Shown: piece by piece, positions 1 to 64,000 of the stretch
Numbering within the stretch: position 1 is the first letter of the stretch
Layout: each line of letters starts with the position of its first letter
From: Felis catus
Lineage: Eukaryota
Length of the DNA stretch: 64,000 bases
Assembly: GCF_018350175.1 (NCBI RefSeq)
Contig: NC_058368.1
Coordinates: forward strand, 19,656,001-19,720,000
Direction of reading: 5' to 3'
Position numbers and translations under genes: made by a program
Notes under the pieces: generated by a model
The model's database searches: none
Told to the model about the DNA's origin: nothing
Seen by the model: the letters and a program-made list of their open reading frames with translations, nothing else

Positions 1-3
1 GAC

Positions 4-9
4 TTTATT
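4..9 (-). terminator. CCDC70: Polyadenylation signal AATAAA of CCDC70
   Basis: Plus-strand TTTATT at 4-9, about 118 nt downstream of the stop codon. Confidence 0.75.
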
Positions 10-126
10 AGGTCTTTTGAAGCAAGGAGACAAACAAGTGCCTATTTTCTCCAGCACGTTGGGTCACCCTGGACTTGAATCCCTATCCAACAGAGTCTAG
101 ACCCCATGTCCCTTCATGTCCTGTTC

Positions 127-1098
<972 letters not shown>

Positions 1099-1434
1099 TC
1101 AGCCAACAAGGACAGGGATGCTCAACTAGGATATCAGAACACACAAGTGTGACACGATCACTTCAAGGGGTGTGTCACAGTTTTCTTTTACTTTTAAATA
1201 ATAAAGTACTGCAGCCCCTCAATGCTTTACTTTTGTTAAACCAATGAGAATTCATTTGAAGTTTCGTCATTCTCACTTGGGGATTGCTCATAACCTTCTC
1301 ATGGCCATGCTCGCAGCAGGGTGCCACAGGTGTGAGTGTTCTGTTAAGGCCACCTGAAAAGCAGAGGGTGAGACCCACTGGCCTAGGGGGTACTGTTTTA
1401 GTAGAAGAGTCTATTTGGGGAACAGAGACTTAAA

Positions 1435-1966
1435 ACAGTAAGGTAAAAGACAATGCCAAATGTTAGCAAGGATACAAATAAGAGGAGCTCTCACAATATC
1501 AAGTAATATTGAACAATAGGGAAGATACTTTATGACTCACTAGCTCTACTTCCAGATATGTACCCTGAGGAATCTTATGAATTGTGACCAGGAGACAGGT
1601 ACAAAAATGTCTGAGGAGACTTGTTCATAAACGCTCAACTGCAACAATCCAATGGCCATCACAATAGAATGGAATTTAAAAATGGTAGTATATTCATGCA
1701 ATGGACAGCATAGCTATGTGCAACAATGTGGATGAATAGTATAAACATAATTTTTAAAGAAAGAAGCAGGATTGGGGCACCTGGGTGGCTCAGTCAGTTA
1801 AGTGTCTGACTTGGTTTCGGCTCAGGTCATGATTTCATGGGTCGTGGAATTGAGCCCCACATCAGGCTCTGCACTGACAGGGGAGGCTGCTTGAGATTTT
1901 TTTCTCTCCCTCTCTCTATATGCCCCTCCCCTGCTCTCTCTCTCTTCAATAAACAAGCATATAAAG

Positions 1967-2002
<36 letters not shown>

Positions 2003-2330
2003 GCAGGATCAAAGAATTTCAAAGAATAAAGTTCCCAAACAGGAAAAACTAAACTCTGTTGTTTATATACTTAGGTGATAACACAAAAAAGCATAGCAAA
2101 GAAGCGAGACCCATAAGTCAAGATAGTGGTTGCTTGAGAGGGGAGGATGGGATAGGGAGGTGGTGGTGGTGATTAGGTGAGGACATGAGGAGGGCTCCTG
2201 AGGAGCTAGCAGTATTCTCTTTCTTTACTGGGGTAGTGGTTGTAGGTGTGTTCATTATAAAAATATGCTACGCTGTAGGTATATATTTCAAGTACTCCAA
2301 TAAATGTATTATATTTTACAATAAAATATA
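1435..2330 (+). mobile_element. Degenerate old L1 3' region interrupted by a SINE
   Basis: L1 3'-end-like phrases (aatgccaaatgttagcaagg, atattcatgcaatgg, tgtggatgaat...aaacata). Confidence 0.6.
1774..1955 (+). mobile_element. Can-SINE followed by (GA)n
   Basis: ggggcacctgggtggctcagtcagttaag head, CT-rich tract, aataaa tail. Confidence 0.9.
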
Positions 2331-2339
2331 AGCTAGGGA

Positions 2340-2470
2340 GAAAGAAAGGAAAGAAAGAAAGAAGAAAGGGAAGTGAGGAAGGAAGGAAAGAAGAAAGAAA
2401 GAAAAGAAAAGAAAAGAAAAGAAAAGAAAAGAAAAGAAAAGAAAAGAAAAGAAAAGAAAAGAAAAGAAAT
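2340..2470. repeat. (GAAA/GAAAA)n polypurine microsatellite
   Basis: Direct reading. Confidence 0.95.
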
Positions 2471-2823
2471 AAAGGGAGGACAGAGAGAACATTGCCATAT
2501 ATCTGAAGTATCAGATATCAGCACTCTCCAGACTACAGTAAGTACAAAGGTGGGTCAAGTGATGAGAAAAAGGGCTGGACACAGGAAAATGGTCAGAGGA
2601 AGGGAAGACAAAGGGTGCATGTACCTGGTGAGGGCATTAATTTCCATTTTGAGCTTTCTGGAAGGAGCTGCCAGGGTCTGGCCTCACTCCGTGGGCCTTG
2701 ATAAGCACCACGTAATGGAGCAACATGACTTCCCTTTAGGAAATCCCTCTGGGCTTTCTTCTTGTTTTTCCATTTTCAGACTCAGGATCAGGGAGTAGGG
2801 GAGAAGGAAGGACACATAGGTGG

Positions 2824-2826
<3 letters not shown>

Positions 2827-2866
<40 letters not shown>
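2827..2866. repeat. (GT)n microsatellite
   Basis: Direct reading. Confidence 0.95.
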
Positions 2867-2868
<2 letters not shown>

Positions 2869-3142
2869 TGAAGGGGTAGATGGTGGCATCACCATGTCCA
2901 CCCAGCCACACAAGCCAGAAACCTGGAGCTCATCCCTGACTCCTTCCTTTTCCTCACCAGACTTTGAATCAATCATCAACCCTCCCAGTTATGATTGTTA
3001 ACATTTCTTGGAACCATGCCCTCAGATTCATGTCATTGACCACGGCTGCTTTGCAGCAGGACCCCTGTGACAGTCTCACCAGTCTCTCTGGTATTGATCT
3101 TACTCTCCCATCCACCCCTACTGTAGCCTCAGGGGTGTTCCT

Positions 3143-3352
3143 AAGTTTATTTATATTTTGAGAGAGAGAGAGAGAAGGCGAATGCTCAAGAGGGGGAGGG
3201 GCAGAAAGACAGGGAGAGAGAAAGAATCCCAAGCAGGCTCTGCACTGTCTGCACAGAGCCGGACATGGGGCTCAAATCCACAAATCGTGAGATCATGACC
3301 TGAGCCAAAATCAGGATTTGGATGCTTAACTGACTTAGCCACCCAGGGGCCC
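3143..3352 (-). mobile_element. Can-SINE
   Basis: Reverse-complement SINE, tttatttatattttgagagag...gccacccaggggccc. Confidence 0.9.
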
Positions 3353-4340
3353 TGCCCCAGGGATGTTTCTAAAACACGTAATCACACCTGCTCACAAAAC
3401 TCCGAAGACTCCACAGCCCAAATCCAAATGCCTAGTAAGGTTCTCTGTAACCTAACTCCTGCTTGTCACTTCCTTGACCTTCCTACCATCTCCAAAGCTA
3501 AGTTTCAGTAATAATGGGCCACATCCAGTTCTCTGGACAAGACCCGCAGTTTCAAGCTTCCAAGCCAAGGAACACGCTGTGTCCTCTACTGATTACCGTT
3601 CCTTCTCAGTGTGGCTTGAATTCCTCTCCACATCGCCCCCTCTGAAAGCTACTTGGACCTTCCAGACAAAGTTCATCACCACCCCCCACTCACTCCCGTT
3701 GTTTGCTTGTCATGCTCGGCTGATATTAGGTGTGGACGTGCCTTGTTGCCATCCCTGTAACCTAGCATCTAAGATGAAGCTGTGGGCATAGGAGGTAATT
3801 GATAGAAATGTTGGTTGACTTGAACTGAATTTCGTTGAATTTTGGAAATTTGATTTTCTAGGTTGTATTATGGTTGTCTTATTTATGTAACTGTTGGTAT
3901 CTTGAGGTGGGGGAAAGTGCGTCCTTCTTCCTTCCTTTCTGCTATGAGAATGCAAAGCAGGCCCTCAACAAGTGTTTGTTGAACTGGATTTGGAAACTCT
4001 ATAAGCAAAGCCTCAGGGTCAATTAGAGCCCAGGATAGCTGTCAACAACAATCAACTTTCTAATTACAATGTTAATAACAACAACTACCTGCACATTTAT
4101 TTAGCCCTTTTATGCTGGTCACTTTACTGGCATTACCTGTGTAATCCTTTCAACCATGCTGTGAGATAGACACCTTGATTAACCTCATTATATAACTGAG
4201 AAAACTCAGGCTTGAAGTTAAAAACCCATTCAAGCAATTAAGTAGATGAGGCAAGATTCTTCTAGTAAGTGCTAGAAGTGCATTACGTGGTCAAGCAATA
4301 CTACTTGGAAACACCATCGGGCTCATATTTAACTAGGAAG

Positions 4341-4342
<2 letters not shown>

Positions 4343-4420
<78 letters not shown>
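4343..4420. repeat. Compound (GT)n(GA)n microsatellite
   Basis: Direct reading. Confidence 0.95.
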
Positions 4421-4424
<4 letters not shown>

Positions 4425-4939
4425 ATTGTATTAAGCTCCGGACCTATTGATAACTTAATGATAACATTTAGCAATGTGGTCACTAATTTTAAAGGAAACC
4501 TCCTTTCTCCTCATACAATCCTGCTAAAAAAAATACACCAACACTCACACTAAAAAGCAAATCAAAGAACACTGAATGTTATCAGTGAAGAAAATATATT
4601 TTTCACCAAACAACAAAAAAAGGCTTACAAAAATCTATTTTTATATGTGAGACTTGTCTGTTTCCAGTTTGCAAAAACAAACAAACAAACAAACAAGCAA
4701 AACCATTTCTGTGCAGACTTCTGACTTTCTTCTGAAATGTTTCCTGGACATATTCCAACGCCAAAAGTAACCACCTTCCAAATTACACTAAAGCTTTATT
4801 TCTTATTCCTTGGGCAATGTTTGCACTAACTAGAGAACTCACTGGAACAGTTTAATAAATTCTTTTTTCCTTTGCACCAGAGATCCCAACTGTTCTCTGA
4901 TTCTGAATTTCCCTTGCCTAGTGTCTCCCAGGCTCTTAC

Positions 4940-5200
4940 TTTCTGGCTCTTTTCATGGCCTCACACTTTCTGCAGGTCTAACACCAGTTGTGGTTCTTGG
5001 CAGGCTTTCCCTTCAGCGCTGTGCTCCACAAAGAACCAGTGTCGACATTCATGAGGAGAGAGAACCACAAAGCTGAGTGGAGAAGCCAATTCTGGGGGAC
5101 TGGCTCAGTCCATGGAGTCACTTGAGAATAGGAAAAACTACAAAGTACAGGTCAGTGAGCACTAAATGTTCACTCTCCCTGATTTTCCCCCAGTCTCACT
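4940..5200 (-). other. CCDC70: Candidate non-coding first exon of CCDC70
   Basis: Good minus-strand donor GAAA|GTAAGA at 4940/4939 in unique sequence about 4 kb upstream. The 5' boundary is a guess. Confidence 0.35.
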
Positions 5201-6364
5201 GCCTACTTGGGCCGCGGCAGGAGAGATCTGCTTACAACACTTGTTGACAGAAATAAATGTATTATAAGTCAAGTATTCAGGGACTGTCCCTTGTCAGAAG
5301 ATCTGGGCTCCTATTTGTGGAGAAACAGGGCCACAGGCTGAAACTTCTTCAGCCTCCAGCTTAGCGTCTTGGCATCCACATCCATTGTTAATGCCCGCCT
5401 ACGGGCTCCTGGGCAAAGCCAGGCCCTCCCCCATCTTCTCACAGCCCCGTGGTGACTTTATTTCCTCAGCAACCCCTCACTCCTGGGCCTTCCAATCTCC
5501 CTCTCTGCTCCTTCTGGCCTCTCAGCACACGAACACACTCAAGTCCCTCTCATCTTAACACGGCCGCTCAACCAGCTGACCACAGAATCCTCTAGCTCTC
5601 TCTGCTTACCGCGTGCTGGCCTTCTCCTCCTTGAATACTCTTCTCAAAGAGCAGCCGACGATCACTATCCACCATTTCTGTATTGCATCTACAACCCATC
5701 CTACAGCAATCTGCCTTTTGCCTCCTTACTCCACTGAAACTCTATTTGTTAAGATCCCTAGAGACGTGCACATTGTTTAGTCCTTTGTCCTCACTGACTG
5801 ACCTGTTAGCAGCATTTGACGTTAGTCCTTTTTGAAGCTCCCTCCCCCTTGGCTTCTATAACACGGGGCCATCCTGCTCTCTTCCCACTTCCCGGACCAC
5901 TCTTTCTCCACCTCTTCGTGGACTCCTTTTCCCGACGGAATGTGTTTTATCCACGGAAGGCGGTGCCTACCTCACAGAGCTCTTGTAGGGAGTAAATTGG
6001 GCATTTTGAGTGCCTAGCCCAGTACCTGGCACATAGCAAGTGCTCATTAAACAGAAAGTAAGAATAATTACAATTGTTACTATTTTGTGTCATTTTCAAT
6101 CTTCTTAGGCCAGCATGCCAGGACGATCATGATCTGTCCCTACAAACCATTTTTGCTTTATCTCTCAGCCACCTTCCCTGATGCCTATGCTCTGGCCACG
6201 TGCAATCCCTCAAACATGCCAAGTTTTCCTCAGTTTCCTGTCATGTCGGTCTCTCTCCCTGGACAGCCTTGCCTAACCCCACTTCACTTCACCTAGTTAA
6301 CTCTTTGGAACTCAGTCACCTCCTCTAGCTCTCCTGACACCCCTGTCTCTACCAAATTCAGAGT

Positions 6365-6430
6365 CAGTATATGCCTGACTGGTACATAATATATGTACAG
6401 TATATGCCTGACTGGTACATAATATATGTT
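6365..6430. repeat. 33-bp tandem duplication
   Basis: cagtatatgcctgactggtacataatatatgt(a/t) occurs twice. Confidence 0.9.
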
Positions 6431-7109
6431 AAGTAAATGACAGCTGAATGAAGGGCGGTATCCCGGATTATAATGTTAGAGAAAAATTCATCTGCAAGTT
6501 TTTCTCACGACCACTTAAATTATCCTTGAGAGATAAATCAAGCATAATATCAAATACATACATGCGTATTTAGATATAAAGTGTAATATGATATGTGGAT
6601 TCAATGTATCCAACTTATTCCCTACAAGAGCTACCTATGAGGTAGGCACTGCCTTCTGTGGATATAAAAACAAGAATCAAAGAAACAGGCCTAGTTTTCA
6701 ATATTATACTTCAGGACAGGAACTTACTTTTAAGGAAAATGTTGTATATAACTCTATGCTTAGAACAAATAACTATCCAATCTAAAGCCAATAGTTACTT
6801 ACTGCTTAGCTGTTTCCCAACTGGGCAGTCCTCAGTAGCCCTCAGAGGCCAGGCAGTCATTGTCACATCACAGACCCCCTAACACTGTTGGCAGTGATCC
6901 CTCTGCCCCTCTTAGTCCTGACTCACAGGGTAGGGAGACCCACAGTGGGTAAGGGACTTTAAGGAGTGGAAAGAGAAAGACTCTTCCGTCTTCCATCTTT
7001 GACTTCACCAATAGGGTGTCACTGTTGATGACTCACAAATGATTGTTACCTCACATTCTACCTGGGTTGTATCCAGGGGCAGGCTTCTGGAAAATCACGT
7101 TGCAGTCAG

Positions 7110-8900
7110 GGGTTTTGTATGTGATGAATCATTTCTCTTGCTGCTCTCGAGATGCTGTCTTTGGCTTTTGGCAGCTTGACTATGATGTGCCTATGCATGG
7201 ATCCCTTTGAGTGTATACTAGAAATCTGTTGAGCTTCTTGGAAATGCAGATTTGGTATAGTGTTTCTTCAAAGTTGAGAAGTTTTTGGCCATTATCTCTT
7301 AAAATATTCTTTTTTCCACTTTCTTTGTTCTTCTCGGACTCCTTTTACATGTAGCTCAATGGTGTCCTAAAGGTGTCTGGGGCTCTGTTCATTTTTCTTC
7401 ATTTTTCTTTCTGTTGCTTAGACTGGATAATCTCAATTGATCTGTTTTCAAGTGTACTGATTCTTCAGCCAGATCAAATTGCTCTCGATCCCCTCTATTT
7501 TTCATTTTTCACTGTAGAATTTCTATTTGGTTCTTATTTTTTAAATAATTTCTATTTATTGATATCCTCTATTTGGTAAGACCTAATTCTCAAGCTTTTC
7601 TTTAATTCTTCAGGCATGGTTTCTTTAATTCTTTGACCATATTTATTTTATTTAAAAAAAATTTTTTTAATGTTCATTTATTTTTGAGACAGAGAGAGAC
7701 AGAGCATGAATGGGGGAGGGGCAGAGAGAGGGAGACACAGAATCTGAAGCAGGCTCCAGGCTCTGAACTGTCAGCATAGAGCCTGACGTGGGGCTTGAAC
7801 TCACGGACCGCGAGATCATGACCTGAGCCGAAGTCGGATGCTTAACTGACTGAGCCACCCAGGCGCCCCTCTTTGACCATATTTATAATAGCTGATGTAA
7901 AATCTTGGTCTAGGAAGACCATCATCTCCAGTTTCTCAGATAGTTTCTAACCAAAAAGAGAATAACTCAAAATAATAGTTTCTATTGATGCTTTTTCCCT
8001 CCATGTGTAAACCATTCTTTCCTGTTTCTTTGTGTGTGTCCTAAGTTTTTGTTGAAACTGGACATTTAAAATAATATAATTTTAAATAATATCATCTAAA
8101 CAATATAATATCATACAAATAATACAATATAGCAACCCTAGAAATGTGATGTCCCCCCTCCTCAGGTTCATTGTTTCTTGTTGTCGTCGTCGTTGTTATC
8201 GCTATTTGCTTATTTAGTGACTTTCCTGGACTAATTCTGAAAAGTCTCTTTTTTTTGTCTTGTGTGGCCACTAAAGTCTGCTTGCTTAGCTTAGTGGTCA
8301 GCTAATGATTGAACTAAGAGATTTCCTTGAACTGGCAAGTGTCTCTTCCTTTGCTGAGGGACTCTGTGTAGGTGTGTGTGTTGGGGCATGACTTAGGTGA
8401 TTTGCAATTCTGCCTTAGCCCTCACTTCCTTGCTTGTGCAGGACCTCAAGGTCAGCCTGAGGTGAAAGATTATGACCCTCCTCAGGTCTTTCTTGGGTAT
8501 GTACTCAGTCAAATACACGTGACCTTCTAGATTTCCAGAAATATGTTAGAACTTTTCAGAATCTTCATGTTGTTCTCTGTTTTTCCTTTTAAGTTTTTGC
8601 TCAGCTTCTTATTAGCTCCAACTGGTGACACTGTCAGAGGAAACTGAGCTATTAAAAACTTGCCACTGTTTTCTTTTTTTTTTTTTTTTTGACAAATGCC
8701 CTGAGGATAGGGCCATTTGCACAAAATTAGCATTGAGTTAGGTCAAATAAAGACAAGTCCTGTGGCTGAATCTTTTCAGTGAACTGCCAGACAAGTCAAG
8801 TAGTGATAATTCTTTGGAGATGGGGAATTCTTTGGACTCCAAACTCAACCTGTCCTCTTACTTGTCCATTCCAGGTGTCCCAGTCATTGATTTTAATCAT
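7110..8900 (-). mobile_element. Old L1-type fragment(s), antisense
   Basis: T-rich L1-like phrases (ttgactatgatgtgcct, ttgagcttcttgg, tttggccattatctctt). Subfamily not determined. Confidence 0.6.
7648..7869 (-). mobile_element. Can-SINE with TSD TCTTTGACCATATTTAT
   Basis: Full-length copy; direct repeat at about 7630 and 7870. Confidence 0.95.
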
Positions 8901-8987
8901 TACTCTTTTCTAATATATGTACTTAAGAATGTCAGTTTCCCTATAAGTATACTTACTTGGATCTCACATGTTTTGACATGTCACATT

Positions 8988-9196
8988 AAAAAAAAATATT
9001 TTTCATGTGTATTTATTTTTGAAAGAGAGCATGAGGGGGGGGGGTGGGGGGGCAGAGAAGGAGACACAGAATCCGAAGCAGGCTCCAGCCTCCGAGCTGT
9101 CAGCACAGAGCCCGACATGAGGCTCGAACTCACAAACTGAGATCATGACCTGAGCCAAAGTTGGACACTCAACCGACTGAGCCACCCAGGAGCCCC
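8988..9196 (-). mobile_element. Can-SINE
   Basis: SINE consensus motifs in reverse. Confidence 0.9.
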
Positions 9197-9220
9197 AATG
9201 TTTATTTATAATTACACATA

Positions 9221-9447
9221 TTTTTTTTTTTTTAATTTTTTTTTCAACGTTTATTTATTTTTGGGACAGAGAGAGACAGAGCATGAATGGGGGAGGGGCA
9301 GAGAGAGAGGGAGACACAGAATGGGAAACAGGCTCCAGGCTCCGAGCCATCAGCCCAGAGCCTGACGCGGGGCTCGAACTCACAGACCGCGAGATCGTGA
9401 CCTGGCTGAAGTCGGATGCTTAACCGACTGCGCCACCCAGGCGCCCC
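9221..9447 (-). mobile_element. Young felid SINEC_Fc-type copy with TSD TATAATTACACATATTTTT
   Basis: Diagnostic gcgcagtcgg, cagccaggtcacg and gggctgatggctcgg; perfect TSD. Confidence 0.95.
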
Positions 9448-9881
9448 TATAATTACACATATTTTTTATCTTTTCTGTTGCTCTTCATTTCTTCCTGCAT
9501 CTCTGTGTTTCTCTTTGAGATCATTTTCTTTTACATCTCCCCACATCATACCCTAAACCTAAAGTTTCCTTTATTATGGGTTTTGTGATGACTTCTCTCA
9601 GTGCTTATTTGTTAAAAATACTTTTATTTTGCCTTAATTTTTATACTATCTAACAGATTTTATTATAGAATGGTTTCCTTAACATGCTTCTACTGTGGTA
9701 TAAACAAATGATTCTTTCCTTTCATTTTTTCATTCTTCACAGTATTGAGTATTTTATGGCAATAGGATTTCAAAACATTGTAAGAAATGAATTTTAATGT
9801 CTATAAACATAGTGTGTCCAATGTGCTGTTTAACTTATCCGTTCAATCTTTTTTTTTTTAAGTAGAGGGAAGCTCTGTGTC

Positions 9882-10098
9882 TTTTTAAAAATTTTTAAAT
9901 GTTTATTTATTTATTTTGAAAGAGAGGGAGAGAGCATGAGTGCAGAGGGGCAGAGACAGAGGGAGAGAGAGAATCTCAAGCAGGTTCCATGCGGTCAATG
10001 CAGAACCCAGTGCGGGCCTTGATCTCATGAACTGTGAGATCATGACCTGAGCCAAAATCAAGAGTCAGACACAACCAACTGAGCCACCCAGGCACCCC
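9882..10098 (-). mobile_element. Can-SINE
   Basis: SINE consensus motifs in reverse. Confidence 0.9.
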
Positions 10099-10924
10099 TC
10101 AATCTTTACTTTTATTTACTAAATATTATTCAGGTCCAAAACATCCATGTGATTATTTCACACAGTTTTCAGGGGGTTTTTTGTGTCCCGTTTATTCATC
10201 TTGATTTTTAATTCCATGAACATGTTAATAATAGTTCAAAGTGTATGTCTTATTGAAGATCCAGATCTTCTGTGGATGTCTTTCCATTGTCTGTTTTTCT
10301 TCTCTTGGTTTTCTGCCAAAACTTGTTTTCTTACATGGCTGGTTACTTTCACTGATGTTATCTTTTTCCAGAGGTACTTATTTTTGCTTCTAGTAAGCAG
10401 AGAGGCTAGAGAAGCTGATTACTTGATTCCAATCAGGAGTTGATATGGTTCTAAAACTAGGCTTTAATCTCTATGAGATATGCTTCTCCAATTGACTCTT
10501 ACTCCAAAAAAAAAAAGCTTACGATGTTTTCCAGAACATCTCCTCTCTGATACATCCTTAGCTCTAATTGTAGCCCTCTAAGCCCCTTTATATTGCTGGA
10601 ACTTCCGTTCACACCCTCCAGCTTTTCATTCACTGCTTTCACTTTTGGAAGCAGCTTCAAATGTCACTCATCTCTACTGACTTTATTCCTTATTCAGATC
10701 TTGGCCTCCAAACTTCTCCCTGACTCAGTGTTTCTGAGATGTCCAGCACTGCTCATTGTTCTCAGCAGGATATGTTGTCTGAAACAACCTGGTCAGCCAC
10801 TGTCCAGTGGAAAACTCATAGGGGGGGCTTATAACCAAAGGAGAGACATGATGTAACTCAAGATTGTTGACCTGGCCAGAAGGCCCAAAGTAGATGAAAA
10901 TAAATTGATTATATAATTGATATA

Positions 10925-11130
10925 GCTAGCATTTATTGATCATTAACTATGTGCCCAGTTGCTGTTCTAAGTGCTTTTACATGTATTTTCTCACAACAAA
11001 CTAACAAATTAGATATTATTGCTACTCCATTTTACAAGAGAAGAAAGAAATGCATAGAGAAGTCAAGAAACTTGCCTAAGGTCATGCAGAAGTAGGGCCC
11101 ACATTTGAACTTACGCAGTTTTGTTCAGAA
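10925..11130. mobile_element. MIR SINE fragment
   Basis: atttattga...ctatgtgcc...ccattttaca...aacttgcctaaggtca core. Confidence 0.7.
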
Positions 11131-12279
11131 CACATACCTGTCTGATACAGAAGGTTGCTGTGGTAATGGAGGCAACAGATAGTCTGAGTCATGACTGGTA
11201 TTGTAGCTGGGGAGTCAGAGAGGAATAGATAGCTACAAGAAATATTTCAAAGAAAGACTCATTAGCTGATCAAAAGAGTTGCATGGGATTAAGATGGAGG
11301 AAGTAAGGGCAAGACTAAGGTATGGGGCCTAAGTGCCTGGAGCATGACCATGCGTTTACCAGAAATTTATTGAGATGCAGTTGATTTAGATGAGTTGCAG
11401 TATTCTTACATGAATGTATTCTTACATGAATACATTCTTACAGTATTCTCCAGGTTTCATGTAATTCACGATTCATAAAATGTTGGCTGTTCCCAATAAA
11501 TCTTACAGCCTCTGGGGGGAATGGCAAATGAAATTATTATTGCTGAATGTGAATGGAGTACTGAAAATAACTTGAGCGTCAGCATCAATGTGCTCAGAGC
11601 ATTGAAAAGGATAAACTTTTCCCTAGTGCTGCCTGCTTTGCACCAAATCAATGGCTCCTGTTCACTCAAGACACAAAGTTTAGCTTATATTCTGTTCAAT
11701 ATTATTTTTAAAATTTGTATGACCATTATTGCCAATTTTCAGAAAAATGCATATTCATTGTGAAAAATATTAGGAAACAGAGCAAGGATAAAAAAGAAAA
11801 TTAAAATCATCCATAACCCCGTACTCAGAGGTAACCACTATAAACATTTGGGGTACAGTTTTCCACTCTTTTTCCTATGCTTATGGCTAGATATATTCTA
11901 TGAGACTGGTTTTGTGCTGTGCCTGGTGCTTCGTGGCTTGCCTTTGTATGCAGTAATGTATCATAAGCACTTCCCCGTTTCTTTAAATATTTCTGAGAAC
12001 ACGATTTTTAATAACTGCAAGAGTACACATTCCCTTATTTTTGGAAATTGATTTATTCCATGAGGAATATAGATTATTTTCCTGGAAGAGTAGGTCAACC
12101 CAGAAAATTGCTCACAGAAGAAGACAATGGCAACGTAATCAATCATTGCTGCCCATGGCCTCAGTCTCTGTATTGAAAGAAGAGAATTCTTTCTAGCAGT
12201 ACCAGTTATAGAAAGGGATCATTCATGGGAAGTTGGCCTTGTGAAGGCGGAGACTTTGTTTTGTTCCTGCTGTACTCAC

Positions 12280-13200
12280 AGCGCCCATTTTACAAAGAGC
12301 TTCTGAAATAAAGCAGAAAAACATAACCCAACAGATAAATGACCAAAGGATGTGAATACTTTGGTTGTAGACAAATAACAATGACTCTATGAAAAAATTT
12401 CCAACCACACTTAAAGAGAAATGCAATTGAAAATAAATATTGCATGTCCTACCTATCAAACTGGCAGAAATCCAAAAGTTTAACAATACACTCTGTTAAC
12501 ACAACTATATAGAAATAGGGCCCCTTGTACAGTGCTGGTCAGAATGCAAAATGTTTCAACCCCTAAAGAGGGGAATTTGTCAGTGTCTAGCAAAATTATA
12601 GATGCATTTACCTTTTGATTCAGCAATTCCACTTCTGGAAGTATATCCCACAGGTACACCTATTCAAGTACAAAATGATACTTATAAAGGGTACTTATAC
12701 TTATTCAGTTCATTGGAGTATTGTTTGTAACTTCAAAAGATTGGAAATAATCCACTTGTCCAGCAACATGGGACAACTTAAATAAATTATGGCATGTCAC
12801 CGAGCAGAGTACTATGCAGCTGTTAAAAAAAATACAGCAAAGGTTCTATATGTTGATATGGAGAGTTCTCCAGGATATATAAAGTGAAAAAATCACCATC
12901 AACAAGGTGCAGAATACTGGTACATATTGTATAAGGGAGAAAATAAGAATATATACCTATGTATTTGCTTATATTTGCACAAAGGGATATTAGAAGAAAA
13001 ACACCAAGCTAATAAAAATGGTTATTTCTGAGGGAAATGGTGTAGGGGAAGGGGTAGAAGCAAGACTTTTCTGTGAATGCCTTCCATGAAGGCTTTGGTC
13101 TTTGAATAATGTAAATGGATAATGTATTCTAAAACAAAAAAAAATCTTAAAATTGGAAACAAACACATGAACATAACCATACATCAAATATTACCATGCC
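12280..13200 (+). mobile_element. Old L1 (L1ME-like) ORF2 end / 3' UTR
   Basis: gaaatgcaattgaaa, ttttgattcagcaattccacttctgg, aaataaattatgg, tactatgcagctgttaaaaa. Confidence 0.7.
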
Positions 13201-13315
13201 CACATGTACCTTGAGGGCACAGTGCTTTGACTTTACCTCTTAGTGGCTACAGCTACATGATGTTGGTAGAAAGGTACCATGTGAGATCTTACAATGTATA
13301 CTGCATGCAGGTGGG

Positions 13316-13700
13316 TGTTAGGGGATGATTTGCACCCCCCCAGAATGTCATATGTTGAAGTTCTAACCTCAATACCTCAGAATGTGACCATATTTAGAGA
13401 TGGGGTCCTTAAAGAGGTAATGAAGTTAAAACGAGGTCACTGGGGTGGGCCTTAATCCAATGACCAGTGTCCTTATAAGAAGAGGAAACAGGACACAAGC
13501 ATGCACTGACGAAAGACCATGAGCAGACATAGGAGAAGACGGCCATCTACAAACCAAGGAGAGAGGTCTCAGAAGAAACCAAACCTGCCAACACCTTCAA
13601 CTTGAACTTCTAGCCCCCTGAACTGTGAGAAAAATAAATTTGTTGTTTAAGCCAACTAGTCTGTGGAACTCTGTTACAGTGGCCCTAGAAAACCAATACA
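13316..13700 (+). mobile_element. MaLR solo LTR (MLT1B/C-like)
   Basis: TG...CA ends; atatgttgaagttctaacc...gtgggccttaatccaatgacc...tccttataagaagagg...aataaatttgttgtttaagcc...aatac a. Confidence 0.85.
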
Positions 13701-13786
13701 GCAAGGGCTTTTTATTTGCTTACTGTTTCATCCCTGCACTTAGAACAGTGTCTGGCATATAATAAACATAGTTATTGAAGGAAAAA

Positions 13787-13900
13787 GGGAAGGAAGGAAG
13801 GAAGGAAGGAAGGAAGGAAGGAAGGAAGGAAGGGAAGAAGGAAGGAAGGAAGGAAGGAAGGAAGGAAGGAAGGAAGGAAGGAAGAAAGGAAGGAAGGAAG
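13787..13900. repeat. (GGAA)n microsatellite
   Basis: Direct reading. Confidence 0.95.
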
Positions 13901-14149
13901 ATCTATTCCTAGAGTTTGCAATAAAAGTAGGAGAAAAGATCTGTACTTGGAGATTTCCTCCACCAGTGATTTCTATTCTTTTGTTCCTCCTCATCATATT
14001 GTTTTTATCTTTGAAGAGGTTACCCTCTTGCCTTCCCCTCCCACCCTCTTCCTCCAGTGGATTACTCACCAGCCTATCTTCTGGAGACTTTCTGTGCACC
14101 ACCTTTTCTTCTGTGCATTCCTTTGGATCTCTTTGTTCTTGGTGGTTGA

Positions 14150-14479
14150 GGCAGAGTGGATTTCCCAAAGATGGCCTCAATGAGCTGTCTTATTCCATAC
14201 ACTTTTCTTATACTGTGACCTTTCAAAACACTCTCAAGAGGCAGAGTCTGTACCCTCCCCCTTGAACCTGGGTGGATCTTTGGATTGCTTCAACCAACAG
14301 AGCACAGAGGAAGCGATGCTTTGTGACAGGTCAGCAGTAATGTGCTGGGGCCCATGCTACCGGCTCTCCAGTGAGGGTGGATGTCTTTCTCCAGCCCCGT
14401 GCCCAGTAAAGTCATGCCAATACCCTGGAAACAGCCACAGTGGGATTATCTATGGTGCAGAAGCCAGACAGGACTAGGA

Positions 14480-14528
<49 letters not shown>

Positions 14529-14892
14529 CACACACAGGTGGTTGTTAAACATTTACCAGCAAACCACTATTTCTGAGGTTAGATCATAAAAAGTGATTCA
14601 GCTTCCCCTGGTTCTCCATCTCTCAGTACATGTGCTTTTAAATCCCAGCCACCACGCTGTGTAGAAGCCCAGGGCACATGCAGAGGCCACATGTAGTGTT
14701 CTGGCTGACAGCCCCAGCTAGCATCACCCCCACTCGGCATGTGAGTGAGAAAGCCCTCCCATGACTTCAGCCTCAGCCTCCATCTGTCCGGGAGCCCAGT
14801 CAGCTCCCAGAACTGAGACATATAATAATAAATGAGCACTGTTTTACACCACTTAGCTCGGAGTGGGGAAACAGCAATAGGTAATCACAACA
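14150..14892 (+). mobile_element. Older MLT1-family LTR split by a hAT-like insert carrying (CA)n
   Basis: tcaagaggcagagtctgtaccctccccttgaacctggg and the 3' aataaat...tgttttacaccact...agcaataggtaa. Internal segment about 14335-14570 ends ttaaacatttaccagcaaaccact; (CA)n at 14481-14536. Confidence 0.55.
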
Positions 14893-16694
14893 GTGATGCT
14901 CTTCTCTGCTCTTCCTCATGGCATTGTAAGTTAAGAGGAAGGAAAATTTAACATTTTTAAAATGTATCGGTTTTACGTGATAAATCTTCATGCTCAGAGT
15001 GAGATTTACTCACTCTCTCATTTATTCAACAGATATGTATTGAGTGCTAACTAAGTATCAAACCCTCTGCTCACTCAGTGGTAAGGGTAGAGGAGCTCCC
15101 TGTACACAAATACAGACAAAATGGAAACAACCAAATACAAACACGGTATGAAAGGCTGACCACGCAGAAGTGTGTCCAGGAGCCACTGGGATGGTGAAAA
15201 GGAGAAAGGGGCTAACTCTTGCTTGTTGAGAGGTGCACAGGAAGCACATAGTCAAGGAAGACATCGGAAAGAATGTCTCGGCTAAGTCCCGAAAGCTTGA
15301 TGGTGTTCCATGTTATTAGTGGGAAGGTTTTCGCAGACACAGAGTAACCCATAAGAAGGAATGAAACATTAAGATCCTGAAACCCTTGTTTTGCACGACT
15401 GGATGTGCCCCATCACTGACAGACAGTTGCTGGAGGCTTATGATCAGGCAGCTTCGTGTTGAGGCATGTTGAGAGATAGAAGCGTGGAAAATAGGTTGAG
15501 ACCAAGTTATGAAGACCCATGACTCTATCCTGATACAACCTTGTAGCACAATAAGAATTAAAATATTGTTTTAAATCTATTAGAGGTCAACAAATGATGT
15601 CATGCTGGATGATAAAACTCTCAGAACTTACTATGTGCCTGTCACCTGGGTCGTTGCATATTGATTTAGCTATGCCGATAGCTTCCGACTGGCATCTGTT
15701 CCGATTGGCTGTGCTGCCGTTCTGATGGGTCAGGGCCCTTGACCAGTTTTTAAGTACTGTATTTTGAATGTATCACCCCTGAAAATATTATTAAAATCAA
15801 GGACAGGGCAAAGTGGGTAAGCATTCGCCATTTTGTGAGTGATAGCCAATACATCAGACAACGAAATAAAACAGGAGGTATAAATACTAGAAAGGAAGGG
15901 GCAAAGCCATAGTTACTGGCAGATGATTTGACTTTCTCTCTAAACAAAAAAGGAATCAACTTACAATTTTAGAATTGATAACAATCAGAAAAAATAAGCA
16001 TATGATGCCAGATTTCTCCAAATTTATTTATGACTTTAATGCAGTCTTGAACAGAATTGACAGAGGATTTCTCCCCCTGGGAAACTCAACTAAATCACCT
16101 TTAAAAAAGTAATCTGGACAAGTAAATATGTGAGAAAGATAAGGAGTCTGACCCAGTGTCTTTGGTCTCAAAATTCTAGGTGACGAGAGAGACCCAGCTG
16201 CCGGGGTTGGGGTAGGAGCCAGAGGGAAGGCCGCTGTTTCTGACGGGAGGCCAGGGTCCCACAAAAGGCTAGGTGATGGTAGGGGGAGGAGGGGCAGAGG
16301 GAAGAGAAAACCCCTGGGAGGTGGGGTTGAGCATTTTCCCAATCGTGACACATACCCCTGGGGACATTGAGACCATCCTGGACTCGGCAACCAGGAAGGT
16401 ACATGATGACAAGTTATCACTCCTTCCCCTCAAGGCTCCAACTGGACCTGAGTAAAATGATTGAGGCTGGAAACCTTCCAGGGAGTGAGGAAGCAGTCTG
16501 CAGGGACGTCTTGTCCTCACACCCTCCCTAGAGCCCCTGGGAGCCCTGAATGTGGAGCTCAAGGACGCCCCAGCATTTTCCTGGAGCACCTTGGACAACT
16601 GCCCAGTCCCACAGGGCCCTTTGAACTTTAGGAGTTTGACTGTATTTTTTTTTTCCTTTTTCTTTGCCTCTTAGACCCCAAAGTTTATTTGTTC

Positions 16695-17055
16695 ATCTAT
16701 TTATTTATAAAATTGTGGCAAAATACACATAACATAAAATTTACCATCTTAACCATTTTAAGTGCAGAGTTCAGTAACGTCAAGTACAACAATGAGACAA
16801 ACTGTTGTACGGCCATCCCCACCATCCATCTCCAGAACCTTTCTATCCTGCACAACAGAAATGTGCCCACGAAAAATAACTCCCATTTCCCTGTCCCCCC
16901 GCAGCTCCTGGCAACCAGCACCGCCTTTGGGCTCAGAGCTTGACCACTCTGGGTACCTCATGTAAGCGCAATCCTACGGTGTTTGTCCTCGGGTGACTGT
17001 CTTATTTACTGCACTTGGTGAAATGTCCTCAAGGTACATCCCAGTTGTAGTGTGG
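16695..17055 (-). mobile_element. L1 3' end (L1MA/MB-like)
   Basis: aattgtggcaaaatacacataacataaaatttaccatcttaaccattttaagtg. Confidence 0.8.
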
Positions 17056-17153
17056 GTCAGGGGTTGACTGCCTTTTCATTCTCCTTCTGACTCTGAGCCA
17101 GTTCAGGACTCAGGCAACCCGCTTCTCTTTTTCTTAAGTTATTTTCAGGAACA

Positions 17154-17370
17154 GGGTGCCTGGGTGGCTCAGTGGATGAAGTGTCCGAATTCAGCTCAGG
17201 TCATGATCTCACAGTCTGTGAATTCGAGACCCACACTGGGCTCTGTGCTGACAGCTCAGAGCCTGGAGCCTGCTTCGGATTCTGTGTCTCCCTCTATCTG
17301 TCTGCCCCTCCTCTGCTTGCGCTCTGTCTCTCACTCTCAAAAATAAACAAACATTAAAAAAAATTTTTTA
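17154..17370 (+). mobile_element. Can-SINE
   Basis: SINE consensus; flanked by the repeat ttattttcaggaa. Confidence 0.9.
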
Positions 17371-17540
17371 ATTATTTTCAGGAAAATTAGAATGCTGAAA
17401 AAAGTTAAAGAGAAAATAAAAGTATGTATTGAAAATGCTTTCTGACCTAGGTGGGAGTTGAAGTGAGGGACCTAAAAGTTGCTTCCCCAGATAGGAAGCC
17501 GTTGGGGTTCACAGATGGAAAACTTAGAAAAAGTGACTCA

Positions 17541-17680
17541 GGGGTGCCTGAGTGGCTCAGTTGGTTAAGCGTCTGACTCCTTATTTTGGCTCTGGTTGTG
17601 ATCTCATGGTCATGGGATCGAGCCCTGCATCAGGGGCTCAAAATAAAATTAAAAAAAAAGAAAAAGAAAAGAAAAGAAAA
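17541..17680 (+). mobile_element. Internally deleted Can-SINE
   Basis: SINE head joined directly to the tail; TSD gaaaaagtgactca. Confidence 0.85.
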
Positions 17681-18728
17681 AGTGACTCAAATAGAAGAGT
17701 GACATCAGAATAGAAAGCTCTCCAAGGAAAGCATGAAGAGAACGAGAATGATTACACAGAGCTGATTTGAGAATGACACACAATGAAAGACAACCTTCTG
17801 CACAATCTGGGGAGGAAAATGGGGGTGAACGTTCACAAACGGGGGGGTCAGTGTCGACTGTTTCTCTGATTGCTCCTTATGTGGTACGCAACTTGGCCTT
17901 TGGCCAACTTTAATACCTCCCTTCATTTCTATGGCTTCTGTCGAGAATCAGGCATACCCTCATTAAGTCACAGACTCCTTTGTAATTAAACTCAGCGATA
18001 CACTCATTAACTCATTACTCTTTTGAATTAAAATTTCTTATGGGGTACATTGGATTTTATGAAATAACCCTTTTACTCATAGTGTCTGGCTTGGATGGAG
18101 TAAGAGCTATTGGTTCAACGAATGACTGAATTCACTTCTACCAGCAGGGCCTCATTATGTAGGCCACCTGAAGGCTTACTGGTGACAATATGCATAATAA
18201 AGTTTCCACTCCGAATTTAATTTTTAACTCAACTCTACTAATGTTTCCGCCATGGGGCCTTTATTCATATGGCAATAAGTGTAGTGGGCAAGAGGATTGA
18301 CTCAGGATCACATCGTCTGAGTTTAAATTCATTACACACACTCAGGAGCTACGTGACCTTGGGTAGTTACTTAATCTCTCTATGCCTCATTCTACTCATC
18401 TGTGAAATGGGGATATCAATAGCACCTGCCTTGCTTTGGGCAGCATTTCTAACAGTGGTTTTGTACTCATTTCCCACAGTAGCTGCTTCCACTGTCTGTT
18501 GCTAATCTCTGAGTTGCCTACCACCGCCCCCCATCCCAAAACTTGTTTGACTTTTCAGCCCTTCCACTTTTGTAACTAATTCCTTGTTTTAAATTCCCTG
18601 TTTTCCTAAGTGATAAGACTATTCTTTTTATTCCTATCATTTAGCCTTCGAATCTCATAATCACTTTCCAAAGACTCATGCTTTTTTAAAAACAAGTCTA
18701 TTTCTGCGTACAAATATATATTGTCTCT

Positions 18729-18940
18729 GGGGGCATCTGGGTGGTTCAGTTGGTTAAGTGTCAGACTTGGGCTCAGGTCATGATCTCACAGTCTGTGAGT
18801 TTGAGCCCCACGTCGGGCTCTGTGCTGACAGCTCAGAGCCTGGAGCCTGCTTCAGATTCTGTGTCTCCCTCTCTCTGCCCCTCCCCGACTTGTGCTCTAT
18901 CTCTGTCTCTCAAAAATAAATAAATGTTAAGAAGAAACTT
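18729..18940 (+). mobile_element. Can-SINE
   Basis: SINE consensus; TSD aaatatatattgtc. Confidence 0.9.
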
Positions 18941-20129
18941 TTTAAAATATATATTGTCCGGTTTGGGAACAAATATTCTGTGACCTTCTGCTGTGTCTAC
19001 AGCTGCGCCTGGAAAAACTGAGAGGCCACCTGGTCACTGACCCCCAGGAGGACGGCCCCATAACCTGAAATTTAGTCTGTTTTGACTCCTGAGCTGAAAC
19101 ATGTTCAAAAGGGCCTACTGTCCTCCTTCAGCCAGCTCCAGTCTCTGCTGGAGGGTCCTGGGGGTTGTAAGGCTCTGCTCCCCCTGCTCATAACCACCCC
19201 ACTTCAACTTGCTCAGGGGGAGGGGTGGCCCAGCGTTGCAGAGAAGAATCAGGGCACCCATACACCACCCTTTGCTCCGGCAGGTCCCCGTGTGCTGTGA
19301 AGTGGTCAGCTTGGGTTCAGGGCTAGAGTCTGGCAGGGCCGGGACTAGACTGAAACTAGGGAGGCACTGGACACAAGGTTTGAAGAGATGTCATTTTCAG
19401 GGCCATGCAAGTGCAGACTTGGCCTTAAAAGGGAATGCCTCCTTGTATTTTGTGCAGTCAGAACTCCCACCTTGGTCACAGCCTGTAGACGGGCCTTTTC
19501 CACGAAAACAACAACACAAAACGTAGCAAGCCAGGGCTGGAGGATGCATTTAATGCCATCTGATATGAAATGGCATTTTCATAGAGTCTCAGACTCGTAT
19601 AAAGTAACAGTTGAGGACTTCTGCTACCTGACGCTTGTAACAGGCAACGCAGCCTCCAGGAGTCGCGGCTTCAGACCGCGGACAATTAGGCGTTTATTAT
19701 CCTGGACACACTGCCTGCCCCAGATTTCACTCTCCGATCTAGCCTCTGGAATGACACTGAATGTTTCCTCTCTTTTCTTCACGGCAATCCTCAAGCACCG
19801 ACCGTGCCTCTCGTGTGCTCAGCCCCTCTTCCGGGACCTCCATCCCCTTCACTAAACATCCCTGTTCGGTGGACCCTTCCTCACATGCCACGAGGCATGT
19901 AGGGACAGCGAGAAGTGACAAGAGCCTCTCCAGACAGGTGTGCACCACCAACTAAATCTACGGCACTGGAATGGAATATTTCCAGCACTAATTATCACCA
20001 GCACTGAATTATAACCTCAGTCTGCATTGTAACGATCCCCCGGCCTTGCAAAACCTTCCTGGGATTGGTCTGCTGCCCCCTTCCGGCCGTGGGGAGCACT
20101 CCAGGTTGTTAAGGCTGCTGGTGGGGGTG

Positions 20130-20375
20130 TGCTTTTTACCCACCCACGAGAGTGGAAAAGGCAGATAAGCCACCCCTCGCCAAGGCAAAGGCCAGGAGTT
20201 GCTGTTATGCAGCAGGCAAGAAATCTGAAATGGGAAGTAGAGAAAGAAGAGTACAACAGAGAAGGGGACCTGAAAGTGAAGAGAGGCCCCACAGATGCAG
20301 ACCTGGACCTCTGGGACCCCAGCGTGGCTGAATTCTGCTCAGGTTCTGCATCGGGCTCTTTCCTCAGCTCTAAAG
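20130..20375 (+). promoter_or_regulatory. Candidate promoter / non-coding first exon of TMEM272
   Basis: Perfect donor AAG|GTGAGT at 20375/20376, about 8.8 kb upstream of the first coding exon. AGATAA (GATA) at 20163-20168 is flanked by CACCC boxes. Not proven. Confidence 0.3.
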
Positions 20376-21324
20376 GTGAGTCAGGACAGCCCGTGCAGCC
20401 TTTCAAGTTGGAGGAATGCTCCTAGCAGATGGTTTCTCAGAATCACTCAGAGGAAGATGGCAATGTGCTGATTTATGCTTCCTGGAAGGGAATGCCTGCC
20501 TTGTGGAGGTGCTTTTCTTAATTGTGTGAAGGGAACGAAAACCTTAATCTTCACTGAATCTAAGGAAAATGGTTTTTCTTGCTGAGAGAATTATCGCAAA
20601 GGAACAATGAACTACAGGGCGACAGCAAGTTGTGCTGGACTATTAGAAATAACTTGCTAACTACAGGGCAATGAGTGCACAGAACCTACTGGGTCTCTGA
20701 GCTGGTGGCTTTGACTTGATCATTACAAAAGTGTCATAGAGCTGAAAGGAAGTACGTTTTCCATTTCATAGGAACCAAACAATGAAAGGCACATGGGGGG
20801 TGGTGGGATCACTGGGGCACACAGTAGGTATGCAATGACCTCCACTGAATTCATGCATGGTGCAATAGTTAGGAGAGGAAACGTAGCATAGACTACAGAG
20901 GGAGCTACAGGCAATGAAAGATTTGTGTTCCGAGCAGCTGAAACGTCTGTTCGAAATATTCAACTCTCTGGTTAACGTCTGGTTTGGAGGAACAGGGATG
21001 GAGATGGTTAATGTTTAACCGTTAAGGTTACTCAAAACCAAGCAATGAGTTGGGGTCTCTGTCACATCCGATTTAGGAGCAACCAGTCTCGTTTACCAAG
21101 TAAACCATTAAAATTACACTCACCAAGTCAAAGACGTGCTCATGCTTCATGCTGGAGCTTCGGGGTGAAAATCAGTAATGCTCAGTACTGACCCAGTGCT
21201 CAATGTCAAGAAAACCTAGACACCTATCCATTCAGGCTCACTGTTAAATTAGGACACAAATCAGAGGCTTAAAGTAGCATTTGATACATCTGAACACTAA
21301 AACTTTAGGGGATGTTAGATCTAA

Positions 21325-21542
21325 AAGGGTTTCTCCAACTCAGCGCTACTGACATTTTAGACCAGATCATTCTTTGTTGTGGGGGCTGCCTTGTTCCTTG
21401 CAGGATGTTTAGCAGTACCCCCGGTCTCCGTCCACCGGCTGCTAGCCACCGCCCCCACCCTTAGTCATGACAATCAAAAACGTCTGCAGATACTGCCAAG
21501 GGTCCCTTGGGGAGCAAAGCTGCCTCTGGGTGAGGACCACTG
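21325..21542 (+). mobile_element. MER20 hAT-Charlie MITE
   Basis: ctactgacattttagaccagatcattctttgttgtgggggctg...tgcaggatgtttagcag...gacaatcaaaaacgtctgcagatactgccaa...tgaggaccactg. Confidence 0.85.
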
Positions 21543-21671
21543 AGATATGCCAACTGGACTGAAAGCTGAAGAATGTCCTTTGGCAATTATTATCAATTAA
21601 TTTCCTTCTGCCCTTTGTTATCGGTCAGCTTCCAGGAGAGAAAGCAACAGGAGCTATTATCACTATTCTCT

Positions 21672-21887
21672 TTTAAACATTTTTCTTAATGTTTTATGTC
21701 TGAGAGAGAGTCAGACAGACAGAGCACGAGTGGGGGAGGGGCAGAGAGAGAGGGAGACACAGAATTGAAGCAGGCTCCCGGCTCTGAGCTGTCAGCACCA
21801 AGCCTGACGCAGGGCTTGAACCCATGAACCATGGGATCATGACCTGAGCCAAAGTCAGATGCCCAACTGACTGAGCTACCTAGGCGC
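21672..21887 (-). mobile_element. Can-SINE
   Basis: SINE consensus in reverse. Confidence 0.9.
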
Positions 21888-22253
21888 TATTCTTATTGAT
21901 GCAGAAGCACACGTGAGACAAGCAATCCTCTCACCGTCTTACATAAGGATGAACTTCTAGGTCATTGCTAATTCACACTGGAGAGATAGTACTGCCTAGC
22001 TCCCTACCCCAATCTCTTCCTGTTTCAGATTTCTACCAAAAAAGAAAACCTATCAAGCAAGAAGCATTTTCATTTTCTTATTACTTAGAAACTTTTGAAA
22101 TTAACTAAAATTGTCTTTATCACGAAGATTAACATGGTTCTACTCTATTGGGCATCTCCTGTATTTGAGGGATTGTGCTCTTAGAAGAGCTTCTGTTTAG
22201 AAGGGCTAGGGAGCATGTCACTGAGTTTTGTGAGTTTTGCCATGTTCCCACCT

Positions 22254-22287
22254 TTAAAAAAAATTTTTTAATGTTTATTTATTTATT

Positions 22288-22322
<35 letters not shown>

Positions 22323-22478
22323 GAGCTGAGGAGGAACAGAGAGGGAGGGAGAGAGGCAATCCCAAGCTCCACGCTGTCAGCACAGAGCCCCATGTGGGGC
22401 TTGATCTCACCAACCATAAGATCATGACCCAAAATCAAGAGTCGGATGCTTAACTGACTGAGTCACCCAGGTGTCCCT
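22254..22478 (-). mobile_element. Can-SINE
   Basis: SINE in reverse; TSD catgttcccacctt. Confidence 0.9.
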
Positions 22479-22515
22479 GACATGTTCCCACCTTAGCAGT
22501 GAATAGATCTTTGAT

Positions 22516-22730
22516 TTTTTTTTTCAACTTTTTTTTTTTTTGGGGGGGACAGAGAGAGACAGAGCATGAACGGGGGAGGGGCAGAGAGAGAGGGAGACAC
22601 AGAATCAGAAACAGGCTCCAGGCTCCGAGCCATCAGCCCAGAGCCCGACGCGGGGCTCGAACTCACGGACCGCGAGATTGTGACCTGGCTGAAGTCGGAC
22701 GCTTAACCGACTGCGCCACCCAGGCGCCCC
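22516..22730 (-). mobile_element. Young SINEC_Fc-type copy with TSD TAGATCTTTGATTT
   Basis: Diagnostic young-subfamily bases; perfect TSD. Confidence 0.95.
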
Positions 22731-22889
22731 TAGATCTTTGATTTAAACCTGTAAATTCACACAGCGAGTTCTGTGAATAAAAAAGCAGATTTGCTACTAT
22801 ATTTTCCAATTACAGCTTTTTTGGTGGGCTTGGTACCTCAAAGGTATTTGTTTTTGCTTTGAATTGAAATAAATCCACATCAAATATCA

Positions 22890-23630
22890 TAAAAACTAAT
22901 TCACAAAAGGAGAAGACGACCAAAAACCAAACAAGTCATGAAACAATGTGCAATATCCCTGGTAAACAAAAATTAAATTAAAATCGTAATTAAATTCCAT
23001 TTTTGCCTATTAAAATAATAAAAATGCTTTAGTCTTTCTAACTCTGAATGCTGGCTAGGATACGGTGAAACTGGCACTTTGATGTATTGCTAGTGACATT
23101 GTAAATGGATACAACTCTTTGGGAAGTTAATTATATCTTAAAAGCCATAAAATTGTTCACCCTTCTAAATTCGGTAATCCCACGTCTAATTATTTATTCT
23201 AAGGAAGTATCTAATGTATGGAGAAAGCAATCTTCATGGACATATATGTCTCCCAGGATTAGTCAAAATAATCAGAAATTGTAAGTAAATATCCAATAAC
23301 CAGGTTATGGTTAGGCATAGGATGATATACATCCTGCTCTGTGGAATGTGGTAGAACTATTAAAATGATGGTTATAAAGACCACATAATTACAGAAAGAA
23401 TTCTCATGTCAAAACGTGGAGTGTTAATTTAATGTACCCATGAATGCGGCCATTTAAAATGTGTGTCTTTGTGCATGCATGTGTACACGTACAGGTACAT
23501 ATCCACACGCTTGGAAGAAAAGCTCTTAAAATACTAACAGTTGATGGGATACGTGTTCTGCAGTTGTTTATAGTGACAAATGGTTTTCTTTTCCCTATAA
23601 TTGAATTTTCTGTTAGTTTACTTCTGTAAT
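22890..23630 (+). mobile_element. Old L1 3' fragment
   Basis: tgctagtgacattgtaaatggatacaactctttgg, aatatccaataac, ttatggttagg. Confidence 0.55.
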
Positions 23631-23664
23631 GTTAAAGACAGTATTCCAAAAGAGAAACAGAGTA

Positions 23665-23866
23665 GACGTTCCTGGGTGCTTCAGTCGGTTGAGCGTCCAG
23701 CTTTGGCTCAGGTCGTGATCTCGCTGTTTGTGAGTTCGAGTCCCGCGTCAGCCTCTGTGCTGTTAGCTCAGAGCCTGGAGCCTGCTTCGGATTCTGTGCC
23801 TCCTCTCCCTGCCCCTCTCCCGCTTGTGCTCTGTCTTTCTCTCTAAAAAATAAATAAACTTAAAAA
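23665..23866 (+). mobile_element. Can-SINE
   Basis: SINE consensus. Confidence 0.9.
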
Positions 23867-25100
23867 GAAAAGAGAGAGAGAGAGAAACAGTATCTCCTCA
23901 CCTCCATCACATCATCACATCCTATCTCCCTTTTTTGTTTCTCTCCGCTCTAGTGACTTGTTTCTGCTTGTCTATAACCCCTCAGGCTACTTTTTATCTC
24001 CGGAATTGGGGGAAACAATGTAACTGATTTCCTTTCAAAAAAATACTTCTTCAATGTTTTAAATTATAAACATAAAACCGGCTCAGGGGTAGAAAGGTGA
24101 GGCAGGATTAGGGTATAAAGTACAAACGAAAATACTTTGCAGTCATGCCTCCAGCCCTTTCTTCGGACCCTACCCCATGGCCCGAGTTCTGGTTCATCTC
24201 TCCAAACGCAGTGGTTCTTAATGCGGGGTGTGTCTGCTTCTGAGCTTTTCCTGTGCATTTGTGGAGACGGTTTTCACACCCATGAAATCGTATTACACGC
24301 ATCACCCTGCCCACTCAGGTTGTGACAGATTGTGCCAAAAACCCCTCCAAAGAAGTGGTACCAACAACGTATCCTTAGCTCTGTTTTTCTGTCTCCTCAC
24401 TAAAATCTTAAACTGTTCGATCTTTGCCAAGCTGATAAGGGAAAGATGATAGCTCGCAGTTGTTTTAATTAACATGTCATTCCTTATCAGTGCAGTTGAA
24501 CACAATTTATGAAGGCTGGTGGCCAGCATTCGGGACTCTGCATGGGAATTCTGTCATCGCTTTCTGGCTGAGCGTCAGAGCTCAGCTGCAAGGTCACAGC
24601 CACCTGTCTCTTCGGGGACATTCTTGAAGGCGTGACGGAATTAGTAGCACATCATTCTCTTTTAGTTCTCATCCATCTCACCGGCTTATGAAAATAAAGG
24701 GCTTGAGGAAACAAGAATTGCCCCACCTACAAAATGATCTCAAAACCTGTACCTTGTGTCGGTGTGTTCTTTTGGATCCCGCTTTACGGGGTCTGATCTT
24801 GTTACCAATAAGGATATCTTTGGTTTTTAAATGGACGTTTCTACCACTCTTTGCAGTTAGAGACTACAAAGATCAGCCGCTCTGGGATATTTGAATCTAA
24901 AAAGTTCTCTGTGCCCCCCTACCCTGTTTCTTGTAGTGGACACTGTTCAAGTTTCACGGGGAAACTAATGTGCATGTCTCCTACCCCATTTAGTGGCTCC
25001 TACCCCATTTAGTACAAACGTTTGTACTGTTCTGATGTGACACAGACAAGCTCAGATGGTTTCCACAAAGCTGTTGTGGATTTAAAAACTGGAATATCTT

Positions 25101-25282
25101 GGGGGCACCTGGGTGGCTCAGTTGGTTAGGCGTCCGACTTCGGCTCAGGTCATGATCTCACGGTTTGTGAGTTCGAGCCTGTGCGGTCAGCACAGAGCCT
25201 GCTTCGCATCCTCTGTCTTCCTCTCTGTCTGTCCCTCCCCCTGCCCTCAAAAATAAGTAAACGTTAAAAAAATTTTTTTTAA
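25101..25282 (+). mobile_element. Can-SINE
   Basis: SINE consensus. Confidence 0.9.
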
Positions 25283-27843
25283 ACATGGGATATCTTGGGT
25301 TGTAGGTATGATAGGAAGAATTCAACTCCACACACAAGTCTGAACACTACGTATGATGGAGGAGGAAAATGTTATGGCCCCTGGCTAGATGTGAAGTCCA
25401 CACCAACCCCTGAGAAGAAAATTCCACCAGCCTCTAAATGTTATTTACGTACCGATCCACGGTGCCCAGGGCCTGTTAGTGAAGTCCACAAGTTCTAGAA
25501 CTCCAAAGGCCGAGAGGGCAGGGAGACAGGACATCTGGAGCTGAGACAGGAAGAGAGCCACGTAGGGACCGGGAACAATGTCTCTGATGCTGCCAGAGGT
25601 AGAGGGACTGGGGTTTCTCTCCCCTCAGACCGGCCAGCACATACAGATGACAGGACTTGCCCAGAGCGAGGGCTTTGTGTCATACATGAGACACAACTGT
25701 TCTTTACCTCAGAAGGGGGAGGGAAAGAGCTGTCCCTCCCCATGAGGAGCCCTGCTGAGCCAGAGCCCCCTCCTGCCCTTTTCAACACCTGGGCTTGTCC
25801 TCAGGTACAGGATGGTTGTTGTCTAGACGGGGTTTTAAGTGGCCTCGTTTGTGTGGCACCCCCGTGGTAATCGACCTCCATAAGTGTGGACACCAACAAT
25901 ACATCTGTCATTCATTCAGCAACCAGCTGTTTATGACTGAGGGCCTGCTTTCTGTTTAACCAAAGGACATGCACCTGGAAAATCCCATCAGGCCAGAGGA
26001 GTGGCCTCATTTCACGCCTCTCCGTGGGAAGCCGAGTAAACGATGTGGAAGGAGGCTGTTGCTTATTCACGGCTGCAGTGTTCCGGATTCTCTGTGTGTG
26101 GGGATGCCAAGGGGATGGATTCTGCAAGGATAGTGTGGAAAAAGTGGAGCCTCGTGAAGAGACACTTGAACAGCTGTTTGTGGAGTTGTTCACCAAGCTC
26201 TTTCATCGCCTCACTGTAATGGGGACTTCCAAAGTCGGCTCTGGTCGAGGGAGACCAGGCATCTTGAGTTTGGCAGATCTTTAGACACCTGGACCTAGCT
26301 CTGTGACCTTGGGCTCGGTTCTTCTGACCCCCAGTTTCCTCATCTGTAAAATAGGGATAGTACTCCTTCCCTGGCGAGATAAGATTGTGCATCCGCAGGA
26401 CCGATGGAAAAAGCGCACCGACCTCGCAGCCCTTGACTCACGCTGCGGAGCCTCTCTTTCTAGGTGTCCGCGCCTTTCCTCCTGCTCTGTGGTGAGGAGG
26501 GGGAGGGACCGTGGGCTTGGAGGTCACCGAGACCAGGCTTCGGACAGTCACGGAGGTCTCATTTCAGATGCCAGCTCTCCCGCTCACCGGCTGAGTGACT
26601 TTGAACGTACAAACGGTGTGAATCTCGGTTCTTCCTGTAACATGGGGCGTGCCTGCCTCCTGGGGGGCCGGTGGATGAAATGAGGTAGCAAGTGGGGGAC
26701 CGGGGCAGCGCATCAGTGCTGTGCCTCTGGTTTGAGACACCCCCCCCCCCGCCGTCCCCTGTCACGTTGACTCCTACTTGCCACGAAGGGGATTGTGCAG
26801 ATACCAGGCCAGGTTTTGAGTGTGACATGTCCCCGAAGCAAAGTGATGGGGAATAAAAGCCCCGTATCTCATCGTAATCCCCGGAGCTGGAAGCGCTGGC
26901 TCAATCACCCAGCCCGAGAGTTAGCAGAGGATCAGCGGGGGAGAGACGCTGCCAGAGAAAGCGCTGCCTGCCCGGGTGGCCTCCTGCCAGCAGGCTCCCG
27001 CCGCCGAGCGATGGCAGTGGAGTAAATCACAGTGAACAACAGCTTCAGGCGGCCCTGCTTCTTAGCCAGCATTTCCACCTCTGTCCCCGCGCTGCAAATA
27101 CCCACCTGTCACTGCCAGCTTCCCCTGCGTGAAGGTCTTTCCTCCCAGGAGGGCTGCGCGGAATACTGCCAAGATGCCCTGCTCCCCCGGCCTGCGAACC
27201 GCGGCGCGACTAGCACTGATGAGGTTTGATTTTGTTTGATTTACTTGTTTCCTGAACATTAATTTTCTCTTTGTGTGAGTAGAGCTGACACACAATGTTC
27301 CATTAGTTGCAGGTGTACTGCATCGTGATTCAACAAGTCGATACGTTGCACCGGGGGCTCTCGCTACAGGTGTAGCGACCATCTGTCACCATCTGACACT
27401 GTTACAATAACACTGGCTGTGTTCCCTGAGCAGTGCCTTTGATCCCCGTGACTTACTCATTCCGTGACTGGAAGCCTGCGTCTCCCGCTCCCCTGCACCC
27501 ACCTTGCCCGTCCCAGAGCATGGCTGCAAATGGAGCTGTGCCCGTTCAGTACAGGTTCCTGGAGACACTTTTTGTTAGCACCCTGTCTTTTGTAGCCCGC
27601 CTGGGTCAGCCAGCCCTCCCAGAGACCAAAGTCTGCCGAGCAACAAAAACTTCTCCCAAGTAGAAAATTGTACAACTGCCCATAACCAGGCTTCAGGCGA
27701 AAGGAACAGAAATCTGCCCCCACCCCACAACCGTTCCCCTTAATGTCTTTACAGGGTGACATCATTCTCCTGGGCAGGGGAACTTGCTGTCTTACTTGAT
27801 TGGTTGGAGTTTTATTGGGTATTATAAAATTAATGGCTATACT

Positions 27844-28402
27844 GAGGTGCCTGGCTGGCTCAGTCAGTAGAGCATGTGACTCTTGACCTCAGGGCTGTAG
27901 GTCCTGGCTCCATGTTGAGTGCAGCGATTACTGAAAAATAAAATCTTTGGGGCGCCTGGGGGGCTCATCTGGTTAAGTATCTGACTTTGGCTCAGGTCAC
28001 TGCGTCACGGTTCGTGAGTTTGAGCCCTGCGTCAGGCTCGGTCCTGGCAGTGCAGAAGCTGCGTGGGATTCTTTCTCTTCCCCTCTCTGCCCCTCCCCTG
28101 CTCTCTCTTGTACTCTCTCTCTTTCTCTCGATAAACAAACATAAATAAATAAAAATAAAATCTTAAAAAAACACAAACATACATAAACACATTTTTAAAA
28201 ATTTTTTAATGTTTATTTTTGAGAGAGAGACAGAGTGTGAGTGGGGGAGGGGCCAGAGAGAAAGGGAGACAGAATCTGAAGCAGGCTCCAGGCTCTGACC
28301 TGTCAGCATACAGCCCCATGTGGGGCTTGAACTCACAAACTGCGAGATCATGACCTGAGCTGAAGTCAGACGCTTAACTGACTGAGCCACCCAGGTGCCC
28401 CA
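27844..28402. mobile_element. Cluster of three Can-SINEs: short old + copy, nested + copy at 27948-28160, and - copy at 28195-28402
   Basis: Three SINE heads; repeats aaaaataaaatctt and aacacatttttaaaa flank the younger copies. Confidence 0.9.
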
Positions 28403-29186
28403 ACACATTTTTAAAAAATAAGTAAAATTAACACATACTTCTTCCAAGGAAAGGGAGATCTTTCTCATCGGGTCAACCAATTTGCTCAGACCATGGCAAG
28501 CCCCCGGTGAGGCTGGGATGGGATACAGGCTTCTTGGGTCTCAGTCCCAAGAACTATGGTCAAGTCTGTGGTTACCCTTTGTCCTTGGGCCCTCAGGGAG
28601 TAGTGTTACAATGCAGAGCAGTGATGTGTGTGTGAAGCGGGAAGGACTCCAGCTCTGTCGGTATACCTGGGTCCTGTGTAGATGCTGCCAGCTGTCAGCT
28701 CCGGCTTTACGGTCAGGCTTAGCTTCTCTGGGTCCCCGAGACACCTTCTGTAAACTAGAGTTAACGCTACTTCCCAGACAGGATCGTTGTGGGGATTAAA
28801 TATGAGAATTTGTCTCTAAAGAGCTAACACAACACCAGACATATAACGGCTCCTCGGAGAGTGACAGCTATTACCATCTCACCCTCCCGACCCTGTATCT
28901 TTCCAGCTGGGCATCAGTGGGCAAGCCTCTTACCCTCTCTGAGCTTGATTCCCTCATTCCTGAAATGAGAGGCGCTTTCCCTACCCGCCAGATAACGGCT
29001 AACAAGGCCACACCTGCCATGAGACCAGCGCGGAAGCGGGCACCCCAAATCCCAGGCTGCCTGAGGCCACTGTGCAGGCACAGACAGCGTGCATGGTGGT
29101 GGCTAATCGGTGCTGAGTAAACCCTGCCATAGCCTTTCTAAAAAATCACGTTTGATCCCCAGATCTCTGTCAGCAGAGAGAGAACA

Positions 29187-29244
29187 ATGCCAGGAGGTCT
29201 GGAGAAGGAGTGTCATCGATGCATTTAGAAAATCGCCAGCAACG
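29187..29244 (+). pseudogene. TMEM272: TMEM272 first coding exon with TAG at codon 14 (29226-29228)
   Basis: ATG CCA GGA GGT CTG GAG AAG GAG TGT CAT CGA TGC ATT TAG AAA ATC GCC AGC AAC G|gtgagt; recalled human MPGGLEKTCHQCISKIASN. Confidence 0.9.
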
Positions 29245-30954
29245 GTGAGTCACAGCCCTGAGAAATGTCCTAGTTTTGAAGGATTTGGGGCTCTGGGATC
29301 CCATGACTTGTTGGTCATGTGATAGAGCCTGTGAACAAGTGACCCATGTGGCTGGTCTGTGCTTGGCTCAGTGTCCTGCCCTCTGCTAGTACCTTCTAGT
29401 TCTCCTCCTTATATATTAACCTTTAGTTTTCTATAGTACGCAGAATGTGTTTTCAATATAATTATGTGTTCAAAAAAATGTTTGCGTGAATGGGGTCACT
29501 GATAACAACCAATATATAATGAGCTGGGAGACATGGCAGGGAGGTGTGGAACAATTGCCTTTGCATTTGGAGTAGCTTTTCCTTGTGCCCACGCACCGTC
29601 TCTCCTCACCAAATTGGACTTTCCCCCCCCACCCCCCACCCCCTGCTGGAGCCCCCTGTGTCCCAAGGGGCTGGACCATGTTACAGAAGGCCCAGGCTGT
29701 ATCATGACATTCGGAATATCCTGAATGCAAGTCCCAAGCTTTGAGTTTCCTTGGGATGAAAGCATTCACCTCATGGTGAGATATGTTGTTTAAGCCTTTC
29801 CACAAGGTTCCCTTTACTCACAGTCTGTAAAATCTTAGAGCAATTCTATCCGGAGGCAGCAGTCAGTAGGCAGAGCAGACTAAGGTGGAGGGGACAATGA
29901 CGGGTGCTTGGCTACAGCGCTATTGACATGTGGATAGCCAGGTACTATCTCCAGCTCCCCACACCCCTTTCCTCGCGGGCTGTCTGGTTCACTGCTGCAT
30001 CCCCACACCTCCAGCAGGGCCTGGCACGTAGTAGGAACACAGCAGCTGTCCGCGGGATGACTAGATGGGTGAATGAATGAACCACCTTCTCCTCTAGCTG
30101 ATGTACCCGGTCCCATCTCATCCTCCTCAAGCACAACCTGACATTTTACTCCCCGGGATGGCTCTGGGGGCCACGGCCCCTTCCTCCACTGGAGCACACC
30201 CACCATGGTGCTGGAGCCTCTGCCCAGAGGCTCTGATGCTCTGGCAGGAATGAAAACACACAGGCAGGTTCGCTGGCCTCCGGAAGAGGCAACGCCTTTG
30301 GTCATAGAACAATAGTTCTATGTTCTCCCGAAGTTCACTCCCACCCCGCCTCTCCACACACATCCCTACCCATTCTTGCAGTGAGAGCCCTGACAGCGAG
30401 GCCAAGTTGTCAAGAGAGGAGGTGTCACTCTCAGGGTTTCCCAGAAAAAGGTGTTTCCACGTTGTGCCGCAAGTCCCCTGGTCTGGGCCATCAGCTCTTC
30501 AAGTGCCCTTGAAGGGCGCTAGAAAGCCTTTGGTTGGCCCTCCTCCACCTGTGGTCTCCTCGATCCCTGAGCTTTCACTTTTTGTTCTGTGAACAACGCT
30601 GTCTTCATCCCGGACCGTGGCAGGACCTCCTGTGTGCTCCCCCATCCCCTGCCTGGTCCCCTCTGCACACGCTCCACACACGGCCAGGGAGGTCTCTCCC
30701 TGCTTGGTGACTCCCCATTCCCGCAGGACTTCAGATCACCCAAAAGATGCTTTGTAAGCTGAGCCTTCCTCACCTTTTGTGTCATCTCTTGCTTTCTGAC
30801 TTGTTACCCTGGAAAATGCAGCCAGACAAAAAACGTCTCAGCTTCCCTGGAAACTAGGCTCCCTTTGTTCCCTGGGGCTCCCCAAAGTGCACCTCTCCAC
30901 CCAGATCTCTCCTATATCCCACCTGCCCTCTTAGGTAAAGATTGGATTGGACAA

Positions 30955-31084
30955 GGGGCGCCTGGGTGGCTCAGTCAGTTAAGCAACTGACTTCAGCTCA
31001 GGTCATGATCTCATGGTTCGTGAGTTCAAGCCCCACATTGGGCTATAGAGCCTGCTTGGGATTCTCTCTGCCCCTTCCTCATTT

Positions 31085-31122
<38 letters not shown>

Positions 31123-31142
31123 TAAATAAACATAAAACAAAA
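30955..31142 (+). mobile_element. Can-SINE
   Basis: SINE consensus; TSD aaagattggattgg. Confidence 0.9.
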
Positions 31143-31401
31143 AGATTGGATTGGGCAAGAATCTCCATTGGAAGAGGAAATTTTGGTGACCCATAGGATG
31201 CTCGCAATGTTTTAGCATCCTTCCATAGACTCTTTATTGGGTAAAAGGGAGAGAAAAAATAGTAATTATGCAGCGGGAAAATTGGGAAACACTTTGAGGT
31301 TCAAGATTAACGTCACCAATGCAGCGATCTGGCCAAGAATGGACAACCTCAATCTAAACACAAAGGGACATCTGACAAATTCAAAGTGAGGAATGTTCTA
31401 T

Positions 31402-31617
31402 TTAAAATTTTTTTAATGTTTATTTATTTTTGAGAGAGAGAGAGAGAGAGTACAAGCAGGGGAGGAGCAGAGAGAGAGGGAGACACAGAATCCGAAGCAG
31501 GCTCCAGGCTCTGAGCTGTCAGCACAGAGCCCGATGCAGGACTCAAACCCACGAACCATGAGCTCATGACCTGAACTAAAGTCAGATGTTTAACCAACTG
31601 AGCCATGCAGGCGCCCC
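31402..31617 (-). mobile_element. Can-SINE
   Basis: SINE consensus in reverse. Confidence 0.9.
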
Positions 31618-34600
31618 TACCTCCCATCTCATATATTCTTTTCCATCAAGTTCACTCTGCTCCCGTACATTTGCTTCCCTGTGCCCTGACACTGGCCTGG
31701 AGGATGAATTTAATATCTGGGAAGCAATGAAATCTTGATGAACGCATGTGCGGTATGTGTGGCCGGCCTCTAGCCATCACAGGATAACTCAATTAAATGC
31801 AATGAGTGTAGTGAACCCAGGTCATTTGCACTTGTCAGGGCATCCTGGGAAGTGCTTTTAGCTCCACACAGAGATAGCAGCTGAAAAGGGGCCAACAAAG
31901 CACAGACTCAGGAGGGACACCGGGAGAGATGGCTTCCAGCCTGCAACTGGACCCAAAGAACTGTGACCCTGGGTGTATGCATCCCCTCAGCGAGGTGGAG
32001 GGAGGCTCACAATACTCAGTGTGCTGAATGTCGAGTGGCAATTTTATTCGACAGTTCTGGCTATGAGAAATAGCACGTTATGTTGTGTTGTGTTATTTTT
32101 AATGTACTTTTTAAAACTTAAAAACTTCTCTCCTTCTGGATGAAATTAATCTGACTTCAGTTTCCTACTTGCCACACTAGCAAGAAAATCAATCTTGAGC
32201 ATTTCAGTCACACAGGAATTCAGTTTGTAGGAGTTGAGGGGGATCCCTCTTTTGGGGGGTTGGAGCAGAGAATGCTTCCCCTCTCTGGACAAGGCCATTA
32301 TTAGCCTATTCAGCCCCCTTGTACAACTTTTAAAAGGGGCTCTCCCGGTAGAGGTAGCTTTAAGGACACACAGCTTAGGAGCAGAAAATGCTTGTCTTGG
32401 AAGAAAGGGCATCATCACTTCCAGACAAGGGGGGTTTCCGCTTTCCCGCACCCAGACCCCTTGTTTCCTGCACAAACCAGGAACCCCCTGTTTCCCCCTG
32501 TTCCCAGCAGCACGCTGTCTTTGCATGGAGCCAGCACTGGCGTCAGGCTTGGGCCATTGGGATCTTTACAAGGCTGGGGGTCTGGTGCCCCCTTCTAGGT
32601 GCTCCCTGTAATTCTCTCTGGAAGCTTCCAGGAAGAGGGCCACCAACCACAGGTTCCATCAAAAACTCCATTTCTCATGGGCTTAGGAGGGCTGCCCTCC
32701 CCCTCTCGCCCCAATGCTCTCCCCATCGGGGCTCCATCCTTTTCCTTTGGGACAGCCCCGTGGAACTGCTGTCCCACACACTGGAAACACCAAGTTGCCA
32801 CCCTTACCGGAGAAAGAGATTCTGACATCTGTCGGCCCAGTCCTTCTTACTAATTCACCCCGTTACATGAACACCTGGAAGCCTTGAACCTTGGGGAAGT
32901 CAAGAATGTGGGCAACGGGGGTGGTTTCAGAAAGTCCTGGGGCTCTGGGCTCACAGATTCCGACACGGTCACCTGGCACGTTAAAGGCAGTGAATTCTGA
33001 ACCAAACACATGTTCTTTCCCAAAAGCTCCCCGTCTTTCTGTCCCTCGCATCTCTGTCAATGCCACCACCATCCTTGTCGCCCGAGCACAGCACTGGAGT
33101 CATTTCCTGTTCCTTTCTTTCCTTCATGCCCACACCTCACTGGTACTCAAGGTCCTGTCACATCTGCACCTTTGGTTGCTCACCAGGCTAGACCACAGCT
33201 CAGCCTCTCCCCTGCTCTCTCTGCCCATCGCCATAGCCCCATCCTTTTTCCAGTGGTTTGACTTTGATTGTGTCACCCCAGCTCCAAATCCTACAAACAA
33301 CTCCCTTTATCTTCCTAATAAAATCCAAATACCCCCTATTCTCAACATCTCCTTCCAACCTCATCTCTCATTCGTCTTGCTCCGAACCACCTTCATTCAG
33401 CTAAACTCGCCGAGCTGCCACTCCCCAAAACGACCGTGAGCGTCTTGTACTTGAATCTTTTGTTTTCTCCAGGGTCTTCCCTTTGACTTGAAAAGCCATC
33501 TGTCCACAGCTCAGCCTTTCAAAACCCTATCCAGCCATTAACACCAGGGCCATATTGCCTTCTCCTGGAAGCGTTCCTCGATTTCCTGGGGACTCTCTTC
33601 CTCTGGGCTGCTTGCTGCTCCGTGCACCACTCGCGGCCTCTGTCACACACACATTTGTTTCACTCCTCGGGTACGCCTCTCATCTCCCTTGTGAGGCTGT
33701 GAGATCTGTGCTGGTGTGGCTCATCGTGGCCATTTTGAATATTGGTAATGAAGTCCATCCCCGTTCAAAGCAGGAAGTGGAAGCAAATGCCACCTCCTGC
33801 AAGCGGCTAGGGGCCATTACCTCCGGGGGTGAGTGGGTAGCTGCAAAACAGGCCAGGTGAGAGGATGCAGCAGGTGCTTACACAGCAGGGGAAGAGGGAC
33901 AGATGGGAAAGACGAGGCAGAGACAGGATGCTGACTGTACCAGAAGTGGCATAGGGGACGGGGTTTGGTGCCTTTACGGATCTAGGGAAGTTGGGAGGGC
34001 AGTTGGGAGAAAAGAGGTCATCGTCCTGCGCCCTTTGTCACTTGCCTGCTGGGCATTGGGTAGTCAGCGGGACCCCTGAAAGGTGGCGTTGCAGAGAAAA
34101 ACTACCTGGTTTTAGTCTCAATTCCTGTGTTGAACTATTCCGCTTGAAGCAAGAGAGCAGGGGATACACTTGCTACTCACGGGAAACAGGCTCTGGAGAT
34201 CCTTGAGAACAACGAAGCTGAGCGCGCCCACTTTTCCCATCAAGATTACCCCTTTTAAAAATGCTTTGAATGCTTCTGGCTGCCTACTTTGACCCACAGC
34301 CGGGCACTCCCTCATCTCTAACCAGCGATGGTGGGAGCAGCGGGGTTAAACCCACTTCAAGGTGTGAGCAAGAACGCTGAGCTGGCTAACTGGGACACTG
34401 CCCTCCTCTTCATAGTCCTCACTAAGTCAGGAGGCAGTTTATTTGTGCTCTTGGCATAAAGAATGGTTTGGCTCCAACCTTCTGATTCTGACGTCCTCCC
34501 ACATTGCTGTAACTCTGGATGACTTTCTCCTTTGGGACTCTCAGTTGATTGAGCTCTGTCACTGAGCTCTTTGCAATGGACTTGATAGAGACTCATTTGA

Positions 34601-36007
34601 TCAGAACCCAGGATGCAGCAGGCTGAGCCACACTGCAACCAGTGCTTAGTAAGCTCAAACGCATCGCAGTATTTATCAGTGGCAGTCACTGCTGTCACAC
34701 TGCCATCCTGGCCCACGCAAGGTCACCAGGGAGCTCAGCCTCTGTTTCAGCTCAGCCCTGATGACCCATGACTGTGGACCCAGCCCCCCCAGGGGGAGAT
34801 CAGGGGAGAGGTGCGGGTTTCTGATCCCTGACTGTGGCGTGGCTGGTCCAAGTGGTAAAGAAGCCCCCGTGCTGTTCACTGCTAATTACTCATCCTGGTG
34901 GAACCCCGCAGCCCCACACCTCACACTGCCCTGAGCAACCAGGCTGTAAGGAAGGCCTGGCAGAAATATCGCCAGCCTAGCTCACATGAAAGATGGCATG
35001 TGGACGGCCTACTTCACCATCTCCGGGGGCCGCTGGTTTCAAACACAGATTCCCAGGTCCTGCCAGTGGGGATTGTGATTTTGTAGCCGGAGTTCTCAGA
35101 GAACCTGAGAATGATGTCTCTGAGGCTGAGTGGGTTTGAGCCTCAGACCCAGACAGTGGTGCTGCAGACAGGGCTGGGGCACAGCCTGACTCCAGGGAGC
35201 TCTAGGTTTAAGACTGTCCCTGCTCAGCTCATCAGAGTCCGTGGGAACCATAGGGCCTCCCTCACAGCTGTTTTTCCAGTTCCCCATTTGATCTCTAGGC
35301 GGGGTCTGAAATCAAAGGGAAGTCACACATCCTTAATAATGATAATAGTGATGATAATGATAATGGCTAACACCCATGTTTATCATGCAGCAGACCTTGT
35401 GTTTCGTGCCTTACATGGGTTATGACACAATCATTTTAGCAGATCTGTTAGCAAAGTCCTATAATTATTATCGTGTTTTAAATGAGATCATTGAACCCTC
35501 AGGGTTCAAGGGCCCTGCAGTTCACACAACCTGCTGTGGGCCTGGAGTGAGATGTGGTCCCCAGTGGTCTGGCTCCAGCTGGAGGCTCACCATGCTCTCC
35601 TCTGGGCTGTCGTTAGGGATGCTCTGGCCCGAGCCTTCTCTCCCTGACTCGCTTGGAGGTAGGAAGCTTGTGCGGCAGGGGCCTCCTCTGGGGCTGCCCC
35701 ACGTCTCTGTGTCACTGAACACAACACCTGGATTACACACATGGCCGGGTGATGCCATCTGTCACAAGCCTGCAGCACACCGAAGGGTTTTCTGGGATGT
35801 CAATCACTTTATCATCCTGCTAACAAGCTCAAGGCCAGAAATAGAGATGGGATGCTTCAGCTTCTTGCTTTCCTACCACTTCCCAGCAAGTAGTTTATTC
35901 CTTGACCTCCACCTTATACCAGGATTTAAAACAGATGTGGCTAGATTTCCTGAAACTCTCTCTTTAACTGGGCACACTGTCAGCAACGCTGTGTCCCCTG
36001 TAGTCAA

Positions 36008-36980
36008 CAGAGCCAGCTACATAATTTGCAAGGCCCGGTTGCAAAATGAAAATGCCGAGCACCTTGTCCAAAAGGCAGGGAAAAAACTCTGTCTAGGGTA
36101 CTGTGCATAAAGCTTTATCCTTTCTTCAGCAACCTCTTTTGATTTGTCATTGTATTTTTTATTTCCTATTTAATGTTGTTTTAAGTAAACAAGAATAAAA
36201 TACACTTCATTAACAATTTTAAATGATTAGCATAAATGTTACCATTCACCTTAATATTGTTTAATGACAGCTATAAATGCAAAGGGCATCTGACTCACAT
36301 GTAGAATCACCAAAATCACACATTCGTGTTACCTAGGTCTTAAGTACTTTGTTTTTGCCAGAAAACAGCAGAAACACTACGCGAAACTACCATGATTATT
36401 TTCATTTTGCTTCTTGATCATGGGTGCTTTTTACCAAAACTCTCTGTGATGAGTGAGGTAGAACTGAATGGCAAAGGAACTAGGAATGGCCCTGACTGTC
36501 CCTTTCCTTGTGTGTCATCATGTTGGCGGGAAACGGCTGGCCACCGAGGGAGGCCACCTGGGGAAGAAAGGAAGTGACAGGATTCCTTGGCCATTTGTGT
36601 TTCTTAGAACACCACGGCCTCTGACTGCCTTTGAGGCAAGTTCTGGTTCAAATGGGAAATGTGGCCCTCAGGGTGGTCAGTGCCCCTGCTTCCTTGTAAT
36701 ATGCTTACCTTGTATTCATTTGGAGTCTTGCTGACACCTCGTGGACCCAGCAAAACTCAAGAACACGGCAGCAAGAGTGGCAGACACGCGTGGCACGTAT
36801 CTTCTCACACGCAGGCTCGACTGTCCCATTAGACTACGCTTGCAAAATACAAGTTCAAAGATAAATTCATTAAGAAATTCAAGACAGCAGCAGGAGAGCG
36901 TTAAGCCAAATGCAATTTCCCCCCAAGCACAGGGCGCCGTGTCACTGCACGGGCTGCACATCCGTGAAAAGCCAGCTCTG
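36008..36980. mobile_element. MER45-family (hAT-Tip100) non-autonomous DNA transposon, about 970 bp
   Basis: Imperfect terminal inverted repeats CAGAGCCAGCT...AGCCAGCTCTG; subterminal acataatttgcaaggccc...gcaaaatgaaaatg; degenerate 8-bp TSD gtagtcaa / gtgggcag. Confidence 0.75.
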
Positions 36981-37279
36981 GTGGGCAGTGTTACACTCAT
37001 TCAGGGAGGGGCAGTTTGAAGGCAGGAGTGAACATCCGGGCAGATCACTCCGCATGCCTGTCATCCTCCACATTTCCTGGAGGTGAAGGTCAAGATTGAT
37101 TGGCAGGAAGGGGACGGGCAGGACCCTGCTCTTCCGGGGCGTGTAGTAGTGGAGTTTCCGGTTTGGTGGGGTGAGTCTCAGCAATTTTCTCCTCCTAGAC
37201 GACTGGGATTCACAAGTCAACCTGTGGTCTTTGACAATCCGAAACTGGAATGGGCCTTGTAGATGAAACTAATTACAGA

Positions 37280-37690
37280 GGGTTCAGTGTAAGTAAGAGA
37301 AAATCCAACTCAAACTGGCTTAAATAATACAGAGGATCTATTGGTTCATATCAAGGGAAAGTCCAGAAATAGGTTAGCTTCATGGGTGTGTGATTCAGTG
37401 GGTGACAAATGCCTTTGAAGACCTAGTTTCTTCTTGCCTCTCCTTTTTGCCTTCCACGTGTCATTCTCAGGCTGCCTCCCCTTCATGGTGGCAAGATGGC
37501 GGCCAACAGCCCTTAGAGCACAGCGCTGGCACACCAGTGTCGAGGGAGGGAGAGAAATCGTATTTTTCGAAGTTCTGTCTGAAGAGTGAGAAGGCTTTTC
37601 TTTCTTTCTTTTTTTTTTTTCTCCCCTTGGGTATGCTGGGCTCAAAATGAATCATGAGCTTATCCACCAGATAATAACATACCCAATGAG
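37280..37690 (-). mobile_element. Old MLT1-family LTR fragment
   Basis: agaaaatccaactcaaactggcttaaata...ttggttcat...tggtggcaagatggc. Confidence 0.6.
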
Positions 37691-38856
37691 AACTACTCTG
37701 CTGATTAACTTAGGGCTAAACTTCATGCCCTTCTCCAAAGTCCATGGTGGAGTCAGCTTGTGCCAGAGCACATGAACTGCATAGGAGAATGGGGATGTGG
37801 ACAGGTGCGGAGACCAAAAGAAAAATTGGGGTGATTGCCTAGAGAGGAAGGAGAGAATGCTCAGAAGGCTACCATGATATCCACTCAGAGATTCTGTCTC
37901 TGCTCTCGGGGCTGGCATTGGAACCTAGCGGGATGTGTAATGCTGTCTAAACTTTAAAAGCAGGGACTGGGGTGTAGGCCTACCCAAAAGGCATTCAAAT
38001 TCATAATTAACAAAAAAGATGTCTAAACAAAACCTGTATGTGCAAGCCATTCAACAGATGGGGAAACCAAGAAGTAACAAGGGGAAAGAGTTGCCTGATC
38101 ATAATAGTGGCCGTAAACTGAGCTGGGGTGTGCGTCCGCTAATGCATTTTACAGAAGAGGAATGTGAGACCCCAGAAGGCCATCTAATCTTCCCGAAGCC
38201 ACACGACGAATGAGTGACGGAGCCAGGACTGGACCCAGGCTGTGTCTCCGTCCCTTCCCAATGCCAAGAGGGCGAAACGGTGGTACAAACAGGAAGCAAA
38301 GCCCCAAGCAGTTAAGAGCTCTCTTCCACTGTGTGTCAGTGAGAAGTTTTAGGAGACCATCTCGTATCATATTCTGTGGGACGTGGGGCCAAATGAATGG
38401 AAAGGGAAAAAGACTTCGTGAAGCAAATTCTGGAAGTGATAAATCAGGTTGTCAGCGAATCTGAGGCAGGGAAGGGAAGAACCATCTGCAGCAGGTCTGG
38501 GCTCCCAGGAAGCACAGGGCTGATCCTGCCTGGCTCAGCGCATGCCGGTGGCTTCTGGCTTCCTGGCACTGGCAGAGCAGCAGTTTATAAACTCCTTTCC
38601 TAGAAGCTGTCAGACTTTAGAGAGGTGGTACAGGAAATGTGGGTCTTAGAGTCGGCAGCACGAGCATCAGAGACATTCAGCTCTCTCAGAGAGGCAAGTC
38701 CTGGCTTGCACCTCCCCCCTTCTCGTTGAGTGACCTCCTGCCATCTGCCGACTTGCCAGAAGGTTGGGCCTCGCAGATGCGTAAGGAAATCGCAGCGCGA
38801 AGGCAAGGAAAGGGTCTGTGTGTTTCCAACCCAGCGCCCGCTCCTCCTCCTTGCCC

Positions 38857-38921
38857 CCTGCTTTGCTTTTGTGCTCTTTGCTGTCCTGATGCTGCCGCTC
38901 TCCTCTCCGCGGCCTTCGCGG
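38857..38921 (+). pseudogene. TMEM272: TMEM272 second coding exon (first hydrophobic segment); acceptor missing, 5-nt duplication
   Basis: CC TGC TTT GCT TTT GTG CTC TTT GCT GTC CTG ATG CTG CCG CTC TCC [TCTCC] GCG GCC TTC GCG G|gtaag. Length is 65 nt against 60 expected. It is preceded by ctcctccttgcCC where ttgcAG is expected. Confidence 0.8.
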
Positions 38922-39076
38922 GTAAGCTGGCTGCTGAGCGCCACTGATCAGCCACGTGCGGCCGTGGGACAGCGACCTTCATCTTTAAACATAAAATGCG
39001 GGATAGACAGATCCGGCCAGACGGGTGATTCAAATAGCATAGTAGCTGTAGTAGAATTATTTGGTGAACATTTTGT

Positions 39077-39280
39077 TTTTAAAAAATGTTTATTTATTTT
39101 GAGGGAAAGAGCATGTGCACAAACTGGGGAGGGGCAGAGAGAGATGGAGACGGAGACAGAGACAGAGAGTGCCAAGCAGGCTCTGCACTGGTAGCACTCA
39201 ACCTCACAAAACCGTGGGATCGTGACCAGAGTGGAAACCAAGAGTCGACACTTAACAAACCAAGTCACCCAGGCGCCCCT
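39077..39280 (-). mobile_element. Can-SINE
   Basis: SINE in reverse; flanked by atttggtgaac / attcggtgaac. Confidence 0.9.
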
Positions 39281-39983
39281 ATTCGGTGAACGAACGTTTT
39301 TTAAAAAAAGAGTCCTGGGCCCCACCCTGGGAGATATTGATGCAATGTGTCCAGGGTGGGGATCCATACCTGCTTTTAAAAAATCTGTCACCAGGTGATT
39401 CTGGTGCCTGTGGACCAGGTTGGGGGCCACTGGGTGAGAGGGTTTCCCAGGGCCGCTCTCCACCTCCTGTGTTCCCATGTGGAAGCCTGTCATGAGCAGT
39501 ATGAAAATGCTATGGTAACATGTAGGTGCTCTGTACATTTCTCTTGCTGAACATACGGATAAATACTTCCATAAGTCACATGTATTAAATGACCTCAATT
39601 ATGTCAAAGCGTGAAGTGTTGAGGGAGTGGGGAGCTCCTTACGTAGCTAAAAATGATTGTCATGTGTCAGTGGAATTAAACTCATGCTCCGGAATGTTGC
39701 TAATGGAGGCCCTGAACTCTGTACACAGAACCTAGCCAGTCCTATTTCAATAGAGACCTAGAAAGCCTGGTGTTCTAGTTTCCAAGTTCACAGCATATTG
39801 GAGTAGAAATGAAAAGGGCATAGGTGTTGTTGAGTAAAACCCCAGTACCCTAATTGCTTAATGGGAATGAGGTTTCCCTTTGGGGTGATGACAATATTTT
39901 GGAACTAGATAGAGGTGGCAGTTATACAACTTTGTGAATACATTCAATGCCACTGAATACTTCACTTGAAAATGGTTAATTTT

Positions 39984-40181
39984 AGGGGCGCCTGGGTGGC
40001 TCAGTCAGTTAAACATCCGACTTGGTTTTGGCTCAAGTCATGATCTCTTGGTTCGTGAGATCGAGCCCCAAGTAGGGCTCTGTGCTGACAGTGCAGAGCC
40101 TGCTTGGAATTCTCTCTCTTCTCTCTGCCCCTCCCTCACTCTCATGCACATTCTCTCTTTCTCAAAATAAAATATAATTTA

Positions 40182-40224
<43 letters not shown>

Positions 40225-40225
40225 A
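39984..40225 (+). mobile_element. Can-SINE with (TAAA)n tail, inside an L1 3' fragment
   Basis: SINE consensus; L1 tail motif at 39858-39983. Confidence 0.9.
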
Positions 40226-40320
40226 TGCAATGGTTCATTTTATGTGCAGTTCACTCAGCAAAAAAAAAGCAGCAATACTAAAAAACAAAAAAAAAACTAA
40301 TACAAAATAGTACTCTTAAA

Positions 40321-40775
40321 ATTTTTTTTTTTAATTTTTTTTTTCAACTTTTTTTAATTTATATTTTGGGACAGAGAGAGACAGAGCATGAACGGGGGAG
40401 GGGCAGAGAGAGAGGGAGACACAGAATCGGAAACAGGCTCCAGGCTCCGAGCCATCAGCCCAGAGCCCGACGCGGGGCTCGAACTCACGGACCGCGAGAT
40501 CGTGACCTGGCTGAAGTCGGACGCTTAACCGACTGCGCCACCCAGGCGCCCCTCTTAAAATTTTTTTTAATGTTTATTCATTTTTGAGAGAGAGAGAGAG
40601 AGAGAGAGCGCAAGCAGGGGAGGGGAAGAGAGAGAGGGAGTCACAGAATCGGAAGCAGGCTCCAGGCTCTGAGCTGTCAGCACAGAGACTGATGCGGGGC
40701 TCAAACTCATGAACCTCAAGATCATGACCTAAGCCGAAGTCAGTTGCTTAACTGACTGAGCCACTCAGGCACCCC
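40321..40775 (-). mobile_element. Nested Can-SINEs: young copy (40321-40552) inserted at the tail of an older copy (40553-40775)
   Basis: Inner TSD TCTTAAAATTTTTTTT; outer TSD AAAATAGTACTCTTAAA. Confidence 0.9.
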
Positions 40776-40880
40776 AAAATAGTACTCTTAAATTTGTGAC
40801 AAGTGAAAGTTGACAGCTTGTTGGGAAATAAAAGAAATAAAACTCTAAAGTTTGTACAGAACTAAAATAGCCGAGAAGTT

Positions 40881-41132
40881 AGGTGCCTGGGTGGCTCAGT
40901 CTTCGGCTCCAGTCATGATCTCATGATTTGTGAGCTCGAGCCCTGCATCAGGAGAGCTTGAACCCCATTTTGGGTGATCTCTGCTTCTGTCTCTGTCCTC
41001 TTTCTCTCTCTCTGCCCTCCGTGGGGTTCTCTACCTCTTCTCTGTTTCTCTCCACCCCTCAGGGGATTGTCTCTCTCTCCCTCTCTCTCTGCCTCTCACT
41101 CACTTGTGCCCTCTCAAAAATAAAAAATAAAA
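40881..41132 (+). mobile_element. Can-SINE (older variant)
   Basis: SINE head and tail; TSD taaaatagc(c/t)gagaagt. Confidence 0.85.
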
Positions 41133-41687
41133 TAGCTGAGAAGTCTGGGGCCATTTGGTGGAAGAGTAGATGATTCAACCAATTCAATAGGCCCTAAAGC
41201 TGTCATTATTACAGTGTAGTTCAAAATAAACATTTATTATATGGCTCTGCTCTATCAGGAAGACTTTTTAAGATGTTAGGTATCCCCTGCTTAGGAATCC
41301 AGGAGTATCCTTAAAAAAAAAAAAAAACAAGTCCTGTGAAAAATCTATCAACTGAAAGATTTTTATTGAGTTAAAAAAAAAAAAAAAAAAGCTTTTGGAG
41401 CCTGTGGTTTAGTTATCTGGAAAATGAGCTTAACTGGAATAGTTCATTCACTAACAAGGCTGTTTAAATGAAGCAAGAACCTATAAGGCCAGTTCCCAGA
41501 GACATTATGCTAAAATCACTACATTCGCTGCCGGAAGAAAGTATTGGGGAATCACTGCTCCGTGGTTATGAGTTTCTGTTTGGGGTGTTGAAAAAGTTTT
41601 GGAACTAGGGAGTGGTGATGGATGCACAAGATTGCGAACGTAATTAGTGCCACTGAATTGTAATGTTTAAGAATGGTTACAATGGTA

Positions 41688-41902
41688 GGGGTGCCTGGGT
41701 GGCTCAGTCAGTTAAGCACTGACTTCAGCTCAGGTCATGATCTCGTGGTCCGTGAGTTCAACCCCCGTGTCTGGCTCTGTGCTGACAGCTTGGGAGTCTG
41801 GAGCCTGCTTTAGATTCTGTGTCTCCCCCTCTTTCTGTCCCTCCCCAGCTTGCCCTCTGTCTCTCTTTCTCAAAAATAAATAAACATTAAAAGAATTTTT
41901 TT
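41688..41902 (+). mobile_element. Can-SINE inside an L1 3' fragment
   Basis: TSD aatggttacaatgg. Confidence 0.9.
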
Positions 41903-43109
41903 TAATGGTTACAATGGCAAAATACTTTATATTATCACAATAATACGTGTAAAAAATAATCATTAAAACCCCATGATATGGGCCCCTCCAAAAAGCCTCA
42001 AGAGAATCATTGTGATACTGCTCGTCAGACAGAAAGAACATCTAGAGGTAAAGTAGGTAGGTACTAAGCAATACGTGAAGAACACAAGGGGAAAGACGCT
42101 TTTATTAAATTTATTAGGATCCTTTTAAGCCATCTGTGCACTGTGTGACCCTCCTGTGAGCAGCAGCTGTTTTTATTCATTAGGAATGAACAGATATAGA
42201 AGTCATTACTCAATGTTCATCTCGCAGCTGGGTTTGAATTGAAAGGCAGTTCATATCCAACAACTTTGGCCCCAAGCATTTAAAGGTCCTTGTGTGAAAA
42301 GGTTGTATCGAGACTTGGAAAGTATTTCATCTAGTAGTAGATTCAGCTGAACATCAGAGCTATCTAGGAAGGCAAGCCTCCATAGGTTGACAATTGCAGC
42401 AATGTGCGTATTTGATTTTGCTCTGGGGTCCTGAATTTGTGGGTCTCTGTATACCCAGGAATTTTTATTAATTTCAGTGGAATATGGTATCATCATGGGG
42501 AAATGGCTTATTTCCTCTAAGTACCCATGCCTCTAATGCATTCATAGGAAATAAAAATCAAACCGAAGCTAAAACTTTAAATGTCATTTTAACAGAAGAC
42601 TTTGATTTTAGAGTGAGCATCCCGTTTCTTGGGCTCTATTGACAAACATATTGGTCAGGGTAACTTTACTATGTTGTGGTAATAAATTAACCCCGGAATC
42701 TCAACACTATGAAGCGGCTCAACACTATGGTTTATTTCTTGCTCATGAACGTTCCGTTGAAAGTCAGGAGCCTCTCCAGGGTTCCAGAAGACTCCCCCAG
42801 GGTAATGTGATGACTTCACACTCCAAATGACTTCATTCTTGCTCACGGACTATCTCAACCCATGGATTCCAGGTGGTCAAAGCAGGGGAACAAAACAAAG
42901 GGCCACATGCCAGTTTTTAAATGCTTTGGCCCCATACTGTCCCACAGCCCATTGGTTAGAAGTAGTCACACAGCATTGGCTACCCACCAGGGGGCTGGGA
43001 AGTGTGAGGGACGTTCACTGAGCAATGTCTGTGCACAGCCAAGATGTGTGCTAGGACACATCCAAAGCCTGGTCATTTGAGCCAGATTGGTCACTGAGGG
43101 CAATGGGCA

Positions 43110-43163
43110 TACATATATATATATATATGTGTATATATATACATATATATGTATATATATATG

Positions 43164-43198
<35 letters not shown>

Positions 43199-43213
43199 GT
43201 ATGTATACATATA
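43110..43213. repeat. (TA)n/(TG)n mixed microsatellite
   Basis: Direct reading. Confidence 0.9.
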
Positions 43214-43219
43214 TTAGGT

Positions 43220-43449
43220 TTTTTTTCAAAAAATTTAAAAATGTTTATTTATTTTTTAGAGAGAGAGAGAGACAGACAGAGCGTGAGCAGGGGAGGGGCA
43301 GAGAGAGAGGGAGACACAGAATCTGAAGCAGGCTCCAGGCTCTGAGCTGTCAGCATAGAGCCCGATGTGGGACTCGAACCCACAAACCGCGAGATCATGA
43401 CCTGAGCCAAAGTCAGACGCTTAACTGATTGAGCCACTCAGGCACCCCC
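43220..43449 (-). mobile_element. Can-SINE
   Basis: SINE consensus in reverse. Confidence 0.9.
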
Positions 43450-43829
43450 TTTCATATATTTTAAATAATATACCATACCACCACTAGTTCAATAATAGGC
43501 CTAGAAGACAGAGGCTGGAGAAAAGAAGAGAAGGCATTGCTATGGGAATTAAAATTGCCACTAAGAAAGGGTACAGTCGGTTAATACCCAGACAAAGTGA
43601 TATCTGGTCCCTGCTCTACCTGACGTCTGGGAGACAGCCACTTAGTCCCCTGAGCATCCTGAAGATCAGGTGGCCAGTGAGACTGGGCATGCTCCACAAG
43701 CAGGGGATTGGGTAACAGTTTCCATGAGGAGCATTTGGGCCTCTGCAGAAGTCTACTGCATCTTCCCAGCTGGCTTTATGCTTTTGAATGCACTTCTCTT
43801 CATCCTTTTTCATTCTCTCCCCTCTGTAG

Positions 43830-43912
43830 GGATGAAGTTTTTGGAGGGCTGCCGCATACAGACCCTCATCCCTCTCTATTTGCTAGCGGGTGGGATCATT
43901 GGAGCCTTAAAG
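43830..43912 (+). pseudogene. TMEM272: TMEM272 third coding exon; donor reads AT instead of GT
   Basis: ctctgtag|GG ATG AAG TTT TTG GAG GGC TGC ... GCC TTA AAG|atgaagtc; recalled human GMKFLEDCPIQPLIPLYLLVGGIVGTLK. Confidence 0.9.
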
Positions 43913-45821
43913 ATGAAGTCTATTTATCCACTGTTTAGTTTTTGCACAAATTTAACTTACAGGCACGTGACACACAGCCTTCAATTGTCTGCTACTCACA
44001 GAGGAGCCAGAACAGCTCCCCTCCCTAAGCACAGGGTTATGGAAGCAGTGGGGCAAGGTGGATCCTGAAGTCTGCTTGCAGAGACATGGGTTTTTCCTGA
44101 TGAGGAGCATTCGCCCAGAGCTGGGCATCTTTGCAGTAGCCTCCCTCCCGCCGCCCTGAGAGCAATGTGCTAATTTGTGGCTTGGGTCTGACAACAGTTG
44201 AAGCAGAGGAGTGGCTGACTGCCAATTAATTCTACCTTTGAATTGAGCCGGCGTTATCTTGGCCTCTCTCTGCTTCTTTTTAGAAAGGTTCCTGTGGAGG
44301 GCAGTGGAGTTTGCATCTGGTTGAAATGTATTTGGTTTTAGCAGCTCTTATTTCTGTGTTTCTCCTAGCGCTCAACCGACCGGCAGAGAGACCACTAGCT
44401 GCAGTCATCAATCAGACGTTAAACTCTGATGTTTCAGGGGAGGAGGGGCTTCTCTGTGACTCTCAAGTTCATGTTAGTGTAGGGAGCCGATCTGCTCCTG
44501 GGTTGTACTGACATCTGTTTTAACAGGAAAAGTGACAGAAGAAAAAAACATCAAGGGTCCTGGAGAGTCTACAGGTGTCAAAATCCCTGGCCCACAGAAA
44601 TGTCCCACCTGTCCAAAGCACCTCAGGTCTAAGGTATCTTAGGTCCACATCCATTCATCAGTGACCCTTCCCAACCGTCCAAGCCGCCCTCAAAGCTTCC
44701 TGTATCAAAAGCTAGAAAACACAAGCACCCGTTTTTCCAAAATGGTTGCATAGAGATGAAGCACAGAAGAAAACCATCAGGAGTGCCATATATAAAATTT
44801 CATTTGGACGCACTGTCTGATTTCTTTGCCAGCATCTTTGCGGTGCTTGGGGCCTTCTGAAGATGCTGGCCAGTGGCATCAGTCAGGATATTGGTTAGGA
44901 CATCAAAGGAGTGTCTTGCTGTTCTATGTAATCAGCAGTCACCAGCTCAAGTCATGGGAAGCAGGTCTGAACCTTTTGTGTCTGAGGTTATGTCACCATT
45001 AAATGCCCTCAACTCCTAATAGCAGTGCAGGGGCAGTGTTCTGGAATGTGCAATAACACGCGTTCCCCCTCCCCCCCCCCGTGACAACATCCCCAGGGGA
45101 TCAGCTGGGACTCTGTTTGGCTCCAAGTAAACCCAGAGGCTCTCTGCTCAGTGGGGCTTCTTATCCCCTGTGGCCCCGTGGTATGAGGAGAAAAGCCCTA
45201 ATGGACCGAGCGCCATAGAGATGTTCAAAACAAGGGCAACGTTTTCAGCAGTAATTACCTCTGCTCAGCCCTCCCTCACTTGGCTACCTCATCATCAGGC
45301 CGTGAAGTGAAACTTTCCTGCGGAGATGTTACCGTCCATGGGGTCTGTTCCTCTTAACAACGGCAAACTTTTCCTTTATGAAATCCGGCCCAGAACCCAA
45401 AGGTAATTTATTTTAATGAACAAACTAGGGCCCTGATAAACAGCACTGATTTTTTTTTCCTGGCAATCTAGAACTGTTTGCAGCCAAATTAAATTTTTGT
45501 GCTCATCGTAGCGAGGTAATACACAGTGAGTCCGTAACTGTTAGAGAGCAACAGCAAACAGATTTATAGAATCCCTAGATGGAGAAGTTTGCCGGTGATA
45601 CCAATGCTCTGTCTTTAACCCTCTCGGAACACTGCGCCACAGTGCCCAGCATCCTTTCTGAAATGCAGCAATAGCACCACGGTATTGCATCTTGTTGACG
45701 AGAAAGCAGAGCATCAGTGAGTGGACATTTCCCAGGGTCCCCAAAAAGAACTGAGTCATGACCCACTGGAAGATCATGAAGTGAATTTAGTAGGTTGTGA
45801 CCATTAAACAAAATGGAATAG

Positions 45822-46028
45822 AGGGACTCCTGGGTGGCTCAGTCGGTTCAGCGTCTGACTGTTGATTTCGGCTTAGGTCACGGTCTCAACGGTTCATGGG
45901 ACCGAGCCCCACGTCGGACTCTGCGCTGACAGCGCAAAGCCTGCTTGGGATTCTCTCTCTCCCTCTCTGTGCCCCTCCCTCACCTGTGCTCGCACGCTCT
46001 CTCTCTCTAAATAAACATTAAAAAAAAT
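45822..46028 (+). mobile_element. Can-SINE
   Basis: SINE consensus. Confidence 0.9.
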
Positions 46029-46094
46029 AGAATAGAAAATACTAGAGTGCCCAGTAAGCATGGTGTGATAAACACATACACGTGTGTTTGGGCA

Positions 46095-46217
46095 TATGAG
46101 CCATATAATTTAATCCAAATCGGGACACTTTTGAGAGTACACAGGGGCTTTAATAATCATGCCAGGAAAACCCCGTAAACCAGGACTCTGAGCCAACAAG
46201 GATACACACGGTCCCCC
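46095..46217. mobile_element. MER94-like hAT-Blackjack MITE
   Basis: ccatataatttaatccaaatcgggacacttttgagagt...taataat...taaaccaggact. Confidence 0.65.
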
Positions 46218-47399
46218 AATTACTAGGTTGTGATGTAAAAGGTATTTGTTACTGAGGACCATGTTAAAAAGAAAGTTTCAGAAACACTGATTTAGTGGCC
46301 ATTAACCTACCTAATGCCCCACCTCACCCCCAATATCCCACTGCTCAGTGATCATTTCTACCACCCAGTGAGTGCTTACTATGTGCCAGGTGAGGTGCTA
46401 AGGGCTTTGCCCCATTTGGAACCTAGTCCTCACGATACCCCTTCGAGGCAGGTACTTGTATCAGAAAGGAGTTTTGAATACAAGGAACAAAAAATCGGGA
46501 GGAAAGGCCCCCACGGCATCCAGAACCTACCAGGCCTGTGACGTGGCCTGGAGGTAGCAGGAAAGTCTGCTGGGGTCCGCCCTTTACGAGGCAGGGGGCC
46601 TGTTGTGCAGCCCTCTAATCAGGACCAGGTACTCGTGTTATAAAGTCGTGTGGTGGAAGGGTGCGGGGACAGTCGAAGGAAAATCTGTACGCCTGGCTTC
46701 CAGGCATAACTGCATAGCACAGTGACTTGCCGGGGGTGAGAAGACAGGAGGACCACAGGGCAGGGCAAAGGCACCCCTGAGGCACGAGCCACATGTTGTG
46801 ACTGCGCAAAGTCATGAGCAAGAGGGCAGGTGAACCAAACACAGCTGGACCCTGTCTCTTCTTTCTCGTGGGGAAGAATCACTAGAGGTGCATCCAGCAT
46901 GGTAGCTATTGATTGGTTACAGCAGATGAGGAGCAGGGAGGCTCCCGGGTTTCTAGCTTGGACAGTGTCACCCAAATGAGAGGCATATGGAAGGTAACGA
47001 GTTATGTCTTCAACATACTGAGCCGAGGGCCTGGGGGCACTCGGGGGAGCCTCACACGTGTCCGAGGTCTGGAGGAAAGTTCCGGAAGGGAGCCGCAGAC
47101 CAGGGCGCCATCAGCCTATAGGTGGGTGAGGTCAGGGCCTGGGCCATATTTGTGAGGGTCACCAAAGAGGGAAGCTACTGAAAGAGGCCAAGAGAGAGAA
47201 TGGCTTGGTGGAAAGGAAGCCAGCTTTGGCTGAAGACAGACCTGGTGCCTGGATCTTCCACTTTTTGTACACATGACCTTGGCCGAAATTCTTAAACGTC
47301 CTGGTCCTCAGCTCCTTTGTTTCTAAAGTGAGGAAAGTAATGTACGCTTCCATAGGGTTGTTTTAAATAAGACAACCTGCCTAAAAATAAAAGCACTTT

Positions 47400-47622
47400 G
47401 GGGCACCTGGGTGGCTCAGTCGGTTAAGCGTCCAACTTCCGCTCAGGTCATGATCTCGCGGTCTGTGGGTTCGAGCCCCGCGTCGGGCTCTGTGCTGACA
47501 GCTCAGAGCCTGGAGCCTGTTTCAGATTCTGTGTCTCCCTCTCTCTCTGACCCTCCCCCATTCATGCTCTGTCTCTCTCTGTCTCAAAAATAAATAAACG
47601 TTAAAAAAAAATTTTAAAAAAA
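47400..47622 (+). mobile_element. Can-SINE
   Basis: Near-consensus copy; TSD aaaagcactt. Confidence 0.95.
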
Positions 47623-48149
47623 AGCACTTAGTATCTGTCTTAGCTCAGGCTGCCGTTGACAAGATGCCACAGACCAAGTTGCTTCCATAACAGACATTCA
47701 GTAGGGAGAGGGAGGAGGACACTTTCAGATGACGACCATATGCAGGTTTGCAGTCATGGGAGGATGGGGAGCAGGTCACTGGAACCAGGAAGGCCAGGGA
47801 TGACCTCAAGGATGATGAAACAAACCAGAGCAGCAGCGACACTCTGGGTGTGGACATATATTCCAGTCAACTAATCCCTTGTCCAAAGCAGCTCACACAT
47901 CAAAATAGAAAATGCCACCAAGGATGCTGACTAAGGATTGATGCCTTCATTCTTGCCAGTTCTGATTCTTCAAAATTAAATTTCACTCCTTGGCGGCATT
48001 TCCAACTCTAGTGTGGGCACTTTGCGCATTAAATCTCCCTCTCTCTCTGTTTCTCTCTTGGCTTCTATTCCCTCTCCTCCACCTGCTTTGCTGCCTTGCC
48101 CTCTGACCCCCCCAACCCCCCCTCCCACCGCCCGCCAGCCACAACCCAG

Positions 48150-48516
48150 GTGTCTCTCCTGCTGCATGACTCTACCAGGATGAGGCGGCTTGTGCCAAGG
48201 CCGTGGTGATTAACAACCAACCAGGACGATGATGCATATCCCTGGAGGCAGACCGTGTGCAAGTATTATATCCACCTCAGCCTCAGCCTCTTCCTTTTCC
48301 TCTGGTTCCTTTCGGGGAATTACGGGGCCCTCTCCGTTTACCTGCCTGATTTTATTCCCCCTTTCCAGCAGCCTCAAGCTTACTGTGACAAAACCCTGTA
48401 TCCCTGTGCGGTAGGGAGTCCTCGTGCTCAGCCACACCATGCTGGTCCTGCTCATCCTGTGCAGTGGGCGTGTCTATGTGTGGTCCAGGTGGAGATTCGT
48501 TGTCGATGGAGACTGA
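48150..48516 (+). pseudogene. TMEM272: TMEM272 last coding exon with three frameshifting indels and an in-frame TGA
   Basis: cccag|GTG TCT CTC CTG CTG CAT GAC... A -1 near 48195 exposes TGA at 48207-48209; a +1 near 48217 restores the frame; a +1 near 48414-48417 shifts off the tail VLVLSHTMLVLLILCSGRVYVWSRWRFVVDGD*, whose TGA is at 48514-48516. Confidence 0.9.
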
Positions 48517-51225
48517 GAATCACCCCCTCCGGCACACACAGGCACACATTTGCGCATGCACAACTCCACACACTCACATGCACACACGCGCACGTATATG
48601 CAAACACGCACCCACGCACACCCTGCACACTCATGCACAATTGCAAGAGGAGGGCACACTGTAGAGCAATAAGACGTCCCTCCAGGCAGTGAAGAAACCA
48701 CCAAAATGCACTGCGTGTTTATTCTAGGCAGACTAAAGGAGCGCTTGCCTCCCTGGGCCTGGGGGAAGCCCTGTGGTTCTTTCCAGAGTGGGACTTTTGT
48801 ACTCATGAGTTTGCAGAGGCATCTTTTTATGTGAGGGGATGAGGCGAGGGAGGCAAAGACTGGGAGGCTCTTTCCAGCTACAGGCAGTTCCAATGACCGT
48901 CACAAGAGCAAGTTTCGCTGCTGTTACTGTTGCTACTGCCGTGTTGTCATCCAGCCACGGGCAACCTGAAATTGTAGAAAGGGATATCTTCCCAACAAGA
49001 CCTAGCTCAGCTTCACTTGGGTGGCTTTGTTATGAACAGGAGAAAGGTGCTCTGTTTAATGACTCCAGGTGTCTTTTGGGAAAGAGCTCTCTTTCCCAGC
49101 CCCAAATCAGACGGGTTTGATTGGACCGGTAAGGGCATCCCAAGGGCAGCTATAAAGGCTGCCAAAGTCAAGGAAGGCAGTGCCCCTGGGGCTCCGGTCT
49201 GGCCCATGAGCCTGGCGTCACGGAGGGTAGCGTGCCCTCCCCGTGTGCCTTGGGGTAGTCCTACTGCAAATTCTTTGCTTGGCCTGAGTCCGCTTCTTTC
49301 CCTGGCCATCTGTGTCCATCTCTGTAATGTGCTCCTGGCACAAACCAGTTTCGTGTAGGTTTTGGCCAGATTGCACGTGGAGTCGTTAATGCAGGTGTTT
49401 TGGGGTTTTTTTTTTTTTTTTTTTTTTTTGGTCTCTGAGTTTAAATACTCTACAGTAGCAAATCTACTTGATGTCAGGTTAGGGCTGGGCAGGCTTTTGC
49501 AAATCCATTTGTCTGGAAGTTCAGGATGACACCGAAGAGCAAACACTAACATCCCTCCCGTTGCTGTCGTTAGGGGTGAAGTTCCTGAGAGCTGGGGTAC
49601 CAGGCCATGCGGTGCCGTCAGCGGGGGGAGCACCGATGCTTTAGAATCTTGGGTGAAGACTCTGTCGTGTGTGTTTCTAGGGGCAGTGCCCGCCCAGGGG
49701 GACAGTGGCCCCTTCGTAGTTGTGCTTCTGTTGCAGCACGTGCACAGCCTCTGTATGTTACCTGGTGCCTAGCTACTGCTTGCTTTTGAGGCAGGGGGTG
49801 GGGGTGGGGGGGTGCTTTGTAAGAAGACCAACCCCAAAGTGGCCATCCGTGTGGCCTCCTCTCCCTGCTTCCAGAGAAAAGGACCTAGGAGTTCACGGTG
49901 AGTTTGGGCATCTGTCACCTGCTGTTACATTTGGTCCAGGTTCCTCCCAGGTCGGAAGAAGGTGCTGGAAGCGCCCTCTGCTGGGCCAAGGGCAGAAAGC
50001 CCTTAACTTTGCCCCTACCCCTCTGGGACTTTGCTGTTTTCATCTTCGCCCGAGCCTTGCAAGATTAGAGGGTGTACGACTCGAAGTTCCTGCCATCATC
50101 TGGGATGCCCGAAGTCACTCTCATTGTGCCCCACATCACCTTCTCCATGCCGGGGGCTCCGACACTAGAGCAGGCAAGGTGTTCCATGGGCGCCCCCTTC
50201 CACCCTGCCTGCCTTAGGTGATGACTCACCAGTCACTCCCAGTCGCTTAGCTACTGTTTGGACACAAATGAACAAAGCCAGCAGAGCCCATTTGTAAGCT
50301 CAATCCAGGCCACACGTCAACCATCACTTCACTTAGCATCTCTGACACAAACTCCTGAGCAGGGCTTGGAAAGAGTGTCCAAAAAAGTAAACCAAGCCTA
50401 CACAGGTGAAGCCAGACTCTGTACTCGCGGAGGAGAATGGCCTGGCAGCCCTCTGCAGAGGCAGGCTCCCCAAGTGCACAGGGACCACACCGCCGGCTCA
50501 GGCACGCCAGAGCCTAGGATGGCAAACAGATTTGTTCTCTCCCGCTAGCTCCCATCCCGGCTGTGCGTTGTGTTGGGAATGACCCTGAGGATCTGAGACT
50601 CAACAAGGAGGTGTGAGGGGACCCATACAGTCCCACTGGGGGTGACCCTGGGGTTCTGGGGACCTGGCAAATGGAGGTTCTCCCACTCACATCTCAGCAC
50701 GGTCCTCACCTCGTAGTGATGCATTGTGCCCTTGTGAGTGACTCACAGGAGTCTGGCCATGGACAGGCCACGACAAGGGCTCCTTGTCACTGACTCCTCT
50801 TCATCTGCGGGCACTGAGGACCTAAGCCCGTGCACCCACAGTCCTGCCACACACATGCTTCTGAGATGTTGTTGCTGGGGCCTGGGCAAAGGTGGAAAGA
50901 GCTTGCAAAAAAAAAAAATCTTTTTAAAAATCATAAACTTGCTGTTAGACTGCAGATATTGGCTAGTGCTTTGGGTACCCCTGTAGCCAGGTCCCAGATG
51001 CTGGCGATTCCCAGTTTCTGATAGGCATGACTATCCCCGGAGTGTCACAGAAATCGCTGTGTTGGTATACACGATGACTTAACAAATATGCTTGAGAAAG
51101 TGGCAACTTATCCCCGTTCCTAGAAATAGCTTGGTAGAAGAATTTATTTCCTCCTTTCATTCCATTCCCTATATTTATATCTTGTTTCACAATGAATTTG
51201 GAGGGTCTTTAAATGCTGTATTTGA

Positions 51226-51713
51226 GGGGCGCCTGAGTGGCTCAGTCGGTTAAACATCTGACTTCAGCTCAGGTTATGATCTCACAGTTTGTGAGTTCGA
51301 GCCCCGCGTCAGGCTCTGTGCTGACAGCTCAGAGCCTGGAGGCTGTTTCGGATTCTGTGTCTCCCTCTTTCTCTCGCCCCTCCCCCACTTACACTCTATC
51401 TCATCTCTCTCAAAAATAAATAAACATGAAAAAAATTTTTAAATGCTGTTATTTGAGACAATAAAATTAAAGAAAAAATATATAGTCAAAAATCAAACGA
51501 TAGGAGGGGTGCCTGGATGGCTCAGCCAGTTAAGCGTCCAACTTCAGCTTGGGTCATAATTTCACAGTTCATGAGTTTGAGCCCTGCATCAGGCTCTCTG
51601 CTGTCAGCACAGAGCCCCCTTCAGATTCTCTGTCCCCTTCTCTCTCTGCCCCTCCCCCCAGCCCCCGCTTGCTCTCTCTCTCTCTCTCTCTCTCAAAAAT
51701 AAACATTAAAAAA
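51226..51713 (+). mobile_element. Two tandem Can-SINEs (51226-51442 and 51506-51713)
   Basis: SINE consensus twice. Confidence 0.9.
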
Positions 51714-54191
51714 ATAGAACTACAGGAAAAACTAAGATGGTTAGAAAGCAGTGTTCAACGTCTTTTTCCCCCTACACCAACACACTAGAGTCTCAACCTA
51801 GAGGGAGTGGTGAAGAAATGTGACGGCTTTCATATGTGCCCTACCCCCCTTTGCAAAGGGAGAGTATTGGTCGTAGGCCCTTGATAATTACTAAAACCTG
51901 GACTACATTTTTGGCTTTGAGTTTCCTTGCCACCAAAGAGGTAAGGAAAATCAGCTACAAACTGCCCATTTTCTGTGGAGTCAAAAAATACACCCCCTCA
52001 GGAGAAACATGGGTTAAGTCTGAAAGACCATATTACATGCGTCCATTCGTAGCGGGAACACGGCGTGATTCAGTGGGTGACATCCTCAGCATACTATACA
52101 AAGACACTAGGAGCCTTTGAATGATAATTTATTAGGGCCTCCTTCAACGGATGGTGAAGTGGTTATGACGAGGCACCTTTCAGAAAGGTTCTGGGCCAAG
52201 GCAAATTGTCCATGACTACGGTTCTCTCAAGGTCTGGCTTAACCCAGAGAGAACTTTCAGAGGGTCTAGGAAGTGATCAGCTGCGTGTCCTTTATGTGAT
52301 TCCCGGTTAGGATCATTTCCCTCATCTGGGGTTTTGGTGGAAGACGAGCATGCGAAGTTCAGAGTTATTACCCAGAGCCTTGGGGTGCACCCCGCACTGA
52401 TGCTAAGCGGACTGCAAACACCGGCACAATGAAAGCACCTCGCCAAGAGTGACCCAGAAGTCAGCCATCCCTTCTTTGCAGGAATGGTTTTCTGGGGAAA
52501 TTAACATGATAACATCTGAACTTGAGAGTGCTAAAAAAAAAAAAAAAATAGGACCATTTCACGGGAGCCAACCACACCCGTGGCTCACAGACCTCAGTGA
52601 ACCATCAGAACCACCCAAGGGTTTGTTTAAAATGCAGAAGCATGGCCCCCAGAAATTCTGATTCTGTGGGTCAGGGGACCACACCTGTGCACTCAGGCCA
52701 CGCAGGAGTCACAGACTGACCCAGAACTGTTCCATCGTAGTTGCGAGCATGAGGGCACTCTGATGCTTCTCTGTCTTAGCACGAGAAGAGGCAAAGCGGT
52801 CAAAAACTTGCACTTTTGTATAAATGAATCTTGTGCTTCATTTCCTTGTGGGCGTTTTTCATTGTTGATGACATAAACTTGGAACAATTGTTCCTCAGTG
52901 CCTTCCCTGAATACCCTGGGGGAGATCATCCTCCAGGCCTTGGGACGCTTCTCTTGTTCTTTCCTCCAGTGCGATGACCATGGGTACAGACCATACACAG
53001 GAGCCAACGACCGTCAGGGGCCTGTTCAAGGCAAATTTTGCTCCGTAAAACTCGTAATCCTCAGGTGGACAAATGAGTTCATGGTGGATTCTAGAACAAT
53101 GAACTCCTAAAAATCCTTATTGATTCTGGTGGCAATTTCCCTTTTCATGAGTACGGAACTAAGAAGAAACCTCTCGTTTACAGAGGTCGAATTTCAATAG
53201 TTCACTTTTTAGGTCAGCCTAGTATGACAGCTGCCAACTTATCTTGGCATCTCAGGAGACAGCCTCTTGGTATCGCCCACAGAAGTGAAATAGCACGTGG
53301 GTGTTTCTCAAATGCATCTTCTGTTGTTTTCTCTAGAACACTCTCTTTGTTAGATCAGCTAGCTTTTAAACTTTCTTACTGCATTGTGTGGAGGTAAAGT
53401 TTCAAAGGCAAAGAAAAGACAACTCACACTTTATGCTGGTCCCACCCCAGGTGAGGTAGTAAGGGTTTGCAAATACGGCAAGTTCCAATAAGGGCACCGA
53501 AATCTCGCGACTGAGAATGTCTCTCCGTTCTGACTGCCTCCTATTCACCCCATTGGTGAGAGAGGGGTCCCTTGCCCTAAATGCTGGGAGATGGCTGAGC
53601 ACACAACAGTTGGTTGCTGGACAGATGAGAATGATGGTGCTTCACTGGTCACATACATTCACAGCCCGGCAGGGAGGATGCAGCATGCTGTGCAGGGCCG
53701 CATGGAGGCTGCACGGAGAAACAGACTGAGCAACCAGGGATCTCAGGGGTCATGCTCTGTAGAAATAAGGTGGGGTGGGGGGTAAGCTCTGGTTCTGGCA
53801 GAAGAATGCGATGGGCTTGTTTGAATAACATCTGGAGCTGGCAGGGAGGTGAAACTCGTTACGCTGAGGAGTGGGTGGGGTGCAGCCAGTCGTCCGGGGG
53901 AACGAGCAGGTGGGAGCCTTTCCTGCCTCGTGGGGGGCATATCTGGTAAGAGCAGGGGAACTCATGGTTAGGCCTCTGGGAGGCTAAATATGTCAAGGAA
54001 GCTGATGAAATTTGGGGCCTTCCAATCACCCTCCAAGATCAATCTCTGCCTTTATTTGCCTATCTTCCCCAGATTACTTAGTCCTGGATTCAAATCTAGA
54101 TTTGCATTTTCTCAACAACCAAAGCAGAAGGCAGATCAATCAATCATGAGATATACATTGTCCGTGAAGAAAAAAAAAAGGGGGGGAGGGT

Positions 54192-54422
54192 GGCGCCTTG
54201 GTGGCTCAGTCGGTTAAACATCTGACTCCAGCTCGGGTCATGATCTTGCAGTTCGTGAGTTCGAGCCCCGCGTCGGGCTCTGTGCTGACAGCTCAGAGCC
54301 TAGAACCTGCTTTGGAGTCTATGTCTCCCTCTCTCTCTGCCCCTCCCCTGCTCACACTCTGTCTCTGTCTCTGTCTCTGTCTCTGTCTCTCTCTCAAAAA
54401 TAAATATTAAAAAAAAAAAAAA
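54192..54422 (+). mobile_element. Can-SINE
   Basis: SINE consensus with a (CTCTGT)n expansion. Confidence 0.9.
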
Positions 54423-54719
54423 GCTGCTCCCCACCATCAACACCCAGGTTAGAACACTCACTTCCTGGACAGCTCTGGCCCTGGTCAGCAACTCCAAGCC
54501 CTTCCAATTGTCTGATGATTTTCCCCACAATTGCAAAAATCTTGCAGTCTCACTGGATTCTTCCAAACCATTTTTTTTTTTACTCTTTATTTCTTCATTT
54601 GAATATTTCAGCTTTAAAATGTCCTGTAGCCTGTACTTTTTCATAGCCGCCCCCCCCCAAAAAAAGGCGTTCACAAATTGATTTACAGCTTATAAGTTTG
54701 TTTATAAAGAAGCCAGTGT

Positions 54720-55199
54720 CTGTTCAGTTCCCAGTTCACTGGCAGAAGCAGGTGTGGCCCAGATCCCGCTGGGACTCCCTGTGCCAGCCCCACGGGGGCA
54801 CCCCAGTTGCAGCAGGTGCTGTGGCTGATGGCTCACATCTGCAGCCTTTCCCGGAAACCCACTCTGGGTTAGCACAGCCAGCTTGCCAGGACGCACCCAG
54901 ACTTACCCCCGTCCCCACCCCTCAATATATGCAGTTACTCATAGCTAAGGACTGAGTCGGGGAAGAGAGAGTAAAAGCCCAGCTCCCTTGGTTCAGGGCA
55001 GGTCAAGCTCTGTGGTGTCATTCACAGTCCAGAGCTTTCCGCGGATTCAGGCCAGGCTTCATCAGAAGCCACATCCTTTCCCATCTTCTTCCTCTTTCCT
55101 ACCTTGCAATTTCGTTTTCCCAAGACCACTCCCTCAACGCGTCCCTTTCCATGAAGCTCCACCCCCAGGCTCTGCCTCCAGAGAACCTGACCTAGGACA
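54720..55199 (-). mobile_element. ERVL-type LTR (LTR33/LTR16-like)
   Basis: Minus strand begins tgtcctaggtcaggttctctggaggcagagcctg, resembling the LTR33-family 5' end. Confidence 0.5.
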
Positions 55200-55545
55200 G
55201 AGCTGTTTGTCCACAGCTGGAGGCAGGAGAAAAATCAATAGTATAAAGCCCTTTTATTTTCCTAAAATGTGATACATGCTTATGGCTAAAAATTCAAGTA
55301 GTGTCAGAGAGTATAAAGTAAAATGTGAAGGATTTCACACCTTACCCCAACACCCAGGCCCCATCCTCCAAAAGGTAGCCGGTGCTAATTTTTTAGTATC
55401 CTTTCAGAACATGTCTATGTATATTCAAGCATAAATTATATCAAATTATTCATATTATTCTGCAGCCTGCTTTTTTCCACTTGCTACATCATGAACTTCT
55501 TTCCCTTATCAATGCAAAGAGATCTGCCTTCAAAAATGACCAATA

Positions 55546-55760
55546 GGGGCGCCTGGGTGGCGCAGTCGGTTAAGCGTCCGACTTCAGCCAGGTCACGATC
55601 TCGCGATCCGTGAGTTCGAGCCCCGCGTCAGGCTCTGGGCTGATGGCTCGGAGCCGGGAGCCTGCTTCCGATTCTGTGTCTCCCTCTCTCTCTGCCCCTC
55701 CCCCGTTCATGCTCTGTCTCTCTCTGTCCCAAAAATAAATAAACGTTGAAAAAAAAATTT
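55546..55760 (+). mobile_element. Young SINEC_Fc-type copy with TSD AAAAATGACCAATA
   Basis: Diagnostic bases; perfect 14-bp TSD at 55532 and 55761. Confidence 0.95.
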
Positions 55761-56054
55761 AAAAATGACCAATAATCATAAGACTCACTTAAATAGGCAC
55801 ATTCTCTGTTACTGATATGGTCTGTCATTTCTGTGAATCAAAGTGGAAAAACCAGTAATGTGATATTTTATTTTGCCAAATGAGCAACTGAGAGCTCAGC
55901 TGGGGAAAGCAGTTGTCATTTTCCCCCTTGTGTACCGGGTGAAATGAGCCCAACTGAACCAAAACTCCCAAAGAAATTAGTTGCTGAACCTTTTGGATAA
56001 AGGCCAAAGGGAAACTCAATGGTCCCCAACAATGGATTAAAACTGCTGAGGGGA

Positions 56055-56470
56055 GGGGCACCTGGGTGGTTCAGTCGGTTAACAGCCAACTCCAGCTCAG
56101 GTCATGATTTCCGTGTGTGAGTTCGAGCCCTGCATGGGGCTCTGTGCTGACAGCTCAGAGCCTGGAGCCTGCTTCTGGTTCTGTGTCTCCCTCTCCCTCT
56201 GCCCCTCCCCTGCTTGTGCTCTCTTTCTCCAAAAGAAATAAAAACATTAAAAAATATATTAAAATGGATGAGGGACGCCTGGGTGGCTCAGTTAAGCGTC
56301 TGACTTAGGCTCAGGTCATGATCTCACAGTTCATGGGTTCAAGCCCCATGTCGGGCTCTGTGCTGGTGCTTCGGATTGTGTCTCCCTCTCTCTCTGTCGC
56401 TTTCCTGTTCATGCTCTGTTTCAATCTCACTGTCTCAAATATAAATAAACATTAAATTTTTTTCAAAAAA
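56055..56470 (+). mobile_element. Two tandem Can-SINEs
   Basis: Heads at 56055 and 56271. Confidence 0.9.
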
Positions 56471-56699
56471 CTGGTGACAGAAAAGAAGTTGAGCTGGTTC
56501 TGAATAATGCACATCGACAGGACCTCATCTGTCAGCAGCAAACCATCCCTTCAATATTACATGTGTGTAAGTGTGTGTGTGTGTGTGTGTAATTAACTAT
56601 CCTAAGCCATGAATGCAAGATGGAGGCAGCACCCAGATATCACCGAAACTATAAAAAGGATTTTAAGACACAGAACAAAAAGTAACAACGCAACACAAG

Positions 56700-57237
56700 G
56701 AGATTGTATCTCACACCCATTCAGACGGCCACCCCAAAACCATAACAACAGAAACCAGAAAATAACAAGTGTGGGTGAGGCTGTGGAGAAATCGGAACCC
56801 TTGTGCCTCGGTGGTGGGAATGTAAAATGGTGCCGGCGTTACGGAACTCTGTCTGAAGTTTCCTCAAAGAAAATAAAAAATGGAATTGCCACGTGATCCA
56901 ACAATTCCACTTCTGGCTATACACCCAGAAGAACCGAAAGCCGGGTCTTAAAAAGACCAATGTACCGTATACACCGGTGTGCAGCAGCATTCTTCACGAT
57001 AGTTAAGAGATGCAGGCAAGCCAAGTGTCTGTCCCTCAGCAGATGAGTGGATAAGCAAAGTGTGGTGAATTTCTTACGGAATACGATTCAGCCTTAAGAA
57101 GGAAGAAAATTCGGGGCACCTGGGGTGGCTCAGTCAGTTAAGCGTCCAACTCTTGATCTTGGCTCAGGTCACGATCTCATGGTTATGAGACTCAGCCCCT
57201 CGTCAGGCTCCACACTCAGTATGGAGCCTGCCTGGGA

Positions 57238-57290
<53 letters not shown>

Positions 57291-57716
57291 CCTCCTGGGC
57301 TCTCTCTCTCTCTCTCTCAAAATAAATAAACGTTTTTTTAAGTTAAAAAAAATTTAAAAACGGAGGAAGAAAATTCTCACACATGCTACACCATAGATAA
57401 GGCTTGAAGACATCATGCTAAGTGCGATAAATCAGTCATAAAAGGACACATACTGTATGATTTCTACTAATAAGAGGAACCTAGAATAGTCAAAGTCACA
57501 GAAAACAGAAAGGAGAGTGATGGGTGCCAGGGGCTGGGGGTGGGGAGGAGAGTTCATGTTTAATGGGGACAGAGTTTCAGTTTTAGAAGATGAAAAGTTC
57601 TGGCAATGGATGGTGGTAGATGGCAGAATGTGAACGTGCTTAATACCACTGAACTGTGCCCTTAAAAGTGATTAGGATGGTAAATTTTAAGTCCATTTTC
57701 CCACACACACAAAAAA
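56700..57716 (+). mobile_element. L1MB-like 3' end interrupted by a Can-SINE (57113-57360)
   Basis: gaaaataacaagtgtgggtgagg...ggtgggaatgtaaaatggtg...gatccaacaattccacttctgg...tttaatggggacagagtttcag. Confidence 0.85.
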
Positions 57717-58431
57717 AAGTGAACTAGTGTATTCAGTCCTTCCAAGCCTCCCTAGGATGACCGAATGGCCCAGAACTCACTGACGAGGGCAGGGTCATTC
57801 CAGGTGTATATAAGGGCACACGTGCTCACAGGCTCAAAACCCAACCTCACTCTTAGCTGATTGCAGGTCTCAGTGCCTCACCCCCAGAATGCCCCACCTT
57901 CAGTCACCCAGCCCCTCTGACTTGGTGGGGAGTCTGCGGTGGGGTTGGAGTGTGAAATGGAGAGCGGGGAACTAGAAGCCACCCATTTGAACACAGGAGC
58001 CAATCAACCGACCACAAAAAGGTCAGGAGATAGTAGCAGAAGTTTCCAGCCCCCCAGAAGTGACTAAAAGAAGAAACTAAGAAGCCACTAGGAGAGGTGT
58101 CCCATCCTTACAGAAAAAGGGTTAAGTGTGTGGAGTCTGGACCCAGACTGTCCGGTTGGAATCCTGGTTGTGCTACGTTCTAGATTCTGGTGTGATCTTG
58201 GACACACTACTGAAATTCTCTATGCTTCAGTCTCATTAATACAATTTTTTTTTTTGAAAGACAAACAGTGTGCACAAGCAAGGGAAGGTCAGAGATCGAG
58301 GGAGAGAGAGAATCCTAAACAGGCTCCCGAGCTGTCAGCACAGAGCCTCCTTCAGTCTCATGAAATTAACTTAGAACAGAGCTTGGCACATAGCAAGTAG
58401 AGTATGAATATTTGTTAAATAAGAGGAAAGG

Positions 58432-58620
58432 TTTTTTTTTTTTAAGTTTATTTATTTTGAGAGAGAAAGCAGGGGAGGAGCAAAGAGAAAGAATCCCAAG
58501 CAGGCTCCACGCTAATCAGCACAGAGCCTGACACAGGGCTCAATCTCATGACTCTGAGATCCTGACCTGAGCCAAAATCAAAAGTCAGACGCTTAATCCA
58601 CTGAGCCACCCCGGCAGCCA
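58432..58620 (-). mobile_element. Can-SINE (another partial copy lies at 58245-58348)
   Basis: SINE consensus in reverse. Confidence 0.85.
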
Positions 58621-60379
58621 CAAGAAGAAATGTTTTTATTTCATCCTCACTACTGTGCCGTAAGGACTGGACACTTACACTGCTGCGTAGAGGGGAAACT
58701 GAGGCTCAGGGAGGTCAAGTGTCTCCTCTGAAGAGGTGTCAGGGCTCAATGTGAGTCTTCTGACTTTCGATCCCAGTTCCGGGCACTCAGTGTCTGTGGC
58801 CTCTCCCTGCCCTACTGGTGGCCCTTCTCCTGAGCCAGAGGGAGGAACCAGGTGGTACAGGCCAGTAGGTGAGGGCCAGCTACAACAACCTCTCTGACAT
58901 CCTCCAGGCTCTTATTCCACTCCCACCCCTGAGCCCCAAACTGCCTTTGCACTGGGAATGGAACCTGTTTGTCATACAACTAAAGCCCTAGAAACAGACT
59001 GCATGAGAGTTTCAGATCAACACAAGTCCACTGGTGGGAAATCATTTCCTTCATCAGCCTCATTACATGGAGGCTGCCCTGCCCTTGGCCCTTCTTGCCA
59101 CCACGTCTAGTCCCTGGTAGGTGGACAAGGGAAACAAGTGGACCTTGGCGTGTCCTTTATTTGACTGGGTGATTCATGCCCGTAATACAAAATTCACACT
59201 CTCCAAGGGTATTCAGTGTAAACTGAGTCTCTCTCCTACCCCTGCTCCCCAGTGCTGAAGCTCTTACTAGAGATCCCCACTGTGATCAGTTTCCTGTGAA
59301 AGGAAGGAAACCCTTAAATCAAATGGATTTGCTCTTTAGGAAGTTGGTTCAGATGGACAGCAGACAGCCCTGGAGTGGGCCAGTCTGTAAAAGCCAGTGG
59401 GCATCAAGGGACTGGGGAGGCAACCAGCAAGGTACTTCTAAACGGGGTCCAGCCTCCTGCTGGGTGACTGTGTGAACTGCTGCAGGGCAGGGTCATCGTC
59501 TGCCATGTACATCTTGCCTGGGCTGCTTCTCTCCTCCATTGGTGTGAACCCCAGAAAACAGTTGCTTTGGGTTTCTTGTAATCAGACTTCTGTGATTAGG
59601 GCTGGGAGCCCCTAACCCCTTGCTGTCATTGCAGAAGAGACCAGTCCTTTAATCCATGCACAAACAGGTTCAGGACCCGTGCATGACCTACCTACACTGC
59701 AGAGTAACGGGGATCAGCATCAGAGATCTTCTTCCCCACCCCCTGCCTCACCCTCCCTTCCTTTCCATTCCTTTCCCTTTGCCTTCATTTCTCTTCCCCA
59801 CCGGCAAGTGCACATTAAACACATACAAAGAGCAGTGCCTGGGCTTCCTATGGATTTATGATTTATGGTTATTCATCTTATTATCTAAGTGAGATTGCCA
59901 GGTAAAATATTAAGGCACCACTGCCATTATAACCTTGTCTTCCATGATCTCATTGGCAGCTGGTGTTGCCATGACAACTGGGCTGGAGAAACTGGTACTG
60001 AGCTTCGGTGGAAGATGATGTGAGCACCGGTGTGTGTGTGTGTGTGTGCAGACTTCCCATCACGTATATCTGTTGTGTGGGAAGCCATGGATTTCTTAGG
60101 CCACACCTTCTGCTTCTCCTTCCAATTTGGCCAAAATTAGCTTCGGGACTCTAAATTAACTGGAGGAGGATTTCTTTGTTTGGCTTATTGGGTGGCAAAT
60201 TGAGAGCAAGGACACATAAGAAATATTTTAGGGTCTTTCTACCCACATGAAATAAAGCAGCTATCCCCACTTCATGTCACTCTTAAAAGCACGTTGGGCC
60301 TACCTTATTTAAATTTTTTATGTATTTCTCTTATTAAAGAAAGTGAGAGCTAGAAGGGGTCTCACATGTCATCTGATTC

Positions 60380-60620
60380 CCCCTTTCATTTGGATGAGAA
60401 AACGGAGGCCTAGAGAGGTTAAGTGACTTGCCACCATATAGTATGGATCCAGGATGGATGCTATGACTTCACCTAAGTGACTTACCCCTTTCAGTCTCAG
60501 TCTGCTCATCTGCAAAATGGGGATAATGTCAAGAGCAACTTTACTAGGTCATTGTAAGGATTAAGTGAGATAATCCACAATGCTTGGCACATATTAAGCC
60601 CCCAATAAATTTTATCATTG
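60380..60620. mobile_element. MIR fragments
   Basis: gatgagaaaacggaggcctagagaggttaagtgacttgcc and ctcatctgcaaaatggggataat. Confidence 0.75.
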
Positions 60621-62239
60621 TTACCCAGGTAACCTTGGGAGTCAGAAATAGGACTAAAATCCAGCTCAGCTAACTCCTACTTAAATGGGAGCCTTTTCCC
60701 ATTAATCCTTCCCTGTCCTTTGTCTTTTTGTGTACATATTCCCTGTCATCCAGGGGAGAGTAGAAGACCCTTCTAAAATGGGGCTTATCTTTTCTTAAAA
60801 ACCTCCTAAGAAGTGAGTGTAATGCACACACTAGATACCCCGTGGATAGGTGTTGATTTAAGGATAAACATTATATGCTTCGTGCACTCATGGACCATCG
60901 ACTGAACGTACACGGCATGGCTATAATGTAAAGGGAGAAAGGAATGCAAAGAAAAGTTGAGGGAAGTGAACATTTTTTGATCCCTTCGGATGAAACCAGG
61001 CATTTCGCTAGTCTCTTTACAAAAGTGTCTGATCATCACCGCCATCTCACGAGGTGAGCATATTCATTCCCATTCTACAAATCAGAGAACCAAGACTGAG
61101 CGGTCACGCAGCACGCCCAGGACCACACGCCAGGGTAGCAGCTGGGTTTTCACCCATCCTTTTACTTCAAGGTGCTGCTGAGGCCCTCGATAGACTTTGT
61201 GGTTCAAAACAACTTCTCACCCCCTCTGTGAGCCAAAAGCCTATTTCCTGAGGTGGTAGAGGGATTCAGGGCAGACAGACACCTTTTCTATCACTGCCAC
61301 AAAGCAGAGTATACAAAGCACAGTTGCGTAACTCTGGGACTCTAAAATATTCTCCCAGCCAAACCAGACCGGTATTGAAAGTCACACCAGGCTGGGTGGT
61401 TTTCCAGAATACCACTTGCTTAAACTCCCTTTCATCACTCTGTCAGGAATAAGAGCAATGCAGTGGAACTTCACAGTCCTGTTCAGATGAACAAACTGTT
61501 CTGGAGAAACTTATTTCCAAAGTTATTCTTAAGTAAAACCACATCCGCTTGCTGGGGGTGGAGGGCAGTGATCCTATACCTTACATCCTAGATAACGAGG
61601 CCATTAAACCAGCTGGTCTGTACATCTTATGTAAGAGTGGCTCAGTCTCTGGGCGAGTTGGGTAACCCAGTACAGAATTTAACTGAGTGACCCACCCCTC
61701 AATTAGGGATGGAGGTCAGATATAGACTGGGATGTCTGATTCCTACACAACAGGGCCCAGGAGGAGGCTGGATGACTTCACTGGGATCTAGATTGGCACA
61801 CAACCATGCTTTAACTTACACTGTATGTTTTCTGGGGTTTTGGGGGGTCCGGGGGAAGGCTGATGGAGATTTGGAGGAGATCAAGGGGACCTCCTTGGCA
61901 TTGCATGAGGTTGCTGAACTGGTGGCAAAAGTTCAGACTTCGAAGAGACTGACCTCTCCGGTGGGAGACACAGCCCTGCCTCTTGCCAGCTGTCACTGTG
62001 TTCATGTTACCAACCTGACTCCTTGCACCTGCTGGGGAAGGGGGTTCTATCTTGGCTAAATTACTCGGGCCATTACATGAGACAAGATACGTAGGAACTT
62101 GGAAAATGCTGTGATAAAACTCATCGGATGGAGAAATCTTGTTAATATCATTACGCCTTATCTTTTTATTCCACATGATTTTCTGGGTAAGCAAATTCTA
62201 CCAGCCATCTTTGCATCCCAGGCATACCCAGCAGACAGG

Positions 62240-63150
62240 TGTTCCCCAGATGACGCCCCAGGTGACGCCCGGTTTCAACCCCGAGTTGACCGTGTGACCC
62301 TGAGTGCCGCCCGCAGCAGGGCCCTCCCCCCCTCTCCCTGCCCTCTGAGGCTGGGGCTGAGTGGGTGCTCCGCACAAAGCCGGACAGAGAGGCAGGGCGG
62401 ACCAGAAGACTCCGCCGCGTTCCCCGTGGAGAAGAGCCCGCGGCTTTTACATAACTGGAATGACGTAACCGCCGGCGGCTCCGGAGGGCGGGGACACCGG
62501 GAGCGCGGGCCCTACTACGTCCGTCCACCGCAGCGCCGCGAGGCTTGCCACAGGGCTGCGCGAATACACCAAGTAAGACGGCCCGGGCGGCCGGGTGGGC
62601 GGGGCCGCTGGCAGTCACGTGGCCCGCCTCGGCGCGGGCGAGCGGGGACGCGCCCGCGACTCCGCGATCCCGCTGGGCAGACTGAGTGACAGGGCCCCCC
62701 CGCAGGCATGCCGCCCGGCGGGCGGGGTCCAGCCCCGAGAGGCGGGGCTCTGCCGCGCCGGGGCCCGGATCCACTGACGTCAGGCGGCCCGCGCGCCCCG
62801 GAGTCCCCTGGGCGTCACCTTGGCGCCCTGCAGGGCGTGCTCGGGTAGCCGCGCAGGGCTGCTTTTGGCCCCGGGCTGGGCGCGCCCTAAATCGCTGGTG
62901 AGGACTCCGGCTTAGAACTCTCCCGAGTCGTGTGTTTTTGCTCACCGATAAAACGCAGCTTGTGGACTGTGACCTCTCGCTCCTGCTGGAACTTTCCGAA
63001 CGCCGGTTTCGGGGCGGGTGTCCGCCGTGCACCCAGTGTGAGTTTTGTGAACGGCGTTCGACGGTTTCACTGGCCTGGTGGTCACCCTCGCTGTACCCTA
63101 GCCGGCTCTCCACCTTGTGGTTTTAAGAGGCGGCCCGTTCCGGGGGACAG
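62240..63150. promoter_or_regulatory. DHRS12: CpG island promoter of DHRS12
   Basis: Very GC- and CpG-dense stretch. GC boxes GGGCGGGG at 62486 and 62597, CRE TGACGTCA at 62775-62782, TGACGTAA at 62461, E-box CACGTG at 62616-62621. Confidence 0.9.
62517..62572 (+). CDS. DHRS12: DHRS12 (short-chain dehydrogenase/reductase 12) exon 1 coding segment; start codon is ACG, so functional status is uncertain
   Basis: ACG TCC GTC CAC CGC AGC GCC GCG AGG CTT GCC ACA GGG CTG CGC GAA TAC ACC AA|gtaag gives TSVHRSAARLATGLREYT(K), against recalled human MSLYRSVVWFAKGLREYTK. Same length, canonical donor, syntenic position. Confidence 0.8.
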
Positions 63151-63186
63151 AGAGGTGGTTTTTATCTTAGAATTAATTAGAGAAAC

Positions 63187-63340
63187 GCGGTGGTTCTCAA
63201 TCCTGGCCGAATAATAGGGCAAGAATCTAAAATACCAGCGTCAGGCCCTGCCCCTAGAGATTCCAGTTCGGTTGGCCTGCACTGGGGCCTAGACTGACAT
63301 TTTATAAATATCCTCCAGGTGATTCTCATGCCGCCCAGTT
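63187..63340. mobile_element. MER5A-like hAT MITE fragment
   Basis: gtggttctcaa...cccctagagattc...ccaggtgattctcatg; similar remnants near 39300-39435 and 63900-64000. Confidence 0.6.
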
Positions 63341-64000
63341 ATCTAAGGGACCTCCTCTTCTCCCTGCACTAGGGTTTTTATGAGTTCCTAAGGCAGGCCG
63401 GCAAATTTCCGTGTTCCAAGGGGAGGCAGCATGCTGCTGCTGACTTCTCTCCTCCCCCACACGCCATCCTTTCGGGAAAAGTGCATGTTTTTCTCAGGAG
63501 CCAGGGCTGCAGAGAGTGGTGGGAAGCAGAGCTGTCAGCCCAGCTCCACTGGATTTTGGCAAATGGCAACCTCTCTCTTTCAAATAGTGGCAGTGGCCAC
63601 TATTCGCTGGGTCTTTCCCTGTTACACAGCAGCCTGGAGAGCTTGGGTTAGCTTCTCGCCCTGGGAAAGCAGGCTCCTGAAAGTCTCTCCCCGAACTCTT
63701 ACATGGGGGTGGGGGTGGATGGGGGAGGGAAAGACAATTCCTAATATTTTCATCCCCATATGAGGGTCTGTAGTTTGGGTTTGTAATGCTTTTTCTTGGC
63801 ACACCATGATTTTTACGAAGTTCCCCTATATTGCTCACCTATGCAACAGCATCAAGTCACTGTTCCCTAAACTTGCCTGAACCTGACAATTACCTGGGAC
63901 AATTAAAAAGAAAACAAACAAACCCTGACCCCTAAGCCCCTGACAGGTATAGATGAGGGCTACAATTTGCATATGCAAATTCCCTGTTGGGTAAATTGGG

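Follow-up and report, generated by a model that had tools for sequence, protein, structure and literature searches.

The window analysed here, a 64,000-nucleotide stretch of Felis catus DNA, carries on its plus strand the remains of all four coding exons of TMEM272, in the correct order and phase. Upstream of them, in head-to-head orientation, lies an intact open reading frame (ORF) for a coiled-coil protein. To map the exons, the window was searched by tblastn with intact orthologs of 187 aa (marmot P0052, camel P0054 and human isoform X1 P0053), and lesions were inspected in three-frame views and by base-level checks. Both the lesion calls and the placement of indels derive from protein-to-DNA comparison with the orthologs. 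The features are as follows.

130..825, minus strand: intact ORF of 232 codons, rich in W, E and K, coiled coil
29187..29244, plus strand: TMEM272 exon 1 remnant, 58 nt, phase 1, ATG kept
38855..38856, plus strand: exon-2 acceptor position, CC in place of AG
38857..38921, plus strand: exon 2 remnant, 65 nt versus 60 expected, donor GTAAGC undamaged
43830..43912, plus strand: exon 3 remnant, 83 nt, acceptor AG undamaged, E 6e-12 in tblastn
43913..43914, plus strand: exon-3 donor position, AT in place of GT (AAG/ATGAAG)
48150..48516, plus strand: exon 4 remnant, acceptor undamaged, E 1.7e-44 in tblastn

Exon 1 (84% identity and E 4e-6 in tblastn against intact orthologs) is translated as MPGGLEKECHRCI, a stop, then KIASN. 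The stop is a TAG at 29226-29228, codon 14, where the orthologs have Ser14, and the exon 1 donor, GTGAGT at 29245, is undamaged. At the acceptor position of exon 2 the cat reads Pro (CCC) whereas sea lion and desman models read Ala (GCx), indicating that the G of the acceptor AG has been lost. Within exon 2, TCTCC occurs in tandem (38899-38903 and 38904-38908), a duplication at which the frame shifts by +2, from f0 (CFAFVLFAVLMLPLS) to f2 (AAFAG). The tblastn match of this exon is weak with marmot (E 0.43 over 15 aa); against the sea lion model, whose translation runs on across the intron-exon boundary, it reaches E 1.5e-9. Exon 3 bears three replacements, D46G, P48R and P51T, the second of them in an otherwise invariant column of the ortholog alignment (A1, see below). 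At its lost donor, other felid models and one Logan felid-like ORF have Val (GTG). Exon 4 has lost one G at 48194/48195 (-1), leading to a premature TGA at 48207-48209, and has gained a C (+1) at 48218 and a further base (+1) at 48416/48417. In restored frame it still shows 69-71% identity to intact orthologs over 90 aa. The ancestral stop codon, TGA, occupies 48514-48516, and its last base is the end coordinate that the earlier note had assigned to the gene. The conserved motifs CP.QPLIPLYL and GNYWVFSVY have decayed to CRIQTLIPLYL and GNYGALSVY.

The reading frame is broken in all exons, and the cat lacks a continuous ORF of some 187 aa that would encode four hydrophobic segments. The earlier note, which had been made from the letters of the DNA, described four exons in order and compatible phase, every one of them disrupted, and listed a nonsense codon, a lost acceptor, a 5-nt duplication, a lost donor and three more frameshifts. 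The exons were borne out by tblastn, three-frame views and base-level checks, and base by base each of the seven lesions was found again, identical in kind and order.

Intact TMEM272 orthologs of 187-188 aa are found from shark, coelacanth and lungfish through marsupials and primates. The set used here comprises 61 proteins at E <= 1e-10 among 206 candidates, and its alignment (A1) contains 70-74 near-invariant columns in exons 3-4. The canonical form of the protein in outgroups from shark to primates indicates that the gene was intact ancestrally. Compared with intact vertebrate genes (e.g. those of marmot, camel, human and coelacanth, the last P0070), the cat gene matches in exon number, order and phases and probably in its surroundings. 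It differs in that one codon is nonsense, two splice sites are dead, four indels shift the frame and 13 of 69 near-invariant positions are replaced. No Pfam family was recovered for the TMEM272 remnants, the felid models or intact TMEM272, and no described function was found in the literature searched.

Three introns, measuring 9612, 4908 and 4237 bases, separate the TMEM272 exons, which together stretch across 19.3 kb. Of the six splice sites, four are still canonical and keep the conserved phases. The boundaries of exon 3 agree with those of L004, DNA of one distant vertebrate. This locus, the only one yielded by a metagenome scan for host contigs from carnivores, shows no similarity to the window at the DNA level. 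Because the introns are retained, the locus is to be read as a unitary pseudogene rather than a retrocopy. A genome-wide search for an intact paralog, as the earlier note had suggested, was run in six frames on the 2.43-Gb cat assembly with the tiger model P0004 and the intact camel protein P0054 as queries. All matches with E < 0.01 fall in the window (best 9 of 9 candidates scored per query). Four further matches have E values of 0.1-4; three of these lie outside the window, at 34-37% identity and with stops (best candidates scored). Among the best candidates of these six-frame searches, then, no intact paralog or retrocopy was found elsewhere in the assembly. Three introns and a single locus rule out a processed pseudogene, and the earlier view of the loss as unitary holds.

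The ORF at 130..825 is presumably CCDC70. It had no family in Pfam, an exact look-up in the protein collection gave no entry, and its single match in the ESM Atlas (0.76, to a bacterial cluster) is noise. In a table of a 2024 cat paper, genes on cat A1 between 18.5 and 23.6 Mb are ordered CCDC70, TMEM272, DHRS12, and the position of the window, 19.66-19.72 Mb of its contig (C1), agrees with that interval. DHRS12 was not identified among ATG ORFs at 62.6-64 kb or by a crude SDR-motif screen of 49-64 kb and of 30 kb downstream.

We conclude that cat TMEM272 is very probably a unitary pseudogene at the ancestral locus. The ancestral gene would have had coding exons of 58, 60, 83 and 363 nt, specifying a membrane protein of 187 aa with four hydrophobic segments. 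Translation of any cat transcript would terminate at codon 14. The old acceptor of exon 2 and the old donor of exon 3 would be unusable for splicing, exon 2 would in addition be out of frame, and exon 4 would present three frameshifts and an early TGA. The expected outcome is that no TMEM272 protein could be made, and the assembly would offer no second copy to supply it.

A non-coding role, kept or gained by a transcribed pseudogene, is compatible with this conclusion, but we consider it unlikely. Four of the six splice sites are undamaged, and six RNA-labelled runs hold 6-66% of the sampled words, three of them 49-66%. However, the words held are mostly intronic, so that DNA carry-over or pre-mRNA would explain them equally well, and these runs do not amount to evidence of expression.

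It is very unlikely that the locus still codes for a truncated or otherwise altered protein, for instance the 148-aa NCBI product starting at Met41 or the 200-aa Ensembl product. Annotation pipelines do generate such models in felids, the ATG at 43832 (Met41) is retained in the cat, and TMEM272 stands among the protein-coding genes in the 2024 table. However, an ORF from Met41 runs across the dead donor into intron 3 and, if spliced, would reach the -1 deletion and the TGA at 48207. A start at this codon also forgoes the first hydrophobic segment, and the invariant P48 is replaced. Every NCBI felid model needed a low-quality flag. The Ensembl-derived proteins (200 aa in cat, 216 aa in lion) begin within intron 2, leave out the stretch with the frameshifts and then follow exon 4 in a shifted frame as far as a 3' piece at 48838-48966, with transmembrane segment 4 out of frame. 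Because of this intronic start, skipped stretch and shifted frame, the cat and lion models look like artefacts.

TMEM272 decay appears to be common to other cats. All ten NCBI felid models found (Panthera tigris, P. uncia and P. onca; Neofelis; Lynx canadensis and L. rufus; Puma; Leopardus; two Prionailurus) are labelled "LOW QUALITY PROTEIN", measure 148 aa and take the Met of exon 3 as their start; the model of the meerkat carries this label too. Exons 1-2 are missing from all ten, and it is solely from this absence in the models, not from DNA, that sharing of the exon 1-2 lesions across felids is deduced. When felid translations over the exon 2 open frame were sought, as a sign of whether the duplication is shared, none of ten candidates gave a score. 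The lion Ensembl model passes from ...YCDKTLYPRAVG to SPRAQPHH, a shifted exon-4 frame identical to that of the cat, and, as in the cat model, the region of the -1/+1 pair is left out. Felids and meerkat have in common L82V, S83A, N101T, H103C, V126A and a replaced W125. Two changes, P48R and the loss of the exon-3 donor, seem on the other hand to be restricted to the cat lineage, since other felid models splice ALK/VSLLL and retain P48.

Constraint was gauged at the near-invariant set, some 70 columns of exons 3-4 in which all reference species but one agree. In leave-one-out comparison, the 24 reference species have 0-5 mismatches at these columns (median 2). The count is 13 of 69 in the cat, 11-12 of 70 in four other felids and 23 of 67 in the meerkat. 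In a maximum-likelihood tree with lengths in changes per column, the stem of feliforms measures about 0.11 and that of felids 0.092, against a median end branch of 0.08; end branches within felids measure 0.008-0.015, while that of the cat is longer, at 0.067. The felid rows in the mismatch count, the list of shared replacements and the tree are annotator-corrected models, which may hide or distort changes.

That the loss is recent and private to the domestic cat, with TMEM272 functional in other felids, is highly improbable. The donor change from GT to AT, P48R and the longer end branch do look confined to the cat lineage. Against this, the exon-4 frameshift reading is common to the lion, the 10 felid models, from 7 genera, are uniformly of low quality and N-terminally truncated, and 11-12 near-invariant replacements are common across felids. 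The earlier note's estimate of a fairly old loss thus finds support in the exon-4 +1 shift common to the lion and in the flagged felid models devoid of exons 1-2. We infer that inactivation is older than the split between big and small cats. Purifying selection had probably relaxed as early as the feliform stem, and perhaps throughout Carnivora; later neutral decay on the cat lineage would then have added the exon-3 donor loss and P48R.

The wider suggestion comes from five caniform models (three otariids, otter and panda), which show 7-10 mismatches at 68-70 near-invariant columns, a comparison based on protein models that are possibly poor. The canonical length of 187 aa is found in none of the five, and in three of the five model families exon 1 or exons 1-2 are avoided, though the panda model has all four exons in frame. 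No lesion common to caniforms and feliforms was seen in the protein models, and the search returned no dog TMEM272 sequence. The mismatch counts suggest that constraint may be relaxed across Carnivora. Purifying selection may even have been lost across the order, and independently in pigs/peccaries, horse, jerboa and sloth, a proposal drawn from sequence comparison to which we give somewhat less than an even chance. If it is true, Carnivora would be natural knockouts that might reveal the role of this uncharacterised four-pass membrane protein.

The least probable reading is that the animal has an intact TMEM272 and that errors of assembly or sequencing produced the lesions: although some of the indels lie in error-prone short repeats (TCTCC TCTCC, AACC AACC, GGG), it is rejected on the variety of the lesions (seven in all, falling into four kinds, with two substitutions at splice sites and a nonsense substitution among them), on the identical shifted frame in the lion, a different species and assembly, on the flags and missing exons 1-2 of all ten other felid models and on the 13 near-invariant replacements. 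In addition, 14 DNA runs from 8 studies with the same organism label hold 0.98-0.99 of 494 words sampled from 43700-48600; they consist of assembled contigs, 13 of the 14 are flagged as possible sources, and the share of words is blind to single sites.

No discussion of a TMEM272 loss was found in the literature searched, and the text of nine supplementary files of Hecker et al. 2019 does not mention the gene. The loss is nevertheless implicitly catalogued already, through the NCBI LOW QUALITY flags. Entries for TMEM272 in the cat and other felids stand as protein-coding or "low quality protein" although no protein appears possible, and this annotation calls for correction; the gene also appears in candidate-gene lists. 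Taken alone, this is a routine result of the kind that genome-wide loss screens yield in large numbers, and cat TMEM272 appears to be an ordinary though well-documented gene loss. It adds to the felid catalogue a clean, multi-lesion unitary loss of a strikingly conserved gene with no assigned function, and species devoid of TMEM272 may help to reveal what that function is.

The NCBI felid and meerkat models are among the closest comparisons for the cat remnant. They represent the product of the same locus, with the replacements N101T, H103C, V126A and F152R/C also present in the cat, and they too are without exons 1-2 and in need of frame correction. The felid models still join exon 3 to exon 4 and keep P48; in the cat the donor is gone and residue 48 is R. 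Such models conceal the lesions, and none of the annotations seen carries a pseudogene label. The classical unitary pseudogene of felids is TAS1R2, the sweet-taste receptor gene, for which a phenotype and a dietary rationale are known. TMEM272 resembles it in retaining its introns and in carrying indels and stops, and probably also in occupying the ancestral locus and in being affected across Felidae. The difference is that the loss of TAS1R2 has a known phenotype whereas that of TMEM272, a gene with no known function, is therefore without an interpretable one as yet. With a processed pseudogene, finally, cat TMEM272 shares the condition of a non-functional gene copy, but it is set apart by its introns, its probable place at the parental locus and its standing as the only copy found.

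TMEM272 is very probably a real unitary pseudogene in the cat, with seven lesions, and its loss appears to be old and common to felids. Its remnants were placed by tblastn with the intact marmot, camel and human proteins, and their details come from three-frame views and base checks. Four pieces lie on the forward strand of the window, ordered as in the gene:

29187-29244, + strand: exon 1 remnant; ATG kept, 16/19 residues identical to marmot, phase 1
38857-38921, + strand: exon 2 remnant; 65 nt where 60 are expected, donor GTAAGC intact
43830-43912, + strand: exon 3 remnant; acceptor intact, AAG/ATGAAG at the donor position where AAG/GT is expected
48150-48516, + strand: exon 4 remnant; acceptor intact, ancestral stop at 48514-48516

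An earlier note had claimed seven lesions and the disruption of every coding exon, and all seven were found by these means, with every coding exon hit. Codon 14 of exon 1 is TAG, while the donor, GTGAGT, is intact. Exon 2 is expected to start CC TGC TTT (Ala-Cys-Phe), and the two bases before it are CC. In the sea lion and desman models, translation continues across the boundary and gives Ala-Ala-Cys against Ala-Pro-Cys in the cat, indicating that the G of the acceptor AG became C in the cat. Further on, TCTCC occurs twice in tandem (38899-38908) and the frame passes from CFAFVLFAVLMLPLS to AAFAG. Distant orthologs match exon 2 weakly (E 0.43); against the sea lion model, E falls to 1.5e-9, over 52 residues. 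The same 83-nt exon 3 is flanked by cag and GTAATG in a distant vertebrate contig; the cat exon has the replacements D46G, P48R and P51T, P48 being invariant in an alignment of 19 sequences. In exon 4, one G is missing after RMRRLV, so that the true frame continues as PRPW to a TGA at 48207-48209 and the homologous AKAVVINN sits in f2. Homology returns to f0 through an additional C at 48218, and an extra base at 48416/48417 shifts it to f1, in which VLVLSHTMLV...VVDGD reaches the ancestral stop.

Use of a CAG that lies 22 nt before the lost exon 2 acceptor would give an 87-nt exon (38833-38921). Together with the 5-nt duplication it keeps exons 1 and 3 in frame, but the peptide is unrelated (APAPPPCPLLCFCALCCPDAAALLSAAFA); the sum of +22 and +5 is coincidental, and the other lesions are not rescued. 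Elsewhere, an (AT/AC)-rich microsatellite block occupies 43080-43250 in intron 2, a CA/CACG-rich tract lies directly past the stop codon (48520-48640), and introns 1-3 hold several SINE-like elements with GA-rich tails.

The intact family is well represented. A full HMMER scan with the exon 4 frame gave 35 relatives at E <= 0.001, and a word-indexed search with the desman protein gave 61 at E <= 1e-10 among 206 candidates; the source names are transmembrane protein 272. The canonical length of 187-188 aa is found in shark, gar, bichir, coelacanth, lungfish, caecilians, newt, squamates and birds, and also in echidna, bilby, manatee, sengi, camel, squirrels, lemurs and monkeys. By exon, the consensus of a 19-sequence alignment is MPGGLEKACHxCISKIASN / ACF...LPLSMAFT / GMKFLEDCPIQPLIPLYLLVGGIxGxLK / VSLLLYDSTRMRRLL...ED. 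Read by eye, the predicted protein has four hydrophobic stretches; no Pfam family model matches it.

Felid TMEM272 has been treated as coding in a cat paper, to judge from one of its tables, and in two Ensembl-derived models, from cat and lion. All three pieces of the cat model, a UniRef entry labelled Felis catus, align to the window at 100%, and the window is therefore taken as domestic cat or something that cannot be told from it. In both models the coding sequence starts within intron 2 and crosses a donor that is not GT; the frameshifted stretch is left out, and the last hydrophobic segment is translated out of frame, leading on to a 43-aa piece at 48838-48966 that is appended to exon 4 in the shifted frame. 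They look like artefacts in which the appended piece would keep the reading frame open.

A retrocopy is rejected, since three introns are kept (9612, 4908 and 4237 bases) and no second copy appears among the significant matches. The window, at 19,656,001-19,720,000 (+), belongs to contig C1 of an assembly of 2.43 Gb in 71 contigs. A six-frame search of the whole assembly, once with the tiger model and once with the intact camel protein, gave significant matches nowhere but in the window (best 9 of 9 candidates scored per query). The unitary loss proposed earlier is supported, no intact paralog appearing among these matches. Of four further matches at E 0.1-4, one falls on exon 1 in the window, TAG included, at 80% identity; the other three have 34-37% identity and stops. 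A very diverged copy could escape a six-frame search that scores the best candidates alone.

An intact 232-codon ORF at 130-825 on the reverse strand, 28 kb upstream of exon 1 and head-to-head with it, is rich in EEKAFW-like repeats, with repeated (E/K)(E/K)KAFW-like units; it is presumably CCDC70. It matched no Pfam family, its exact sequence is absent from the protein collection, and Atlas gave no support for CCDC70. A table in the Cornish Rex paper orders ATP7B, CCDC70, TMEM272, DHRS12 and WDFY2 on cat A1 at 18.5-23.6 Mb, an interval with which the window position agrees; the same neighbours of TMEM272 are named in a primate preprint. A crude screen of the window and 30 kb downstream did not find DHRS12. 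The stretch at 62000-64000 is rich in G+C (0.58 over 62001-64000) and has long open frames on each strand; no coding exon was recognised in it, and it may be a CpG-island promoter for the gene that follows (DHRS12?).

Of 494 31-mers sampled from 43700-48600, a share of 0.98-0.99 is present in fourteen DNA runs that carry the same organism label and come from 8 studies, although these are assembled contigs, 13 are marked as possible sources, and such word shares do not resolve single sites. Other species provide stronger evidence that the lesions are real. The tiger model clusters in a set of ten NCBI models, from Panthera (3 species), Neofelis, Lynx (2), Puma, Leopardus and Prionailurus (2), and all ten are labelled LOW QUALITY PROTEIN, have 148 aa and begin at the exon 3 Met. 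In the lion Ensembl-derived model, ...YCDKTLYPRAVG runs directly into SPRAQPHHAGPAHP, the out-of-frame reading of the cat, so that the lion genome must be shifted in the same way at that codon; both models also jump the stretch with the -1/+1 pair of the cat. These data agree with the earlier view that the loss is fairly old. The donor change from GT to AT and P48R appear to have arisen on the lineage to the cat, because the ten felid models splice ALK/VSLLL and keep P48, and a felid-like Logan ORF reads GALKVKSIY, that is, GTG at the exon 3 donor. We infer that felids share the TAG, the lost exon 2 acceptor and the TCTCC duplication solely from the lack of exons 1 and 2 in every felid model. 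The meerkat model, also LOW QUALITY, has Leu after ...GALK and then intron-3-like sequence, which suggests a separate loss of the exon 3 donor.

Replacements were counted at near-invariant columns of exons 3-4, defined as identical across 24 canonical sequences with no more than one exception (70-74 columns; references scored leave-one-out).

Mismatches at near-invariant columns
References (24): 0-5, median 2
Cat: 13/69 (read-through, X at each break)
Tiger, Canada lynx, puma, fishing cat: 11-12/70 (annotator-corrected models)
Meerkat: 23/67
Three otariids: 8-10/70
Otter: 10/70
Panda: 7/68
Non-carnivores: pig 8, peccary 7, sloth 6, jerboa 13, horse 15 (partly a poor model)

Felids and meerkat share L82V, S83A, N101T, H103C and V126A, and W125 is replaced in both. 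None of the five caniform models has the canonical 187 aa (lengths 139-230), and each has 7-10 such replacements. The panda model has all four exons in frame (182 aa), so there is no evidence that one event inactivated the gene in the ancestor of carnivorans. None of the searches recovered a dog protein. Otariid models avoid the canonical exon 1; the alternative first exon of the sea lion model (MTGAWLQQYWRVDSHKVGP) aligns at 29897-29953 in intron 1, with 63% identity and a stop in the cat. Degradation is likewise seen in the models from pig, peccary, jerboa, horse and sloth, and those of humpback whale and dugong are flagged LOW QUALITY. An 8550-base Logan contig, from a more distant mammal, carries a 253-aa ORF over the last part of intron 3 and over exon 4 of the ortholog. 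Its switches between coding and non-coding frames fall at positions other than those in the cat, and it looks like an independently broken copy.

A maximum-likelihood tree was built from 42 of 45 rows, leaving out horse, sloth and dugong for non-homologous stretches; its topology is unreliable (pig with macaque; midpoint root) and branch lengths alone were used. The feliform clade has support of 98/95. Its stem is about 0.11, the felid stem 0.092 and branches within felids 0.008-0.015 (felid rows being annotator-corrected models), with 0.067 for the cat end branch. The otariid stem is 0.15, and otter and panda reach 0.36 and 0.29, against 0-0.05 for marmot, camel, human and macaque. Long feliform and felid stems beside a short felid crown suggest that constraint was lost early, well before the felid crown.

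The literature searched by symbol and full name, in the parts available, yielded no study of TMEM272 function and no report of its loss, and the gene is not in the supplements (9 files) of the herbivore/carnivore gene-loss screen of Hecker et al. Genome-wide tables such as those of TOGA may already list the loss, and the NCBI LOW QUALITY flags amount to an implicit record of it. The finding is of an ordinary kind and concerns an uncharacterised gene; the suggested relaxation of constraint across carnivores is the one aspect that might merit more work.
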